Shown: positions 1 through 64,000 of the stretch, piece after piece
Layout of the letters: every line of letters starts with the position of its first letter
Numbering within the stretch: position 1 is the stretch's first letter
Assembly: GCA_034678605.1 (NCBI GenBank)
Contig: JAXDBQ010000032.1
Coordinates: 40,265 to 104,264 of the forward strand
Direction of reading: 5' to 3'
DNA: 64,000 nt
Origin: Patescibacteria group bacterium
Lineage (GTDB): Bacteria > Patescibacteriota > Minisyncoccia > Minisyncoccales > UBA5738
Program-made: the position numbers and the translations under genes
The notes under the pieces: generated by a model
What the model saw: the letters and a program-made list of their open reading frames with translations, nothing else
Database searches by the model: none
Told to the model about the DNA's origin: nothing

Positions 1-6
1 TCCCTC

Positions 7-1968
7 TTATGAGGGATTTTTTATGGGTTTGGGCTTTTCGCGGGCGACATTGGCCATGGGCTGGTTGGGCGAAGATCGGGCGGGTGCCGGATCTTCGATT
101 GGTTCGCTATAGGGCGATTCGGGCTGGTCGGCGGGCGGTTGGCCGCGGTTTTGATCTTGCCGGCTTTCCGGGGCCGCCGCCGCGGCTCCCTTTTGGATTT
201 CTTCTTTGGCGCGTTTGATCTTGGCGATCTCTTCGGGATTGGTGGTGATGATCTGGTCTTCGATGTAGGAAGACACCACTTTCATGGCCACGTGTTTTTG
301 GCCGGCAAAAAACAATCCCTCCCCGATCTCGGCTTCCAAAAGCATTCCTTTTTCTCTTTCGGTGAGGTTGAAGGTTTTTTGCACCACGTCGATGGTGGCC
401 GGCGATTGTTTCAGCAAGAATTGGATCGAAGAGTTGGTGATGATCGGCTGGCCGTAATTTGAGCGCATAAAGTCGGCCACGTCCTGGGTGATGGTGGTTA
501 CCCCCAGCCAATACTTGCGGGCGCGCTTGCACAGGCCGTACAAAAACGACGCGCCGTCTTCGCTTTGCATCAGCACCCAGGCCTCATCCACCACCAGGAT
601 CCGTTTGCGCAATTTGGAGCGGACTTTGTTCCAAATGTAGTGCATGATAATATACATCGCCGCGGTGCGCAATTCGTTTTCCATGTCGCGGATGCCAAAC
701 ACCACCAGCGGTTTTTCCATGGAAATGTTGGTGGGTTGATTGAAAAATTCGGCATAGGTGCCTTGGGTGAACTTGCGGATCCGGCGCACCAGCGAATCGG
801 TGCCGTCCATGCCTTCCAGCACCGCCTCAAGGTCGCGCATCAGCGGGACGCGTTCGGCCCATAAATTGGGGTCGGTTTCGGGGGTGATGTCTTTGGCGGC
901 ATAGACCTCGGTGAGCGCCCGATCGATGATCGCGTCCTCTTCGGGGGTCATGCCGCCCAAAAGAATGCGCACTAAGCCCACGATATTGATGATGTTGGAC
1001 CGGATCACATCGGCCGGATTTTCGTCTTCCCGTGGGTCGGGCAAGTCAAACGGGTTGATGTGGTAGGCCGACGACAGCGAAACATTCATAAACGATCCTC
1101 CCGTCGCTTCGGCCAAGGTTTTAAATTCGTTTTCCGGGTCAACCACAATGGCGTCCACGCCCAGCATCATGGAACGCAAGATCTCCAATTTCACCGCGTA
1201 GCTTTTTCCCGAACCGGATTTGGCGAAGATCACGCTGTTGGCGTTTTCCAAACTGAACCGGTCGAACAGGATCAGCGAGTTGTTGTGCAGGTTGGTGCCG
1301 TAAAGGATGCCCTCGTTGGCCGAAAGGTCGAACGATACGAATGGAAAGGTTGATGACAGCGGGCTGGTGTTCATCGGCGTGTAGATTTGGATTTTGTCCA
1401 AGGCGTAAGGGCAGGTGGAAATAAATCCTTCCCGTTGCTGGTACATTGCCGGTTTGATATAGACTAATTTTGATTCCAAGATCGAACGCAGGGTGGTTTC
1501 GATGTCGCGCAGTTTTTCGGCGTTATTCTCATAAGCGGTAAGATAGATTCCCAGGCGGAACATCCGTTCGGTGGAAGTTTGCAGTTTGTCGCGCAAGGAC
1601 TCCAAATCTTGGTAGGCGATGTCCAGCGCCGGGTCGCGCACCAGTCCTTTTTCTTCCCGCTCCATGATTTCGGCTTGCACTTCGGTGAGTTTTTTGCGCA
1701 ATTGTTTGAGAGTGGTGCCGGTGTCGATGGGATTGATGTGAAAAGCCACGTCCATGGGCGTGTCGAGATTAATCACCGGCGTGAACCACCCCGAGTTTAA
1801 ATAGCGCGGGTAGGAAAAAATAAAAAACGATTTGCCGAACCGCTCCCCGATCTTGAAGTTGTCGGCCAGCAGGACGACCGACGACGGCGCGATAATGTCG
1901 CGGATATTGATCGTTTTCATTTGCAATTCCTCGCCGGGAATGGATATTTTTTTGCTCTTTTTAACCAT
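7..1968 (-). CDS. virB4: Type IV secretion VirB4/TrbE-like ATPase, C-terminal ATPase portion (N-terminal ~220 aa encoded separately by 2142..2801)
   Basis: ORF 7..2028; Walker A FAKSGSGKSYAV; conserved VirB4 blocks IRDIIAPSS...FSYPRY..GWF and VVDPENEF; stop TAA at 7-9; the first 20 codons of the track ORF read through a palindromic repeat, so start is placed at ATG 1966-1968 (MVKKSKK). Confidence 0.7.
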   Translation of the reverse strand: MVKKSKKISIPGEELQMKTINIRDIIAPSSVVLLADNFKIGERFGKSFFIFSYPRYLNSGWFTPVINLDTPMDVAFHINPIDTGTTLKQLRKKLTEVQAEIMEREEKGLVRDPALDIAYQDLESLRDKLQTSTERMFRLGIYLTAYENNAEKLRDIETTLRSILESKLVYIKPAMYQQREGFISTCPYALDKIQIYTPMNTSPLSSTFPFVSFDLSANEGILYGTNLHNNSLILFDRFSLENANSVIFAKSGSGKSYAVKLEILRSMMLGVDAIVVDPENEFKTLAEATGGSFMNVSLSSAYHINPFDLPDPREDENPADVIRSNIINIVGLVRILLGGMTPEEDAIIDRALTEVYAAKDITPETDPNLWAERVPLMRDLEAVLEGMDGTDSLVRRIRKFTQGTYAEFFNQPTNISMEKPLVVFGIRDMENELRTAAMYIIMHYIWNKVRSKLRKRILVVDEAWVLMQSEDGASFLYGLCKRARKYWLGVTTITQDVADFMRSNYGQPIITNSSIQFLLKQSPATIDVVQKTFNLTEREKGMLLEAEIGEGLFFAGQKHVAMKVVSSYIEDQIITTNPEEIAKIKRAKEEIQKGAAAAAPESRQDQNRGQPPADQPESPYSEPIEDPAPARSSPNQPMANVAREKPKPIKNPS

Positions 1969-2141
1969 ACGATTTAAATTCAAGCACGAAGCACGAATAT
2001 TCGAAATTCGAAACAATATCAAAATCAAAAATTTTCAAAAATCAAAAAACGAGCGTGCATTTTGTTTTGGAAATTATGATTTTGGAAATTTGATATTATT
2101 TCGGATTTCGAAATTCGATATTCGGATTTCCCGAATTTATC
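1969..2141. repeat. Family-1 palindromic intergenic element (cgaatattcgaaattcgaaacaatatc ... cgaaattcgatattcggatttc) lying between the two virB4 fragments
   Basis: Arms are inverted copies of the motif seen at 8 other loci in this window; 173 bp, not a multiple of 3. Confidence 0.65.
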
Positions 2142-2801
2142 CTATTGGATCAATTCGGGCGGGATTTCCGGATAATATCCCCTTTCCGAGTCCTCCAAGT
2201 GATGCGTGCTCCACAAAAATTCGGCGATCTCCAAACTGTTGAGCGGCACGCATTGCAGGCCGCACCGCCGCAGGCCCAAGGCCACGAATTCCATTCGTTG
2301 CAGCAATTGGGATTTTCCCTGGTTGAATTGGTCGGCCGCCGCTTGGGCGATTTTGGCCCGGTCGGCCGGAGACACTTTCCCCTTTTTTGCTCCGGCCGGC
2401 GCCACGCCGGGCAGGATAATCTGTTGAAACGGCACCGTCACATAGAATGATTTGTTCATGATGGTGCCGCCCGAAACGATTTCGTTGATGAAATTGCGGT
2501 ATTCGATGATTTGGGCGCGCAAAAGATCGTTGCTTTGTTTGGCTTCAAGGTCGCTTAATTTGTCCAGATAGCTGGTGATGTTGAGCCGCCGGCTTTGGAT
2601 GGTGATCTGGATGGGAAAATCCATCGAGTTAAGAAAGTTTTGGAACTGGCCGATGACGGCGTTTTGTTCCTCTTCGGCCATGAGCGCGAAATTGATGGAA
2701 TTGACCATCATTATCCCCCGCAGGCCTTTGTTTTTCAAAACCAAAATCCCCTCTTTGATCTGGTCGATTTCCAAAAATTGTTGAGTCGATAGAATTGCCA
2801 T
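2142..2801 (-). CDS. virB4: VirB4 N-terminal domain fragment (split gene or pseudogene)
   Basis: 219 aa; block ILVLKNKGLRGIMMVNSINFALMAEEEQNAVIGQFQNFLNSMDFPIQI matches the conserved N-terminus of Gram-positive/CPR VirB4 (TraE/PrgJ-like); ends 113 bp upstream of the ATPase ORF. Confidence 0.55.
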   Translation of the reverse strand: MAILSTQQFLEIDQIKEGILVLKNKGLRGIMMVNSINFALMAEEEQNAVIGQFQNFLNSMDFPIQITIQSRRLNITSYLDKLSDLEAKQSNDLLRAQIIEYRNFINEIVSGGTIMNKSFYVTVPFQQIILPGVAPAGAKKGKVSPADRAKIAQAAADQFNQGKSQLLQRMEFVALGLRRCGLQCVPLNSLEIAEFLWSTHHLEDSERGYYPEIPPELIQ

Positions 2802-2913
2802 GATAAAAGTTTAAAGCGTAAAGCGCAAAACTTAAAAGAAAAAATGCGGATTATTAAAAGTGTTAAGCGAATTTGTATTTTACTTTACGCTTTTCGCTTT
2901 ACACTTTACGTTT
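2802..2913. repeat. Family-2 A-rich repeat (AAAGCGTAAAGCG / CGCTTTACGCTTT units)
   Basis: gtttaaagcgtaaagcgcaaaac ... ctttacgcttttcgctttacactttacg. Confidence 0.6.
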
Positions 2914-3330
2914 TTAAGCGGTTTCCAACCAGTCGCGGATCTTTTGGACATTGTTTTTGGCGGGGGCGGCGTTGATGGCCACGGTGGTCGGGGCTTTTTG
3001 GAAAACGATCTTTTCTCGCGCCACCACATGCTGGTTGGGGTTTTGAAAGCTTTGCCACAAAAAAATGCGCGGCGCCATTGAAAAAACAAAAAAATGTTGG
3101 ATTACTTTGACAATGTCGATGCCGTCGATCTTCACGAAGGCCAGGGCGCAACAGCCGCCCATGACGATGGCGATCAGCGCCAAGGCCAGCGGCATCACCG
3201 CTTTGCCCAGGGAAAAATAAATGGAAAACGACAGCACCGTGCCCACCGCCACGAACACGAATTGCTTGAAAGTGAGCGGCCCCACCACCTTGGACTCCAT
3301 CTCGATGAATTGCGGAATGGTGAAATTCAT
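2914..3330 (-). CDS. PrgI/VirB3-like small two-TM membrane protein
   Basis: 138 aa, two hydrophobic helices (VFVAVGTVLSFSIYF, LALALIAIVMGGCCALAF), lies immediately upstream of VirB4 as PrgI/VirB3 does in Gram-positive T4SS. Confidence 0.5.
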   Translation of the reverse strand: MNFTIPQFIEMESKVVGPLTFKQFVFVAVGTVLSFSIYFSLGKAVMPLALALIAIVMGGCCALAFVKIDGIDIVKVIQHFFVFSMAPRIFLWQSFQNPNQHVVAREKIVFQKAPTTVAINAAPAKNNVQKIRDWLETA

Positions 3331-3334
3331 AAAA

Positions 3335-3500
3335 GCGTAAAGCGTAAAGTGAAAAGCGCAAAGTAAGAAATACGGGAAGCGTAAAGCGTAAAGTGAAAAG
3401 CGTAAAGTAAGAAATACGGGAAGCGTGAAGCGTAAAAATTAAAGCGTAAAGCAAGAAACGCAAAGCGAAAAACGAAAAGTAAAATGCGGGCGCGAAAGGC
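3335..3500. repeat. Family-2 repeat with 59-bp tandem duplication (gcgtaaagcgtaaagtgaaaagcgYaaagtaagaaatacgggaa x2.3)
   Basis: Direct reading; the 185-aa track ORF 2906..3463 is a translation of this repeat. Confidence 0.7.
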
Positions 3501-3663
3501 GAAAAAATAAAATCACAAATAAGAATACCAAAGTTGGGGCGCGCTATTTTTTGATTTGAATTTATGTTTTGCGCTTTTCGCTTTACGTTTTTATTATATC
3601 ATCGCCCGCCAAAACCGCAAAACCGCCTTGCGGCGGTTGCGAGCGAGAAGCAACGCGGGATCG

Positions 3664-4002
3664 TCAAACCTCAATGCCGAATTTTTTGATTTGCGCCGGC
3701 AAAGAAAACCAGCGGTTGGCAAGGTCATTTTCGCTCAAGAAATGCGGCTCGATCTTTATTTCGATCTCTTTGGCCCACCAAGCGCTGCGGTCGATTTTGG
3801 CGCGGTTGAAATCCTGGCTTGAATCCAAAACCACCGCCACGTCGATGTCGCTGTCGACGCGCGGTTTGCCTTTGGCGTAGGACCCGAACAAGATCATTTG
3901 TTTCACCGGCAGCCCTTCGGCCAGCAGTTTTTGCTTGAATTTATTGACCGCTTTTTTAACTTGGCCGGCGCTTAATTTTTTTCTTATCGCTTTGTTAGCC
4001 AT
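3664..4002 (-). CDS. Minimal nucleotidyltransferase (MNT) antitoxin-type protein
   Basis: GSYAKG....DSDIDVAV nucleotidyltransferase signature; 112 aa; overlaps the HEPN ORF by 19 bp. Confidence 0.8.
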   Translation of the reverse strand: MANKAIRKKLSAGQVKKAVNKFKQKLLAEGLPVKQMILFGSYAKGKPRVDSDIDVAVVLDSSQDFNRAKIDRSAWWAKEIEIKIEPHFLSENDLANRWFSLPAQIKKFGIEV

Positions 4003-4253
4003 GAATAAAATTTATTGATTTTTCCCAGCCAGGCCGCGGCGTATTTGGCGGTGGCGGTTTTGTGGAATTCCATTTTTTCCTCCGGATACCGGCCCTGGAT
4101 GTTGAATTTGTTGACGCTCGCCAAGAATTCCTGCTGATCCGGTTCCAATTGGATTTTGGCCAATCCGGCCAAATACAGCAAATCATGGGAATGGGGCGCG
4201 TGGCTGTCGGTGCTTTTCACGATTATGTGTTTGAAATATTTTTCCAAGGCCAC
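3984..4253 (-). CDS. HEPN domain protein (toxin partner of MNT)
   Basis: HSHDLLYL ... GRYPEE motifs of PF05168-type HEPN; operonic overlap with the MNT gene. Confidence 0.6.
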   Translation of the reverse strand: MALEKYFKHIIVKSTDSHAPHSHDLLYLAGLAKIQLEPDQQEFLASVNKFNIQGRYPEEKMEFHKTATAKYAAAWLGKINKFYSWLTKR

Positions 4254-4695
4254 ATGGCCGCAAAAAAGTGCGTGGTCGTAATATTTTTTTGCGAAAACAT
4301 CGTTGGCCAGTTTTAGCGACTTTTTTGATCCTTTGAGCTAAAAATCCGCGATTTTTTCCTTTGAAAATTCCATAATTTTGATGGTTTTAATATACAACAA
4401 TCGGCGCAAAAATAAAAGCCGCAAGATCTCGCTTCGCGCTTTTGGCCGGTTCCGGTCGAGAATGTGAAACTCTTCCCCATTTGAACAAAGAAGCCGGGGG
4501 TCGTCGGTTTTTTGTTTGAATTTAAAATCCATTGCAATGGTTAGAGCGTTGCAGAAGATTAAATCCGCCATTATCCCCGCCCCGCCCGCCCGCTCCCTGT
4601 TTTTTACCCCCGCTTTCGTGTAAAAACTGCCGAGGTCAGACCTCGGCAATTTTAAACCAAGTTGCATTTAGAATGAGAATTTAGTTCGGTTAACA

Positions 4696-4724
4696 TTGAC
4701 AAAATCACCAAAATATGCTATAAT
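4696..4724 (+). promoter_or_regulatory. Consensus sigma70 promoter TTGACA-17 nt-TATAAT
   Basis: ttgacaaaatcaccaaaatatgctataat; followed by a 5'-UTR hairpin agcgcactaatttgcgct and RBS GGGAGG at 4794-4799. Confidence 0.7.
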
Positions 4725-4805
4725 CCAACCATGATCTTTGCAAAATAGCGCACTAATTTGCGCTCATAATGTATCGATTAGTTGAATGAAAAAGGGAGGT
4801 ATGAT

Positions 4806-5168
4806 ATGGGAATGTATTGGTTAAAATTAAGAGCTGATCTTGCATTAATTATTTGTTGGGTAGCTACGCCGCTGATTACATGGTGGTTGATCGCCAATTA
4901 CTGTTGGCCATGGATGTATGAGGATGATTTGAATTTTATAGAGTCGATCATTCTTTTTGTTCTTGCGATAATCATCATGAGTTATTCATGGCATTATCGG
5001 AAAATCATGCTGGCCGAGTATCGCAGATCAATGGTTAATGCGGGATTGATGTCAGATTGGCGGCCACCCGCACCAACGCAAAAATCAAAGTCGGCCAAAG
5101 AAGCGTTCATCGAAGAAATAATTGCAGAAGTTAAGGAAGAAATTAGCCCAGAAGGAGGTAAAAAGTAA
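4806..5168 (+). CDS. Small two-TM membrane protein, hypothetical
   Basis: Track ORF 4782..5168; ATG at 4806 is 6 nt after GGGAGG; W-rich helices; stop overlaps the next start (TAATG). Confidence 0.5.
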   Translation: MGMYWLKLRADLALIICWVATPLITWWLIANYCWPWMYEDDLNFIESIILFVLAIIIMSYSWHYRKIMLAEYRRSMVNAGLMSDWRPPAPTQKSKSAKEAFIEEIIAEVKEEISPEGGKK

Positions 5169-6340
5169 TGCCATTGCCGATTCCTTCGATCCCATGGTGG
5201 GCAGTTGTTCCATCGGCTGGGGTTGGGGTTGCCGGATTATCCGCTTGGATGGTATGGGACTGGATTCCCAATAAAAGAAAAACTCCCCTTTTCCGCGGAC
5301 AAGATGGTCGTTTCTATTTTATTGCAAGAGGTCAGAATAATTTTAATCCTGTAAGAAAGAATGAGGTTGGCAATGCGGCTGGCCTTGAAACTGACGGGCC
5401 GGTTATTGGTGGCTTTCTTGTTTATAAAGGGTTCCAATATCGGAAACAAGCGGATACAGATGATTCCGATATGATTATTGCCAAGGGATTGGATGATCGC
5501 GGGGTGTTTAATTCTGGTTTGTATTGGATTGGATTATTGGGCGTGGTAAAGATCCATACCAATAAGTGGGAGGAATTCGTAGAAAAAGAAGGCAAACGAG
5601 AATTGGTAACTTTTGTCCGGCGAGAATATGGATTTTCCGCCCAAGTAACAAATATGGGCGGCAGAACGGCTCCGAGCGAAGATAAGGGTAATGTGCCGAT
5701 TGAGATCGATTATGAGATATATTGGCGCATAGAGTGTCCCGACAAAGCGAAGCGCGAAGTTGATGATGCCAACTACAAAGCTATTGGGCTTATAGATGGC
5801 GAAATCGTTGCTTGGATTAACTCGCAAGCTATTTATCGGTTTGAGACCGATACGACGGGCAAGATTGTTGCGGCGAGTATGGATAAGGAGGCGATAAAAG
5901 CAGAATTAATCAAGCATCTTCAAAACAGCAAAGTTTATGCTAGAGTCAGGGAAACATATGGATATCAGATAACGGAGTTTGTGGTCCACGATATTGTTCC
6001 GTTGGGTGAATTCGCCGAATTATTGGCATTAGGGGCGAAAACCGATTTACAAGAAAGCGCAAAATTGAGAAAACTTCAATGGCAGCAAACCCAAGCCGTT
6101 ATTGAAGTTGGTATCCAGGAGCAGTGGGCGCTTTTGTATCGCAACAATCCTGAAGCGGTTGTTAGAGGAATTATTGTTGCGGCAGAGAAACATGGCTTGC
6201 CAATAGTATCTAACACGGTTGAAACACTGTTGAGAGGCGCGGCAAAAGGAGGAGAAGTAATTCCGGCAGAGGATATTGCCAAGATTGCGGCAATGGTTAT
6301 GGGGATGATTGATGAAAGAAACAAAAAACAAATTAAATAA
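5168..6340 (+). CDS. Hypothetical protein with N-terminal membrane anchor (possibly SPFH-like), translationally coupled to 4806..5168
   Basis: 390 aa; N-terminal hydrophobic segment WWAVVPSAGVGVAGLSAWMVW; RBS GGAGG 7 nt upstream; no confident family match. Confidence 0.55.
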   Translation: MPLPIPSIPWWAVVPSAGVGVAGLSAWMVWDWIPNKRKTPLFRGQDGRFYFIARGQNNFNPVRKNEVGNAAGLETDGPVIGGFLVYKGFQYRKQADTDDSDMIIAKGLDDRGVFNSGLYWIGLLGVVKIHTNKWEEFVEKEGKRELVTFVRREYGFSAQVTNMGGRTAPSEDKGNVPIEIDYEIYWRIECPDKAKREVDDANYKAIGLIDGEIVAWINSQAIYRFETDTTGKIVAASMDKEAIKAELIKHLQNSKVYARVRETYGYQITEFVVHDIVPLGEFAELLALGAKTDLQESAKLRKLQWQQTQAVIEVGIQEQWALLYRNNPEAVVRGIIVAAEKHGLPIVSNTVETLLRGAAKGGEVIPAEDIAKIAAMVMGMIDERNKKQIK

Positions 6341-6370
6341 ATACCCCTGATAAGGGTAAAATAATCCAAA

Positions 6371-6400
6371 AACCACTTTTTATTAAGTGGTTTCTTTTTT
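6371..6400. terminator. Bidirectional rho-independent terminator between convergent genes
   Basis: aaaaaccactt-ttttatt-aagtggtttctttttt. Confidence 0.6.
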
Positions 6401-6408
6401 GGCTATAT

Positions 6409-7680
6409 TTATTTGCTTCTTAAATCTTCTGAAGGTGCTCTTGTGCTGTAAATTTCTTGCCGGACGCCGTAATCAAAGCTTTTTGATTTTGATTCTATTC
6501 CTTGTTCCAGCCCTTGTTTAAATCCGGGATTTTTTCTGTTTCCGGAAAGTCCTTTGCCGAGGGCGCCTCCCACTCCTCCGAGGCTGCCGGAAACTTTATC
6601 GCTTATTTGTCCGCTGAGAGCAGGAATCATCCCGGCGCAAATCGCTTCTACGGCCATCATGTAAATTGCGATCGCAAGCCAATAAAAATGGCGATCAGTG
6701 ATTGTGGAAACCACGTAAGTGCTAAATGTTAGCGGGGTATATTGGATATTCGCCGGCATTATCATTTTTGCCGAACTTAATCCCAGTGTTAGTAAAAACA
6801 GCATCACAATCCCTCCCAATGTCCAGCCGGTAAGCCAGCTCATCCAAGTGCGGAAATGAGATTCTGTTTTTTGCAAAACGCTGGCCAAAATTGCCAATGG
6901 CGCGAGAACGGCGAGTAATTGGATCATAAACACCCTGGTTAGGAAAAACATTGCATAGGAAAACAGAATGCCGGTAATCGTGCCCATCACCATTATTTGG
7001 ATTAAAATGTTTGGCAAAGTGGTGAGCATTAATAAAAACATACCACCAACCAATGCCAAACCGGCAAGAATGTTCACTCCAAGGATTGCCGAAGAAGTTG
7101 CGCCGGCAAGATAAATCCCAAATAATGTGGCGGCGCTTTTGGCGATATCCCAAGCAAAAACATTGAAAACTGAAGAAAAAATATCTCCACTGCCAACCAT
7201 TAAGCCAGTAGTTATTATGTTGGAAATATCCAATAACATGCCCACAAATAAGGGGGCAAAATGAATTAGCAGCGCGGCAAAAAAGAATTTTACCAGATTT
7301 TTTTTCGCGTTTATCGATTCTATGTTAAAAACTGTTCCCAATGCGATGGCGATAAAAACAACGATTAATAAAATGTCGGCCAAAGTGGTGGTGATGTTGA
7401 GGCCGGTTTTAACAAATACGCTGTTGTTTAGATCAAGCATTTGCGGAGTTTGGTCCAGCGAGACCTTGAGCAAGGTAGTGGCGGCTAATAAATATATCAA
7501 CCCGGTGGATAGTTGCTTGAACAAATCAAAAATATACTGCGTTACTGGTTTTACGTAATTTGAAAGCATTACTTCCATGCTGGCGGATTGGGCAATTGCG
7601 TGTTGCGGAATAATGCAAAGGGCTATTATTGATAATATACTTACGGATATTATTAATAAAATTTTTGTTGTTGTTTTCAT
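6409..7680 (-). CDS. VirB6/TrbL-like polytopic membrane protein with signal peptide
   Basis: Track ORF 6409..7710; likely start MKTTTKILLIIS at 7680; at least 7 predicted TM helices; size and topology fit VirB6-like channel proteins of Gram-positive/CPR T4SS loci. Confidence 0.5.
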   Translation of the reverse strand: MKTTTKILLIISVSILSIIALCIIPQHAIAQSASMEVMLSNYVKPVTQYIFDLFKQLSTGLIYLLAATTLLKVSLDQTPQMLDLNNSVFVKTGLNITTTLADILLIVVFIAIALGTVFNIESINAKKNLVKFFFAALLIHFAPLFVGMLLDISNIITTGLMVGSGDIFSSVFNVFAWDIAKSAATLFGIYLAGATSSAILGVNILAGLALVGGMFLLMLTTLPNILIQIMVMGTITGILFSYAMFFLTRVFMIQLLAVLAPLAILASVLQKTESHFRTWMSWLTGWTLGGIVMLFLLTLGLSSAKMIMPANIQYTPLTFSTYVVSTITDRHFYWLAIAIYMMAVEAICAGMIPALSGQISDKVSGSLGGVGGALGKGLSGNRKNPGFKQGLEQGIESKSKSFDYGVRQEIYSTRAPSEDLRSK

Positions 7681-7690
7681 TATTTCAATT

Positions 7691-8956
7691 TTATAATCCA
7701 AATAATCCAAGAAGATCTCTAAACGCGCCGATTATATTTTGGCCTGTGTTTTTAATTTTAGTCACTGCGCTTTGCTTTGTTTTATCCTTAACCATAACTC
7801 CGGTGACATATTCAAGATTGTTTTCGCTATATGCCCATTCTAAAAATTCTTTGGAATTTTTATCGCTTGTTTGATTTACGCAATCGTCGCCGGCGCCTCT
7901 GGTGTTATCCAGACAGCGGTTAATTTGGCATCCGCATGCCAAAAATCCGCATCGCTGAAGATCGGAGGTTGGATTGCCTTTTGCGTCCTTCACTTTGCTG
8001 AATGCTTCGTATGATCTTGGCTGGTTAACTGATCCTTGAGGGAAATAAATCCAGTTGCTATTTATCGCGCTGGCATCCATATCCCATGAGCTGCCTGTGA
8101 AATTTGGCTGGCTGTAAAATCTAACAACATCACAACCCATTTCTGGCGCGCCGGAAGTGGCCACGCACATTTTTGGATTTGGCAGACATATCTTTTTCCA
8201 AGTAGTTTTCTCGCCGGTGCTTGGATCGATACCATAATTGCAACCGCAATTCATATTTTGGCAGTCGGTATTTTTAGAACATTCAGCCCAATCCGCATTT
8301 GTACCCGCGGTTACTATTACGCCTTTAGCTAACGTTATTGAATCTGTCCCTTTTTCTATGCAACCGGTATCGTTTCCCCGGCAGCAATACCAATTTTTGG
8401 GAATGCAGGTTTGATCAAAATTTCCAGAAGCATCATTGCAACAATCGATTGCTTGCTCGCACTCTTTGTCTCCGAGCAAGAAATTCCTATTTTGGTTTTG
8501 TGGAATTGATGGCAAGGTTGAAGTTAGTTTGGTGAGATTGGGATTAAGCAAACGGAATATTGCCCAACTTGAAAGCAAAAGCACTAAACCGATGAGCGAT
8601 GATTTGATGCGTTTTTTTGCGTCGTTAACTTTATTCGGGTCAGCAACTGAAGTGATATATTCTACGCCGGCGATGATTAATGCGATAAAAACCGCTAATC
8701 CGCCCAGCCCTATTCCCCAGCCGAAAAAATAGCCCACAAGATCGGCAATCGTAGATTCTGGCTTAAGCTGGTACCCTCCGATTGGCGCATTCGGCCAGTC
8801 AATTTGCAGGGATTTGATCATTGGCTTGGGTGCTATACATTCTGTTTCGGCAAGATTTGCGGACGCAATTGGTATGGCCAAACAAAAACTTGACGCAATA
8901 ATTATTGGTAAGAAAAAAAGTTTGCCGGTATTGTTTTTTTGCTTTGGTTTATCCAT
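7691..8956 (-). CDS. VirB2/TrbC-like (PF18895-type) pilin domain protein with large Cys-rich C-terminal extracellular domain
   Basis: Signal peptide, then two-helix module GYFFGWGIGLGGLAVFIALIIAGVEYITS...KKRIKSSLIGLVLLLSSWAIF; C-terminal 260 aa contain about 22 Cys (CCNDASGNFDQTC, CCRGNDTGC, CQNMNCGCNYG). Confidence 0.5.
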   Translation of the reverse strand: MDKPKQKNNTGKLFFLPIIIASSFCLAIPIASANLAETECIAPKPMIKSLQIDWPNAPIGGYQLKPESTIADLVGYFFGWGIGLGGLAVFIALIIAGVEYITSVADPNKVNDAKKRIKSSLIGLVLLLSSWAIFRLLNPNLTKLTSTLPSIPQNQNRNFLLGDKECEQAIDCCNDASGNFDQTCIPKNWYCCRGNDTGCIEKGTDSITLAKGVIVTAGTNADWAECSKNTDCQNMNCGCNYGIDPSTGEKTTWKKICLPNPKMCVATSGAPEMGCDVVRFYSQPNFTGSSWDMDASAINSNWIYFPQGSVNQPRSYEAFSKVKDAKGNPTSDLQRCGFLACGCQINRCLDNTRGAGDDCVNQTSDKNSKEFLEWAYSENNLEYVTGVMVKDKTKQSAVTKIKNTGQNIIGAFRDLLGLFGL

Positions 8957-8965
8957 TTTTTTATG

Positions 8966-9724
8966 TTACCGTTTTTCGATTGGTCTTTCGGTTGTAGCCA
9001 GCGATATTGATTCCATTATTTTATCGACTTCCTGTAAAATTAATGAATCGCTGTTTTGCAAAATTGTGGTAATAATATATATATTATTACCGTTTGTGAT
9101 GATTGCGCTTTTTAATATTAAATTCGTGGCAATATTAGGCGATAACTCAACCAAATCATATTTTATTTCGATCGTTGGGATTATTTGTTCCCCTTTTATT
9201 AACTCTGATTGGGTGATTTTAGCGGCAACGCCTTTTTCTTGGATGTTTTTTTTGTATTGTTCAATAATCGCTTCAGTGCTTGTTGAGTACGATTCTTCCA
9301 CTGTTAAATAATTGATTGCAATTGATGCTGATGAGAGGATGTTTATTTTTTGCGCTGAAAAAAATAATTTGCCGTTGTTGTTGCTTATTTCGGCTTGATT
9401 TGCAATTTCCTGCCAGTCGGAGGGGTAGTCGAAGGAGAAAGAGCTGTCCGGGGCGGTGTAGGTTTTGGTGGAGGTGGCGGCGGAGTCGTTGGCGGCGGCG
9501 GAGTTTTGCTGGTTTTGGGTTTGATTTTGCAATTGGCCTTGGATTTGGCCCATCATTTGGCTCAATTGGTCGTTGGCGTTGGGCATGTTAGTCAATTCTT
9601 GGGGCAGGCCGAATTGCAGGTTTTTCACGTTGGTCTGGAATTGCTGATATTGCCACATCGTGGAGCCCACCAAAAAGGCGATCATTACGAACACGCCGAT
9701 AAGATATAGTTGAACCAATTTCAT
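8966..9724 (-). CDS. Bitopic membrane protein with Q/N-rich linker and C-terminal globular domain (VirB8-like position), hypothetical
   Basis: 252 aa; TM LYLIGVFVMIAFLVGSTMW, then QNQTQNQQNSAAANDSAATST low-complexity, then about 150-aa domain. Confidence 0.45.
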   Translation of the reverse strand: MKLVQLYLIGVFVMIAFLVGSTMWQYQQFQTNVKNLQFGLPQELTNMPNANDQLSQMMGQIQGQLQNQTQNQQNSAAANDSAATSTKTYTAPDSSFSFDYPSDWQEIANQAEISNNNGKLFFSAQKINILSSASIAINYLTVEESYSTSTEAIIEQYKKNIQEKGVAAKITQSELIKGEQIIPTIEIKYDLVELSPNIATNLILKSAIITNGNNIYIITTILQNSDSLILQEVDKIMESISLATTERPIEKR

Positions 9725-9960
9725 AGTAGTAAAATCAATATCGAATGTCGAATATCGAAATCCGAAACAATATCGAATATCAAAATTTTCAATATCAAAG
9801 GGAAAACAGGGGGCGAAATTTTATTTGCGAAAATCAAACAGCCAAATCAATATCGAATGTCGAATATCGAAATCCGAAACAATATCGAATATCAAAATTT
9901 TCAATATCAAAACGAAAACGGGATTTTAATTCAATACAATTAACGCAAAATTAACGCGGA
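9725..9960. repeat. Family-1 palindromic element containing an internal 65-bp direct duplication (period about 116 bp)
   Basis: caatatcgaatgtcgaatatcgaaatccgaaacaatatcgaatatcaaaattttcaatatcaaa occurs twice; only 2 long copies, so not CRISPR. Confidence 0.7.
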
Positions 9961-9972
9961 ATCAATACAAAA

Positions 9973-10335
9973 TCAGTCGGATTTTCTGACGATTGAACCA
10001 AAAATTTTCATCAATTCTTCGGCTTCTCGCAAAAGAATATTTTGTTCTTTTGCCAATTCTTGATTATTGCCATTATCGATCAATTTCAACCAATAACAAG
10101 TTTCTTTGGCTTCTTTGCGGCTGATTTTAACGCGCATATTGAAATCTTTTTTGCTCAACGCTTCGTTGGCTTCGATGTAATTGGCCCCGATTGATCCGGA
10201 AGATCGAGCGAGCTGTTTGATGTCTTCCAAATTTGAAACCGTGCGCGGCAATTTTTTCAAAAACAATCTTGTGTTTTTCGCGAACAAATAAGTTCTTTTT
10301 TCCAAGTTGTATGGTTTTGAATTTGTTTCAGTCAT
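9973..10335 (-). CDS. Four-helix-bundle protein (23S rRNA intervening-sequence protein family)
   Basis: GSIGANYIEANEALSKKDF...ISRKEAKETCYWLKL hallmark; 120 aa; flanked on both sides by family-1 repeats. Confidence 0.8.
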   Translation of the reverse strand: MTETNSKPYNLEKRTYLFAKNTRLFLKKLPRTVSNLEDIKQLARSSGSIGANYIEANEALSKKDFNMRVKISRKEAKETCYWLKLIDNGNNQELAKEQNILLREAEELMKIFGSIVRKSD

Positions 10336-10395
10336 TTGATATTTGAAAATTCGATATTGTTTCGATATTCGAAATTCGATATTCGGATTTGTGTT
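10336..10395. repeat. Family-1 repeat fragment
   Basis: aaaattcgatattgtttcgatattcgaaattcgatattcggattt. Confidence 0.6.
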
Positions 10396-12924
10396 TTAGA
10401 TTTGCCACCATGTTCCCGAGTAGCCGAACAGCGACAGGAATACGCCCACGATCAGCCAGGCAAAGAACAGCAGGCCGTAGCCGATGCCGATTAGTTTCCA
10501 CCAGGAGATGACTTTTTGCTTTAAATCGGGCGTGGAAAAATTGGTGAAAAATATTCCGGCGGTGGCAAGCCCCAAAATGGGCAAAAGCCAAAACGACATT
10601 TGGAACAAGAATAAATTAATGATCTGCATCGCGTTGAGCAAAAGGTGCTTTGCGCCGCATTTTTCGCGGTCATCCCATTCGGTGTTGGGGTTGTCGTTGG
10701 TCATGCCGCACACGGCCATCACTGCCTGCCCTTTTTTGATTTCTTGGCCGCCGGCCACAAAATCAAAGCTCCAAATTTCGGGCGTGGCGCCCGCGTCTTT
10801 GCATTGCGCGTCCAAGCAGGCCAGCACGCTCCATTGGTATTTGCCCAAGCAGAACATCTGGTCGATGTCGTTGTCCACCATTATCGAAGTGTCTTTGACG
10901 ATCTTTTCCACTTTGGGCCCGGGAGCGCAATCTTTATTGGTTTCCTTTTCCGAAACCTCTTTGTATTCCAAGGCGACTTTGTAATAATGCGCGCCGGCCA
11001 CCGGCTGCCACGATAGGTTGTAAGCGATTTGGCTGTTGTCCAGCGTGCTGCTGGCATTGGCCGGCGTTTTGGAGGCACCCAGGGCCGCGGTGGCAAACGA
11101 AAATTCCGGGCCGGCCGGGCCGCAAAGCGCGGCGCTGGCGTCGGCGCAGGTTTGCACTTTCCATTTATAGGATTGTTTTTGGTTGATGGTCGGATAGTCC
11201 AGGGTGTATTGGTTGGTAGCAGTTGTGATCTTTTGGCCGCCAAAATCCAAAATATAGGCCTTGGCGCCGGCAACCGCTTCCCATTGCAATTCAACCGGCA
11301 TGGCTACATCTTTGGCATTGTTGGTCGGTTGCATGGACGCGGTTTTGGGCGCGCGGCCGGTGGTGCGAAAATACCACCAGTCCGACCACGGCTCGTTGCA
11401 CACCTCGCCCACCGGAATTGCCGGCCAGCAGGACTTGGCGCGCCATTTGTAGGCCGTGTCCAATTCCAGTTCGATGTTTTGTTCTTCGCCTTTGGAATTA
11501 TTGGCGTTGCCTTTGGTGAAAAGCACTTGCGAAGTGGTCACGCGGCGTTCGCCGTTGACCAATGAGGTCGCGCCGGCGCCGGAAATTTTTTGAATGTCAT
11601 AGCCATAGGAATTGGCGCCGTTGGGCGCTTGCCATTGCAGGCGGCCGGGAAGTTCGGTGAGCTTGGCGTTTTGGTTGTCGGCATAATTGTTGTCGTTTCC
11701 CGGCGACAAAAGCGCGGGCGCGGGAACGGTTTCGTTTTTATCGGTGAAGGTCCACAACTGCCCCCAATATTTGTCGCTTTGGGTGTTGCAGTTTTCGTCG
11801 CCGGCATTGGTATTGTTGAAACAGCGCCGCAATTGCCAGTAATAGGTGTTGTTTTTGGTGAACAGCGCCCGGTCGGTGTTGGGCAATTGAAGGTGCGACC
11901 ACCAATAGCAATCGATAGCGGGGTTGTTGGCCAAGCATTTAACGTTTCTTGGGGTTTTGGCCTTGATGGGATTGACTACGTCGGCCTTGCAGGTGTTGTT
12001 GGTTTGTTTTTCCAGATAATGGCAGGCCAGCGGGTTTTTCAGCGCCGGCGTGTCTTTTTTGAGCCAATTGGCCAAGTCGCTGAATTTGGCCGGGATTTGC
12101 GCGCCGGTGAGCACCAATTGGTTTTCGTTGGTGTAGACGCGCATTTGGTATGACAGCGAATAGGGCTCGTTTTCGTTATAGGGCTGTTTTTCTTTTGAGA
12201 CCTGCGCGTGGCACCAATCCAGCCGCAGGTTTTTGTAGGAAATATTTTTGGCGCCGGCCGGGCCGTTCCAATCGGGATCGTCAAAATTTATCGGTTCGGG
12301 CGCCGGGCTGGTGCGAAAGGTCCACCAAGTGGCGTTTTCTTCGGGCTGGCAATAGGAGCCGTTTTCCTTGCAACACGGCCGCACGCGCCAACGGATGGTT
12401 TTGTCGGAGTTGTAAAAGCAGGGGTAATACAAATCCCGAGCGTTGAACTCGTTGGTGGTGAGGATTCGGCGGAAAATGCCGCCTTTGCTTTCGTCGTCGT
12501 TTAGTTCGCCGTTTTTGTTTTCGATCTCCAAAAGATAGGAGCGCGCGCCATAGGCCTTGGAGGTGGCGGCTTGGTTGCCCTGGCGGCCGTCCCATTCCCA
12601 ATGGTATTGGCCGTTTTCCAATTGCCACAAGGCGATGTGATCCCAGGCCAGCACCACCGGCAAAGTAACTTCGTTTTCGTTGGCTTGTTTGGTTTTGTTC
12701 ACCGGATCATCCAAGTAATAATGGCCGGGCGGGGTTTTTAAACAAGCGTTGGCGCAAATGCAGGTGGTCACGTCAACTTCCACCACATTGGTCATGGATT
12801 GTTTTTGTTCGGGCTGGCATTGAATGCCGCCGGCGATTGTGGCGCCGCAACCGCTTTCGGCGATCGCCGCCGCCGGCGCGATCAACGCCAGCGCCAGCGC
12901 GAGTTTGAAAAAATTGGTTTTCAT
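10396..12924 (-). CDS. Giant secreted surface protein: signal peptide, tandem FN3-like disulfide-containing repeats, C-terminal VirB2/TrbC-like two-TM pilin domain
   Basis: 842 aa; signal MKTNFFKLALALALIAPAAAIA; about 6 repeats with Y.W.V..C....C....W.F.T signature; C-terminus LLPILGLATAGIFF...KLIGIGYGLLFFAWLIVGVF is paralogous to the C-terminus of 13136..16084. Confidence 0.7.
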   Translation of the reverse strand: MKTNFFKLALALALIAPAAAIAESGCGATIAGGIQCQPEQKQSMTNVVEVDVTTCICANACLKTPPGHYYLDDPVNKTKQANENEVTLPVVLAWDHIALWQLENGQYHWEWDGRQGNQAATSKAYGARSYLLEIENKNGELNDDESKGGIFRRILTTNEFNARDLYYPCFYNSDKTIRWRVRPCCKENGSYCQPEENATWWTFRTSPAPEPINFDDPDWNGPAGAKNISYKNLRLDWCHAQVSKEKQPYNENEPYSLSYQMRVYTNENQLVLTGAQIPAKFSDLANWLKKDTPALKNPLACHYLEKQTNNTCKADVVNPIKAKTPRNVKCLANNPAIDCYWWSHLQLPNTDRALFTKNNTYYWQLRRCFNNTNAGDENCNTQSDKYWGQLWTFTDKNETVPAPALLSPGNDNNYADNQNAKLTELPGRLQWQAPNGANSYGYDIQKISGAGATSLVNGERRVTTSQVLFTKGNANNSKGEEQNIELELDTAYKWRAKSCWPAIPVGEVCNEPWSDWWYFRTTGRAPKTASMQPTNNAKDVAMPVELQWEAVAGAKAYILDFGGQKITTATNQYTLDYPTINQKQSYKWKVQTCADASAALCGPAGPEFSFATAALGASKTPANASSTLDNSQIAYNLSWQPVAGAHYYKVALEYKEVSEKETNKDCAPGPKVEKIVKDTSIMVDNDIDQMFCLGKYQWSVLACLDAQCKDAGATPEIWSFDFVAGGQEIKKGQAVMAVCGMTNDNPNTEWDDREKCGAKHLLLNAMQIINLFLFQMSFWLLPILGLATAGIFFTNFSTPDLKQKVISWWKLIGIGYGLLFFAWLIVGVFLSLFGYSGTWWQI

Positions 12925-13049
12925 TTTATTTTTGTTTTTTGTTTCAATTTAATTATATCGCTTAAAAATCAAAACCGCAATTTTGAAACAAATTTAATCA
13001 ATTGCCGGGACAAGACGAACGTTAGTATTTGGATTCAAATGCTGTTGAC

Positions 13050-13088
13050 GGGGTCTAACCGCCCGCGAGTACTCGGGGGTTAGACCCC
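13050..13088. other. GGGGTCTAACC...GGTTAGACCCC hairpin element (family 5), reverse orientation
   Basis: 11-bp perfect stem with palindromic loop; related copies at 31381 and 60383. Confidence 0.55.
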
Positions 13089-13135
13089 AAAAAATGCTAA
13101 TACTCGGTTTGCTTTGACAAGCTATTGCTATAAAA

Positions 13136-16084
13136 TCACAATAGCGCGTTCCAGCTGGCGGCGGCGCTGTAGCCGGCAAATTGCATTAATAGTGAAACGA
13201 TGATCCAGGCGAAGATCAAGATCAAATAGCCGATGCCGATCTTGCGCCAGGTGTCTTTAATTTCGGCCAAAAGCTTTGATTTGTCTTGTGCCAGATAAAA
13301 AATTCCGCCGGTGATCGCGCCGGCGATTGGCAACAGCATCAACGCCAATTTGAAGATCACAAAATTAATGATCACCTTGGCCAGCAAAAACAAATGTTTT
13401 ATTTGGCAGGGCTCTTTTTCGTTGTATTCGGGCGTGTTGATTTTGTCGTCATAGTTTTGGCCGCAAACCATCAAGCCGGCGGTTTGTTTTTTTTCGATGA
13501 TCGAAAATGTTTGGGTGGCTTTTTTCGCGCCCGAACTCAATGATTTGCATTGGGAATCAAACGCCGGCTGAACCGAAAAGGAATATTGGCCGCCGCAATA
13601 TTGCGAGCTGCCGGTCTCTTTTGATTTGATCGCCAAACTGGTGCCGGCAACGCATTTTTCTTTATACTCATCGTTGAACCATTTTGGATCGCAACTGGTG
13701 CTGTCTTCGCCGCCGGCCACTTGAACGCTCACTTGATAATATTTGGCCGCGCCGCTCCAGCTCAAGCTTGGCGGAAGCTGGTTGATTTGATCTTCTGGCG
13801 CCAATCCCGTTGGCTTGTCAAAGTCCGCGGTTTTGAACGGCAGGATGTTGGTTTTGGCCGCACCGCAAATTTGTCCGGCCGCGTCGGCGCAAGTTTTCAC
13901 CGTCCAGTCGTATTTTTGATCAAAGGCCGAATAGTTAAACGAATATTGCGCGGCGGTGAGTACCAATTCGTTTTTGGGCGCGTCCGGGCCGGTGATCTTG
14001 ACGCGATAAGAACCGGCGCCGGGAACGCTTTCCCATTCGAGCGCGGCCGTGGGTGCGCTGGTTTTGGCGGTGGCGGTGAGCGGCGGACGGCCGGTGGTGT
14101 AAAAATAATTTGCCGGGCTCAACGACTTGCTGCAAATTTCATCGATCTTTTTGTTGGCCATGGGTATTGACGGCCAGCAGGATTTGACTTGCCATTGGTA
14201 GAGCGTGTCGAGTTTTAATTTTACCCGTCCGGGGTCGTTTTCTTGCGCCGGATCTTTGTCGGTTGTTAATGATATTAAAATTTGCGACACGGTCGCGCGC
14301 CGGCCTTGGTCGGCGGTATAAGTTTTATCTTTCTCAAAGATGCTGGCGCCGGTCTTGGCGTCTTTGATGTCGTAAAGGAAAGAGTTGGCGCCGCAGGGGG
14401 CCGTCCATTGAATGCTTCCGCCCTCTCCCACCAATCCCACCGGATCGCGGTTGCTTTTGTTTTTGTTGTTTGGCGGCGCCAACGGCGCGGGCGCGGTCAA
14501 ATTGGTGTCGGTGAACTTTTCGCCGGAGAATTTCCATTTTTGGCCGTAATCTTCATTATTGTAAGTGGCGCAAAACGGGAATTGCTTTTCGTCACCTTTT
14601 TTACCGGAAATGACATCAAAGCAAACTTTGGTTTGCCAAGAATAGATAAGATTCCCGTCGGCGTTGCCGGAAAAAAGGTTGCGGATCTTTTCTTGGTCAA
14701 AATACGGATGGAAATTCTGGTTTGGCTCAATAATCTCTTTTAAGTAGCTTGTGAACGGCACGCTTTCCGGTCTGCAGGTGCCGTCGTTTTGCAGTTCCAA
14801 ATAGTGGCACGACTCGCCGTCGCGTTGGCTTTCGGGCTGGTTGAAGGCGTTGAGGGCTTTGTTTTTCACTCCGGCCAATGATTTTGAAAGGTAATCGGAA
14901 AAGGCCTGGCTCAAATTGTTTGACCAAGAGCTGCTTGATAGCGTTTTTTGCATTATTGATTGGTAGTCCGACGGGCTTGTCCCGCCGATACTTCCCAAAA
15001 GATCCATCAGCGACCATGTTTCATTGAATTTAACGCGCATCTGATAATTGGCGGCATAATCAGCTTGGCTGGCATTATATTTTTTTGAGAAACGCGCGTT
15101 GTCGTCGGTCATCAATTTGGCTTTGCACCAATAGGGCTTGGCACTGCAAAAATGAACATCGGTTAATTTATCCGGGCCGTTCCAATCGGGGTCTTGGGTT
15201 GGATTCTTTTTGTTCGGGTGATTGTTGTCAACAATTCCCAGCGGTTCGGGTCCCGGGCCGGTGGTGAATGTCCACCACCCTTCGTCGTTTCCCATGGGTT
15301 TGCAGGTTGATTCTTCGCCGTTGGCGTCGCAGCAAGGTCGCACGCGCCATTGGTAGGCGGTGTTGGTGTTAAAAAAACATGCTCCCCCGTCCTCGCGGGA
15401 ATTAAACCCATCATTGATGCCGTCGTTATTTTTGTCGGCGATCACTTTGAAAAATATTTTGCCGCCGCCCAGCGCCTCGATGTTGTTGGGGTTGATGGTT
15501 TTGTCAATGTGCAGATTCGCGTCGCCGTTTTTGTATTCCTCATATTTGATCTCCACCCGGTAGCTTTGCGGGCCGCTGTCCACTTTTGTCGGTCCGTTTT
15601 TATATATCGGCGTTTTGTAAGGGTCTTTGTTTTTCCAACCGGCAATATCGTTCCATGCCAAAACCACCGGCAAAGTGATTTGGTTTGATTTTGTTTGCCG
15701 GGTATGATTTTTGGGATCGTCATAATACAAGGGGTTGGCGCTTGAATCAAACGGGGCTTCCAAGCATTCTTTTTCGCATTTGCACACGCCATAGTCGCTG
15801 CCGGTTTTGGCGACTTGCCAATCTTTGCAATATTGCATTGGTGGCCGGATGATCTTGCATTCTCCCGGCTTGCCTCCGGGAACTTCTCTTAATTCTTTTA
15901 TGAGCGAGCTTTTTCCATTTTGGTTGTGGCATTTACTATCATTGATTTGCTCTTCGTAATATTTTATATGTCCCGAACATGCTTTAGCTTCATTGCTAAA
16001 ACCAAAAATTATTACTGTTGAAAACAGCATAATCGAAAACGCGCGGAAAAAAATAGTTTGATTGCTTTTTAAAAATCGGGTCAT
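13136..16084 (-). CDS. Giant secreted surface protein, paralog of 10396..12924 (FN3-like Cys repeats plus C-terminal VirB2-like pilin domain)
   Basis: Track ORF 13136..16120; likely start MTRFLK at 16084; shared motifs RVRPCC...WWTFTTGPGPEP, DPDWNGP; C-terminus KHLFLLAKVIINF...LLPIAGAITGGIFY...KIGIGYLILIFAWIIVSLL. Confidence 0.7.
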   Translation of the reverse strand: MTRFLKSNQTIFFRAFSIMLFSTVIIFGFSNEAKACSGHIKYYEEQINDSKCHNQNGKSSLIKELREVPGGKPGECKIIRPPMQYCKDWQVAKTGSDYGVCKCEKECLEAPFDSSANPLYYDDPKNHTRQTKSNQITLPVVLAWNDIAGWKNKDPYKTPIYKNGPTKVDSGPQSYRVEIKYEEYKNGDANLHIDKTINPNNIEALGGGKIFFKVIADKNNDGINDGFNSREDGGACFFNTNTAYQWRVRPCCDANGEESTCKPMGNDEGWWTFTTGPGPEPLGIVDNNHPNKKNPTQDPDWNGPDKLTDVHFCSAKPYWCKAKLMTDDNARFSKKYNASQADYAANYQMRVKFNETWSLMDLLGSIGGTSPSDYQSIMQKTLSSSSWSNNLSQAFSDYLSKSLAGVKNKALNAFNQPESQRDGESCHYLELQNDGTCRPESVPFTSYLKEIIEPNQNFHPYFDQEKIRNLFSGNADGNLIYSWQTKVCFDVISGKKGDEKQFPFCATYNNEDYGQKWKFSGEKFTDTNLTAPAPLAPPNNKNKSNRDPVGLVGEGGSIQWTAPCGANSFLYDIKDAKTGASIFEKDKTYTADQGRRATVSQILISLTTDKDPAQENDPGRVKLKLDTLYQWQVKSCWPSIPMANKKIDEICSKSLSPANYFYTTGRPPLTATAKTSAPTAALEWESVPGAGSYRVKITGPDAPKNELVLTAAQYSFNYSAFDQKYDWTVKTCADAAGQICGAAKTNILPFKTADFDKPTGLAPEDQINQLPPSLSWSGAAKYYQVSVQVAGGEDSTSCDPKWFNDEYKEKCVAGTSLAIKSKETGSSQYCGGQYSFSVQPAFDSQCKSLSSGAKKATQTFSIIEKKQTAGLMVCGQNYDDKINTPEYNEKEPCQIKHLFLLAKVIINFVIFKLALMLLPIAGAITGGIFYLAQDKSKLLAEIKDTWRKIGIGYLILIFAWIIVSLLMQFAGYSAAASWNALL

Positions 16085-16091
16085 TAGATAA

Positions 16092-16910
16092 TTATAATTC
16101 AAAAGAGCGGGCAAGGCCAATCCAATTTTCCACGGCCAGGTCTTGCGCCCGGCAATTTCGCGGCAGATCGTTTTTGGCCAGCCATTCGATTGCTCGTTCG
16201 CGGCTGATATTCAAGCCGCCGGCCAGATTGCCGGCCAATTGTTTGCGCGGGTGGGCAAAGCCGGCTTTGGCGATCTTAAAGAACCGATCGATGAATTCTT
16301 TTTTGCACCCCTCCCCTGCTTTCGGAAACAGGTCGAGGCGCAGGATCGCGCTGTCGACTTTGGGCACGGGCCAAAAACAGCCGCGCGAAATTTGGCCGAT
16401 GATATTTGGCGCGGCATAGAACTGCACCGACAATGCCAACAAGTTCATTCGCGGCGGCTGGGCGCAAATTCTTTGCGCCACTTCTTTTTGCGCGATCACC
16501 GCCATTGATCGCGGCGGATTGCCGCTTTCCAAGAATTTGCGGATCATGGGCGCGGCGGCGTAGAAAGGCAAATTGGCAACGATCTTATAAGGCGGGATGA
16601 TCTTGCTTTCGTTGAATTTGAGCGCGTCGGCATTGATGATCTCGACATTTATCGCGTCGGCGAATTCTTTTCCGAGGATTGCGGCCAGCTCGCGGTCTTT
16701 TTCCACGGCAATCACGCGGTTGCCGGTTTTGGCCAATTCCCGCGTCAAATTGCCGGTGCCCGGGCCGATCTCCAAAATCGTTTGGTTATCTCCAAGCTCG
16801 GCGGCGGCGATCAATTTTTTGATCACGCCGATTTGGTTCAAAAAATTTTGCCCCAGCCGTTTTTTGGGTTTGACGGATGGTTTTTGGTCGTTTGTGTTTA
16901 TCATGATCAT
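16092..16910 (-). CDS. rsmA: 16S rRNA (adenine1518/1519-N6)-dimethyltransferase
   Basis: KKRLGQNFL, LEIGPGTGNLT SAM-binding motif; 272 aa. Confidence 0.9.
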   Translation of the reverse strand: MIMINTNDQKPSVKPKKRLGQNFLNQIGVIKKLIAAAELGDNQTILEIGPGTGNLTRELAKTGNRVIAVEKDRELAAILGKEFADAINVEIINADALKFNESKIIPPYKIVANLPFYAAAPMIRKFLESGNPPRSMAVIAQKEVAQRICAQPPRMNLLALSVQFYAAPNIIGQISRGCFWPVPKVDSAILRLDLFPKAGEGCKKEFIDRFFKIAKAGFAHPRKQLAGNLAGGLNISRERAIEWLAKNDLPRNCRAQDLAVENWIGLARSFEL

Positions 16911-17027
16911 GCGTATATGTTTATTCTATCATAATTGCAAAAAATCATGGGTCTGTTGCCAAATAGGGTTTGTAGCGAAATTTAAAGATTTCGTCTTTGG
17001 TAACAGACCCATCATTGACCCGGCAGT

Positions 17028-17098
17028 GAATTTTTGGCGGGATTTTTTTAAAAAATCAATTATCGCCAAGCGAGCCGAAAATCTACTGCCGGGTTGAC
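17028..17098. repeat. Family-4 75-bp palindromic element (cccggcagtgaatttttggc-hairpin-aattatcgccaagcgagccgaaaatctactgccggg)
   Basis: Second copy in opposite orientation at 49091..49176. Confidence 0.65.
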
Positions 17099-17133
17099 AA
17101 ATATCGCCGATCTTATAACATTATTAATGTAAA

Positions 17134-18204
17134 ATGGATATTAAGCTTCAATTAAGGAATTTTGCCAAACTTCTCCTCATCGGAGCGGTTTTGTTTACCG
17201 GATTTTTTGCCGCCTCTCATCAGGCGGTTCGTTGCGTGTCGGCCAAAAGCGAGCCGGTTTGCCAAGCCGACACCGTCGAAAGGATGTTTGCCAAGGCCGA
17301 CGATCAGCCCAAACCCGAGTCCCCGGGCTATTTGATGGCCGGCGACGCGTGCGTCAAGGCGGTTTTGCCGCCCGCGGCCATCACGCCCAAAATTTTGGGC
17401 GCGATCGTGGGCGATTCCCAGGGATATGTTCAAGAAGAGGATTCTCAAAATACCATCGTTGAATATGAAATTCAACCGGATGATACCATCGCCGGCGTGG
17501 CCCAAAAATTCGGCGTGAGTTCCGAAACCGTGGCTTGGGCCAACGATTTGGCCAAAACCGCGCCGTTAAAACCGGGGCAAAAATTGATCGTTCCGCCGGT
17601 TTCGGGCGTGATCCATTATGTGGTTTTTGGCGACACCATGGACAAAATCGCCCAATCATACAAAGCCGAAGCTGAGGAGATCGTGGCGTTCAACGAGTTG
17701 GCCGGTCAAGATGATATTTTCGTGGGTGATGTTTTGGTGGTGCCCGGCGGCCGGATCGCGCCGCCGCCGGTGGCCAAAAAGCCGGTGGCGTCAAATGCCA
17801 AATCAAGCCCGTCAAAAATCGCGTCGGCGCCGATTGGGCAAGCATTGCCGCAGAATTATTTCCTTTGCCCGGTGGGCCCGGCTTGCAAAAAAACTCAAGG
17901 GTTGCATTTTCGCAACGCGGTTGATTTGACCGGCGGTTATTGCGGCGCGCCGATCTACGCGGCGGCTTCCGGCACCGTCGCCAAAGCCAAAACCGGCTGG
18001 AACGGCGGCGCGGGCAATAACATCGCGGTCTCCCATATGGGCGGCGCGGTGATCACTCATTATTATCATTTGCAATCATTTAACGTGGCCTCCGGCCAGG
18101 AAGTCAAAAAGGGCGATGTTATCGGGTTTATGGGAAGCACCGGCAAATCGACCGGTTGCCATCTTCACTTTGAAGTGATCGGCGGAACCAATCCCTTCAA
18201 TTAA
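17134..18204 (+). CDS. LysM-repeat M23 family metallopeptidase (peptidoglycan hydrolase)
   Basis: Two LysM motifs (DTIAGVAQKFGVS, DTMDKIAQSYK); C-terminal M23 motifs HYYHLQS and HLHFEV; N-terminal TM. Confidence 0.85.
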   Translation: MDIKLQLRNFAKLLLIGAVLFTGFFAASHQAVRCVSAKSEPVCQADTVERMFAKADDQPKPESPGYLMAGDACVKAVLPPAAITPKILGAIVGDSQGYVQEEDSQNTIVEYEIQPDDTIAGVAQKFGVSSETVAWANDLAKTAPLKPGQKLIVPPVSGVIHYVVFGDTMDKIAQSYKAEAEEIVAFNELAGQDDIFVGDVLVVPGGRIAPPPVAKKPVASNAKSSPSKIASAPIGQALPQNYFLCPVGPACKKTQGLHFRNAVDLTGGYCGAPIYAAASGTVAKAKTGWNGGAGNNIAVSHMGGAVITHYYHLQSFNVASGQEVKKGDVIGFMGSTGKSTGCHLHFEVIGGTNPFN

Positions 18205-18414
18205 GGAATGTTCGAATATCGAAATCCGAATGTTCGAAATAAGCACAAATTTTCTCCGCCAAAGGACGGATCCGCCTCCGGCGGAAAATTTAAAATATCA
18301 AAACAAAAATAAGAATTTATTTTGAACTTTTGAAAATTTGAATTTCGATATTGTTTCGATATTTGAGATTCGATATTCGGATTTCCAGTTTAAAACCGCC
18401 GTTATTCGGCGGTT
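18205..18414. repeat. Family-1 composite palindromic element with central ccgccaaaggacggatccgcctccggcggaaaat core
   Basis: Left arm cgaatatcgaaatccgaat, right arm tttcgatattgtttcgatatttgagattcgatattcggattt. Confidence 0.65.
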
Positions 18415-19938
18415 TTAAACTGGTTCGGCGGGTCGATACGCCAGCGCTTCGGAGACATGGTTTAATCGGATTTCCTCGGAACCGTCCAGATCGGCGATGG
18501 TGCGGCTCACTTTCAGCACCCGGTGGTAGCCGCGGGCCGATATTTTAGCCGAATCCACGGCATTTTTGAGCAGCCGCTGGGACGCGTCGTCGGTTTGGCA
18601 GTATTGTTTTATTTGAGCGATGTCCATTTCCGAATTGGTTTGGCCGTTGCCGAAGCGCCGTTGTTGGATTTGCCGGCAAAGCCGCACCTTATCTTTAACT
18701 TGATCGCTGGTGGTTTTGATTTCAACATCGCGGCCGGCTAACTTTTCGTATTTTATCGCCGGAACATTAATGAAAAGATCGATCCGGTCCATCAGCGGCC
18801 CGGAAAGTTTTTTGCGATACATTCGAATTTGCGATTGCGAACAAACGCAGATTTTTTCCGGATTGCCGAAGTTGCCGCACGGGCAAGGATTCGAGGCGAT
18901 TACCAAGGTGAAGCGCGCCGGCAGAGACAGGGTGTTTTTCGCCCGCGCGATATTGATCGCGCCTTCTTCTATCGGTTGGCGCATTGCTTCCAGGGTGTCG
19001 CGATGGAATTCGGGAAATTCGTCCAAAAATAATATTCCCCGATGGGCAAGGGTGATTTCCCCCGGCCGGGGCGGATTGCCGCCGCCGATGAGCGCGGCGT
19101 CGGAGGTGGTGTGGTGCGGGGCGCGAAACGGCCGCCGCGAGATTAAAATTTGGTCGTTGAGCAAGCCGCAAACGCTGTAAATTTTTGTGACCTCCAATGA
19201 TTCTTCGAAAGAAAGTTCGGGCAGGATTGTGGGCAAAGTTTTAGCCAGCAAGGTCTTGCCGGTGCCGGGAGGCCCCCACATCGAAAGATTATGGCCGCCG
19301 CCGGCCACGATTTCAAGCGCCCGCTTTGCCGACTCTTGGCCGGAGATCAATCCCAAATCGTTTCCCCTTTCGTTTTTTTGAGAAATTGGTCGCGAATCGG
19401 CGGTTGCCGGCTCGATGACGATTTTGCCTTCCAAAAAATCAACGGCTTGCTTTAATGTTTCCACGCCGATGGCGCGCACTCCGGCAATCAGGCCGGCTTC
19501 GGCGGCGTTTTCTCGGGGAAGGATAATCTCTTTGATCCCCTTCTGCCGGCAAGCGATCGCGAAACAAACCGCGCCTTTCGCGGGCCGAAGGCGGCCGTCA
19601 AGCGCCAGTTCCCCCAAAAAAATGCGATCGGCCGGATCGAAATTGGTTTTTTTGCTTGCCGCCAGATAACCAAGAGCAATCGGCAGATCATAGAGCGCGC
19701 CTTCTTTTTTAAGATCGGCGGGCGCCAGCGAAACCAGCACTTTTACCGGTTCATGGTGCGGCGGTTTGAATCCGGCGCTTTCGATGGCCGTGCTCACTCT
19801 TTCTTTGGCTTCCTGAACGGCTTTATCGGGCAAGCCGACAATGTCAAACCGCCGCAAACCATAAGAGGCGTCAACTTCGACTTCGATGATTTGGGCATCC
19901 AGGCCGGTGATCGCCGCGGAAAATATTTTGGAAAGCAT
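18415..19938 (-). CDS. comM: YifB/ComM family Mg-chelatase-like AAA+ ATPase
   Basis: 507 aa; N-terminal Lon-like domain, Walker A GPPGTGKT; ChlI-type C-terminus. Confidence 0.9.
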   Translation of the reverse strand: MLSKIFSAAITGLDAQIIEVEVDASYGLRRFDIVGLPDKAVQEAKERVSTAIESAGFKPPHHEPVKVLVSLAPADLKKEGALYDLPIALGYLAASKKTNFDPADRIFLGELALDGRLRPAKGAVCFAIACRQKGIKEIILPRENAAEAGLIAGVRAIGVETLKQAVDFLEGKIVIEPATADSRPISQKNERGNDLGLISGQESAKRALEIVAGGGHNLSMWGPPGTGKTLLAKTLPTILPELSFEESLEVTKIYSVCGLLNDQILISRRPFRAPHHTTSDAALIGGGNPPRPGEITLAHRGILFLDEFPEFHRDTLEAMRQPIEEGAINIARAKNTLSLPARFTLVIASNPCPCGNFGNPEKICVCSQSQIRMYRKKLSGPLMDRIDLFINVPAIKYEKLAGRDVEIKTTSDQVKDKVRLCRQIQQRRFGNGQTNSEMDIAQIKQYCQTDDASQRLLKNAVDSAKISARGYHRVLKVSRTIADLDGSEEIRLNHVSEALAYRPAEPV

Positions 19939-20016
19939 GGAAGCGTAAAGCGTGAAGCGAAAAATACGGCGCCGCGTTTTTGTTTTATGTTTTACGTTTT
20001 TAGTTTCGCGCTTTTT
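19939..20016. repeat. Family-2 repeat (ggaagcgtaaagcgtgaagcgaaaaatacgg ... tttacgtttttagtttcgcg)
   Basis: Direct reading. Confidence 0.55.
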
Positions 20017-20424
20017 TTACTTTTGGCAGTCAACGCAAAACCGAGCTTCGGGAAATATTTCCAGCCTTTGGCGCGGAATATTTTGGCCGCATTTTTCGCA
20101 TTTGCCGTAATCGCCTTTTTCGATTTTAGCAAGGGCCGCGTTGATGGCGGCAAGCTTTTCTTCGTGCTGGCGTTCTTCGGCCAAGCGCGTGGCGTATTCT
20201 TCGACCTCGTCGGCCTGCCGTTCAAGAGAAGCGGTGCCGGAATCGCCATTGCCGTACGGGAACTTGCTTTGCCAGTCCCCCGGGACGCTTTTGTTGGGAA
20301 CCGCGATTTTCGACAGTTCGGATTCGATCGCTTTTCGATCGGCTTCAAGTTTTTTTGAAATCTCTTTAAGATTATTTTCGTTTCGCGTTGTCCTGTTCAT
20401 GTTCTTTTTAAAATTATTAAGCAA
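20017..20424 (-). CDS. DksA/TraR family C4-type zinc-finger protein
   Basis: CEKCGQNIPRQRLEIFPEARFCVDCQ C4 finger after a coiled-coil region. Confidence 0.7.
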   Translation of the reverse strand: MLNNFKKNMNRTTRNENNLKEISKKLEADRKAIESELSKIAVPNKSVPGDWQSKFPYGNGDSGTASLERQADEVEEYATRLAEERQHEEKLAAINAALAKIEKGDYGKCEKCGQNIPRQRLEIFPEARFCVDCQK

Positions 20425-20613
20425 CCATCAAATCCGGCAAAAGATCAATTATTCAACCTTCTTGGTTTTAAAGAAAAATCGCTTTTGGCGGTTAATGTTA
20501 TTTTACATTTTTTTGCCAATTGGCGCAATCGCGCAAACTGGCGCAAACCGGCAATCGCGCTTTGAAGCGCGTATTAAGCGTTTTATCCGGCCGGCGGAAT
20601 GTTTCAAGACGGT

Positions 20614-23583
20614 TCAATTCGGCAATTGATCGAAAAGCTTCACCAAAGAATCGTTTGAAGTTGAAAACGCGAAATATTTTTGTTCGTAAATCGCCCATGC
20701 CAGGGCGAAATTATCGCCGGCCGGCTTGAAGTCGACCGATTTGTATTCGATTCCTTTGGCGGTTTGCGAAATTTCAAATTTTAAAATTTCTTTTTCGTCT
20801 TGGGGCTTACGATCAAGGCGGCTGAAAAAGTAATTCGTGTCGGCAATTGCGGTTTTCTCCCAGGCCGAAAGAGCGGTTTTCAATGTTCCGGGATTGGCGG
20901 CGGCGGCCACGAACCCAAGTCGGTTTTTGCCGTTTTTGGCGTAAATGAAAAGATTGATTTCATCGCCCGTCGAGTTGTAAAAAGCGGCCGGCGGGTTGAT
21001 TTTGTACGCGCTTAAAAATTGCCTCACTCCGATTTTGGCGCCGGTAACCTTGTTTTTTATTTCAACTCCATGATAGCCATCTTCCATTTTTTTGAGCAGA
21101 TTCGGGTACAGCAAATTCGGGATATTGGAAACATCGTCCAGATAAATGGTTATCAATGAAATTGTTGAGACCGGTGATGTGTTTGCCGGCTCGGGTTCTT
21201 TTTCGGCGGGAGTTTTTTTGATCGCGGTTGTTTTTGCCGGCGGTTCGGCCTTTTTGGTCGCCGAGGGGGCGCTGTTTTTGCTCAATATCATCACAAGAAT
21301 AACCCCGAATAGTCCGGCCAAGACCAAAATAACCATCATTCTTGCCAGCAGTTTATTGTCGCCGGATTTTTTTTGAACCGGCAAGGGATCGATTTCGATT
21401 TTTTTGCCATATTCCCTAACGGCGGCCGGGTTTGCCGAGGGGACGGTGGTTTTTTTGATTTGTTGCCATCGATTTTCCAAATTCCGCGCCAATTCCGGCG
21501 GCTGCTCCAAGGATTTAAATTCCGGCGCGGCCGTTTTTTCATTTATTCCGTTTGATATCGTTTCTTTTTTAACATTTTGAGTTTCCGGAGCCGCCGTTGG
21601 TTTTTCTTTGGGCAAATTGAGCCGGTCGAGCGAAGGAATGTTTTTGGTCGGCTGGGATTCGATTTTTTCCCGATAAAAAGCCGAAGCGTCCGATGCCAAA
21701 CTTTTTTTATCGAGCGGTTTTTCTTTCGAAGAATTATTTGCCGCGACCGCCGCCGGAGTTGCTTTTTGGATTTCGTTTTGAATGTTTTTTATCGCAAGAC
21801 CGTCGGTTCCGTCTGTTTTCGCGGCCGTTTTTTGTTGCGGTTCGCTTTTTGCCGTATCGCGCGGTTTCAAAAGATCGTTTGCCATTGGGACATTTTTTTT
21901 GGCTTCAATGGCGGTTTCATGGGTCTCGTTATCTCGCGGTAGCGGATCATTTTTTTTCGCCGTTTCTTTTTTTGTTTGATCGGGAACCGCTTGCTTTACG
22001 GGATCTTCAAGTTCGGACGCGGTTTGCTTTTCTTCGGGTTGAGTTTGGATGATGTCTTTTAGGACATCTTTTTCGTATTTTATTTGATTTTCATCCAAAA
22101 GGCCGCCGATTAGATCGCGGATTTGGCGTACCGGCAAGTTTTCTTTTTCGAGCGCGGCTTCTTTTGTCGCGATTTCATTTTGGACGCGGTCTATTTTCGC
22201 GTCGAGAATGCCGATTTTATTTCGCAATGATTCGCTTTTAGCGGCAATTTCCTTTAGACTTTTTTGATTTTCCCATTTGAGGCGGACGATGGATTTCAAT
22301 TTTTCGCCGATATCCCAGCGCTGCCGTTCGGCGGCTCTTTTTTCGGCGGGATCGGCGGCCGTTTTTTCCATGTTTTCGGCTTTTTCAAGTTCTATGTTTA
22401 TTTCGTTTTCTTCTTTCGCGGCTTTGGCGAGGTCGGCTTCTTTTTCTTTTTGGGAATTTTTTGCCGATTCAAAATCCGGCAGCAGCGCCTCTTTTTCTTC
22501 GATGATTTTTAATATTTCTTCTTCAAGCCGGTTTTTTTCCGCGGCGAAATTCGCGATTTTTTCTTTTCCGCCAATGTCTTTTATTTTTGATTTTATGAAT
22601 TCCGCTTGGCTGTCTTTGGCCATTATTTCGGCAACGATGTTTTCCGTTTCGGCGGCGATCTTGAAAACGCGGTCTTCCACGTCCCAGCGTTGCTTTTCGA
22701 TTTTTTTACGTTGTTCTTCGTTTTCCCATATTTTTTCTTTTACCGTTTTTTCCTGTTCAGTCGGCTGGTTTTCTTTGACCTTTGTTTTTTCCGCCTCGAT
22801 TTTGCTTTCGATTTCTTTTTCCAATTCTTCAATGGCGGCCAATTCGCTTTTTTTTATCATCTCGATCTTGCTTTCCAGCGCGGTCCTTTTTTGTTCCAAA
22901 GGCGCTTTTTGAGCGGGGATTTCCAAAAGCTGTTTTTCAAGATCGCTTTTTTTTTGCTTTAGTTTGGCGGCAAGCTCTTTTAAAATCGCGGGAAGGTCGC
23001 GGTGGGCGTCAACGATAATCTCCGGAGCGGCGGAGTCGAAGGGATTGACGGCAAACGCTTCCTTTTTTTGCCGCGCCAAATCCTGGAGTTTCTTTTTTTC
23101 GCGCTCTTCTTCCAGCAGGATCAACCGTTGGCGCGTTTCTTCCTGGATTCGATTTTTTTCCGCTTCTTGGCGTTTTTTTTCTTCCGCGATCTTTTCTTGC
23201 CGTTTTGTTTCTTTTTTTTGTTCTTCGGCCAAAAGCGCCGCCGCTTCCCGTTTTTTTTGTTCTTCGGCGCGCGCTTGTTCTTCGGCCGCGGTTTTTTCTT
23301 TTTGGGCGGCATCCTTTTCGATGTTTTCAAGCGCTTTTTCCAGGGATCGCGATTTTTCGGCCGCGACGGTTTCTGTTTTTTTTGGCGTTGGCGCGGCGGT
23401 CGTTTTTTGTACGATTGGCGATAGCCCTTTTCGGGCCGGGTTTATTGGAAGCCCCAACGACTCGCGCAGGGAATCGTTTAATCCTTGTATGTCAAAATCA
23501 ACCGCCTCCGGTTTTTCGGAGTCTTTGCTTTTGGCAACCGCCTTTGCCAAAGTTTGGATGGCGTTTTTTTTGAATTTCAGCAT
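20614..23583 (-). CDS. Large membrane protein: N-terminal about 640-aa K/E-rich coiled coil, single TM, about 300-aa C-terminal domain; hypothetical
   Basis: 989-aa uninterrupted ORF; TM MMVILVLAGLFGVILVMIL; plus-strand ORFs over the same DNA are F/S-rich antisense artefacts. Confidence 0.6.
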   Translation of the reverse strand: MLKFKKNAIQTLAKAVAKSKDSEKPEAVDFDIQGLNDSLRESLGLPINPARKGLSPIVQKTTAAPTPKKTETVAAEKSRSLEKALENIEKDAAQKEKTAAEEQARAEEQKKREAAALLAEEQKKETKRQEKIAEEKKRQEAEKNRIQEETRQRLILLEEEREKKKLQDLARQKKEAFAVNPFDSAAPEIIVDAHRDLPAILKELAAKLKQKKSDLEKQLLEIPAQKAPLEQKRTALESKIEMIKKSELAAIEELEKEIESKIEAEKTKVKENQPTEQEKTVKEKIWENEEQRKKIEKQRWDVEDRVFKIAAETENIVAEIMAKDSQAEFIKSKIKDIGGKEKIANFAAEKNRLEEEILKIIEEKEALLPDFESAKNSQKEKEADLAKAAKEENEINIELEKAENMEKTAADPAEKRAAERQRWDIGEKLKSIVRLKWENQKSLKEIAAKSESLRNKIGILDAKIDRVQNEIATKEAALEKENLPVRQIRDLIGGLLDENQIKYEKDVLKDIIQTQPEEKQTASELEDPVKQAVPDQTKKETAKKNDPLPRDNETHETAIEAKKNVPMANDLLKPRDTAKSEPQQKTAAKTDGTDGLAIKNIQNEIQKATPAAVAANNSSKEKPLDKKSLASDASAFYREKIESQPTKNIPSLDRLNLPKEKPTAAPETQNVKKETISNGINEKTAAPEFKSLEQPPELARNLENRWQQIKKTTVPSANPAAVREYGKKIEIDPLPVQKKSGDNKLLARMMVILVLAGLFGVILVMILSKNSAPSATKKAEPPAKTTAIKKTPAEKEPEPANTSPVSTISLITIYLDDVSNIPNLLYPNLLKKMEDGYHGVEIKNKVTGAKIGVRQFLSAYKINPPAAFYNSTGDEINLFIYAKNGKNRLGFVAAAANPGTLKTALSAWEKTAIADTNYFFSRLDRKPQDEKEILKFEISQTAKGIEYKSVDFKPAGDNFALAWAIYEQKYFAFSTSNDSLVKLFDQLPN

Positions 23584-23739
23584 GCTGTTTCACTTATTTT
23601 AGCATATGATTTTTTGCAATAAAAGGTTTTTAATTAAAAATAAAATTGGTCATTTTTGTTCAAGCGTTAAAAACCCCGAAGTCGCCGTTCGGAGTTTTTT
23701 AACGCTTGGCGCCGTCGCCGCGCGGACATTATTGCTTTA

Positions 23740-25845
23740 TCAGTTGTTTTTGATGTCTTTTAAAGACAAATTTATTCGTCCTTGTTGGTCGATTTCCACC
23801 ACTTTCACCGCCACCATATCGCCGATATGGACAACATCTTCCACTTTATTAACGCGCCGGTCGGCCAATTTTGATATATGGATCATGCCTTCCTGTCCGG
23901 GGAGGATTTCCACGAACGCGCCGAAATTCATTATTCGTTTGACTTTGCCCTGGAATATTTCCCCCACTTTTACCTCGCGGGTGATGTTTTGGATCCATTC
24001 CACGGCTTTTTTGCCGGCTTCGGGTTTTTCGGCGGTGACAAAGATTGTGCCGTCTTCTTCGATATCGATTAAAACGCCGGTGTTCTCGATAATTTCGTTG
24101 ATTACTTTTCCTCCGGGCCCGATAACTTCGCGGATTTTTTCCGGGTTTATTTTGATGATGATAATGCGAGGGGCGTAGGGAGATAATTCCGGCCGCGGCG
24201 AACTCAATGTGCCTTCGATCACATCCAATATTTGGTGGCGCGCTTTTTTACCCTGCTCCAAGGCGTCGGCCATCATTTTTTCGGTGATGCCGTCGATTTT
24301 AACATCCATTTGGATGGCATTGATGCCTTTACGGGTGCCGGCCACTTTGAAATCCATATCGCCGTGATGATCTTCGGGGCCTTGAATGTCGGTGAGAATT
24401 TTATAGTTGTTCAATCCTTTCGCGATCATTCCCATTGAAATACCGGTCGCGGGCGCTTTGATGGGCACGCCGGCATCCATAAGCGCCAAGGTCGCGGCCG
24501 ACAAGGCGGCCATCGAAGTTGACCCGTTGGAGGAAACGATTTCGGAAGTTACCCTGATAGTGTAAGGAAAATCCTCCACCGACGGAATAAGCGGCAAAAG
24601 CGTTTTTTCGGCCAGCATTCCGTGTCCGATTTCCCGGCGGCCGGGCGCGCGCAAAAATCGCACTTCCCCGCAGGAATAGGGCGGAAAGTTGTAATGATGC
24701 AAAAATCGTTTCTTGCCGGTGATTTCCATTCCGTCCAGCAGTTGCTGATCGCCGGGCGCGCCCAATGTGGCGGTGGAGAGCGCCTTGGTTTCGCCTCTTT
24801 GAAAAAGACCGGAGCCATGGGTGCGCGGGATGATTGCCACGCGCGCGCTCAACGATCGCAATTGGTCGGTGGTTCGCCCGTCGGGCCGCAAACCGGTCGC
24901 CAGCACCGTTTCGTGCAAGACATTATCGATTTCTTTTTCAAAAAAGTTTTTCGCGAATTTCATTCTTTCCGAATCTTGCGGGTAAGTCAAATTGACGAAT
25001 TCTTCAATTTTTAATTTGGCCGCGTCCATCGCTTCTTGGCGGGCGGTTTTTTCTTTTTGGTACAAGGCGTTTTTTAAATCGCTTCCCAATTGAGCGCGCA
25101 ATTCATTTTCATAATCTTTGCCGAAAGCCGGTTCCTTGAGCGCCATTTTGGTTTTTCCGGCAGTTTTGGCGATTTCCAATTGAAAATCGATCAGTTGCTT
25201 GATATAAGGTTTAGCGAAACGAAACGCGCCCAAAATCATTTCTTCTCGGGCTTCGTCAAATCCCCCTTCGATCATATTGGCGATTACCTCTCCGTCGCGG
25301 ATAATTCCCGCGAAAACCACATCCATGCCGCTTTTCGCTCTTTGTTCGTAGGTTGGGTTTAAAATATAATTACCTTCCAAAAAGCCCACGCGCACCGACG
25401 CGGCCGGTCCGTTCCATGGAATATCCGACACCGTAAGCGAGCAAGAAATGCCAAACATGCTCAAGATGTCGGGCTCGTTTTCGGCGTCCCAAGACAACAC
25501 CGTGGCGATGGTTTGAACTTCGTTTTTGAGCCGATCATCGAAAAGCGGCCGGATTGCCCGGTCGATCTGGCGTGCGTTGCAAACCGCCTCATCGCTCGGG
25601 CGGGTTTCGCGCTTGATAAACCGCGGTCCCTTGATCTTTCCGGCGGCATAGTATTTTTCTTCGTAATCCACCATCAACGGGAAAAATCCCATATCGGGTT
25701 TTTCTTTTTTTGCCATCACCGCGGTGGTGAGCACCATTGTATCGCCATAGCGCACGAGCGCCGATCCGTTGGCTTGTTGGGCCAGTCCATTGATCTCAAC
25801 GGACAATTCTTTGTTCCCGAGCGTTAGGGAAAACTTGTTTTCCAT
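23740..25845 (-). CDS. pnp: Polyribonucleotide nucleotidyltransferase (PNPase)
   Basis: 701 aa; two RNase PH domains, KH and S1 domains (GQEGMIHISKLADRRV...). Confidence 0.95.
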   Translation of the reverse strand: MENKFSLTLGNKELSVEINGLAQQANGSALVRYGDTMVLTTAVMAKKEKPDMGFFPLMVDYEEKYYAAGKIKGPRFIKRETRPSDEAVCNARQIDRAIRPLFDDRLKNEVQTIATVLSWDAENEPDILSMFGISCSLTVSDIPWNGPAASVRVGFLEGNYILNPTYEQRAKSGMDVVFAGIIRDGEVIANMIEGGFDEAREEMILGAFRFAKPYIKQLIDFQLEIAKTAGKTKMALKEPAFGKDYENELRAQLGSDLKNALYQKEKTARQEAMDAAKLKIEEFVNLTYPQDSERMKFAKNFFEKEIDNVLHETVLATGLRPDGRTTDQLRSLSARVAIIPRTHGSGLFQRGETKALSTATLGAPGDQQLLDGMEITGKKRFLHHYNFPPYSCGEVRFLRAPGRREIGHGMLAEKTLLPLIPSVEDFPYTIRVTSEIVSSNGSTSMAALSAATLALMDAGVPIKAPATGISMGMIAKGLNNYKILTDIQGPEDHHGDMDFKVAGTRKGINAIQMDVKIDGITEKMMADALEQGKKARHQILDVIEGTLSSPRPELSPYAPRIIIIKINPEKIREVIGPGGKVINEIIENTGVLIDIEEDGTIFVTAEKPEAGKKAVEWIQNITREVKVGEIFQGKVKRIMNFGAFVEILPGQEGMIHISKLADRRVNKVEDVVHIGDMVAVKVVEIDQQGRINLSLKDIKNN

Positions 25846-26005
25846 GAATTTTTAAAATTCGAATATCGAATTTCGAATATCGAAACAAGGTTCAAATTTT
25901 CAAAATTCAAATGTCAAAAACAAAAACTTGTTTCGAACATTTGATCATTTGAAAATTCTGATTTGTTTCGAATTTCGATATTCGTGCTTCGAATTTGTTT
26001 TAAAA
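25846..26005. repeat. Family-1 palindromic element
   Basis: ttcgaatatcgaatttcgaatatcgaaacaagg ... ttgtttcgaatttcgatattcgtgcttcgaa. Confidence 0.65.
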
Positions 26006-26503
26006 TTATTTGCTCATTAAAAATTTGGCCGGTTCTTTTTCCATGTCGATGAATTCATCGGCGATTTCTTTTAATTTTGACGACGCCGAACGCCCAAAAG
26101 CGATGATTTCCACCCGTTTGCCCTGGTTTTCAAGGTATTCCACCAATTGCTGGAAGTCGCCGTCGCCCGAAGCCAAAACGATCGTGTCCACCGAGGGGCT
26201 GATGCGAATCGCGTCCACGGTGATCCCCACATCCCAATCGGCTTTTTTGAGGCCGTCGAAATATTCCTGCAGGTCGCGGATGCGAGTTTCAATCCCCAGC
26301 TTGACCAGCGCCTCGAAAAAAGGTTTTTCTTCGCCGGTTTTGGTGCGCACCACATAGGCGAACGCCCGAATCAAATTGCGGCGGCCCACGGCGGATTTTA
26401 ACACTTCTCGAAAGTTCACGCGCGCCTGGTAAAGGTTGCGCGCCGAATAATAAAGATTTTGCACGTCGATTAGAACGGCAACTCTTTGAGCGTTTAATTG
26501 CAT
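26006..26503 (-). CDS. NYN/LabA-like domain protein
   Basis: VLIDVQNLYYS ... DVGITVDAI ... LASGDGDFQQLVEYL. Confidence 0.8.
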   Translation of the reverse strand: MQLNAQRVAVLIDVQNLYYSARNLYQARVNFREVLKSAVGRRNLIRAFAYVVRTKTGEEKPFFEALVKLGIETRIRDLQEYFDGLKKADWDVGITVDAIRISPSVDTIVLASGDGDFQQLVEYLENQGKRVEIIAFGRSASSKLKEIADEFIDMEKEPAKFLMSK

Positions 26504-26507
26504 GTTA

Positions 26508-26540
26508 CATTAAGCCAAAACCTCCGCGCGAGCGGAGGCG
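26508..26540 (-). terminator. Rho-independent terminator of rpsO
   Basis: cctccgc-gcga-gcggagg followed on the minus strand by a T-run. Confidence 0.6.
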
Positions 26541-26544
26541 GAAA

Positions 26545-26811
26545 TTATTTTTTCAATCCCAGCTGTTTGGCGATTTGCGCGTATTGGTTCACGTCGGTGT
26601 CGCGCAAATAATTTAAGAATTTGCGGCGCTTGGAAACCATTTTCAGCAGTCCCCTTTTTGAATGGATATCTTTGGCGTGTTTTTTCAAGTGTTTTTGCAG
26701 GCGGTCGATCTCTTCGCTCAGCAAGGCGATTTGCACGTTGGGAGAGCCGGTGTCTTCCTGATGAAGCTTGTATTTTTCGATCAACTTGGCTTTTTCTTCG
26801 GTGGTCAACAT
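26545..26811 (-). CDS. rpsO: 30S ribosomal protein S15
   Basis: 88 aa, LIEKYKLHQEDTGSPNVQIALL...SKRGLLKMVSKRRKFLNYL. Confidence 0.95.
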   Translation of the reverse strand: MLTTEEKAKLIEKYKLHQEDTGSPNVQIALLSEEIDRLQKHLKKHAKDIHSKRGLLKMVSKRRKFLNYLRDTDVNQYAQIAKQLGLKK

Positions 26812-26879
26812 TTTTTTGTATTTTATTATTTTCTGCGGAAAATAAAATTATTGAATTTTTAATTTTGAATTTTGTATTT

Positions 26880-26917
26880 TCTCATTACTCATCAACTCAT
26901 TACTCATCAACTATCCC
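26880..26917. repeat. Family-3 tRNA-associated TCATCAACTCAT tandem motif
   Basis: ctcattactcatcaactcattactcatcaactatccc abutting tRNA-Lys. Confidence 0.6.
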
Positions 26918-26989
26918 AGTGCCCCCAGCAGGATTCGAACCTGCAACGAACTGCTTAAGAGGCAGCTACTCTACCGTTGAGTCATGGGG
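26918..26989 (-). tRNA. tRNA-Lys (anticodon CUU), CCA not encoded
   Basis: GCCCCCATGACTCAACGGTAGAGTAGCTGCCTCTTAAGCAGTTCGTTGCAGGTTCGAATCCTGCTGGGGGCA folds as cloverleaf; loop CTCTTAA. Confidence 0.85.
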
Positions 26990-26998
26990 GCTTCTTTT

Positions 26999-27415
26999 TT
27001 ACGGCCCGGTCGGACAATTCACGCTGTTAAAATCCAACGGGTTATCGACGATGTATCCGGCCCCCTTTAATCCCGTGGTTATTATCGCGAAACTGCCGTA
27101 GATCAACGCCAGCCCGATGATCACCATTAAAATTATTTTTTTGGATTCGGCCAAGACCTCGGAATTGTTTTGGTTGATCAGCATTTTGAAACCGGCGATC
27201 GCGATCACCAATCCGGCGGCCACCGGCACAATCCCCACGATCACCAAAATGATGATATTGTCGATCAATTCGAACAAATGGCATATTCCGCATTGCGGTT
27301 GGCCCGCGCCGCCGCAAGCCGGCAACAATTGCTCGGGGTCTCTTGCCAGCGCTTGGCCGAAAAGCGAAAAAGTCAATAGTGTTCCCAAAATAATCGTTGT
27401 TAATTTTTTTTTCAT
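26999..27415 (-). CDS. Small VirB2/TrbC-like (PF18895-type) pilin
   Basis: 138 aa; signal peptide, CGGAGQPQCGICHLFELIDNIIILVIVGIVPVAAGLVIAIAGF ... SKKIILMVIIGLALIYGSFAIITTGL two-helix module. Confidence 0.6.
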   Translation of the reverse strand: MKKKLTTIILGTLLTFSLFGQALARDPEQLLPACGGAGQPQCGICHLFELIDNIIILVIVGIVPVAAGLVIAIAGFKMLINQNNSEVLAESKKIILMVIIGLALIYGSFAIITTGLKGAGYIVDNPLDFNSVNCPTGP

Positions 27416-27444
27416 TTTGGCGGTCGAAATTTCGAGGCGTCTTG

Positions 27445-27518
27445 GGCGCCTCTGGAGGGAATCGAACCCCCGTCGCCGGTTCCGAAGACCGGCACTTTGT
27501 CCGTTAAGCTACAGAGGC
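27445..27518 (-). tRNA. tRNA-Arg (anticodon UCG), CCA not encoded
   Basis: GCCTCTGTAGCTTAACGGACAAAGTGCCGGTCTTCGGAACCGGCGACGGGGGTTCGATTCCCTCCAGAGGCG; anticodon stem CCGGT/ACCGG, loop CTTCGGA. Confidence 0.8.
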
Positions 27519-27574
27519 CAACGGCCGATAATCACGATCACATTATACCAAAGAATTGAAAAAAAGCAAATATT

Positions 27575-27645
27575 GCGATATAAAAGAAAGCGTAAAGCGT
27601 AAAGTGAAAAGCGCAAAGTGAAAAAATTAAAGCAAGAATAATTAT
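27575..27645. repeat. Family-2 repeat in divergent promoter region (aaagcgtaaagcgtaaagtgaaaagcgcaaagtgaaaaaattaaagc)
   Basis: Direct reading. Confidence 0.6.
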
Positions 27646-27652
27646 ATTTTAA

Positions 27653-29146
27653 ATGCAAGATTTGCTTAATAAAATACCTTTAGGAGTCCGCCAGCTGATC
27701 GAAGCCATGCAAGCCGCCGGATTTGAATGCCATATCGTGGGCGGTTGCGTGCGCGATCTTTTGGCGGGTGTTGAGCCGTCGGATTGGGACGCGGCCACCA
27801 ATGCCGCTCCGGAGCAGATTCGCGCGATTTTTCCCGACAGCTACGCCGACAATGATTTTGGCACGGTGCGGGTGCGCATGCCGCAAAACGCGGCCGGTGA
27901 TTTTTTGGAAATTGAAGCGACCCCCTACCGCGTGGAATCAAAGTACACCGATAAAAGACATCCCGACAAGGTGGAATGGGCGGACAGCATTAAGGATGAT
28001 TTATCGCGGCGCGATTTCACGGTCAATGCCATCGCGATGGGCTATATAAAGGAAGGCGGCAAAATCAACATTGATATAATTGATCTTTTCGGGGGACGAG
28101 ATGATTTAAAAAATAAAATTATTCGCGCGGTGCGCGATCCCGATGAAAGATTTTTGGAGGACGCGTTGCGGATGATGCGGGCGGTGCGGTTTGCGGTTTC
28201 GCTTGGTCCGGATTGGCGCGTCGAAGAAAAAACGATGCGCGCGATCGCCGCCAATTCGCGGTGGCTGAAAATGGTCTCGCAAGAAAGAATTCGCGATGAA
28301 TTCGCGAAAATTGTCATGGCCGATCGCGGCGTTGAAGGCATCGAAATTTTGCGCCAAACCGGATTGTTGGAGCATATCATTCCCGAAATGTTGGAAGGGG
28401 TTGGTTGCGGCCAAAACAAGCATCATATTTATGATTGTTACGCTCACCTGCTTAAATCGTTTGAATTCGCGGTTGCCAAAAAATTCAATTTTCACGTGCG
28501 AATGGCTTCGCTTTTGCATGATATCGGCAAGCCGCGAGCAAAATCCGGCGAGGGGCCAAACGCCACTTTTTATAACCATGAGATCATCGGCGCGCGCCTG
28601 GCCAAAAAAATTTTGGAGCGGATGAAATTTTCCAAAAAAGATATTGCCAAGATCGTTTTGTTGGTGCGCTATCATCTCTTTTACTATAATGTGGGCGAAG
28701 TGAGTGAAGCGTCGGTGCGGCGGCTGGTGCGCAATGTGGGCAGCGAAAATTTGGAAGAGTTGCTGCAGGTGCGCATGGCTGACCGCATCGGTTCGGGCTG
28801 TCCAAAAGCCGAGCCTTATAAATTGCGCCATTTGCGCTATTTAATGGAAAAGACCGCGCTTGATCCCATTGATCCAAAGATGATAAAAGTGAATGGGAAA
28901 GATGTGATGGAAGTTTTAAATATCGCGCCGGGGCCGAAAGTCGGCCAGATTTTGGAAATTTTATTGGCGCGGATTTTAAACGATCCGCGATCAAACGATC
29001 GCGATTATTTGTTGGGCGAGATCAAACGGCTTGGCGGCCTTGGCGACAATGAATTGGCGCGAATCGCGCTTGACGCCAAAAAACAAAAAAACGAAGTTGA
29101 GATCAAGCGGGATCAAATGACGAAGAGGAAGTATTGGATAGTGTGA
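27653..29146 (+). CDS. cca: CCA-adding tRNA nucleotidyltransferase with HD domain
   Basis: GGCVRDLL...DWD PolyA-polymerase head domain; HD motif LLHDIGKP; consistent with tRNA genes lacking CCA. Confidence 0.85.
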   Translation: MQDLLNKIPLGVRQLIEAMQAAGFECHIVGGCVRDLLAGVEPSDWDAATNAAPEQIRAIFPDSYADNDFGTVRVRMPQNAAGDFLEIEATPYRVESKYTDKRHPDKVEWADSIKDDLSRRDFTVNAIAMGYIKEGGKINIDIIDLFGGRDDLKNKIIRAVRDPDERFLEDALRMMRAVRFAVSLGPDWRVEEKTMRAIAANSRWLKMVSQERIRDEFAKIVMADRGVEGIEILRQTGLLEHIIPEMLEGVGCGQNKHHIYDCYAHLLKSFEFAVAKKFNFHVRMASLLHDIGKPRAKSGEGPNATFYNHEIIGARLAKKILERMKFSKKDIAKIVLLVRYHLFYYNVGEVSEASVRRLVRNVGSENLEELLQVRMADRIGSGCPKAEPYKLRHLRYLMEKTALDPIDPKMIKVNGKDVMEVLNIAPGPKVGQILEILLARILNDPRSNDRDYLLGEIKRLGGLGDNELARIALDAKKQKNEVEIKRDQMTKRKYWIV

Positions 29147-29151
29147 TTGTC

Positions 29152-29257
29152 GCCAATCGCAACGATATTGCGGCGCACGGATATTCGCCTGCTGGCGAAT
29201 TCCTCGTGTTCGCGCCGGTCGCGCTCGCAGAGGCGCCGCAATATCGTTGCGATTGGC
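29152..29257. other. Long structured element: perfect 25-bp inverted repeat gccaatcgcaacgatattgcggcgc / gcgccgcaatatcgttgcgattggc enclosing 56 nt; partial third copy near 29375
   Basis: Direct reading; GC-rich; overlapping track ORFs on both strands look non-coding. Confidence 0.55.
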
Positions 29258-29482
29258 TTTTGGTTTTTTGCAAAGCACATAATTTTCTGCTGAAAATTTG
29301 CTTTCGCGCGGCCGTCGCCTGTGCGGCATTGCGCAAGCGAATCGCGAGAATTGGTGCGGTTGGAGTTTGGCGCAGAGGCGCCGCAACACTATTGCGATTA
29401 ACTTTTGATAGTTTGGGAAATGGACAAAAGGAGGATTATGGATTAATATGGTTTTGTCGCGGCTAAAATTAGCGTTGAGACG

Positions 29483-29553
29483 ACGGGGAGGAGTATGCCG
29501 GCAGTACGCACGATTCGGGTTCGTGCAGACAGGGTTCGATTCCCTGCTCCCCG
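29483..29553 (+). tRNA. tRNA-Pro (anticodon CGG), CCA not encoded
   Basis: CGGGGAG-GA-GTAT-GCCGGCA-GTAC-G-CACGA-TTCGGGT-TCGTG-CAGA-CAGGG-TTCGATT-CCCTG-CTCCCCG-A; G37 as expected for Pro; atypical G8 and 4-nt variable loop lower confidence. Confidence 0.6.
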
Positions 29554-29594
29554 AATGTTGCCGCCGAAGCCTTGCGCGCAGGTGGCCAAGTTTA

Positions 29595-29620
29595 AAAATG
29601 GACATTGCTGTCCATTTTTA
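29595..29620. terminator. Bidirectional rho-independent terminator
   Basis: aaaaatggaca-ttgc-tgtccattttt. Confidence 0.65.
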
Positions 29621-29660
29621 ATTATGATGCAGGGAATCGAGGGTTCCCTTAATAGGGAGT

Positions 29661-29676
29661 CATTCCCTGCTCCCCG
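29661..29676 (+). repeat. 16-bp direct duplicate of the tRNA-Pro 3' end (ATTCCCTGCTCCCCGA), att-like
   Basis: Identical to 29538..29553; preceded by a degenerate T-arm-like cagggaa...ttccctg. Confidence 0.6.
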
Positions 29677-29715
29677 ACATCGGCCCGCCGTAGTTTTAAC
29701 GAAGGCGGCCATAAT

Positions 29716-29803
29716 TTGAGAGCGTTGAATAATTGATTTTCTGAACTATTTTAAACTTGGCAAATTCGTAAAATCAATAAAATTCGACAATTATTCAACG
29801 CTC
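29716..29803. repeat. Family-8 TIR-flanked element copy 1 (17-bp perfect IRs GAGAGCGTTGAATAATTG / CAATTATTCAACGCTCT)
   Basis: Direct reading; about 88 bp. Confidence 0.6.
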
Positions 29804-29823
29804 TAAATTTAATAAACATCAAG

Positions 29824-29842
29824 CCCTTGCGGGCTTTTTGTT
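29824..29842 (+). terminator. Rho-independent terminator
   Basis: aagccc-ttgc-gggctttttg. Confidence 0.55.
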
Positions 29843-29954
29843 TTGCCACGCCGGACAACTGCTAACTCCGCAAGACCCGCCTCTCTTGGCAAAAAAATTT
29901 AGATTGTTTAAAATGGGATAAAGCAATCTCGACCATCAATAATAATAAATAAAA

Positions 29955-30042
29955 TTGAGAGCGTTGAATAATTGATTTCGCGAACTATTTTAAACTTGGC
30001 GAATTAATAAAAACAATAAAATTCGACAATTATTCAACGCTC
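29955..30042. repeat. Family-8 TIR-flanked element copy 2, abutting the start codon of 30051..31091
   Basis: About 90% identical to copy 1; right IR ends 8 nt before ATG. Confidence 0.6.
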
Positions 30043-30050
30043 TAAAAATT

Positions 30051-31091
30051 ATGCCGGGCAAACAAATAATTCAATCATTGAACAATAACAGCGACTATTC
30101 AATGACGCTTTATGAAACATGCGAGTATCTCGCGAAAAGCGCGCGCACGATCAGTCGCTATATTCACAAAAATGTTTTGCATCCGCGCGAATTCAGAAGC
30201 CGGCAGGGTTCTTTGGAATATCGTTTCAGCCGCATTGAAGTCGAAAGGTTGCGCGAAAGAGAAATGATTTTGCGGCCTTATGTTTATGAAGGTTCGCCGC
30301 CGGCCGCGCCGTCCTATGCGGCAAATTTCGCGGATTACAATGCCGCCGCGGCATCGCCGGCGCAGCCGCAAACGGCGCCCTATCTCGCTCCCGGAGTTCC
30401 GTTTATCGCGCCGCAAAATCAGGTCCAATTCAAAAATCCGCCCGCGGTTTGGCCGCCGAATTGCGATCCGGCCGTCGCGTCCTCGGCGCAAGGATACGAT
30501 CGGCAATCTTTTCAAGATATGTGTTCGAGGGAAGCCGAAAAACATGAACGCCGCGAATCAAAAATCAAAACCGATGATCCGGCCGTTGAAACCAAAAAAG
30601 AATTGCGATCCGTCCCAAAAGAAACCCGCGACACCGCCAACAAAGAGATTATTTCCCTGTTAAAAGAAACTACCGAAATGTTGCGCGGGCAATTAAAAGC
30701 CAAGGATGATCAAATCAAAAATCTCGACGACAAGATCGGCCAGTTGATCGAGCGCAATCGCGAAACCAATATTTTATTGAAAGGGTTGCAGGACAAAATA
30801 ATGCTTTTGGAAAAACCAAAAACTGAAAGCCATAAAGATTATCATTCCGAACCGGCGCGTGAAACGGAATTTTCAACGCCTGACTCCGGCGCTTCGATTG
30901 ACGAGCGGCAAAAAAACAAAAAGAATTCCGTGCCGATAACAGTTGAAAATGATTTGCCGGTTTCGGAAAACGACAAACAAGACACTATCCAGCCGTCGGC
31001 GCCGCCGATTGCCGATAAACCTGTTTTTTCAAAAGAGGCCAAAATCGAAAAGATCCAAAAAAAAGGATTGTTCGGCAAAATATTTGGCTGA
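30051..31091 (+). CDS. Excisionase/AlpA-type HTH DNA-binding protein with Pro/Ala-rich linker and C-terminal coiled coil
   Basis: MTLYETCEYLAKSARTISRYIHKNVL...YRFSRIEVERL resembles HTH_17 excisionase-family domains; 346 aa. Confidence 0.5.
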   Translation: MPGKQIIQSLNNNSDYSMTLYETCEYLAKSARTISRYIHKNVLHPREFRSRQGSLEYRFSRIEVERLREREMILRPYVYEGSPPAAPSYAANFADYNAAAASPAQPQTAPYLAPGVPFIAPQNQVQFKNPPAVWPPNCDPAVASSAQGYDRQSFQDMCSREAEKHERRESKIKTDDPAVETKKELRSVPKETRDTANKEIISLLKETTEMLRGQLKAKDDQIKNLDDKIGQLIERNRETNILLKGLQDKIMLLEKPKTESHKDYHSEPARETEFSTPDSGASIDERQKNKKNSVPITVENDLPVSENDKQDTIQPSAPPIADKPVFSKEAKIEKIQKKGLFGKIFG

Positions 31092-31344
31092 TAAATTCCG
31101 CCCCTTATCGGGCGGTTTTTGTTGCGGCGGCGCGATTTTGGGATTAGAATAACAATAGCGGTTATTCCATCGCGTTGGAATAAGGCTATTTGTTATTCCA
31201 ATTTACTTTGAATTGCGAAATTAGCTCTCGACAGCCATTGGAAATTTTTCCGCTGAAAAATTTCTTGGTATTTCGCGCCGGTCGCGCGAAATGGCGCTCC
31301 GCGAAAATAGCCGTCTTCGATTAATTTCGTAATTCAAGGTAATT

Positions 31345-31466
31345 TTTTTGAATTACGAAACGCTTTGTATTTTGCATTTTGGGGTCTAACCCCGCGCTTA
31401 TTCTCAATGAATAGGCGCGGCGGTTAGACCCCGACAAAAGTATTTTAATTTATAGTTTCGTAATTC
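31345..31466. mobile_element. Family-5 miniature palindromic element: 12-bp TIRs GAATTACGAAAC/GTTTCGTAATTC around the GGGGTCTAACC...GGTTAGACCCC hairpin, flanked by 19-bp direct repeats tttcgtaattcaaggtaat
   Basis: Direct repeats at about 31326 and 31456; hairpin 31381..31432. Confidence 0.55.
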
Positions 31467-31487
31467 AAGGTAATCTAATAATACAAT

Positions 31488-32573
31488 ATGAAATCAACAG
31501 TTTTATCGCCGTTGCCGCCGGCAATTGATTATGAGCCGCTCATTCGGGTTATCGGGGAAGCGCACCGCGCCATCGGCGAACTCAACGGTTTGTTGCGCAA
31601 AAATATTTTGGCGCCGGAGTTGATGGCAATGCCGTTACTCACTAAAGAAGCGGTGTTGAGTTCGCGCATCGAAGGCACGCAAGCGACTTTGGAAGACGTG
31701 TTCCAATACGAAGCCTCGCCGGTGGTCGGGGAAAAACAAAATCAAGAAATCGCCGAGATCATTAACTATCGCCGAGCGATGAATTTTTCGGTTGAAGAAT
31801 TAAAAACCAAAACGATTGGCCAGTCGTTTTTAAAAAAGATTCATTACCTCCTTCTTGATTCGACTCGCGGATTTCAAAAAGATCGCGGCCAATTTCGAAC
31901 CGGCCGGGTTTATATCGGCATGCCCGGCGCGGCCATCGAAGACGCCAGCTATGTGCCGCCGTCTCCCGAAATGTTGCCGGAATTGTTGGCAAATTGGGAA
32001 AAATACATTAACTCCAACGCCGAAAAAGATCCGCTGGTGCAGATCGCCATCGCCCATTATCAGCTTGAAGCCATCCATCCGTTTCGCGACGGCAACGGCC
32101 GCGTGGGGCGATTGATGATCCCGTTGTTTTTGTATCAGCGCGAATTGCTGTCTTCGCCATTGTTGTATATCAGTGAATATTTCGAGAAAAACCGCCGCGA
32201 CTATTATGATTATTTGCGCGCGGTTACCGAACAAAACGATTGGAATTCGTGGTTGAAATTTTTCCTTTTGGCGCTGATCACCCAATCGCTCAAAACCCAG
32301 AATTCGATCATGAAAATTTTTGATCTCAATTGCCGGATGAAAAACAAAATCGCGGCCGCCAATTCCGCCCACGCGGCCGATCTGTTGGATTTGTTGTTTA
32401 TGTCGCCGATGATCACGTTCGTGAAAATAAAAGATAAATTAAAGACAAAAAACCCGCAAACGATCTATAACCTTTTGGACAAATTCATTAAGCTCGGCAT
32501 TCTCGCCGAAGAACCCGGCCGCCAGCGCAACCGCGTTTTCATCTTCAAAGAATTGCTCGATATTTTGAAATAA
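31488..32573 (+). CDS. Fic family protein (AMPylator-type)
   Basis: Fic motif HPFRDGNGRVGR; 361 aa. Confidence 0.9.
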   Translation: MKSTVLSPLPPAIDYEPLIRVIGEAHRAIGELNGLLRKNILAPELMAMPLLTKEAVLSSRIEGTQATLEDVFQYEASPVVGEKQNQEIAEIINYRRAMNFSVEELKTKTIGQSFLKKIHYLLLDSTRGFQKDRGQFRTGRVYIGMPGAAIEDASYVPPSPEMLPELLANWEKYINSNAEKDPLVQIAIAHYQLEAIHPFRDGNGRVGRLMIPLFLYQRELLSSPLLYISEYFEKNRRDYYDYLRAVTEQNDWNSWLKFFLLALITQSLKTQNSIMKIFDLNCRMKNKIAAANSAHAADLLDLLFMSPMITFVKIKDKLKTKNPQTIYNLLDKFIKLGILAEEPGRQRNRVFIFKELLDILK

Positions 32574-32642
32574 TTTAAATAAAGTTGACCGGAGGTAAAA
32601 TATTTTGACTTAATTGTCGGGTCTGGCGTTTGAGATGTATCA

Positions 32643-32666
32643 AAAAAACCGCGTCGCGGTTTTTTT
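32643..32666. terminator. Bidirectional rho-independent terminator
   Basis: aaaaaaaccgcg-tc-gcggttttttt. Confidence 0.7.
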
Positions 32667-32737
32667 GTTTGTTGTCTGTTTATCGAGACATCAAGCGGCG
32701 TTTAATTCGCCGAAACTCCGCTTCGGCGGAGTGAAGG

Positions 32738-32809
32738 CGGCCCCAGCGGGAATCGAACCCGCGTTTCCGCCTTGAAAGGGCAGCGTCCTGACCATTAGAC
32801 GATGGGGCC
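32738..32809 (-). tRNA. tRNA-Glu (anticodon UUC)
   Basis: GGCCCCATCGTCTAATGGTCAGGACGCTGCCCTTTCAAGGCGGAAACGCGGGTTCGATTCCCGCTGGGGCCG; closely resembles E. coli tRNA-Glu; downstream hairpin ctccgc-ttcg-gcggag. Confidence 0.85.
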
Positions 32810-32909
32810 AAAAAAACGGCATAACGAGAGTATGTTAGCAGAAAGTTTGCCAAAAGTAAATCTTGGAGGTATGTTGAGATTGGATTATGTCTAATTTTAA
32901 TTATGATTT

Positions 32910-34451
32910 ATGGAAAATATCGATTATTTGAATTTGGCGCGGGCCGAGGATTTGGCGGGCGCCAAAAAAAGGGGATACCGGCTGCTGGAAGTTTTTCCGG
33001 GAATTTTGGCGTGGGCCACGTTGCTTTTTGGGTTTGTATTGTCGTGGCGCTGGCCGGTGGCGGTGGCGGTGTTTATCATCGCGTTTGATCTTTATTGGCT
33101 GTGCCGGGTTTTGTATTTGGCGGCGCATCAAATCGCCAGTTATAAAAAAATGAAAAAAGCGATCGTTGCCGATTGGCAAAAAAAACTGCGCGCGGATTTT
33201 GGCGACAGCTGGCGCGAAATTTATCATTTGGTGATTTTGCCGTTTGCCAGCGAGGGGCCGGAAGTGGTGAAAACCACGCTCGATTCGTTGATGGCCGTTG
33301 ACTATCCCAAGGACAAGATCATCGTGCTTTTGGCCGTGGAAGATATCGCTTCGGCGCGCGATTTGGCGCGGGAAATGGAAAGCGAATATAAAAATAAATT
33401 TTTCGCGATTTGGAGCGTGATTCATCCGCGAGGGGTTGCCGGCGAATTAAAAGGCAAGGGCGCCAATGTGAATTGGGCGATCGAGGAGTTGAAAACAAAA
33501 TTGTTGCCGGCATTGGGCGTCGCGGCCGAAAATATCGTGGCGTCGCTTTTTGATATCGACACCAAACCTCATCCGCGGTATTTCTCATGTTTGACCTGGC
33601 ATTATTTGAACGCGCCCGACCGGCTTTTGAAAAGTTATCAGCCCATTCCGGTTTATAACAATAACATTTGGGACGCGCCGTTGGTGAGCCGGATCATCGC
33701 CACCTCATCGACTTTTTGGGAGATGATGCAACAAGAACGGCCCGAACAATTGGTGACATTTTCAAGCCATTCCATGCCGTTAAAAACGCTTTTGGAAGTT
33801 GGTTATCCGCGCAACGTGGTGTCCGACGATTCGCGGATTTTTTGGCGGGCCTATTTTTATTATCGGGGAAATTATAAAGTCGTGCCCATGTATTATCCGG
33901 TGTCGATGGACGCGGTGATCGGTAAAAACGCTTTGCGCACCATGATCAACCAATACAAACAACAGCGGCGCTGGTCGTGGGGAGTGGAGAATTTGCCTTA
34001 TGTGTTTTTTAATTTGTTTTTCGGGCCGGCGCGAAAACAAATAAAGTTGGGCGAAAAAATGTTTCATGTTTTCACGATCATCGAGGGTTTTTGGTCGTGG
34101 GCCACCGGTTCGCTTTTGACCTTTGGTTTGGCATGGCTGCCTTTGTTGCTGGGAAGCGAAAAATTCAAATCCAGTTTGCTTTCCCACAACTTGCCCATGT
34201 TGGCGTCAACGATAATGACCTTGGCCATGGTGGGCATGGTGGTGTCGGCCATCATCAGCATGCTGCTGTTGCCGCCCCGGCCGGCAAACCACGGCAAATG
34301 GCGACACGCGTCAATGTTGTTGCAGTGGCTGTTTTTACCGATAACCTTGATCTTTTTCGGCTCCCTGCCGGCGCTGGAATCCCAAACCCGTTTGATCATC
34401 AACCGGCCCCTCGGCTTCTGGATCACCGAAAAAGGCAGCAAAAAGGGTTGA
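32910..34451 (+). CDS. Family-2 processive glycosyltransferase (cellulose/chitin/hyaluronan-synthase-like, membrane-embedded)
   Basis: 513 aa; GT2 core; QQRRWSWG (QxxRW) processivity motif; N- and C-terminal TM helices. Confidence 0.8.
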   Translation: MENIDYLNLARAEDLAGAKKRGYRLLEVFPGILAWATLLFGFVLSWRWPVAVAVFIIAFDLYWLCRVLYLAAHQIASYKKMKKAIVADWQKKLRADFGDSWREIYHLVILPFASEGPEVVKTTLDSLMAVDYPKDKIIVLLAVEDIASARDLAREMESEYKNKFFAIWSVIHPRGVAGELKGKGANVNWAIEELKTKLLPALGVAAENIVASLFDIDTKPHPRYFSCLTWHYLNAPDRLLKSYQPIPVYNNNIWDAPLVSRIIATSSTFWEMMQQERPEQLVTFSSHSMPLKTLLEVGYPRNVVSDDSRIFWRAYFYYRGNYKVVPMYYPVSMDAVIGKNALRTMINQYKQQRRWSWGVENLPYVFFNLFFGPARKQIKLGEKMFHVFTIIEGFWSWATGSLLTFGLAWLPLLLGSEKFKSSLLSHNLPMLASTIMTLAMVGMVVSAIISMLLLPPRPANHGKWRHASMLLQWLFLPITLIFFGSLPALESQTRLIINRPLGFWITEKGSKKG

Positions 34452-34712
34452 TTTCAATATTAACCTGATAATTGTTAAACTCGACTTTAATGATTATGAG
34501 GTTAACATTAAAACGCAGTTATATTTTTTATCAATTTATTGTTGGAAAATATCAGTCAAAAGAGGCGTGGGTGGTGAATTTGTCGCTGGACGCCGAAATC
34601 AAGATCGGCCAAACCGCGGTGAAATTCCTGCCCTATTGGAAACTGCTGGTTTGAAATTTTTAATTTTGGTGATATGCCAAAATTCCCATTCTGTCGAATG
34701 GGAATTTTTAAT

Positions 34713-34743
34713 TTGACAATTGGGTTGCGGGGGGGGGTATTAT
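34713..34743 (+). promoter_or_regulatory. Promoter module TTGACA-19 nt spacer containing G9 homopolymer-TATTAT, with about 100-nt conserved A-rich leader; paralog at 54290
   Basis: tttgacaattgggttgcgggggggggtattat; leader aaaagtcaaaa..tcaaaagtgaagg..gatttttggaaacaatATG. Confidence 0.55.
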
Positions 34744-34838
34744 GGAGAAAAGTTAAAAGTCAAAAATCAAAATTCAAAAGTGAAGGTTAAAATTTATAAT
34801 TGCCAAAAAATCAAAATCATAAGATTTTTGGAAACAAT

Positions 34839-35126
34839 ATGGAAATACCTATGCCCGCCGATATTACAAATGAAAAAGAGAAAGTGGAGGCGGAGATTAA
34901 TTATTTGGAGCAAAGGGGTTTGTGCGTGCATGAAAAAACAATGGAAATGGAGGAAGATCTTAAAAAAATAACAAGCGCAATAATTGAAACCAATGATCCA
35001 GAAAAAAATCGTGAGAAATTTGATCGATTGATCGCGGAATTGGAGTCGTTGCATAAAGAGCAACACGAGATAAACGATTTGCTTTTGCAAAAAATCAAAG
35101 AAAAAAAGGAGCTTCTTTTTTCGTGA
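34839..35126 (+). CDS. Small charged coiled-coil protein, hypothetical
   Basis: Track ORF 34800..35126; ATG at 34839 aligns with the equivalent ATG position in the paralogous leader at 54441. Confidence 0.4.
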   Translation: MEIPMPADITNEKEKVEAEINYLEQRGLCVHEKTMEMEEDLKKITSAIIETNDPEKNREKFDRLIAELESLHKEQHEINDLLLQKIKEKKELLFS

Positions 35127-35203
35127 TGTTAATTTTGGATTGTTGTTAAAAAATCCGCGGGAATTGATTTTCGCGGATTTTGTATTATTTTATTTTCTGG
35201 TTT

Positions 35204-37345
35204 CTATTCCAAGTGGGCGCGGTCGCGGAAACGGGCGACGCGGGCGCGTAGTTGGGGGTGGCGCGACAGGTCGGGGTCGGTTTGCAAAACGCCTTTGGCC
35301 GCGGCCCGGGATTTTTCCAGCAAAAACACATCGGCAAGCGAAGCCATGGCAAGATCGGGCGCGCCCCATTGTTGGGAGCCAAACACTTCGCCCGGGCCGC
35401 GGATTTCCAGATCTTTTTCGGCCAATTGAAAACCGCTGTCGAATTTGAGCATGGCGTTTAGCCGCCTTGTGGGATAATCGCAAAACAGCAGGCAATATGA
35501 CTGATGCTGGCCGCGGCCCACGCGGCCGCGGAATTGGTGCAGTTGCGCCAGGCCGAATTTGTGGCTGCCTTCGATAGCCATGATCGCGGCGTTGGGAATG
35601 TCGATACCCACTTCGATCACCGAGGTGGACACCAAAATATCAATTTGGCCGGCGTTCATTTTGGCCATGGTCGCTTGCTTTTCTTCGGTTTTCATTTTGC
35701 CGTGCAGCATGGCCACGCGCGTTTCCGGGAATATTTCTTTTGATAATTTTTCATATTCAACTTTCACCGCTTTTACGGCATCGGCGCCGGACCAGTCGGC
35801 CTTGGGGTCAAACAAAATGCCGTCGCGCTTGAATTCGGGTTTATCTTCTTCGGGATCGATGCGCGGGCAGATCACAAACGCTTGCCGGCCGGCGTTTATT
35901 TCCTGGCGAATAAATTCGTAGGCCTTGGCTCTTTCGCCGGGCAAGATGATTTGGGTTTTGATTTTGGCGCGGCCTTCGGGCATTTGGTCGATCAGCGAAA
36001 TATCCAGATCGCCATAAATCGTGAGCGCCAGGGTGCGGGGGATCGGCGTGGCGGTCATGGAAAGCAAATGCGGCGTGGCGGCGTTTGTTTTGCCGGTTTG
36101 ATGGTTGCGCGCCAGCGCGGCGCGTTGATCGATGCCAAAGCGGTGCTGTTCGTCCAAAACGATTAAATTCAAGTTTTTAAACGCTACGCCTTTTTGGATT
36201 AACGCGTTGGTGCCGACAATAATTTTTATTTCGCCGGTTTTTATCAGCTCGAGGAGCGTTTTTTTTGACGCCGCGCCATAACTTGAAGCCGCGCAATTTT
36301 TGGCACAGAGCAAACCGATCTCGATCCCGAACGGCGCCAGCATTTTGGAAAAACCGGCAAAGTGCTGGCGGGCGAGAATTTCGGTGGGAACCATGATCGC
36401 GGTTTGGCCGCCGTTTTTGGCGCACGCCAACGCGGCGATCATTGCCACCACGGTTTTTCCCGAGCCCACATCGCCTTGGAGCAGGCGGTTCATCGGCCGG
36501 GGTTTTTCCATATCTTTTAAAACCTGATAGGCGGTTTTGCGCTGGGCCTCGGTGAGTTTGAAGGGCAACGACCGCACGAATTCTTTTGTTAACTTTGCGT
36601 CAAACAAAATCGAAACGGCCATTTCTTTATTCAAGCGGATCCGTTCGCGCAGCACAGCCAATTGGATGAAGAACAATTCTTCAAACGCGAAACGTTTGCG
36701 GGCCGCCGCCGCCATCTCTTCGGAATCCGGGAAATGAATTTGCTTGATGGCTTCGCTCCATGGCATGAATTCATAGGCGGCCAGAATGTTGTTTGGCAAG
36801 GGGTCGGCAAAGCGGGAAAATCCGGCCAGCAGCGGCTTGATGATGTAGCGCAGCCAGCGGCTGGTGACGCCGGCGGTTTCCGGATAGACCGGCACCAGGC
36901 GGCCGGTGTGGGTGTAATTTTCTTCGGTTTCAAAGCGGTCGCGCACTTTTTCGTACATCGGGTTGGAAAGGTATTTGCCGCCTTTTTTGTCAACCAATTT
37001 GCCGGCTAAGCAAACGATTGTGCCTTTTTTGAGCTGGGCGGCTAAATATGGCTGGTTGAACCACAAAACCTTCACCGATCCGGTGGCGTCTTTTACCATC
37101 GCTTCAATGAGGGTCATATGCCGTTTCCAGATGCGGATGATTTTGATGCTGTCGATTTGGCCTTGAATGCAGGCGGTTTTGTCGACCTCCAAATCGGCGA
37201 TGTCGGCGCGCGCCGAAAAATCTTGATACCGGGTTGGGAAGTGGTACAAAAGATCGCGCATCGTTAAAATCCCCAGGTTTTTTAATCGGGATTTATAGGC
37301 CGGCGAAATCCGGGTGAATTTTTCAATGGGAGTTTCAAGATCCAC
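35204..37345 (-). CDS. recG: ATP-dependent DNA helicase RecG
   Basis: 713 aa; wedge domain, DEQHRFG (DExH), helicase C-terminal motifs. Confidence 0.9.
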   Translation of the reverse strand: MDLETPIEKFTRISPAYKSRLKNLGILTMRDLLYHFPTRYQDFSARADIADLEVDKTACIQGQIDSIKIIRIWKRHMTLIEAMVKDATGSVKVLWFNQPYLAAQLKKGTIVCLAGKLVDKKGGKYLSNPMYEKVRDRFETEENYTHTGRLVPVYPETAGVTSRWLRYIIKPLLAGFSRFADPLPNNILAAYEFMPWSEAIKQIHFPDSEEMAAAARKRFAFEELFFIQLAVLRERIRLNKEMAVSILFDAKLTKEFVRSLPFKLTEAQRKTAYQVLKDMEKPRPMNRLLQGDVGSGKTVVAMIAALACAKNGGQTAIMVPTEILARQHFAGFSKMLAPFGIEIGLLCAKNCAASSYGAASKKTLLELIKTGEIKIIVGTNALIQKGVAFKNLNLIVLDEQHRFGIDQRAALARNHQTGKTNAATPHLLSMTATPIPRTLALTIYGDLDISLIDQMPEGRAKIKTQIILPGERAKAYEFIRQEINAGRQAFVICPRIDPEEDKPEFKRDGILFDPKADWSGADAVKAVKVEYEKLSKEIFPETRVAMLHGKMKTEEKQATMAKMNAGQIDILVSTSVIEVGIDIPNAAIMAIEGSHKFGLAQLHQFRGRVGRGQHQSYCLLFCDYPTRRLNAMLKFDSGFQLAEKDLEIRGPGEVFGSQQWGAPDLAMASLADVFLLEKSRAAAKGVLQTDPDLSRHPQLRARVARFRDRAHLE

Positions 37346-37520
37346 CGAAATAAATCCGAATATCGAATATCGAAATCCGAAACAATATCAAATGACCTAA
37401 ATTAAAATGATCAAAACATGGTTCTTGGCTTGTTTTGTTTTTTTAGATTTTTGAGATTTTGAAATTGTTTCGATATTCGGATTTCGATATTTGGATTTTT
37501 TTGATATTTAATCTTATGCT
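37346..37520. repeat. Family-1 palindromic element
   Basis: ccgaatatcgaatatcgaaatccgaaacaatatcaaat ... ttgtttcgatattcggatttcgatatttggattt. Confidence 0.65.
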
Positions 37521-37554
37521 ATAATAAATAACATAAAAGAAGATTAACTTAAAT

Positions 37555-37626
37555 AATCGATAAAGTCGCGAGCGTTAAAGGCATTTTTATTTTGCGCTTT
37601 ACGCTTTGCGCTTTACGTTTAATTTT
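37555..37626. repeat. Family-2 repeat (tttgcgctttacgctttgcgctttacgttt) upstream of SPFH gene
   Basis: Direct reading. Confidence 0.55.
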
Positions 37627-38478
37627 ATGGCTAATTATCAATCTCAGGAAATCAACGCGGTTTCGGCGCTTTTGTCGCTGATTATCGGCGCGATCGCGTT
37701 GGGGTTTCCGGCCTATGGGATTTGGGGGTGGTTTGGGATCTTTTTGGTGGTGGCGGGATTCGCGTTGATGCTGGTGATCATCGGGTTGCGGGTGATTGAT
37801 CAATATGAGCGGGGAATTGTTTTGACTTTGGGGCAATATTCGGGCACGCGCGGCCCGGGCCTCACCTGGATATTCGTGGGCATTCAACGGATGATCAAAG
37901 TTGATATGCGCATTACCACCGTGGACATTCCGTCGCAGGAAGTGATCACCAAAGATAATGTGCCGGTGGGGATCAACGCGGTGGTTTATTTTCAGGTGGA
38001 GTCGGCCGAGAAATCGATCTTGAATATTAAGGATTACACGTTGGCGGTGGCGCAATACGCGCAAGCGGCGTTGCGCGACGTGATTGGCGGCATCGAGCTT
38101 GATCCGTTGTTGAGCGAGCGGGAAAAAATTTCCGACGCCATCAAACAAATCGTGGATCAGGCCACGACCGGTTGGGGAATAAATGTTACCGATATCAAGA
38201 TTCAAGATATCGAACTGCCCGCGGATATGAAGCGGGTGATGGCCAAACAGGCCGAATCCGAACGCGAGCGCCGGGCAATCATTATCCGCGCCGAAGGCGA
38301 ATTTCAGGCCTCGGCCAAATTGGCCGAAGCCGCCAAGATGCTCACCGAAACCCCGGGGGGATTGTCGATGCGCACTCTGCAAACCATCGAAAAGATTAAT
38401 CCCGATCCGTCAAAGACCGTGATCTTTGCCTTGCCGGTGGAGATCATGGAGGGTTTCAAAAAACTTGCGGGCAAATAA
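37627..38478 (+). CDS. SPFH/band-7 (stomatin/prohibitin-like) membrane protein
   Basis: Track ORF 37606..38478 (its first 7 codons lie in the repeat; start moved to MANYQSQ); SPFH blocks TTVDIPSQEVITKDNVPVGINAVVYF, INVTDIKIQDIELP. Confidence 0.85.
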   Translation: MANYQSQEINAVSALLSLIIGAIALGFPAYGIWGWFGIFLVVAGFALMLVIIGLRVIDQYERGIVLTLGQYSGTRGPGLTWIFVGIQRMIKVDMRITTVDIPSQEVITKDNVPVGINAVVYFQVESAEKSILNIKDYTLAVAQYAQAALRDVIGGIELDPLLSEREKISDAIKQIVDQATTGWGINVTDIKIQDIELPADMKRVMAKQAESERERRAIIIRAEGEFQASAKLAEAAKMLTETPGGLSMRTLQTIEKINPDPSKTVIFALPVEIMEGFKKLAGK

Positions 38479-38607
38479 TTTTGGTTTTAAGTATCTAAAC
38501 ATTTAAACACGGGGCGGGCGCGAGGGCTCGCCCTTTTCGCGATTGTTGAAATTTAAGAATTCGGGTTATAATCGTAGTGGACAAGCCGGGGAATAATTCG
38601 GGAAAAT

Positions 38608-39537
38608 ATGTTGAAAAACAAAATTTTTTTGGTGATCGACGGCAATTCGGTGGCGCATCGGGCGTTTCATGCCATGCCCGCCCTCACCAACAAAAAAGGT
38701 CAGGCGGTGGGCGCGGTCCATGGTTTTATGTTGGCGTTATTGCGCGCGGTTGAAGATTTTCGACCCGATTTTTTGGCGGTGTGCTTTGACACCAAAGGCG
38801 GCACTTTTCGCAACGCGGAATTCAAAGATTACAAGGCCCAGCGGCCGGCCACGCCGCCGGATCTCATCTCGCAACTGGCGCTTTTAAAAGATATTTTGCC
38901 AAAAATGGGCGGCGCGGTGTTTGCCCAAGAAGGGTTTGAGGCTGATGATTTGATCGCGGCGGTGATCGCGGCGGCCAAAAAAGAATCGCCGGCGGTTGAT
39001 TTTTTTATTTTAACCGGCGATTACGACAGTTTGCAATTGGTTGACGGCGGCGTCAAAGCTTTTATTGTCAATCGTGGCATAAAAAACGCCGTGCTTTTCG
39101 ACGCGGCCGCGGTGAAAGAAAAATTCGGCGTAGCGCCCCAAAACATCCCGGCGTTGAAAGCGTTGGCCGGCGACAGCTCCGACAATATTCCGGGCGCGGT
39201 TGGTATCGGCCCCAAGGTCGCGGCGGAAGTTTTGGAAAAATACGGCAATTTGGAAAACGCGCTGGCGGCCGCGACTCGCGCGGATGATTATTGTTTCGGC
39301 GCCGGGGACCGCGGTAAAAAGATCAAGCGAATCCTTTTGGAAAACAAGGAGCAGGTCTTGAAATTTCAAAGATTGACCGCGATGCGGACCGACGCGCCGG
39401 TGGGGGAAGTTTTGGATAAATGTTCTTTTTCGGGGTTTGCCGGCGCGGCGGCGCAAGCGCTTTTGGACATCGGTTTGGCCGGCATTGCCAAACGATTGCC
39501 TCGCGAAGGCGCCGGCCGGCCGCAAACTTTGTTCTGA
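38608..39537 (+). CDS. 5'-3' exonuclease (Pol I N-terminal/FEN-like)
   Basis: IDGNSVAHRAFHA ... EADDLIA ... GIGPKVAAEVLEKYG (HhH2) motifs; 309 aa. Confidence 0.85.
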   Translation: MLKNKIFLVIDGNSVAHRAFHAMPALTNKKGQAVGAVHGFMLALLRAVEDFRPDFLAVCFDTKGGTFRNAEFKDYKAQRPATPPDLISQLALLKDILPKMGGAVFAQEGFEADDLIAAVIAAAKKESPAVDFFILTGDYDSLQLVDGGVKAFIVNRGIKNAVLFDAAAVKEKFGVAPQNIPALKALAGDSSDNIPGAVGIGPKVAAEVLEKYGNLENALAAATRADDYCFGAGDRGKKIKRILLENKEQVLKFQRLTAMRTDAPVGEVLDKCSFSGFAGAAAQALLDIGLAGIAKRLPREGAGRPQTLF

Positions 39538-39613
39538 TGTTTTCACGAAAGTTGTGTTATCATAAAAAATGAGGGGTGTTGTTAATTAGCCGATTGTTTA
39601 ATATTCTCAATCT

Positions 39614-40846
39614 ATGGATTTTGTTGATGCCGTCAATATCGCGGGGCTGGCTGACAAAATGTTTGTTTTTTTGATTAACGCGGTTGGACTTGAATTGATT
39701 TTGTGGCTGTATATCGCCAGCCGGCGCGTTTTTTTAGGCCGCTTGCTTTTGTACGGATCTTTTTGTTTTTTGCTGTGGTTCAATCTTGATTTTATCGCCA
39801 CCCAGGCAGTCGAGCTTTTTTCGTTGTCCGCGGCCACAACCTTGGTGCTTTGGTCGTTTCGAGCGATGTACGCGCTTTTGGCGGTGTTTTTTGCTTTATT
39901 TTATGTTTTTTGCTTGAATTTTCCGGCGGCCAATCCGCTTAATGGCCGTCAGCGCCAAAAGAGGCGGGCGGCCGCCGCGGCCGGATCGTTTTTTGCCGCG
40001 GCATCATTATCTTCAATGGTCGTCGAAGGCGCGGTTTTTGACGCGAATTTTCCGGTTTTTTCATGGATAATTCCCGGCGGATTGTTTTGGTTTTATTGCG
40101 GCGCGGCGTTATTGGCATTGTTTTTCTCGTTTCGGGAGCTTTCGCGCAACCGCCGTTTGGCCGACGCGCAAAACCGGCAAAAGTTGAAGTTGGCGGCGGT
40201 TGCCGGCGGATTTTTTGGCGTTTTTAATTTGATCTTCAATGTTATTATGCCGGGCATCGGCCCGATTTCGGGTTATGTTGGTTTTTTCGCGCTTTTTGCC
40301 AATCATGCCATTGTGGCGTTGTTGGGATATGCCGTTTATTTGGCGGCGCGAGATAATCTTTCCGGAATTAAAATAATACTGGTGGAAATATTCGTGGGGT
40401 TGATGGGGGCCAGCTTGGTGGTGATGCCGTTTTTTGTTGATTTTTTGTGGCAAAAAACATTGTTGATTTTGTTATTCTTGCTTTTTTGCGTTTTTGGCTA
40501 TCTTTTGATTAAAAGCGCGGTGAAGGAATACCGGGAAAAAGAAATGCTGGAACAAAAGGTCGTGGAAAGAACGAAAGAATTGGAGTTGGCCAAAAACGAT
40601 CTTGAAGAGACGAATTTGATGTTGGAAGCGCGCGTGCGGTCGCGAACCAAAGAGTTGGAACAATTGAATGAAACCTTGGAAGAAAAGATCGATTCGCGCA
40701 CTAAAGATTTGAAAGAAAAAATTAAAGATCTTGAGACGTTTCAGCGGATCACGGTGGGCCGTGAATTAAAAATGATTGAACTCAAAAAGGAAATTGAAAG
40801 GTTGAGGTTCGCCGCCGGCTTTGAGCGCGCGCGAAAAAGCGTTTAA
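39614..40846 (+). CDS. Polytopic membrane sensor-domain protein with C-terminal coiled-coil/signalling helix; possibly the detached N-terminus of the downstream histidine kinase
   Basis: About 8 TM helices, then heptad repeats ERTKELELAKNDLEE...; 3' end overlaps the next ORF by 26 bp in another frame. Confidence 0.5.
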   Translation: MDFVDAVNIAGLADKMFVFLINAVGLELILWLYIASRRVFLGRLLLYGSFCFLLWFNLDFIATQAVELFSLSAATTLVLWSFRAMYALLAVFFALFYVFCLNFPAANPLNGRQRQKRRAAAAAGSFFAAASLSSMVVEGAVFDANFPVFSWIIPGGLFWFYCGAALLALFFSFRELSRNRRLADAQNRQKLKLAAVAGGFFGVFNLIFNVIMPGIGPISGYVGFFALFANHAIVALLGYAVYLAARDNLSGIKIILVEIFVGLMGASLVVMPFFVDFLWQKTLLILLFLLFCVFGYLLIKSAVKEYREKEMLEQKVVERTKELELAKNDLEETNLMLEARVRSRTKELEQLNETLEEKIDSRTKDLKEKIKDLETFQRITVGRELKMIELKKEIERLRFAAGFERARKSV

Positions 40847-42203
40847 TAAACGCAAATTATCCATGAGCAAAATAACAAATGAATCGGCGCCTGTCGCCGT
40901 TGAAAACGCGCGAAATTTTGCCGATCAAACCAAAGAGGTTGAAATTTTGGAAGCGGATTTGGCCGCGGCAGACGATAAATCGCGTGAAATTGCCGAAAGC
41001 TTTGAAAAACAAATCAAGGAGCAGGCGCGCGAATTAAGGGCAAAAATTAAAGAATCGGAGGATTCGCGCGTGGCGTTGATGAATATGTTGGAAGATATGG
41101 AGGACCTGAGGCGCCGGGCGGAAGAAGAAAAAGAAAAAACATTGGCGATTATCGCTAATTTTTCCGATGGGCTGATGTTTTTCGACGCTGAAGAAAATTT
41201 GGAATTGGTGAATTCGCGAATGGAAGTTTATTTTGAAATTCCAAAGGGGGCGGGGTCCAAAATCGTTGGCAAAAAAATCGCCGATCTTGGCGTCGTTCCC
41301 GCGTTAAAACCGTTAGTTGAATTATTGGCCAAAGAATCCAAACCGGTGTTTCGCAAAGAGCTTTTTATGAGTGAAAAAGCGGTTTTTGAAGTGAGTTTAT
41401 CGGATATCTCGGGTTTTCATGGCAAGATCGGCTCGTTGTTGATAGCTCACGATATCACTCGGGAAAAATCGGTGGAAAGAATGAAAACCGAGTTTGTTTC
41501 CATCGCGGCTCATCAGTTGCGCACGCCGATATCGGCGATCAAGTGGACGTTGAGAATGATATTGGACGGGGATTTGGGGCCGATAAACAGCGAGCAGCGC
41601 GATTTTTTGGAAAAAACCTATAAATCCAACGAGCGGATGATTGTGTTGATCAATGATTTGCTCAATGTGACGCGCATCGAAGAAGGCCGGCTCATATTTG
41701 ATCTTGCTTTGGTTGATATGGGCAAGATCGCGCAATCGCTGGCGGTTTCTTATATCGACATTGCCAAGCAGAAAAATATTAACATTGAGATTGAAGACAG
41801 CCGCGGCGCGGCCTTGCTTGAGGCGAGGGTTGATGTTGAAAAGATCAAATTGGTGATTTCGAATTTAATTGAAAACGCGATAAAATATACTCCGGCCGGA
41901 GGGAAAATAATCGTTGCCGCGGGCGAGATTGGCGGCAATGTGGAGGTGGCGGTGCGCGATACGGGCATGGGAATCCCGGCCAGCCAGTATGAACGTATTT
42001 TTACCAAATATTTTCGCGGCGCCAATGCCGTCAAAATGGAAACCGAAGGCACGGGATTGGGGTTGTTTATCGCCAAAAATATCGTGGAAAGCCACGGCGG
42101 AAAAATATGGTTCGAATCGGTTGAGGGTCGCGGCGCCACGTTTTTTTTCACCATTCCAAAACCGTCCTCGCCGGCCGGCGGGGAAAAAACGAATGTTGCT
42201 TAG
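40821..42203 (+). CDS. Sensor histidine kinase (PAS, HisKA, HATPase_c), no TM segment of its own
   Basis: H-box AAHQLRTPISAIKW; N, G1, G2 boxes (NLIENAIKYT, DTGMGIP, GTGLGLFIAKNIVESHGG). Confidence 0.85.
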   Translation: MSAREKAFNKRKLSMSKITNESAPVAVENARNFADQTKEVEILEADLAAADDKSREIAESFEKQIKEQARELRAKIKESEDSRVALMNMLEDMEDLRRRAEEEKEKTLAIIANFSDGLMFFDAEENLELVNSRMEVYFEIPKGAGSKIVGKKIADLGVVPALKPLVELLAKESKPVFRKELFMSEKAVFEVSLSDISGFHGKIGSLLIAHDITREKSVERMKTEFVSIAAHQLRTPISAIKWTLRMILDGDLGPINSEQRDFLEKTYKSNERMIVLINDLLNVTRIEEGRLIFDLALVDMGKIAQSLAVSYIDIAKQKNINIEIEDSRGAALLEARVDVEKIKLVISNLIENAIKYTPAGGKIIVAAGEIGGNVEVAVRDTGMGIPASQYERIFTKYFRGANAVKMETEGTGLGLFIAKNIVESHGGKIWFESVEGRGATFFFTIPKPSSPAGGEKTNVA

Positions 42204-42289
42204 TAAAAATCGGTTTACCTTGCGTTTGATCCGGTTTTTAGTTAAAATGGCAGTAAATCGCGCCGCGCGAATTATTATTCCATAATCAA

Positions 42290-42658
42290 ATGGCAAAAAA
42301 AATTCTTATTGTTGAAGACGACAAATTTTTGCGGGAATTGATCGTTAGAAAGCTTTCGCACGAAGGATACGACACGATCGAGGCGGCCGATGGCGAAGAA
42401 GGGTTGCGAAAAATCAAAGAGGATAGGCCGGATTTGGTGCTTTTAGATTTGATTTTGCCGGGCATCGACGGGTTTGAAGTTTTGACGCAAAAAAAGGAAG
42501 ATCCTTTTATCGCGATGGTGCCGGTGATCGTTCTTTCCAACCTTGGACAAAAAGAAGACGTGGACAAGGGGCTGAATCTTGGCGCGACCGATTATTTGAT
42601 CAAAGCGCATTTTACGCCGGGCGATATTATTGAAAAAGTTCGCAATATTATTAAATGA
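42290..42658 (+). CDS. Stand-alone response-regulator receiver domain protein
   Basis: KILIVEDD...LVLLDLILPGIDGFEV...LSNL..K; 122 aa. Confidence 0.85.
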   Translation: MAKKILIVEDDKFLRELIVRKLSHEGYDTIEAADGEEGLRKIKEDRPDLVLLDLILPGIDGFEVLTQKKEDPFIAMVPVIVLSNLGQKEDVDKGLNLGATDYLIKAHFTPGDIIEKVRNIIK

Positions 42659-43574
42659 GATGGTGATTTTTCTCTACGGTCCGGACACCTTCCGGCTTAA
42701 TCGGAAGTTGAAGCAAATAATCAATGAATATAAAAATCGCGGCCGCGGAATCAATTTCGCGGTTTTTAACTCGCTTGACGAGCCGGCCAATGATTTTTTT
42801 GCCGAATTGCGCCAAGATTCTCTTTTTGGGGAGAAAAAACTTTTTGTCGTTAAAGCCCCCGTGTCTAACAAAGAATTTAAAGAATCGCTGATCGATGGCA
42901 TCGAAAAAATTGCCGCTTCCGAACACAATATCGTTTTTGTTCAAGAGGGCAAGGTTTTGAAAGCCGATCGCCTGTTGAAGGCGCTGTCAAAACTCGGCCA
43001 AACGCAAGAATTTGATCTTTTGGAAAACGCCGGCGTTGAATCTTGGGCCGCGGCCGAATTCAAGCGGCTTGGAAAACCGGTGTCGCCAAAAGTTGTTCGA
43101 TTGCTGGTTGAACGCGTTGGCAATGATCTTTGGCGATTGGAAAACGAGATTCAAAAATTGGTTCATTTCGCGATTGACAGGGAGATCAATATTGATGATG
43201 TCGCCAAAAATGTGACGCCGGCAATAAGCGCCGGGGTGTTCGATGCCATTGACGCGGTGGCGAGCCGCAGTCGCGAGCGGATGTTTGCTTTAACGCGGGA
43301 ACGACTTGCCGCCGGCGATCACCCAATCTATTTTTTGGCAATGGTTGCCGGGCAATTGAAAAATTTGCTTTTGATAAAATCGTCTCCCGCGGCCGGCGCC
43401 GCCGGGTTGGGGATGCATCCTTTCGTATTTGGCAAATCACGGGCGCAAGCGAATCGGTTTTCCCTTGACGAGTTGAAAGCCGCTTATCGGACGGTTTGCG
43501 GGACGGATTTGGACATCAAAACCGGGCGGGTGAGTCCGGAAGCGGGTTTGGACATGCTTTTGGCGCGAATTTGA
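42630..43574 (+). CDS. holA: DNA polymerase III delta subunit
   Basis: 314 aa; HolA-like N-terminal motif LYGPDTFRL, clamp-loader delta architecture. Confidence 0.75.
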   Translation: MKKFAILLNEMVIFLYGPDTFRLNRKLKQIINEYKNRGRGINFAVFNSLDEPANDFFAELRQDSLFGEKKLFVVKAPVSNKEFKESLIDGIEKIAASEHNIVFVQEGKVLKADRLLKALSKLGQTQEFDLLENAGVESWAAAEFKRLGKPVSPKVVRLLVERVGNDLWRLENEIQKLVHFAIDREINIDDVAKNVTPAISAGVFDAIDAVASRSRERMFALTRERLAAGDHPIYFLAMVAGQLKNLLLIKSSPAAGAAGLGMHPFVFGKSRAQANRFSLDELKAAYRTVCGTDLDIKTGRVSPEAGLDMLLARI

Positions 43575-43596
43575 TTGACTATTGACTATTAATTAA

Positions 43597-43624
43597 AACG
43601 CCCTTTTTAAAGGGCGTTTTTTGC
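43597..43624. terminator. Bidirectional terminator shared by holA and rpsT
   Basis: aaaacgccc-tttttaa-agggcgtttttt; rpsT stop codon lies in the loop. Confidence 0.7.
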
Positions 43625-43873
43625 CAGGAATTTTGCCAACCTTGATTTTTTGCGGCTGGCGGCGTTGGGCTTGATCAAGCCGGTTTTAGCGGCTTTATCC
43701 AACGATTTATAAGCCAGAACCAGATTTTTTTGAGCTTCGGCGGTTTTTTTTGCCGTTGCCATCCCCCGGGTGGCTTTCAGGATCGATTTCAAATTTTGCT
43801 TGGCGGTTTTGTTTTTGGCGCGCCGTTTGGCATTTTGGCGCAAGGCCTTTTTGGCGGATTTGATAATGGGCAT
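43607..43873 (-). CDS. rpsT: 30S ribosomal protein S20
   Basis: MPIIKSAKKALRQNAKRRAKNK... Confidence 0.9.
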   Translation of the reverse strand: MPIIKSAKKALRQNAKRRAKNKTAKQNLKSILKATRGMATAKKTAEAQKNLVLAYKSLDKAAKTGLIKPNAASRKKSRLAKFLAKNAL

Positions 43874-43894
43874 GTTTCAAATTAAAAATTATAT

Positions 43895-43945
43895 GCCGGA
43901 GGCGCATCCGTCCTCTGGCGGAAAAACTAAAAGTTAAAATACGCG
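43895..43945. promoter_or_regulatory. Copy of conserved GCCGGAGGCGCATCCGTCCTCTGGCGGAAAAA motif (family 7) in divergent rpsT/Mur-ligase promoter region
   Basis: Same motif at 54331 and, inverted, inside family-1 elements at 18263 and 53100. Confidence 0.5.
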
Positions 43946-44003
43946 ACAAGGCAAACTATATCACATTTTTTGATTTTTGCAAGAGTGATTGGTATAATGC
44001 GAT

Positions 44004-45281
44004 ATGGCGCCAAAATCAATTGTAAAAAAAATAATTCCGGAATTCGCGATCGGGGGATACCATTATTTGGCGGCGTTTTTGGGGGCGCTGTTTTTTGGGT
44101 TTCCGAGCCGGAAGATAAAGGTGATCGGCGTGACCGGGACCAACGGCAAATCAAGCACGGCCGCGATGATCGATAGGATTTTGAACGAGGCCGGCGTTAA
44201 AACCGCCTTGTCGTCGTCGGTGGAATTCCGGATCGGCGATAAAGCTTGGAAAAATTCGTCGCGCATGACCATGCCGGGAAGGTTCGCGTTGCAAAAATTC
44301 TTGCGGCAAGCGGTTGCCGCCGGCTGCCAATATGCGGTGGTCGAGGTGAGTTCCGAGGGCGTGCGCCAGCACCGGCACCGGTTCATTGATTTTGAAGCGG
44401 CGGTTTTCACCAATCTCGCCCCCGAGCACATTGAATCTCATGGAAGTTTTGAAAAATATCGGGCGGCCAAGGGCGAGTTTTTTAAGGCATGCCGCAAGAT
44501 CCATATTCTTAACGCCGATGACGCCAATTGCGGTTATTTTGCTCAATTTCGGGCTCAGAAAAAATACGGATATGCCATTGAAGGCAAAAACAATAATATC
44601 AGTGAAATGGCGGGCGGAGAAATTGTTTTGGCGCGAAATATTAAATTATCGCCGATCGGATCATCGTTTGAGATTGCCGGCCGCCGGTTTGATTTGAAAA
44701 TTTTGGGCGAATTCAATGTTTATAACGCGCTGGCCGCGATTGCTTGCGCCCGGTCGCAAGGAGTTGATTTGGACATTTGCCGAACCGCGCTGGCGGGAAT
44801 GGAAGCGGTGCCCGGACGGATGGAGCGAGTAATCGGCGCGCCGTTTGAAGTTTTTGTTGACTACGCGGTAACGCCGGACGCGTTGGGAAAGGCCTATCAA
44901 ACCGCCAAGATCGGCCTTGGAAGCGGCAAATTGATTTGCGTGCTGGGCGCGTGCGGCGGCGGGCGCGATAAGTGGAAGAGGCCGGTAATGGGCGGTTTGG
45001 CCAAAAAGTATTGCGATCGGGTTATCCTGGCCAACGAGGACCCTTATGACGAGGATTCTCAAAAGATCATCGACCAGATCGCCGGTGACGGTGCCCCCAA
45101 TATCGAAAAGATCGTCGACCGGCGGAAAGCGATAAAAAGGGCGTTGGCAATGGCCAAGCCCGGCGATCGAGTGCTGGTTACCGGCAAGGGATGCGAGGAT
45201 TCAATGTGCTTGGCCGCCGGCAAAAAGATGCCGTGGAACGACAAAACGGTAATTTTGGAAGAAATGGCCGGGTTGGGATGA
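44004..45281 (+). CDS. Mur ligase family protein (MurE-like UDP-MurNAc-tripeptide synthetase)
   Basis: GVTGTNGKSSTAAMI P-loop; C-terminal GDRVLVTGKGCED resembles MurE GKGHE region; 425 aa, short for MurE so the family member is uncertain. Confidence 0.65.
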   Translation: MAPKSIVKKIIPEFAIGGYHYLAAFLGALFFGFPSRKIKVIGVTGTNGKSSTAAMIDRILNEAGVKTALSSSVEFRIGDKAWKNSSRMTMPGRFALQKFLRQAVAAGCQYAVVEVSSEGVRQHRHRFIDFEAAVFTNLAPEHIESHGSFEKYRAAKGEFFKACRKIHILNADDANCGYFAQFRAQKKYGYAIEGKNNNISEMAGGEIVLARNIKLSPIGSSFEIAGRRFDLKILGEFNVYNALAAIACARSQGVDLDICRTALAGMEAVPGRMERVIGAPFEVFVDYAVTPDALGKAYQTAKIGLGSGKLICVLGACGGGRDKWKRPVMGGLAKKYCDRVILANEDPYDEDSQKIIDQIAGDGAPNIEKIVDRRKAIKRALAMAKPGDRVLVTGKGCEDSMCLAAGKKMPWNDKTVILEEMAGLG

Positions 45282-45302
45282 TAGGGTTTTGGATTTAAGC
45301 AA

Positions 45303-45333
45303 AAAATACGCCGCACGGCGTATTTTTTTGCGT
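45303..45333 (+). terminator. Rho-independent terminator
   Basis: aaaaaatacgccg-cac-ggcgtattttttt. Confidence 0.7.
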
Positions 45334-45561
45334 TAATTTTTCCATTTTGTCAAATTGGAAATGTCAAGCTTTTGTGGGTTTTTAAGGTTGATTTTGCCTT
45401 GACAAAAAGGGCGTTTTGGACTATAATTGATGGCGTTGCAATGATTTTTGGTTTTTTGTCCCGCCTTTGGCTTTGGGCCGAAAATATGGCAAAATCGAGT
45501 TTTTTGCCGGGGAAAAACCTTAATTTGCGCGCCGGAAAGGCATTCGGAAGCGCCGTAATTT

Positions 45562-46131
45562 ATGAGTATTTGCCGTAAATGTTTGATTGCCGGGAAAAGT
45601 TTGCTCGTTTTCATGTTTGGGGTTTCCGGGTTGTGGCTGGGGTTTCGCGTGAGCGCCGTGACGGCGCAGGAGATCGCGGCCAAATCCGCGGTGAAAGCCG
45701 GCCCGGAAGTGGTCTATGCCGACGCGGTGGAGCTTCAATTTTGCGGGCCGATGGTGTCGCAGATTAGCTTTTTGAAGGATATCGGCGGCGAAATTTGCTC
45801 CAAAAACGGCAAAATCGCCGCGCCCAAAGAAGCGGTGCGGCGCATCCGGGTGGTGCTCACGGCCTATTCCAGCACCGTGGCGCAGACCGACAGTACGCCG
45901 TTCATCACGGCCAACGGCACCTATGTCCATGACGGCATCGTGGCCAACAACGGTTTTCCGTTCGGCACCCAGATCCGCATCCCGGAACTGTTCGGCAACA
46001 AGGTGTTCTCGGTGGAGGACCGGATGCACTGGCGCATGGACGATTACCGCTTCGACATCTGGTTTCCGACCTACGAACAAGCCAAAAAATTCGGCGTCAA
46101 ATACGCCTACGTAGAAATCTTGAAAAAGTAA
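45562..46131 (+). CDS. 3D-domain (MltA/YabE-like) cell-wall protein with signal/TM anchor
   Basis: VVLTAYSS...QTDSTPFITANG...GIVANN..PFGTQIRIPE matches 3D domain (PF06725). Confidence 0.75.
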   Translation: MSICRKCLIAGKSLLVFMFGVSGLWLGFRVSAVTAQEIAAKSAVKAGPEVVYADAVELQFCGPMVSQISFLKDIGGEICSKNGKIAAPKEAVRRIRVVLTAYSSTVAQTDSTPFITANGTYVHDGIVANNGFPFGTQIRIPELFGNKVFSVEDRMHWRMDDYRFDIWFPTYEQAKKFGVKYAYVEILKK

Positions 46132-46139
46132 TCTTTGTT

Positions 46140-46209
46140 GGCATAGCCGAGCAGTAAATTGCGACTTTGTATTTTAAACCCCCATTTAATAATGGGGGTT
46201 TGTCGCAAT
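46140..46209. terminator. Terminator hairpin nested in a 70-bp palindrome
   Basis: gcagtaaattgcgac ... aaaccccc-atttaataa-tgggggttt ... gtcgcaattttactgc. Confidence 0.55.
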
Positions 46210-46293
46210 TTTACTGCTTGGTGCCCGGGGTGGGACTTGAACCCACATGAGTTGCCTCGCAACATTTTAAGTGTTGTGCGTATGCCGGTTTCG
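46209..46293 (-). tRNA. tRNA-Leu (anticodon UAA), CCA encoded
   Basis: GCCCGGGTGGCGAAACCGGCATACGCACAACACTTAAAATGTTGCGAGGCAACTCATGTGGGTTCAAGTCCCACCCCGGGCACCA; long variable arm. Confidence 0.85.
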
Positions 46294-46337
46294 CCACCCG
46301 GGCGGGATGGCAATTTTTACTTTTTAACTTTCAGTTT

Positions 46338-46412
46338 TTAACTTTCGTGGAGGCCGCAGTGAGAATCGCACTCACGTATAACAGTTTTGCAGACTGTCGC
46401 CTTACTACTTGG
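46338..46412 (-). tRNA. tRNA-Cys (anticodon GCA), CCA encoded
   Basis: GGCCGCATAGCCAAGTAGTAAGGCGACAGTCTGCAAAACTGTTATACGTGAGTGCGATTCTCACTGCGGCCTCCA. Confidence 0.85.
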
Positions 46413-46465
46413 CTATGCGGCCGGGAATAGTTGATGAGTTGATGAGTTGATGAGTTGATGAGGGA
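46413..46465. repeat. Family-3 tandem repeat (AGTTGATG)x4 directly upstream of tRNA-Cys
   Basis: gggaatagttgatgagttgatgagttgatgagttgatgagggatgagtaaaa. Confidence 0.65.
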
Positions 46466-46487
46466 TGAGTAAAATTCTAATGCAAAT

Positions 46488-46826
46488 TCAGGATTTTTTC
46501 AATTGCTCAAGGAGAGTTTCGACTTGCTGGGCTTGGAAGGGATTTTGGTCGGCGATGAAAATGATCTTGGGCACCGGCCGCATTTTCAGTTTGCGGTCGA
46601 GCGCTTTTTGGAACTCCCAAACCTGGTTTTCCAGCGCGGCCACCACTTGCCTTTGTTTTTGGTCGGGGAGCACGCTCACAAAAACCTTGGCTTCCTGCAG
46701 GTTGCCGCTGGCCTTCACTTTTGTGATCGAGATCAGGGTTTCGCGGTCCGCGCAAAAATCGCGCGCGATCATTTGCGCCAAAACCTCTTTCATCAGTGAT
46801 TCGATTTTTTCAACGCGATGGTCCAT
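46488..46826 (-). CDS. rbfA: Ribosome-binding factor A
   Basis: Track ORF 46488..46871 (its first 15 codons lie in the family-1 repeat; start moved to MDHRVEKIESL); RbfA KH-like domain ETLISITKVKASGNLQEAKVFVSV. Confidence 0.85.
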   Translation of the reverse strand: MDHRVEKIESLMKEVLAQMIARDFCADRETLISITKVKASGNLQEAKVFVSVLPDQKQRQVVAALENQVWEFQKALDRKLKMRPVPKIIFIADQNPFQAQQVETLLEQLKKS

Positions 46827-46980
46827 CTTGGATGCAAATTCGAATGTTCGAATATTCGAAATCCGAAACAATTTTCAAATTCTCAAAATTTTAATTTTCG
46901 AAAAAGAGTCCGTTTAAAAATTTGAACATTTGAAAATTTGGATTTGTTTCGAATATTCGGATATTCGTGCTTCGGATATT
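46827..46980. repeat. Family-1 palindromic element between infB and rbfA
   Basis: aaattcgaatgttcgaatattcgaaatccgaaacaatt ... ttgtttcgaatattcggatattcgtgcttcgg. Confidence 0.65.
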
Positions 46981-48477
46981 TTAGAAATTCTTTTCCTGCA
47001 CATAGAACACCAATTGGTCGCCTTCTTGGACTTTTTGGTCGCCTTCATACAAAATTCCCACTTCATCGCCCTTGCCGGCTTGAGGGATGTCTTTTTTGTT
47101 TTTTTGCAAATTGATCAGCCGGCCCTGGCCGATTAAGTTTTGATTGCGCATGACTTCGATCTTGACGCCTTTCTTAACCTCGCCGTCAATCATTTTCCCG
47201 CCCACGATCTGGCGGTTTTTGTCGGCCCAAAAACTTAACAAAACCTTTAGTTTGCCCAGGTCTTTGCGCGCGATCCGCGGCGTTCTGAATTTTTCCATGT
47301 AGCCGCGGAGCCATTCGATCATTTCATAGATGATTTCAAAATTCATCACGCGGATTTTTTCCCGTTCGACCATGGCTTTGGCGTCGGGGCTGATTTTAAC
47401 CCGAAAGCCAACGATTATGGCGTTGCCGGCGCGAGCGGTTTTGACATCGTTTAAATTGACTTCGCCGGCGCCGGTTTCCAAAATATCCAAAACTACTTCG
47501 GTTTGCGGAATTTGAGAGATGGTTTCTTTGAGCACTTCAATCGATCCCAAGACATCGGCCTTCAAGACGATAGCAAGCGTTTTTTGGCCTTCTTTTGGGG
47601 CCGCGGCAATGGATTGCGGCCGGTTTTTTTTGGCTTCGCGTTGTCGCGCGATCACGAAATCGCGGGCCGCTTCCAAGCTTTCCATTTCTTTGAAAATTTC
47701 GCCCACCACCGGAACCTCGTCCAAGCCGATGGCGATGGCCGGCTGGGAGGAGAAAAGTTTTTCGATCTTACGGCCACGGGTGTCTTCCAGTGATTTGATT
47801 TTTCCCAAAGATGATGTTGTGGCCAAAACTTTGCCGGCAGTTAAAATGCCGTTTTGCAACAAGATGCTGGCGCTGGGGCCGCGGCGGTGGTCAAGCGATG
47901 ATTCAATAATAATCCCTTGCGCGGGCGCGGCCGGATCGGTCTGCAAGTTTTCCATTTCGGCCACCAGCAAGATCATTTCCAGCAAATCATCGATGCCGGC
48001 GCCGGTTTTGGCCGAAACGCTGATCGCGGGCACGTTACCGCCCCAATCCTCCACCAATAAATTTTCTTTTTGCAGATCGCGCTTGACTTTTTCCACATTG
48101 GCTTGCGGCAGATCGGTTTTGTTCATGGCCACAATCACCGGAATGCCGGCATTTTTAATGGCGTTGGCGGCTTCTTTGGTTTGCGGCTTGAAACCCTCTT
48201 CGGCGGCCACCACCAAAACCGCGATATCGGCGATCTTGGCGCCGCGGGCGCGCATTTGCGAAAACGCCTCATGGCCGGGAGTGTCGATGAAGGTGATGGT
48301 CTTGCCGTTGAACTCGGCCACGGACGCGCCGATATGTTGGGTAATGCCGCCGGATTCGCGGTCGGCCACGTGGGTTTTGCGGATATAATCCAAAATCGAG
48401 GTCTTGCCGTGATCGACATGGCCCATTACCACCACCACGGGCGGCCGGGAGATTAAGTTTTTAGCGGAATTATCCAT
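46981..48477 (-). CDS. infB: Translation initiation factor IF-2, short form without N-terminal domain
   Basis: 498 aa; G-domain VMGHVDHGKTS...DTPGHEAF...NKTD, then domains II-IV. Confidence 0.9.
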   Translation of the reverse strand: MDNSAKNLISRPPVVVVMGHVDHGKTSILDYIRKTHVADRESGGITQHIGASVAEFNGKTITFIDTPGHEAFSQMRARGAKIADIAVLVVAAEEGFKPQTKEAANAIKNAGIPVIVAMNKTDLPQANVEKVKRDLQKENLLVEDWGGNVPAISVSAKTGAGIDDLLEMILLVAEMENLQTDPAAPAQGIIIESSLDHRRGPSASILLQNGILTAGKVLATTSSLGKIKSLEDTRGRKIEKLFSSQPAIAIGLDEVPVVGEIFKEMESLEAARDFVIARQREAKKNRPQSIAAAPKEGQKTLAIVLKADVLGSIEVLKETISQIPQTEVVLDILETGAGEVNLNDVKTARAGNAIIVGFRVKISPDAKAMVEREKIRVMNFEIIYEMIEWLRGYMEKFRTPRIARKDLGKLKVLLSFWADKNRQIVGGKMIDGEVKKGVKIEVMRNQNLIGQGRLINLQKNKKDIPQAGKGDEVGILYEGDQKVQEGDQLVFYVQEKNF

Positions 48478-48618
48478 CAGAATTAAATTCGAATATCGAA
48501 TATCGAAATCCGAAACAATATCGAAATTTAAATTTCCAAAACAAAAATTCGAGTTTCGTTTTGGTCATTTGGATTTTGAAAATTCGTGCTTGTTTCGAGT
48601 TTCGACATTCGAGCTTCG
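48478..48618. repeat. Family-1 palindromic element
   Basis: aaattcgaatatcgaatatcgaaatccgaaacaatatcgaaattt ... gtttcgagtttcgacattcgagcttcg. Confidence 0.65.
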
Positions 48619-48987
48619 TTATTTATGTTTTTCTTGGGCGAGTTCGATTGCTTTCTTTTCTTCTTCGGAAAGGGGATAAGTGGAGGCGCCGTTTTCCACC
48701 GGTTTGGCATAGACGCGGTTGCCGTCGCGGGAAAACAAGCTGGTGACTACCGCGCCGTTGCCGTTGCCGTCAAGCATTGCCAAACAAAAACTTTGATTGC
48801 CGCCAAAACCTTCGAATGGGTTAAAGCGGGTGACCGCCACCCGGCTGATATGCTTTTTGTTTTCTTTTTTCAGCGATTTCACTTCCTCGGCCAAGGATTC
48901 GCATTTTTCTTTCACCTCTTTAAACTGCGCCAAGATCTCGGAAATATCCTGCGGCTCTTCATCTTGTTTTTTTTGGAAAAAAGACAT
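48619..48987 (-). CDS. DUF4446-like small protein
   Basis: Track ORF 48619..49278 extends over tRNA-Ser and repeats; plausible start MSFFQKKQ at about 48987; conserved RVAVTRFNPFEGFGGNQSFCLAMLDGNGNGAVV. Confidence 0.55.
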   Translation of the reverse strand: MSFFQKKQDEEPQDISEILAQFKEVKEKCESLAEEVKSLKKENKKHISRVAVTRFNPFEGFGGNQSFCLAMLDGNGNGAVVTSLFSRDGNRVYAKPVENGASTYPLSEEEKKAIELAQEKHK

Positions 48988-48994
48988 CGGGTAG

Positions 48995-49176
48995 TTGATT
49001 AGTTGATGAGTTATGAGTTGATGAGTAAAATGCGAATTCGGAGTTTTTGAATTTTTCTCATTTCTCATCAACTCATTACTCATTTCTATTTCGGGCGGTG
49101 CCCGGTAGTAGATTTTCGGCCGGATTTTTAGCAAAAAATCCGTAATCGCCAAGCGAGCCGAAAATTCACTACCGGG
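48995..49176. repeat. Composite repeat: inverted family-3 TGATGAGT arrays (about 48995..49090) plus family-4 palindrome (49091..49176)
   Basis: agttgatgagttatgagttgatgagt...actcatcaactcattactcat; then cccggtagtagattttcggc-ccggatttttagcaaaaaatccg-taatcgccaagcgagccgaaaattcactaccggg. Confidence 0.65.
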
Positions 49177-49263
49177 CGGTGGGAGGAGGAGTCGAACCTC
49201 CGATACCCTTGCGGGCATAACGGTTTTCGAAACCGTCCCATTCGGCCACTCTGGCATCCCACC
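49177..49263 (-). tRNA. tRNA-Ser (anticodon CGA)
   Basis: GGTGGGATGCCAGAGTGGCCGAATGGGACGGTTTCGAAAACCGTTATGCCCGCAAGGGTATCGGAGGTTCGACTCCTCCTCCCACCG; long variable arm. Confidence 0.85.
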
Positions 49264-49488
49264 AAATTTTGCGAACAAAATTTGGAGTAGTTTGTAATTA
49301 GTATTTAGCAGTTAGCAAAATGCAAAATACAAGCCAAGTCGCAAGCAAAATTTTCCTAATTACAAATTACTCACACTAATTACAGATCCGTTCGCGCAAT
49401 AAAAAAACAACCGGCCGCGACACCGCAACAGGTTATGTATAGCATTTTTTGCGCCCAAACGCAATAAAAAAGAGAATAACTGCGGTTG

Positions 49489-49809
49489 TTATTCTTTGTT
49501 CTCTGGAGCGATCCAAAGAAGACTTTGCCAAATCGTATCGGCTATTCCCGGAAGAAGATCAGCTATTTGTTTTTCATTGCCACCGTGTAATTTTGGTATT
49601 AAATTATAGCTGCTTCCCATACTGCGTAAATTCCATTTGATATTTTCTTGGTCTGTTCGATGGTTTTGCCCGATGGCAATACATATCGCCATTAGTTTTT
49701 CTTGTGCTTTTGTGGGATCTTGGCTGTTTAAAATAACCAGTATCTCTTGGAGTATTTTTTCCGGAACTTCTTCTTTGTATTTTTCGATTAATTCATCGTC
49801 GATCATCAC
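49489..49809 (-). CDS. Hypothetical small protein
   Basis: 106 aa; RBS AAGGAGG 6 nt upstream of ATG. Confidence 0.5.
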   Translation of the reverse strand: MMIDDELIEKYKEEVPEKILQEILVILNSQDPTKAQEKLMAICIAIGQNHRTDQENIKWNLRSMGSSYNLIPKLHGGNEKQIADLLPGIADTIWQSLLWIAPENKE

Positions 49810-49839
49810 AAAATCCTCCTTAATTTTTTAATGGTGCTG

Positions 49840-49913
49840 TGGACGATACAGGATTCGAACCTGTGGCCTACTCGGTGTAAACGAGTCGCTCTGGCCGGCT
49901 GAGCTAATCGTCC
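49840..49913 (-). tRNA. tRNA-Val (anticodon UAC)
   Basis: GGACGATTAGCTCAGCCGGCCAGAGCGACTCGTTTACACCGAGTAGGCCACAGGTTCGAATCCTGTATCGTCCA. Confidence 0.85.
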
Positions 49914-50010
49914 AAGAGTAGTTGATGAGTGATGAGTTGATGAGTGGTGAGCAAATACGAAATCCCGTATTTTCTCATCAACTCATTTCTCATAAACTCA
50001 TCAACTATTC
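49914..50010. repeat. Family-3 inverted TGATGAGT/ACTCATCA arrays between tRNA-Val and tRNA-Leu
   Basis: gagtagttgatgagtgatgagttgatgagtggtgagc ... ctcatcaactcatttctcataaactcatcaactattctc. Confidence 0.65.
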
Positions 50011-50014
50011 TCGG

Positions 50015-50098
50015 TGCCCGGGGCGAGATTTGAACTCGCACGGGGGTGAACCCACTAGCACCTCAAGCTAGCTTGTCTGCCGATTCCAACACCCGGGC
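50015..50098 (-). tRNA. tRNA-Leu (anticodon GAG)
   Basis: GCCCGGGTGTTGGAATCGGCAGACAAGCTAGCTTGAGGTGCTAGTGGGTTCACCCCCGTGCGAGTTCAAATCTCGCCCCGGGCA; resembles E. coli tRNA-Leu; upstream hairpin atcccgcc-ag-ggcgggat. Confidence 0.8.
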
Positions 50099-50174
50099 AA
50101 ATCCCGCCAGGGCGGGATAGCAGATAGTCAATAGTTGATAGTTTATCGGAAAACGATAAAAAAGCAAGAAGCGG

Positions 50175-50543
50175 TTAGGCCTCTTGCTTTGGTTTCGGTT
50201 CCACTCTTTTCAGGCGCGATTTGCGGCCTTTGGCGGTGCGGATATAGAAGATCTTGGCGCGGCGGACTTTGCCCACTTTAATCACTTCGATCCGGTCGAT
50301 GATGGGCGAGTGGATCGGGAAGATTTTTTCCACGCCCACGCCCGAGGCGATCTTGCGCACCGTGATGGCCGCGCCGGTTTCGTTGCCGTGCTTGCGGCAC
50401 AGCACCAGACCCTCAAACATCTGGATTTTGTCCTTGCCTTTGTCTTTATATTTTTGATAGACGCGCACGGTATCGCCGGCCTTGATGGCGGGCAGGTCGG
50501 TTTTCTTGACGGCTTGCGCGAACTCTTCGATTTGCTTTTCCAT
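50175..50543 (-). CDS. rplS: 50S ribosomal protein L19
   Basis: 122 aa; IEVIKVGKVRRAKIFYIR, GDTVRVYQKYKDKGKDKIQMFEGLV. Confidence 0.95.
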   Translation of the reverse strand: MEKQIEEFAQAVKKTDLPAIKAGDTVRVYQKYKDKGKDKIQMFEGLVLCRKHGNETGAAITVRKIASGVGVEKIFPIHSPIIDRIEVIKVGKVRRAKIFYIRTAKGRKSRLKRVEPKPKQEA

Positions 50544-50623
50544 GTTGTTTGATGTTCAAGTATTGGATTTTTACCTTGATAACTATAAACTATAAACTGA
50601 ATTTTTGCAAGAGCAAAAATTTG

Positions 50624-50697
50624 TGGGCGTATCCCGATTCGAACGGGAGACCTTTTCAATGTCAATGAAACGCTCTAACCAGCTGAGCTATACGCCC
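50624..50697 (-). tRNA. tRNA-Val (anticodon GAC), CCA encoded
   Basis: GGGCGTATAGCTCAGCTGGTTAGAGCGTTTCATTGACATTGAAAAGGTCTCCCGTTCGAATCGGGATACGCCCA. Confidence 0.85.
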
Positions 50698-50787
50698 GGT
50701 GAATAGTTGATGAGTTAATGAGAAATGAGCCGGTGAGCGAAGCGCATTCTCTCATAAGCTCATTACCAATTTACTCATTTCTACCTC
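50698..50787. repeat. Family-3 repeat arrays
   Basis: gaatagttgatgagttaatgagaaatgagc ... ctcataagctcattaccaatttactcatttctacc. Confidence 0.6.
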
Positions 50788-51148
50788 TGGTGTGCATGGA
50801 TGGGATCGGACCATCGGCCGCAGCTTTATGAAATTGTTGCTACAATTTCCGCCAAAAATAATAATTAATTTGGGCGGTGGGCGCAGATGGACTCGAACCA
50901 TCGACCCCGGCTTTATGAAACCGTTATAGCGGTTTCCGCCATTATTTTAAAAATTCTGGTAGTGGGCGTGGAAGGGATCGGACCTTCGGCCCCCACTTTA
51001 TAAGAGTGGTGCTCTAACCACTGAGCTACACGCCCAGAATTTTTAAAATAATGTCATAAGAGCCGTGCTCTAACCGACTGAGCTATGCGCCCAAATTAAT
51101 TATTATTTTTGTCATAAGAGCTGTGCTCTACCACTGAGCTACACGCGC
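50788..51148 (-). other. Nested split-tRNA locus: outer tRNA halves (5' half about 51111..51148, 3' half about 50788..50853) enclose a middle tRNA (5' half about 51053..51092, 3' half about 50872..50940), which encloses an intact tRNA (50963..51035); each insert is flanked by a perfect inverted repeat
   Basis: Middle pair: acceptor GGGCGCA/TGCGCCC and anticodon stem CGGCT/AGCCG are complementary across the pieces; outer pair: anticodon stem CAGCT/AGCTG and acceptor 6/7 bp; inner IR ATTATTTTAAAAATTCT/AGAATTTTTAAAATAAT (17 bp); outer IR AAAAATAATAATTAATTTGG/CCAAATTAATTATTATTTTT (20 bp). Confidence 0.55.
50963..51035 (-). tRNA. Intact innermost tRNA, anticodon UAU (Ile-AUA reading), CCA not encoded
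   Basis: GGGCGTGTAGCTCAGTGGTTAGAGCACCACTCTTATAAAGTGGGGGCCGAAGGTCCGATCCCTTCCACGCCCA; anticodon stem CCACT/AGTGG, loop CTTATAA; T-loop TCCGATC slightly atypical. Confidence 0.6.
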
Positions 51149-51240
51149 AAGACGTAGTCAATGAGTTGTGAGAAATGAGTTGATGAAAAAATACGGGATT
51201 TTGCATTTACTCAATACTCATCAACTCGCCACTCATCAAC
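51149..51240. repeat. Family-3 repeat arrays upstream of the nested tRNA locus
   Basis: gtagtcaatgagttgtgagaaatgagttgatg ... actcaatactcatcaactcgccactcatcaactat. Confidence 0.6.
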
Positions 51241-53062
51241 TATTTTTGATTCCTACCAGTTTTTCGTATTCTTCTTTTTCAATGGTTTCTTTTTCGATCA
51301 GGCGATTCGCGATCTTTTCCAATGTGTCGCGTTTTTCGGCCAAGATCTTTTGCGCGGTGGTTTGGCCTTCTTCGATGATTTTGGCGGTTTCGGCGTCGAT
51401 CTTGGCCGCGGTTTGTTCGGAATAATTGCGGTTGGATTCGAATTCCTGGCCCAAAAACGCCAGTTCTTCTTTTTCACCAAAAACGATCGGCCCCAGCGGC
51501 GACATGCCGTATTCTTTCACCATTTTGCGGGCGATCTTGGACGCCACTTTCAGATCGTTTGACGCTCCGGTGGACGATTGGCCAAAGATTATTTTTTCGG
51601 CGGTAAGCCCTCCCAGCAAGGTGGCAATTTCGGCGACAAAGTCGCTTTTCGACCGCAGTTTCTTTTCTTCGGCCGGGGTTTTTAAGGTGTAGCCGGCGGC
51701 CATTCCCCGTGAGATGATGGATATTTTGCGCACCGGCTCGGTTCCCGGTAAAGAAGATGACACCAGCGCGTGGCCGGATTCATGATAGGCGGCGATTTTT
51801 TTTTCTTCAACTGATAACAAATGGCTTTTCTTTTCCGGCCCCAGCATCACTTTTTCGATTGATTCCAAAAATTCTGTCTGAAAGATTTCGCTTTTGTTTT
51901 GTTTGGCCGCCAATAGTGCGGCTTCGTTGACCACATTGGCGATGTCGGCGCCCGAAAATCCGGGGGTTCGTTCGGCTACTTCCCGCAAGTTCACGTCTTT
52001 GGCCAAGGGTTTTTGCCGGCAATGAATGGCCAAGATCGCTTCGCGGTCTTTGGCGTCGGGCAGATCCAAAATGATGCGCCGGTCAAAGCGTCCCGGCCGC
52101 AGCAGCGCCGGATCAAGATATTCGGGCCGGTTGGTGGCGCCCAAAACGATGATGCCCTCGCCGCTTTCAATTCCGTCCATTTCGGCAAGGATCTGATTGA
52201 GGGTTTGTTCGCGTTCTTCGTGGCCGCCGGTGACGCCCACGCCGCGGGTTTTGCCGATGGAATCAATTTCGTCAATGAAAATTATGGCGCGTTTTACTTT
52301 GTGGGCTTGTTCAAACAAGTTGCGCACCCGGCTGGCGCCCACGCCCACGAACAATTCGATGAATTCCGAACCGGAAATGGAAAAGAAAGGCACATTGCCT
52401 TCGTTGGCGATGGCTTTTGCCAGTAGGGTCTTGCCGGTGCCGGGCAAGCCCATCAGCAGTACGCCGCGGGGGATTTTGGCGCCCATTTTCAGGTATTTTT
52501 CGGGATTTTTTAAAAAATCAATGATTTCTTGCAACTCCTCTTTGGCCTCTTTGAGGCCGGCAATATCGTTGAAGGTGGTTTTTTGTTTTGGATTGCCGCC
52601 TAAAAGGCGGGTTTTGGCTTTGGTAAAGTCGAATGCTTGCATGGCGTTGCCTTTGGCCTGGCGAAAGATCAGCGAAAACACGAATAAGATCAGCAGCAAC
52701 GGCAAGAAGCTGTAAAGCAGGGGCGCCAACCAAATCCAGACGCTGTCGTCGTTTTTTGATTCAAAATTCACCGCGGCGATCTTTTCCTTGTCCACTCCCA
52801 AATTGACCAAGGTTTGCGACAGGGATGAGTCGGCTTCTTTTTTGGCGATGGTGGTGGAAGCGGCCGCGTCGTTGTATTCGACGGTTAATTTTTCGCCGGC
52901 GATTTGGACATTCTTGATCTTGCCTTCGTTGATCTCGGCCGCCAAGCGCGAGAGGGAAATTTCCTCGGGTTTTTGGGAGTTTTGCGAAAACAACGAAAAC
53001 AGACCGGCCAAACCGACCAAAAAAATAACTACCATCGCGAAATTTTTGAAAAAGCCCTTCAT
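51236..53062 (-). CDS. ftsH: ATP-dependent zinc metalloprotease FtsH
   Basis: 608 aa; two N-terminal TM; AAA Walker [14 protein letters not shown]; HExxH as HESGHA. Confidence 0.95.
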
Positions 53063-53247
53063 TTAAAATTCAAGCACGAAGCGCGAAGCACGAAATCCGA
53101 AACAAATTCCGCGCCCGAGGCGCGTCCGCTTTCAGCGGAAAATTTTCAAAATTTAAATATCAAAACAAAAATACGAATTTGTTTTTATCATTTGAAAATT
53201 TGAATTTCGATATTGTTTCGATATTCGATATTCGATATTCGACATTC
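53063..53247. repeat. Family-1 composite palindromic element with central cgcccgaggcgcgtccgctttcagcggaaaatttt core
   Basis: cacgaagcacgaaatccgaaacaaattcc ... ttgtttcgatattcgatattcgatattcgacattc. Confidence 0.65.
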
Positions 53248-54078
53248 TTATTCTTGGTTGGTTGGTTCTTTTAACGACAGGAATACTTTGCCGTTGGAAA
53301 TTTCCACGATCCGGGCCGAGATTTTGTTGCCGATCTTGAAGTTTTCCGAAAGATTTTTGGTCATTTCGGCCGGAATTTGCGCGATCGGGATCAGGCCTTC
53401 GACCGCTTCGGCGCCAAAGCGCACGAAAATTCCGAATTCCATGATGCCGGTGATGTCGCCTTCGATTTCTTGGCCGTTTTTGTATTTCCGCAGGCGCTCT
53501 TCGCGCTGTTCCATTTCGGCCATCTTTTCCGACAAAATGATCTCGCCGGTTTTTGGTTTGAGGTTTAATATGCGCACCGAAAGGTCGGCACCCACGAATT
53601 TTTGCAGTTCGCGCAAGATCTTTTCCGGATCGCCGCCCATCACTTTGGGATAATGGCCGCTGGCCAATTGCGACACCGGCAAAAACGCGGGCAATCCCGC
53701 CACTTTGGCGATCAAGCCGCCTTTATTGGCGCCCGTGATCTTGATGCTCACCGGCGCGCGGTTTTCCGCCATTTCACGCAGTTCATCCCATACTAGTTTA
53801 CGCGTGGCGCCGCTCACCGACAATTCGATGTAGCCGTTTTCGTCTTCCAAGCTCACGATCTTGGCCGAGATCGGATCGCCTTCTTTGACGTCTTTGAGCC
53901 GGTCTTTGACTTCGTAGTATTCTTTGCCGCAAACAATACCGGTGCCGATGGCGCCCAAATCCACGTAAAGCGCGGATCGCTCCTGGGTGATCACCGTTCC
54001 TTTTACAATTTCTCCGGTTCGCGGAGGGTTAATTGACGCAACGGAAGCGCCGTTGCTTTTGTTGTTTTCTTTTGTCAT
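53248..54078 (-). CDS. S1 RNA-binding-domain protein (short ribosomal protein S1-like)
   Basis: Track ORF 53248..54114; three S1-like repeats (GEIVKGTVITQERSALYVDLG, GDPISAKIVSLED, GQEIEGDITGIMEFGIFVRFG); start moved to MTKENNKS. Confidence 0.7.
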   Translation of the reverse strand: MTKENNKSNGASVASINPPRTGEIVKGTVITQERSALYVDLGAIGTGIVCGKEYYEVKDRLKDVKEGDPISAKIVSLEDENGYIELSVSGATRKLVWDELREMAENRAPVSIKITGANKGGLIAKVAGLPAFLPVSQLASGHYPKVMGGDPEKILRELQKFVGADLSVRILNLKPKTGEIILSEKMAEMEQREERLRKYKNGQEIEGDITGIMEFGIFVRFGAEAVEGLIPIAQIPAEMTKNLSENFKIGNKISARIVEISNGKVFLSLKEPTNQE

Positions 54079-54119
54079 AGTTATCACCCTACAACATTTT
54101 GAGCCAAATTTCAAGAGGG

Positions 54120-54290
54120 CGCACCCGTGTTTCGCATTCGCATTTTGTATTCGTAGGGGCGAAACTATGTTTTCGCCCGAATTGTATTTTTGCGTTGCAT
54201 CCGTAGGGGCGGCCTTTATGGCCGCCTTTTTACATAGGCGGAAAATCGGGCAACCACAAGGGTTGCCCTTACGAATGCAAATGCCGGATT
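54120..54290. repeat. Family-6 GC-hairpin repeats (GTAGGGGCGaaac..GCCCC; GGCGGCCtttaTGGCCGCC; caaGGGTTGCCCtt)
   Basis: Re-occur at 55490..55610 (inverted) and 56085..56180. Confidence 0.6.
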
Positions 54291-54320
54291 TGACTTTTGG
54301 GCTGCGGGGGGGGGTATTAT
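54290..54320 (+). promoter_or_regulatory. Promoter module TTGACT-19 nt spacer containing G9-TATTAT with conserved leader (paralog of 34713)
   Basis: atttgacttttgggctgcgggggggggtattat; leader carries gcgccggaggcgcattcgtcctttggcggaaaaaatcaaaagtcaaaagtgaaag ... gatttttgaaaaaatATG. Confidence 0.55.
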
Positions 54321-54440
54321 TAAGTCAAAAGTCTGCGCCGGAGGCGCATTCGTCCTTTGGCGGAAAAAATCAAAAGTCAAAAGTGAAAGTCAAAAGTAAT
54401 AACCGTCAAAAATCAAAACCCTAAAGATTTTTGAAAAAAT

Positions 54441-54791
54441 ATGTTTGAAAGGCCAAATGAATCGGAAAATGATCAAAGCAATCAAGAAGCAGGCGGCGAA
54501 AAATTTGAGCTGACGCCCGAAAAGGAAAAAGAGTTAAGCGATTTAGCTTATGTTTTTATAGACAAAGTTAGGGGCGATGCCGAAGGATTTAACGGGATGG
54601 ATGGTGCGGATGCCAGCATTTATCTGTTGAATGGCTATAGAGAAAATGGTATGGCGGGTGTTGAAGAAGCGATTTTAAATCTTTTGGATCGGGCAAAATC
54701 CAATCCGGCTTATAAGGGAACGCAATTTGAAACCGGCAAACATAATGAAGATTTGGCAAAAGCGATAGTTAGGGAAGGGATAAAGGGATAG
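54441..54791 (+). CDS. Hypothetical small acidic protein
   Basis: 116 aa; ATG placed exactly as in the paralogous leader at 34839. Confidence 0.45.
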   Translation: MFERPNESENDQSNQEAGGEKFELTPEKEKELSDLAYVFIDKVRGDAEGFNGMDGADASIYLLNGYRENGMAGVEEAILNLLDRAKSNPAYKGTQFETGKHNEDLAKAIVREGIKG

Positions 54792-54929
54792 AGTAATAAA
54801 ACAATAAATTAATATTACGGGGGTTGAACCCCTGTAATTTTTTGGTTGGGCGGGGGCGGGGCGGTAAAAGAGGTGATTTTTGCGTTTTTGGAAAATTTAT
54901 GTTATAATTTTTCTATTATCGTTTGACTT

Positions 54930-54995
54930 GATTGGCTAAATTTACGTGCAATGGTCTAACCATTGCATTAACAATGGATAGACCATTGCTTTTAA
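54930..54995 (+). promoter_or_regulatory. Tandem operator-like palindromes CAATGGTCTAACCATTG and CAATGGATAGACCATTG upstream of the hicB-like gene, downstream of a TATAAT box at about 54903
   Basis: Direct reading. Confidence 0.5.
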
Positions 54996-55035
54996 CCAAT
55001 TGCGTAAGTTGAGTCCTCAATAAAGAAGTGATAAG

Positions 55036-55323
55036 GTGATGAAAAAAATAAAAAACACCAAACAATACGGGTTGGCGCGGGTTTTTATTTTTCCGGCCGC
55101 GGGCAAATTCACGGCGGTTTGTTTGGATTTGGATTTGATCGAAGAAGCGGATTCGAAAAGCGAGGCGCTGGCGCAGATAAAAGAGGCGGTGAGCGGATAT
55201 CTTGCCAACGCGGTTAAAAACAATTTGGACTACGATATTTTGAATCGGCCCGCGCCGAAAAAATATTGGGATTTGTATCGAATTGATAGTTGCGCGGAAA
55301 GCGCCAATTTGTGTTTTGCTTAA
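55036..55323 (+). CDS. HicB-like (UPF0150) antitoxin-family protein
   Basis: YGLARVFIFPAAGKFTAVCLDLDLIEEADSKSEALAQIKEAVSGYL resembles HicB N-terminal RNase-H-like domain; no adjacent hicA found. Confidence 0.45.
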   Translation: MMKKIKNTKQYGLARVFIFPAAGKFTAVCLDLDLIEEADSKSEALAQIKEAVSGYLANAVKNNLDYDILNRPAPKKYWDLYRIDSCAESANLCFA

Positions 55324-55451
55324 CGCAAGGATTTAGTGCAAAATCAGCCGTCGCAAGGCAAAGCGCATAAGCACCTCCTGATTAAGTTCGCCGCAAGGCC
55401 GCGGGGGTTATGGCGGAGAGAATAAAAGGCGCACCACTCTTAATCCTTGTA

Positions 55452-55484
55452 AAAGCGTCCGGATATTGAATGTCCGGGCGCTTT
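55452..55484 (+). terminator. Rho-independent terminator
   Basis: agcgtccgg-atattgaatgt-ccgggcgcttttt. Confidence 0.55.
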
Positions 55485-55489
55485 TTCGT

Positions 55490-55610
55490 TCTGCGTTTGT
55501 ATTTTGTATTTGTAGGGGCGATTCTATGTAATCGCCCAGTTTGCGGTTGTTTTTTATTCGTGATGCGGGCGAAAACATAGTTTCGCCCCTACAAATGCGA
55601 ATGCGAAGGG
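55490..55610. repeat. Family-6 repeat copy, inverted orientation
   Basis: tttgtatttgtaggggcgattctatgtaatcgccc ... gggcgaaaacatagtttcgcccctacaaatgcgaatgcg. Confidence 0.55.
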
Positions 55611-56084
55611 TTGACAATCGGCGGGCGGCCGGTTTACTATCAAAGCAGACTCGCAAGAGTTGAGTTTGCGCGAAGGGCGCATCCTGCCATTGGCGGGTAA
55701 AAACAAAAAATTGAAATTTTTGCGCCAAACCGCCCATTTCGGCGGAAAAATTGAGATTTTTGCACAAATACCATGATGATGGACGAAGGTACCCAAACAG
55801 GAACCCCTGTTGCCGAACCGGCCGCTACAACTCCGGAACCGGCGACAACTCAAGATGCTCCGGCGACCGAAGCTCCGGCGCAACCGGAACAAACGCCGGC
55901 CGCCTAACGATCGGGCCAAAAAAAACATATCGCGCGCGGTATGTTTCGTAAAAGTTGGATAATTCCAATTTTTTGTTTTCAATCGTTTGTTTTGCCATTT
56001 TTCGTGCCTCGGCGCATGGGCGAGCCGATCACGGCGCGAAAGCAAATCAAATAGCGTTAAAGCGGGTCATTCCCGCTTTTTTGC

Positions 56085-56180
56085 TTGCGTTTTTTGTATT
56101 GCACCCGTAGGGGCGGCCTTTATGGCCGCCCTTTTAAAATGCGGGCGACCACAAGGGTTGCCCCTAAAATGCGAATACGG
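56085..56180. repeat. Family-6 repeat copy
   Basis: ttgtattgcacccgtaggggcggcctttatggccgccc ... ccacaagggttgcccctaaaatgcgaatacgggg. Confidence 0.55.
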
Positions 56181-56242
56181 GGATTCGGCAAACCATTGAC
56201 AAGTAGCAAAAAATTATCTATGCTTTCGCCAGCTGTTTTGTA

Positions 56243-56725
56243 TTGATGGATGGAGGAATCTTTATAAAAATTTCGACATTTAAAGATGTAAGGTTTAAGG
56301 CTCGCGGCGGTCCGTGGGCTACAAAATCGGGTGGGAAACTTGAAGTGCTGGTGCGGTTTGATTTTTTTGGTGCGATGGATTTCTTGAATTTTTATCAAAA
56401 TTCGGGGATTCGCGGACTGCGGTTGTATATCGTAAAAGAGTTGCCTGATGGCGAAGTCGGCGGCGGCGAGTTTCATAAAGTCCGTCAAGAAATATTGATG
56501 GTAACCCAAGGCGAGGTTCTTTTTATTATCGAGGATTTGCACGGTGTTAAAAAAGAAATTACTTTAACGCCTGAAACCGGTGTGTTGTTTATCCCGATTT
56601 GGATTTTGCACACATATGTCGCAAAAAGACCAGGAAGCGAAATTTTGGTTCTCGCCAACACCGATTTTGATCCGCAAGATCCGGCTACGTATGATTCTTA
56701 TCCAAAAGAAGAATTCCATTTGTAA
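56243..56725 (+). CDS. WxcM/FdtA-like cupin domain protein (sugar 3,4-ketoisomerase-like)
   Basis: FKDVRF...RGLRLYIV...H...EILMVTQGEVLFIIEDLHG...LFIPIWILHTYV...LVLANTDFDPQD matches the FdtA/WxcM C-terminal cupin pattern. Confidence 0.6.
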   Translation: MMDGGIFIKISTFKDVRFKARGGPWATKSGGKLEVLVRFDFFGAMDFLNFYQNSGIRGLRLYIVKELPDGEVGGGEFHKVRQEILMVTQGEVLFIIEDLHGVKKEITLTPETGVLFIPIWILHTYVAKRPGSEILVLANTDFDPQDPATYDSYPKEEFHL

Positions 56726-56823
56726 CCTGATCTTCCGGTTCTTTTTTTATATAAACGCGCGAAGGGCTTCAATTATTCGCCAAATTTGCTACATTCAAAG
56801 TGTGTAAAATCTTATTTATTGTT

Positions 56824-59800
56824 ATGGAACAAAATTTCAATCAAAGAGAGGAAAGGACAATTAAATTTTGGAAGGAAAATAAAATTTTTGAAAAGTCGGT
56901 GAAGCGTGCCCCTAAACGCAAAAAAGAATTCGTTTTTTACGAGGGGCCGCCCACGGCCAATGCCAAGCCGGGGATCCATCATGTGGAGACGCGGGTGTTT
57001 AAGGACATGGTTTGCCGCTACAAAAACATGGCCGGTTTTCGCGTGCCGCGGCGCGCCGGCTGGGACACGCATGGCCTGCCCGTGGAACTGCAGATCGAGA
57101 AGAAATTGAATTTGCGCAACAAAAAAGAGATCGAAAAATTCGGCATCAAGGAATTCAACAAAGAATGCCGGGATTCGGTGTTCGAGCAGATCGGCGAGTG
57201 GCGCAATTTAACCGAGCGCATCGGCTATTGGCTGGATTTGGACAATCCCTATATCACCTACGACGCCCGTTATATGGAGTCGGTGTGGTTTATTTTGAAG
57301 CGGGCTTGGGAAAAGAAGTTGTTGTTCCAGGATTACAAAGTGATCCCTTATTGTTCGCGGTGCGGCACCGCGCTTTCCAGCCATGAAGTGGCGCAGGGTT
57401 ACCAAAAAGTAAAAGACCCGTCAGTGTTTGTCAAGTTCCGGATATTGAACCCGGAGGTCAAGAACGCGGCGCTGCTGGTGTGGACCACCACGCCTTGGAC
57501 TTTGCCGGCCAACGTGGCCGCGGCCGTGAATTCGGAAATGGATTATGTGAAAGCCAAGCCGAAAGAAGGAAGCGGCGAAGCGCTGATCCTGGCCAAAAGC
57601 CGATTGGAAATATTGGGCGAGGACTATGAGGTTGTTGAGGAAATGAAAGGCCAAAAACTGGTTGGTTTGCGCTACCAGGCGGTTTTTCCGGTCGAGCGCG
57701 AATCCGAAAAAACGATCTACAAAGTGATCGCCGCGGATTTTGTGTCGGCGGTCGACGGCAGCGGCATCGTGCATATCGCGCCGGCATTCGGCGCCGAGGA
57801 CATGGAGGTGATCCGCGGCCAAAACAAGCAGCTGCGGGAAAGCGGCCAACCGGAGTTTCCGGTGATCTTGAATGTTGCCGAAGACGGCGGCTTCACTTTG
57901 GAGGTGGCCAAGTGGGCGGGGATGTTTGTGAAAGATGCCGATCCGTTAATAATCAAGGATCTGGAAGCGCGCGGCTTGCTGTTCAAGACCGAGCCCTATG
58001 AGCACGATTATCCTTTTTGTTGGCGGTGCAAGACACCGCTATTGTACTATGCCAAAAAGAGCTGGTTCATCAAGATGACCGCGTTGCGCCAAAATTTGCT
58101 GGAAAACAACCAAAAGATCAATTGGGTGCCGGCGCATTTAAAGGAAGGGCGCTTTGGCGAATGGCTGCGCGAAGTGAAGGATTGGGCCATCTCGCGCGAC
58201 CGCTATTGGGGCACGCCTTTGCCGGTGTGGAATTGCGCTTGCGGCAACATTGAAGTCGCCGGTTCTTTGGGCGACCTGCTGGCCAAAAAATATTCGGCAA
58301 ACCGCTATTTCATCATGCGCCACGGCGAATCGCGCCGCCAGATTAAAAAGGTCTCTTCGTGCTGGCCCGAGGCCGAGCCGCTGCCGCTCACGGAAAAGGG
58401 CAAAAAAGAAGTTGCCGCGGCGGCCAAAAAATTGGCCAAGGAAAAGATCGATCTGATCATTGCCTCGGATATCTTGCGGACAAAGGAAACCGCGCAAATT
58501 GCGGCGCAGGCAACCGGCGCTAAAGTTGTTTTTGACAAGCGCTTGCGCGAGCACAATGTGGGCGAATTCAATGGCACCGATCCCAAGAATTTTTGGGAAT
58601 TCGCCAACGCGAAAATTGACCGGTACGCGGCCAAGCCCAAGGGAGGGGAAAGCTTGGTGATGGTGCGCAAGCGGATGTATGAATTTTTGGCCGAGATCGA
58701 CAAAAAATACCAAGGCAAAACAATTTTGCTGGTGGGGCATGAATTGCCGTTCACGGTTTTGGAGCATACTCTGAAGGGGATATCGCTGCCGGAGATCATC
58801 GAAAGCCGCTATTCGGGCAAGATCAAAAGAATTGTCACGGCCGCGGCCAAAAAGATCGAATTCAAGCAGCTGCCATTGAACGATGACGCTGAAATCGATC
58901 TGCATCGGCCGTTCATTGATGGCGTCAAGCCGGTTTGCGCCAAATGCGGCGGGCAAATGGCGCGCGCGCCCGAAGTGCTTGATTGCTGGCTGGATTCGGG
59001 TTCGATGCCCTTGGCCCAGGCCTATTGGCCCTTTAAAAAAGGCGATTCGCCGGCCAAGCCGGTAAAATTGTTCCCCGCGGATTTTATTTCCGAAGCCATC
59101 GATCAGACGCGCGGCTGGTTCTATACTTTGCTGGCCGTGTCCACCACCATGGGGTTTGGCGCGCCCTACAAGAATGTGGTGTCGTTGGGGCATGTTTTGG
59201 ATCAAAACGGCGAGAAAATGTCCAAATCAAAGGGCAATGTGGTCAATCCATGGGAGATGGTGCAAAAATACGGCGCCGACGCGGTGCGCTGGTATTTTTA
59301 CACGGTCAATGATCCGGGCGACCCCAAGCTTTATAACGAAAAGGATTTGGAGTTGGCGCAAAAGAAATTTCTGCTCACTTTTTGGAATTGCTATGTGTTC
59401 TTGAAAACCTACGCGCCCGCAATAAAAGCGCCGGCGACGATCGCGCCGGTCAATGTGCTGGACAAATGGATCGTGTTGCGGCTTCATTCGGCGTTGGCCG
59501 AAATCACCGATTGTTTAGAAAGATATGATATCACCCGTGCCGCCCGCAAAATAGAGGATTTTACGATCAATGATTTGTCGCTGTGGTATGTGCGCCGGTC
59601 GCGCCGGCGGCTGCAGCAGCCGCAAAGCCCGGCCGAACTAAATCAGGCGGCCAAGGTTTTTGCCTATATTTTGGCGAATTTGGCCAAAACCAGCGCGCCG
59701 TTTGTTCCGTTTTTGAGTGAGGAGATTTGGCAGGGATTGTCGGGAAATGGTTTTTCCAAATCCAAGTCAGTGCATTTGGAACCATGGCCCGCGGCAAATA

Positions 59801-60360
59801 AAAAAATGATCGATTCGGAATTGGAAAAGCAGATGACGCGGGTGCGCGAACTCACCGCGCTGGTTTTGGCCGAGCGGGCCAAGCATGGCGTGAAAGTGCG
59901 CCAGCCGCTGGCCAAGCTTGCGGTCGGCGGCCCTACCTTCGCCAAGGCTACGGCGGGCGAAGAAATAAAATTGGGCGATGAGTTGCGCGATCTATTGGCT
60001 GGCGAAGTGAATGTCAAAATCATTGAATTTGATCCGGAGCAAAAAACCGCGGTCGAGATCGATTGGAATATTACGTCTGAATTGAAAGAAGAAGGCAATA
60101 TGCGCGAAGTGATGCGCCAGATCCAGGAATTGCGCAAAACCGCCAAATTCACCCCGCAAGACAAGATCACCATTTACGTCCAAGCCGAAAGTGAGTTAAG
60201 GGCCGCGATCGAAAAACATCGGAAAATGATCGTCAAAGAAACCAAGGCCGCCGCGATTAAATTCGAAAAGCCGGCCAAGCCCGCGGCGCAAATCGAAGTC
60301 AAAATTGACGGTGTCTCTTTATGTCTGGGAATTAAGAAATTGTCATCAAAGTTGTTTTAA
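56824..60360 (+). CDS. ileS: Isoleucine--tRNA ligase (type-2) carrying an inserted histidine-phosphatase (PGAM-like) domain
   Basis: Track ORF 56800..60360; editing domain TTTPWTLPAN; WAISRDRYWGTPLPVWNC; DCWLDSG; KMSKS; the about 210-aa insert (about 58290..58910) has RHGESRR and LLVGHELPF catalytic-His motifs. Confidence 0.9.
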   Translation: MEQNFNQREERTIKFWKENKIFEKSVKRAPKRKKEFVFYEGPPTANAKPGIHHVETRVFKDMVCRYKNMAGFRVPRRAGWDTHGLPVELQIEKKLNLRNKKEIEKFGIKEFNKECRDSVFEQIGEWRNLTERIGYWLDLDNPYITYDARYMESVWFILKRAWEKKLLFQDYKVIPYCSRCGTALSSHEVAQGYQKVKDPSVFVKFRILNPEVKNAALLVWTTTPWTLPANVAAAVNSEMDYVKAKPKEGSGEALILAKSRLEILGEDYEVVEEMKGQKLVGLRYQAVFPVERESEKTIYKVIAADFVSAVDGSGIVHIAPAFGAEDMEVIRGQNKQLRESGQPEFPVILNVAEDGGFTLEVAKWAGMFVKDADPLIIKDLEARGLLFKTEPYEHDYPFCWRCKTPLLYYAKKSWFIKMTALRQNLLENNQKINWVPAHLKEGRFGEWLREVKDWAISRDRYWGTPLPVWNCACGNIEVAGSLGDLLAKKYSANRYFIMRHGESRRQIKKVSSCWPEAEPLPLTEKGKKEVAAAAKKLAKEKIDLIIASDILRTKETAQIAAQATGAKVVFDKRLREHNVGEFNGTDPKNFWEFANAKIDRYAAKPKGGESLVMVRKRMYEFLAEIDKKYQGKTILLVGHELPFTVLEHTLKGISLPEIIESRYSGKIKRIVTAAAKKIEFKQLPLNDDAEIDLHRPFIDGVKPVCAKCGGQMARAPEVLDCWLDSGSMPLAQAYWPFKKGDSPAKPVKLFPADFISEAIDQTRGWFYTLLAVSTTMGFGAPYKNVVSLGHVLDQNGEKMSKSKGNVVNPWEMVQKYGADAVRWYFYTVNDPGDPKLYNEKDLELAQKKFLLTFWNCYVFLKTYAPAIKAPATIAPVNVLDKWIVLRLHSALAEITDCLERYDITRAARKIEDFTINDLSLWYVRRSRRRLQQPQSPAELNQAAKVFAYILANLAKTSAPFVPFLSEEIWQGLSGNGFSKSKSVHLEPWPAANKKMIDSELEKQMTRVRELTALVLAERAKHGVKVRQPLAKLAVGGPTFAKATAGEEIKLGDELRDLLAGEVNVKIIEFDPEQKTAVEIDWNITSELKEEGNMREVMRQIQELRKTAKFTPQDKITIYVQAESELRAAIEKHRKMIVKETKAAAIKFEKPAKPAAQIEVKIDGVSLCLGIKKLSSKLF

Positions 60361-60382
60361 ATTTTGAAACGCTTTGCATTTT

Positions 60383-60420
60383 GGGGTCTATCCCCGGCGT
60401 AATCGCAGGAGTTAGACCCC
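60383..60420. other. GGGGTCTA...TAGACCCC hairpin element (family 5) immediately after ileS, preceded by gaaacgctttgcatttt as at 31360
   Basis: Direct reading. Confidence 0.55.
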
Positions 60421-60476
60421 TTCAATAGCATTTGGATTTGATGATTTCGTAATTATATGGCGAGCGGCATAAATTA

Positions 60477-61028
60477 TTGATAGATAATTTATCTGCCAGG
60501 ATAACTGAAGGCCTTGAAGAAGAGGATAGAGTTAGCGCGCAGAATAAATTGGTCGGACTTCAAAAAGAAGCGATTGAATTTTTAAAAACCAAAGTTGAGC
60601 TTGCGGGTTTAATCGGTGTTAAAGGGGGTGAATATAAATTGCCCGAAAACCAGCCAAACCATATGAATTTGCCGATTCCGGAAGATATGATATCAAGAGA
60701 AGAAATCGATTCGATAAATGACGAGATAAACCGCAAAACTGCAGAATTGGTTAATTTACAAGAAAGATTGAAGCAAGAAAAACCCGATAAAGTACAAGAT
60801 TATATTAAAAAATATGTCGAGCCGATAAAGAGAAATGCACAAGAACAATTGATTAAAAAAAGTAAAAACAAGGACGATATTTTTGCGAATCATAGAAAAA
60901 CAAATGCGCTTTATGATGGCGCGATTGATTTTTTAAAAAAAATATTATCGCAATCCGGGGATGATGTCGCTAAACCTGATAAAAATAAAGGGCGCTTGGC
61001 GGGCTTGAGGAAAGCGATATCCAGATGA
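60477..61028 (+). CDS. Hypothetical charged protein
   Basis: 183 aa, lower GC than neighbours, no recognisable motif. Confidence 0.5.
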   Translation: MIDNLSARITEGLEEEDRVSAQNKLVGLQKEAIEFLKTKVELAGLIGVKGGEYKLPENQPNHMNLPIPEDMISREEIDSINDEINRKTAELVNLQERLKQEKPDKVQDYIKKYVEPIKRNAQEQLIKKSKNKDDIFANHRKTNALYDGAIDFLKKILSQSGDDVAKPDKNKGRLAGLRKAISR

Positions 61029-61150
61029 TTAAGCTATTGGTAAAATGCGGGCAAAAGGCGCTTGCGGCAAGCCGCGGGCGCTTTTTGAATTTTTGATGGG
61101 AAATGCTATTATAAAAATACTGAAAAATTTGGTAAAATCAAAATAAGAAG

Positions 61151-61375
61151 GTGATAATTTTTACCAAGCATTCGCTGTTAAAGTTGCGGCACCGCGGCAT
61201 ATCGAAAGATTTGGTTGTCGCGGCGTTGGCAAGCCCGGATTTTATTTCGGATTCTCGTTGTGGCCGCGCGATATGTTTTAAAAAATTCCGCAAACTTTAT
61301 TTGAAAGTCGTGTTTAAAAGAGAAGCGGGCGACACCGTTGTTATCACTCAATATTGGGTTGATAAAATCAATTAA
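61151..61375 (+). CDS. DUF4258-family small protein (putative toxin)
   Basis: 74 aa; C-terminal VVITQYWVDK pattern typical of DUF4258. Confidence 0.55.
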   Translation: MIIFTKHSLLKLRHRGISKDLVVAALASPDFISDSRCGRAICFKKFRKLYLKVVFKREAGDTVVITQYWVDKIN

Positions 61376-61384
61376 ATTACTTCC

Positions 61385-61597
61385 ATGAAAATAAATTACG
61401 ATCCTGTTGCCGACGCTTTGTCAATCACGATAAAAAAAGGCAGGGCGGTCAAAACAATCGAAATCGCGCCCGAAGTTAATCTGGATGTGGATAAATCCGG
61501 CAATTTTCTTTATTTGGAAATCATCGGCGCCGGTGAAAAAATCGGCGCAAAACAAGCAAAAGAAATTTTGGCCAAAAATTTGGCTTTGGCCGGTTAA
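61385..61597 (+). CDS. DUF2283-family small protein (putative antitoxin partner)
   Basis: MKINYDPVADALSI...DKSGNFLYLEIIGA matches the DUF2283 consensus; 9-bp gap after the DUF4258 gene. Confidence 0.6.
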   Translation: MKINYDPVADALSITIKKGRAVKTIEIAPEVNLDVDKSGNFLYLEIIGAGEKIGAKQAKEILAKNLALAG

Positions 61598-61726
61598 TAA
61601 ACTACCCGGGGCAAAGCCCCGAGGTATTCCGGCGCTCCGCTACGCTGCGCGATCGGAAAAGTTTGATTCCCCGCCATTAATCCTCGGGGCAAATCCCAGG
61701 ATATTCTGGCGGATGAATAACAAAAT

Positions 61727-62734
61727 ATGGAACTTTTTATTTGGTTGGTTATTTTTATTGTTTCCCTCACGGCGCTATTGAAGGCCGCAGGGTGGTTTTC
61801 CGCGGGCGCGGTGAAGCTTTTGGGCTACAACGCCAATTCCGGTTTTACCGCGGCGTCGATCGCAGCGGCATTGCCGGAATTGGCGCTGGCGCTGGCGGCG
61901 GTGTTGATCGGGCGGGCCGAATTGGCGGTGCCCATCGTGATCGGTTCGTCGATTGCCAATATTTTTTTGGTGGTGGGCGCCAGCGCGGTGGCGGCCAAAA
62001 ATCTGGCCATCAAGCCCGATTATGTCGATCTGGACGCGCCGCTTTTGGCCGCGGCCTTGGCGATGTTTTGGTTTTGCGGCCGCGACGGTCAGATAGTTTT
62101 TAGCGAGGGAATTTTGATGATCGCGGCGTTTTTTTCCTGCGCGGCCTATGTGATTTTCCGCGCTGGCGTCAAGATTTTCACGCCGCGCGACATCGTCACG
62201 CCCGGGTTTTTCGTTTCGGCGCGGCGCAATTTGGCCGAATTGGTGGGGGCGCGTTTTAGCCGGGGATTTGTCAAGATTGGCAGCAATAATTTTTTGATTT
62301 CATTGGCGGCGGTATTTTTTTCCGCGGCGCTTTTGGCGATAGCCGCGGGCATCGCTTTGGAATCGATAGATGGAATTTCTCAAAAGACCGGAATATTAGC
62401 CGTGGTTTTGGCGATGTCGGCGGTGAGCGTGGCCGGCGCGCTGCCGGAGATGCTGTCGAGTTTGCGGATCATCGCGCGAAAACGCTATGAGATTTTGCTG
62501 GGCAATGTTTTTGCCGGCACCACGGCCAATATTTTGCTGGTGGCCGGGATCGCGGCTTTGTTCGGGGATTTGCCGCTGGGAGCCGAGGCGCTGGATTTGG
62601 GTTTGCCGTTTTTGGTCGCGGCCGCCGGAGTGTTGACAGTGTCGAGCTTTTCGCGCAAAATCAATGCTGGCGAAGGCATGATCTATTTGTTTTTGTATTT
62701 ATTGTTTTTGGCCAAATTATTTAATTTATTCTAA
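61727..62734 (+). CDS. Ca2+/Na+ antiporter (CaCA family, YrbG-like)
   Basis: Two alpha-repeats (GFTAASIAAALPELA...GSSIANIFLVVG and ALPEMLSSL...GNVFAGTTANILLVAG); about 10 TM. Confidence 0.85.
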   Translation: MELFIWLVIFIVSLTALLKAAGWFSAGAVKLLGYNANSGFTAASIAAALPELALALAAVLIGRAELAVPIVIGSSIANIFLVVGASAVAAKNLAIKPDYVDLDAPLLAAALAMFWFCGRDGQIVFSEGILMIAAFFSCAAYVIFRAGVKIFTPRDIVTPGFFVSARRNLAELVGARFSRGFVKIGSNNFLISLAAVFFSAALLAIAAGIALESIDGISQKTGILAVVLAMSAVSVAGALPEMLSSLRIIARKRYEILLGNVFAGTTANILLVAGIAALFGDLPLGAEALDLGLPFLVAAAGVLTVSSFSRKINAGEGMIYLFLYLLFLAKLFNLF

Positions 62735-62745
62735 TTATAAAAAAT

Positions 62746-63264
62746 ATGAACAACGGAACATCTGTCGGCGGGGAATCGCCCACCGGCCCCACAAATTTGA
62801 ACCAAGGGTCAAAACCCGGGTTTACGCCGCGTTCCAGTTATGGTGAAAAGCCCAGAGGATTTTTTGAAAGTTTTTTCGGAAGCCGGAGGCAATCCGATAT
62901 TAAAGCCGGGAAATTCCAAACCGCAGCCAAGAAAATGGAAGCTGAAAAAGCAAAAAAGTATTTTGATGGCGGCGTGACTAAATTAAAAACAATCGGCCCG
63001 GCGCTTGGTCCGACTTTTGGGAAAATATCAGGAGCGGATTCCCGCGAAGCGATTGGCAAGGGTTTGGGGCAGATGTTCGGCGTGAGGCAGTCTGATGAAA
63101 AAATAAAATTGGAAACAGTAAAAGAGGTTTATAAAGCCTTGGATAGAGGCGATTGGGGACGCTTCAAAGACCAAAAATTGGCAAAAACATTAAGAACCGA
63201 TTCCGGCAGAAGAGAAGCATTTAAGCGGTCATTAAGAGATCTTGATCCAAGAATTAAGGGTTAG
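62746..63264 (+). CDS. Hypothetical Gly/Lys-rich protein
   Basis: 172 aa, no TM, low complexity. Confidence 0.45.
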   Translation: MNNGTSVGGESPTGPTNLNQGSKPGFTPRSSYGEKPRGFFESFFGSRRQSDIKAGKFQTAAKKMEAEKAKKYFDGGVTKLKTIGPALGPTFGKISGADSREAIGKGLGQMFGVRQSDEKIKLETVKEVYKALDRGDWGRFKDQKLAKTLRTDSGRREAFKRSLRDLDPRIKG

Positions 63265-63284
63265 CTAATTTTTAAAAAGCGATA

Positions 63285-64000
63285 ATGAGCAAATTCGTTA
63301 AAATTTTAATTGTTTTCACTTTGGTGCTGGCCGCGGTGGGCTATGGTTTTTGGCGCAAAAACATCTATTCCAAAGAAGAGTTGAAGTTGGAAATCATCGG
63401 TCCCAAGGAAGCGCAGTTGGGCCAAGAGGTGGAATATGTGGTCAAATACAAGAACAACGGCGAATTCCGTTTGGAAAATCCCAATTTAATGTTTGAGGCG
63501 CCGGAATTTTCCATTAAAGACGATAAAATTTACGCCAAGGAAGCCATTGAATCCGACAAGCTGGGCGGCACAATCTACCCGGGCGAAGAGCGAAGTTTTT
63601 CCTTTAAGTTCCGGATGGTGGGCAAAGCCGGCGACGCCAAGATCGCCAAGGCGACGCTCACCTATCAGCCCAAAAATTTGAGCGCGCGTTATGAATCAAA
63701 CACCACGGCCACCACGGTGATGCAAGAGGTGCCGCTGGATTTGGACATGGATTTGGCATCGACCGTGGAGGCGGACAAAAGTTTTCACTTTAAAATTAAT
63801 TATTTTTCCAACGTTGACTGGCTGCTCACCGATTTGCGGGTGAATGTTGATTATCCGGCCGGCTACGCGTTTTTTGAATCCAGTCCGAAATCATTTGACA
63901 AAAACGAATGGAATGTGCCGGTGTTGAACAAAAATCAATCCGGCATCATTGACATTACGGGCCAGCTTTCCGGCGAATTGGGCGAGGGCAAAGTTTTTCG
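63285..64000 (+). CDS. Membrane-anchored hypothetical protein, 3'-truncated by the window edge
   Basis: ATG at about 63285; open frame to the end of the window (not in the ORF track because it has no stop); N-terminal TM ILIVFTLVLAAVGYGFW. Confidence 0.5.
   Translation, partial: MSKFVKILIVFTLVLAAVGYGFWRKNIYSKEELKLEIIGPKEAQLGQEVEYVVKYKNNGEFRLENPNLMFEAPEFSIKDDKIYAKEAIESDKLGGTIYPGEERSFSFKFRMVGKAGDAKIAKATLTYQPKNLSARYESNTTATTVMQEVPLDLDMDLASTVEADKSFHFKINYFSNVDWLLTDLRVNVDYPAGYAFFESSPKSFDKNEWNVPVLNKNQSGIIDITGQLSGELGEGKVF

Follow-up and report, generated by a model that had tools for sequence, protein, structure and literature searches.

A type-2 isoleucyl-tRNA synthetase of Patescibacteria with an embedded, apparently active histidine phosphatase domain

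An isoleucyl-tRNA synthetase (IleRS) with a complete and, as its residues suggest, apparently active branch-1 histidine phosphatase embedded in its catalytic body is encoded in the window, i.e., the 64,000-nt stretch of a Patescibacteria genome analyzed here. This identity and architecture, put forward in the original prediction, can be regarded as practically certain: the whole protein scores 891.8 bits against the NCBIfam ileS model TIGR00392 (cutoff 621.4), with the match falling into two stretches around the insert, and the insert scores 110–114 bits against His_Phos_1 (Pfam cutoff 21.7), covering profile positions 2–166 of 194. As the best explanation of the whole, we tentatively propose an embedded-phosphatase IleRS whose additional domain removes a product of adenylate formation.

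The ileS open frame is unbroken from 56800 to 60360 on the forward strand and encodes 1186 aa counted from GTG; the database gene starts at the ATG at 56824, yielding 1178 aa, and the product from this ATG is 100% identical to protein P0054 (1178 aa). Residue numbers below refer to the GTG frame unless marked as ATG numbering (e.g., C479 in the GTG frame is C471 in ATG numbering). In this Patescibacterium it is the housekeeping IleRS, of type 2. The protein matches Pfam tRNA-synt_1 (PF00133, E 8e-114, again split in two stretches) and Thermus thermophilus IleRS (1ILE, E 7e-242), and the top Foldseek match is Priestia megaterium IleRS2 (8C8V, TM 0.78). Anticodon_1 (PF08264, E 1.8e-33) is followed by the type-2 C-terminal DUF5915 (PF19302, E 1.9e-23), and the latter, together with the best structural match to 8C8V, identifies a type-2 C-terminal region lacking the treble-clef zinc domain. 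The order SmpB, argS–ileS–recO is kept both with and without the insert, so that the insert-bearing gene is orthologous to normal ileS; isoleucine-specific aminoacylation is thus probable from orthology and from the syntenic position, which is that of insert-less ileS.

The class-I signature is non-canonical: “KPGIHHVETR” aligns with “LPHVGHAQAR” of T. thermophilus, and GxHH is found in 103 of the 107 homologues with a locatable PPTAN, the other 13 of 120 being not scorable. The GXHH variant of HIGH is functional in IleRS2 only and is tied to mupirocin hyper-resistance in these enzymes (Brkic 2023). With MupA and MupB (NF000257 and NF000258) the protein has only the IleRS2 type in common, scoring 772–799 bits against a cutoff of 1900. 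The CP1 region matches isolated editing-domain chains of T. thermophilus IleRS (1WK8 and 1WNY, E 1e-38 to 1e-34); it is bracketed by C185/C188 and C407/C410, which make up the first Cys4 zinc site. Among 112 sequences the zinc-site cysteines, including those of the second knuckle (C471/C473 and C705/C708, ATG numbering), the TTTPWT motif, and KMSKS (K798-M-S-K-S802, ATG numbering) are invariant. The synthetase core, CP1, two Cys4 zinc sites, KMSKS, and the type-2 C-terminal domains are common to the solved IleRS2 structures (8C8V, 1ILE), but no solved IleRS structure has anything at the second zinc-knuckle loop, where about 202 extra residues are present here.

The boundaries of the insert (Table 1) follow from two alignments, one to the insert-less IleRS of loci L002 and L003, the other to 1ILE, in which residues 8–496 correspond to T. 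thermophilus residues 5–479, and 699–1031, to 488–821, so that about 202 residues replace about eight. The original prediction of about 210 extra residues at 58290–58910 was very close. The motif PLPVWNC is at residue 473 (nt 58216), RHG at 507–509 (nt 58318), GH at 646–647 (nt 58735), and DLHRP at 700 (nt 58897). The insertion site is the Cys4 zinc-knuckle loop of the connective-peptide (CP2/CP3) region, a loop that follows the CP1 editing domain and precedes the second half of the Rossmann fold; the cysteines on its two sides, C479/C481 and C713/C716, align with C461/C464 and C502/C504 of T. thermophilus, respectively. With such domain E-values, the RHG and GH motifs cannot be chance occurrences. 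Nor is the gene a frameshift product or an assembly chimera, given the continuous frame, the homogeneous GC content across the junctions (0.50–0.57), and more than 100 independent assemblies containing both junctions; moreover, independent contigs from NCBI and Logan encode the identical protein.

Table 1. Coordinates of ileS and of its functional elements in the window.
Feature	Residues	Position, nt	Strand	Basis
ileS, type-2 isoleucyl-tRNA synthetase with embedded phosphatase domain		56824..60360	+	ORF, TIGR00392
Class-I signature, non-canonical G-I-H-H (not H-x-G-H)	58–61	56971..56982	+	Alignment to 1ILE
CP1 editing domain	200–405	57397..58014	+	Match to 1WK8/1WNY
Second zinc knuckle, first half C479-x-C481, directly upstream of insert	479–481	58234..58242	+	“NCAC” at aa 478
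Inserted segment: phosphatase domain and ~30-aa return linker	497–698	58288..58893	+	Alignments
His_Phos_1 (PF00300) core	504–666	58309..58797	+	Pfam, E 1.4e-31
Catalytic residues	R507/H508, R560, E584, H647	58318–58323, 58477, 58549, 58738	+	PhoE alignment
Second zinc knuckle, second half C713-x2-C716, just past DLHRP	713–716	58936..58947	+	“CAKC” at aa 713
KMSKS catalytic loop motif	806–810	59215..59229	+	Motif search
Anticodon-binding domain and DUF5915	888–1038 and 1046–1180	59461..60339	+	Pfam

The inserted domain is predicted to have the alpha/beta phosphoglycerate-mutase-like fold (AF2 model, pLDDT 88.9); AF2 also gives pLDDT 94–97 across the phosphatase domain and both linkers. A residue-by-residue alignment with PhoE (1EBB/1H2E) matches R507, H508, R560, E584, and H647 to its catalytic residues, bearing out the two catalytic histidines and the intervening arginine motif reported from the sequence. 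In 236 embedded copies, spanning 31–100% identity, R507, R560, and H647 are found without exception, position 584 is always E or D, and H508 is retained in 234; the same five residues are kept in 77 small copies. The conservation of the insert, 0.66, is almost as high as that of the synthetase core (0.72–0.75). A catalytic role of the embedded domain is hence highly probable. Non-catalytic insertions are common in synthetases, and a catalytically silent module that only binds tRNA or protein or stabilizes the enzyme would fit the rigid docking in the AF2 model; however, essentially invariant catalytic residues in 236 copies are unexpected without catalysis, and RHG is also intact in 75 of 77 copies inserted in valyl-tRNA synthetase (ValRS, see below), making a silent insertion very improbable.

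The label “PGAM-like” given to the domain at the outset needs correction, as it is of the phosphatase rather than the mutase type. Models of cofactor-dependent mutases score far below their cutoffs (dPGM_arch, 82–84 bits vs. 225; pgm_1, 30.5 vs. 81.7; GpmB, 60–65 vs. 261), and dPGM structures fit the domain worse (TMt 0.55–0.62, rmsd 5–7 Å) than its nearest structures, PspA, GpgP, CobC, PhoE, and the riboflavin HFP (TM 0.74–0.78; 0.77 to PspA 4IJ6 and 0.76 to PhoE 1H2E). The substrate residues of E. coli GpmA following the acid Glu are E-R-H-Y; here residues 584–587 are E-H-N-V and not the mutase-specific ones. There is also no dPGM-type C-terminal tail, as the domain ends about 20 aa past H647 and the chain returns into IleRS. 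The structural neighbors are small-molecule phosphomonoesterases. Such small branch-1 phosphatases, i.e., Hydrogenobacter PspA (4IJ5/4IJ6), Bacillus PhoE (1EBB/1H2E), CobC (6E4B, 6NRU), and Rv2419c GpgP (4PZ9), have the same fold, the same Arg-His...Arg...Glu...His constellation and a similar size (~170–200 aa), and likewise lack mutase-specific extensions, but they are only 18–26% identical to the domain, which, unlike them, either forms part of another enzyme or has its gene between argS and ileS. The family models of alpha-ribazole phosphatase CobC (TIGR03162, 77.7–81.5 bits, cutoff 162.9) and of phosphoserine phosphatase PspA (NF045917, 57.8–63.1 bits, cutoff 350) are not reached either, although PspA is the closest solved structure.

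The best NCBIfam match of the insert is NF005567, the Rv2228c-type RNase H/acid phosphatase (84–88 bits, cutoff 326), a precedent for fusion of a CobC-like histidine phosphatase to an enzyme of nucleic-acid metabolism; this actinobacterial protein, however, is an end-to-end fusion with RNase HI and not an internal insertion. An IleRS hosting a second catalytic domain is represented in the curated NCBI library by NF040702 (“ileS_w_GNAT”); there the hosted domain is GNAT, and the protein studied here scores 328 against a cutoff of 1999. We found no literature on this GNAT-bearing IleRS, and no description of a phosphatase-bearing IleRS or other aminoacyl-tRNA synthetase was found in the searchable literature.

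Whether related Patescibacteria carry the same insert was checked in homologues, and PF00133 and PF00300 occur together in all 120 best full-length matches (52–100% identity, many sources), the named sources being exclusively Patescibacteria of the Parcubacteria/Paceibacteria type. At least 145 species-representative genomes matched two peptide patterns built from a seven-sequence alignment of the domain, a 28-sequence alignment being too diverse for a genome scan; as the patterns are narrow, this number is a lower bound biased to close relatives. Eighty species-representative loci were fetched. The domain is embedded in 68 of them (once in 66 and in tandem in two), and one more contains a truncated embedded gene; ten have a free phosphatase gene followed by insert-less ileS, and one, ending past the phosphatase gene, could not be called. 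As to a single origin of the insertion, neighbor-joining trees computed for the IleRS core and for the domain show no clean separation of the free and embedded states; with 168 columns in the domain alignment and no bootstrap values displayed, these trees are too weak for counting insertion events. An Rfam search around ileS produced no match.

Sister lineages encode the phosphatase separately, between argS and an insert-less ileS, the genes of this operon overlapping. For example, in locus L003 the phosphatase gene (2869–3480) overlaps both the end of argS (2888) and the start of ileS (3474), and the adjoining IleRS has no insert. This free cistron is the same gene as the embedded domain and is translationally coupled to its neighbors. 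In some loci additional genes are located between the free phosphatase and ileS: CYTH (L089), a LigB/Memo-like gene (L073), and ~220-aa ORFs of unknown function (L075, L082, L083); these genes are singletons, each confined to its own lineage, and offer no consistent hint.

The operon could be read as evidence for simple capture, whereby an unrelated housekeeping phosphatase of metabolism, encoded by chance between argS and ileS, was taken up by a surface loop tolerant of insertions, or added to the ArgRS tail, without any coupling to aminoacylation, the fusion preserving its expression in a shrinking genome. The free gene indeed adjoins both hosts, the insertion is at the tip of a zinc knuckle, where the chain ends are close (a classic permissive site), and the catalytic residues are common to the free and embedded forms. 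The domain can, moreover, be more conserved than its host: the free domain of L068 and the embedded domain of L052 are 80% identical, whereas their IleRS cores are 49% identical. On the other hand, the argS–phosphatase–ileS adjacency, in which stop and start codons overlap, is kept over deep divergence (IleRS cores 38–60% identical), and the further partners that the domain has entered all belong to a single functional class, a pattern not expected from random capture. We therefore consider capture without a functional link unlikely.

These further partners are as follows. In Gracilibacteria/Peregrinibacteria, ValRS carries one to four copies of the phosphatase at the site homologous to that in IleRS; here a different class of Patescibacteria put the domain into ValRS independently. 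In other lineages the same phosphatase clade is fused to the C-terminus of ArgRS, behind the anticodon-binding DALR domain, although this fusion could be a trivial read-through of neighboring genes. Tandem arrangements comprise two to four copies. Rare fusions, in one or two clusters each, involve TsaC (TIGR00057, 147 bits, cutoff 123) and a QueC-like PP-loop enzyme (five contigs, adjoining a Vut_1/YhhQ transporter).

All these hosts, IleRS, ValRS, ArgRS, TsaC, and QueC-type enzymes, catalyze conversion of ATP to AMP and PPi. As these products are common to them, PPi and AMP are the leading candidate substrates, and the domain may possibly be a small-molecule phosphohydrolase that removes PPi or AMP. 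In such a scheme the synthetase parts would act as in any IleRS2, with adenylate formation by GxHH and KMSKS and editing by CP1. In the phosphatase, His508 would serve as the nucleophile, Arg507, Arg560, and His647 would hold the phosphoryl group, and Glu584 would be the acid, the substrate being a small phosphorylated compound made at or near adenylate-forming enzymes. Once this compound is hydrolyzed, adenylate formation and charging would in effect no longer be reversible, in cells that are poor in energy. As the position and the copy number vary across hosts, dosage appears to matter more than geometry, and the fusion would mainly secure co-expression and stoichiometry. Position could matter instead, as IleRS and ValRS received the domain at exactly the same CP site and AF2 predicts rigid docking. 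A similar logic is seen in fusions of ATP sulfurylase, APS kinase, and PPase in some eukaryotic algae, where a product-removing hydrolase is joined to an enzyme producing AMP-X and PPi from ATP; however, these are canonical family-I PPase domains rather than histidine phosphatases.

Several points weigh against product removal. We know of no branch-1 histidine phosphatase acting as a physiological pyrophosphatase or AMP phosphatase; a tether gives little kinetic gain for a freely diffusing product; and PPi and AMP are released by all 20 synthetases, yet the domain is regularly associated with IleRS, ValRS, and ArgRS only. In the literature on CPR and PPase we found no usable presence/absence data. 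A variant in which the phospho-histidine intermediate moves phosphate from PPi to AMP, so that both products are recycled to ADP, seems less likely than the tRNA-end repair considered next.

The location of the insert, within the catalytic body and in its connective-peptide region, would also fit another candidate substrate, the tRNA end, which the original prediction offered as an example together with an alarmone. The domain would remove a 3′-phosphate or a 2′,3′-cyclic phosphate, or act on the 5′-phosphate, making damaged or unusually processed tRNA chargeable in a “heal-then-charge” synthetase. Consistent with that are the independent colonization of the homologous site in ValRS, likewise an editing enzyme of class Ia, in which the CCA end is guided by CP elements, the rigid connection predicted by AF2, the free form in an operon flanked by two synthetases, and the somewhat more basic character of the insert (net charge per 100 aa +7.8 vs. 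+3.1 in the host), which is mild and not decisive. However, to our knowledge no member of the histidine phosphatase superfamily acts on RNA ends, and the nearest structures are all small-molecule enzymes. Few synthetases carry the domain, though every tRNA would need healing. The clade also occurs as a free gene working without a tether, behind the ArgRS anticodon-binding domain far from the acceptor end, in tandem, and fused to TsaC and the QueC-like enzyme, both of which have small molecules as substrates and do not process tRNA ends; because of these arrangements the comparative evidence leans away from a geometry-dependent role. Overall, action on tRNA ends is rather unlikely, and its specific form, with class-Ia synthetases first stripping the 3′-phosphate or 2′,3′-cyclic phosphate from tRNA-CCA and then aminoacylating it, somewhat more so.

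Finally, the histidine phosphatase superfamily includes protein phosphatases (SixA, PGAM5, Sts-1), and HipA/HipT kinases inactivate the class-I synthetases GltX and TrpS. The domain might then dephosphorylate the synthetase or its partner, e.g., undoing an inhibitory phosphorylation of Ser/Thr/His that HipA-type toxin kinases introduce, or sense a phosphometabolite to tune charging. The similarity to SixA agrees with such a switch, but it is weak (TIGR00249, 27–32 bits, far under the cutoff of 74.5) and limited to the N-terminal ~70 residues, while metabolite phosphatases are the nearest structures. No kinase gene was seen in any of the ~90 neighborhoods inspected, and near-universal conservation across the whole class fits a housekeeping function better than defense. 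A regulatory role is, accordingly, quite improbable, and removal of PPi or AMP is the reading that we tentatively retain.

Few enzymes are as conserved as aminoacyl-tRNA synthetases, and their cores rarely contain new catalytic domains; in the present case an essential synthetase houses a second, apparently active enzyme across a large part of Patescibacteria. The phosphatase-bearing IleRS is labeled by PGAP only as “class I tRNA ligase family protein,” and filters based on length or architecture may misjudge the ileS marker gene in CPR genomes. The free gene, the terminal fusion, the internal insertion, and the tandem copies, all in one syntenic block, form a natural series for studying the origin of domain insertions. 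If tRNA-end repair were true, these would be the first synthetases chemically healing their own tRNA substrate, and damage or unusual processing of tRNA 3′-ends would be routine in Patescibacteria. More generally, the recurrence of the module in ValRS, in ArgRS, and as a coupled gene points to a previously unrecognized step of phosphate handling that accompanies aminoacylation in organisms having minimal genomes and little energy to spend.

The ileS gene of the window is one unbroken open frame beginning at GTG 56800 (residues are numbered from this codon here; numbers in the database protein P0054, counted from ATG 56824, are lower by 8), and Pfam assigns to its product tRNA-synt_1 in two pieces, His_Phos_1, Anticodon_1 and DUF5915. 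As both the His_Phos_1 match (E 1.4e-31, 110 bits against a gathering score of 21.7) and the match to TIGR00392, the NCBIfam model of ileS (891.8 bits, cutoff 621.4), exceed their cutoffs within a single ORF, the protein belongs to IleRS2 and to PF00300 at once, and the original prediction of an isoleucyl-tRNA synthetase with an embedded histidine phosphatase is confirmed, including the positions of its motifs (PLPVWNC at residue 473, RHG at 507–509, GH at 646–647, DLHRP at 700).

Alignment to the canonical Thermus thermophilus (Tt) IleRS (1ILE) matches residues 8–496 to Tt 5–479 and 699–1031 to Tt 488–821, so that approximately 202 residues stand in place of approximately eight. Cysteines C479/C481 and C713/C716 beside the insert align to Tt C461/C464 and C502/C504, which places the insert in the loop of the second Cys4 zinc knuckle, in the connective-peptide region named CP2 or CP3 in papers, after the CP1 editing domain and before the second half of the Rossmann fold. 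The synthetase part looks functional too: its KMSKS motif, both of its zinc sites and the Thr-rich peptide of the editing domain do not vary across 112 sequences, and the full model resembles Priestia megaterium IleRS2 (8C8V; TM 0.78). Its HIGH motif reads GIHH; the GxHH form is found in 103 of 107 homologues with a locatable motif (13 of 120 could not be scored), and has been linked to mupirocin hyper-resistance and is tolerated only in IleRS2 (Brkic et al., 2023).

An artefactual origin of the insert was rejected, given even GC content over both junctions and an identical P0054 on NCBI contigs of 154.6 and 55.8 kb and in Logan assemblies. The same architecture is common among related Patescibacteria: PF00133 and PF00300 occur together in all 120 best full-length matches from JGI, ENA, NCBI and Logan (52–100% identity, 1145–1361 aa). 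When the insert alone served as the query of an exhaustive phmmer search, 11,081 relatives were recovered; of the long proteins in the top 150, the majority are IleRS that hold the domain at the equivalent position. A scan of species representatives with two narrow peptide patterns gave 145 relatives, for which 80 loci were fetched: 66 carry a single embedded copy, two carry tandem embedded copies, one has a truncated embedded gene, ten have a free phosphatase gene followed by an insert-less ileS, and one (L080, ending after the phosphatase gene) is not callable. Named sources are Paceibacterota, Minisyncoccales, Nealsonbacteria, Wildermuthbacteria, Staskawiczbacteria, Parcubacteria and Paceibacter normanii; many bulk-submitted MAGs named “uncultured Candidatus Saccharibacteria” hold Paceibacteria-type loci, and the assignment of one fragment (P0003) to Sedimentisphaerales is probably a binning error. 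Tandem-phosphatase IleRS, also seen in P0227 and P0296, have 1369–1468 aa, and in P0296 (1419 aa) the second copy (aa 871–1061) directly precedes the anticodon-binding domain. A divergent IleRS-like protein with the phosphatase (P0251/P0321, 1030 aa; TIGR00392 296 bits, below the cutoff) apparently lacks a full CP1 editing domain, as only about 110 aa separate its phosphatase from the first Rossmann half.

The insert can be aligned residue by residue to Bacillus PhoE (1EBB/1H2E) and Hydrogenobacter PspA (4IJ5), matching the catalytic set Arg507-His508, Arg560, Glu584 and His647, with Gln514 instead of the usual Asn; judged by these residues, the embedded domain looks CATALYTICALLY competent. 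In a set of 236 embedded and 77 small or free copies, the embedded ones retain R507, R560, E584 (E or D) and H647 in 236/236 cases and H508 in 234/236. A non-catalytic module is contradicted by this invariant active site, and we consider it very improbable. The mean top-residue frequency of the insert (0.66) is almost that of the synthetase core (0.72–0.75) and above that of the C-terminal domain (0.53). The AlphaFold model of the IleRS (112-sequence alignment; mean pLDDT 89.5, pTM 0.82) has pLDDT of 94–97 over the phosphatase domain and the segments that connect it on either side, consistent with a well-packed domain rather than a floppy loop.

The nearest structures to the model of the phosphatase domain (pLDDT 88.9) are small metabolite phosphatases: PspA (TM 0.77), Rv2419c GpgP (0.74), Entamoeba histolytica PSP (0.75–0.78), CobC (0.74–0.76), PhoE (0.76) and the riboflavin-pathway HFP (0.74). 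Beside these neighbors, a protein phosphatase or regulator seems a distinctly unlikely identity. The NCBIfam equivalogs dPGM, CobC, PspA, SixA and GpmB all score far under their cutoffs for the insert, and cofactor-dependent mutase structures fit the model worse. Hence, of the “PGAM-like” label initially given to the domain, the phosphatase-type fold stands, while identity with phosphoglycerate mutase is rejected; the insert is a distinct clade in the phosphatase-type branch.

The free phosphatases most similar to the insert (P0010–P0013 and P0023, 44–50% identity) share a genomic block, with L20-L35-IF3 and SmpB on the minus strand, then argS, one or two phosphatase genes, ileS, a small ORF in some cases, and recO. 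The argS, phosphatase and ileS cistrons overlap or abut (the overlaps measure 4 nt in loci L002 and L005), and the neighboring IleRS, of 927–992 aa and without the insert, reads “...PLPIWQCQQCGAYRCVGSVKELGKKLTDLHRP...”. Insert-bearing genomes (L009, L010 and many of L012–L091) keep SmpB, argS, ileS and recO, the free phosphatase gene being absent from these blocks, and in L001 the same block has the phosphatase fused to the ArgRS C-terminus. The shared block thus shows one gene in three states, free, fused to ArgRS and inserted in IleRS, and the insert-bearing ileS is an ortholog of the ordinary housekeeping gene. Genetically, the phosphatase is closely tied to argS and ileS. We give a rather low probability to neutral capture of a neighboring housekeeping phosphatase at a permissive loop. 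Free and embedded states are not cleanly separated by NJ trees, the only trees built; the L068 (free) and L052 (embedded) domains are 80% identical, while their IleRS cores are 49% identical, which suggests, by this weak method, more than one transition or exchange. Lineage-specific additional operon genes are a CYTH (triphosphate-tunnel; PF01928, E 7e-16) gene between the phosphatase and ileS in L089, and a LigB/Memo-like gene between argS and the phosphatase in L073.

In the window, synteny is broken upstream of ileS, where an FdtA-like gene is located, and neither argS nor a free phosphatase copy is found in its 64 kb; a Na/Ca-exchanger-like gene lies downstream, as in L009. The 2 kb upstream of ileS are poor in genes and hold families of short GC-rich hairpins that are repeated in both direct and inverted orientation (e.g., GTAGGGGCGAAAC...GTTTTCGCCC; GGGCGGCC...GGCCGCC). 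These repeats look REP-like or terminator-like and give spurious ORFs sharing “RGETMFSP”. A gene for tRNA-Ile whose anticodon is TAT (UAU), with no encoded CCA, is located 5.8 kb upstream of ileS. In most bacteria, AUA is read by tRNA-Ile(CAU) with lysidine; the rare UAU-type tRNA-Ile needs an adapted IleRS. The gene content looks typical of a Patescibacteria genome (PNPase, RecG, FtsH, IF-2, a Mur ligase and large Pfam-less proteins). Four large ORFs lack Pfam matches altogether.

Coordinates of features in the window and in loci of relatives
Feature	Sequence	Position	Strand
ileS open frame	window	56800-60360	+
HIGH motif (GIHH)	window	56971-56982	+
Insert	window	58288-58893	
His_Phos_1	window IleRS	aa 504-666	+
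KMSKS	window IleRS	aa 806	+
tRNA-Ile (UAU)	window	50962-51035	-
Hairpin repeats	window	54129-54271, 55488-55601, 56079-56166	
Pfam-less ORF, 994 aa	window	13136-16120	-
Pfam-less ORF, 989 aa	window	20614-23583	-
Pfam-less ORF, 842 aa	window	10396-12924	-
Pfam-less ORF, 513 aa	window	32910-34451	+
argS / phosphatase / ileS	L003	end 2888 / 2869-3480 / start 3474	
ArgRS C-terminal fusion	L001	6001-8070	
TsaC fusion	L095	977-2140	
QueC-like fusion	L092	4397-6136	
Tandem-phosphatase IleRS	L039	3739-7845	
Tandem-phosphatase IleRS	L042	2145-6251	
CYTH gene	L089	6558-7145	
LigB/Memo-like gene	L073	1850-2482	

The phosphatase is recurrently fused to adenylate-forming enzymes. Among the proteins most similar to the insert, besides the divergent IleRS-like P0251 and an ArgRS with a C-terminal copy (P0189), it is joined to the threonylcarbamoyl-AMP synthase TsaC (P0237; TIGR00057 146.8, cutoff 123.2) and to a QueC-like PP-loop enzyme (P0306/P0320; five contigs, adjoining a Vut_1/YhhQ-type transporter). 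A ValRS (P0203) has four copies, one before WCISRQ and three in tandem after “RIPVWY”, homologous to the IleRS insertion position. This architecture is common: among 119 relatives found with this ValRS as a query (P0326–P0444), 67 have the domain in one to three copies, at the homologous site in 61 of the 67. RHG is preserved in 75 of 77 copies, and a minority of copies precede WCISRQ. Named sources are Gracilibacteria and Peregrinibacteria. A CP-region histidine phosphatase in class-Ia editing synthetases is thus a recurrent feature of Patescibacteria, hosted by IleRS in one class and by ValRS in a second.

IleRS, ValRS, ArgRS, TsaC and QueC-type enzymes all convert ATP to an adenylate with release of PPi, and then yield AMP. 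We infer that the partners share these products and not a tRNA-end-handling step; a tRNA-end phosphatase, as proposed originally, is accordingly an unlikely reading, and the ArgRS fusion places the domain behind the anticodon-binding domain. With its conserved active site and predicted small-molecule-phosphatase-type fold, the domain may instead be a small-molecule phosphohydrolase clearing the common product, PPi or AMP, and its fusion to a synthetase would serve co-expression and dosage. We favor this possibility tentatively, because small molecules are what TsaC and QueC-type enzymes act upon and because the domain also occurs free, as an ArgRS tail and in one to four copies. However, tethering would do little to speed the removal of a product that diffuses, the regular partners are only three of 20 synthetases, fusions to TsaC and to the QueC-like enzyme are rare, and geometry could matter, given that a single CP site was used repeatedly and that rigid docking is predicted. 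To our knowledge, no branch-1 member is a PPase.

The combination of IleRS and a phosphatase was not found in the searchable literature, the coverage of which is incomplete, and two dedicated papers on IleRS evolution and structure mention neither a phosphatase nor Patescibacteria. As the sequences are public and both Pfam hits are in precomputed tables, the architecture has been visible in databases, yet, as far as we can tell, undescribed; in PGAP annotation, the majority of them are called “class I tRNA ligase family protein” and not isoleucine--tRNA ligase. Both parts belong to well-known families, and synthetases with an acquired accessory domain are already known; precedents for a second catalytic domain are IleRS with a GNAT domain (an NCBIfam model) and, in a related context, the RNase H/acid phosphatase Rv2228c family. 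For the embedded phosphatase, the evolutionary context is unusually clear.
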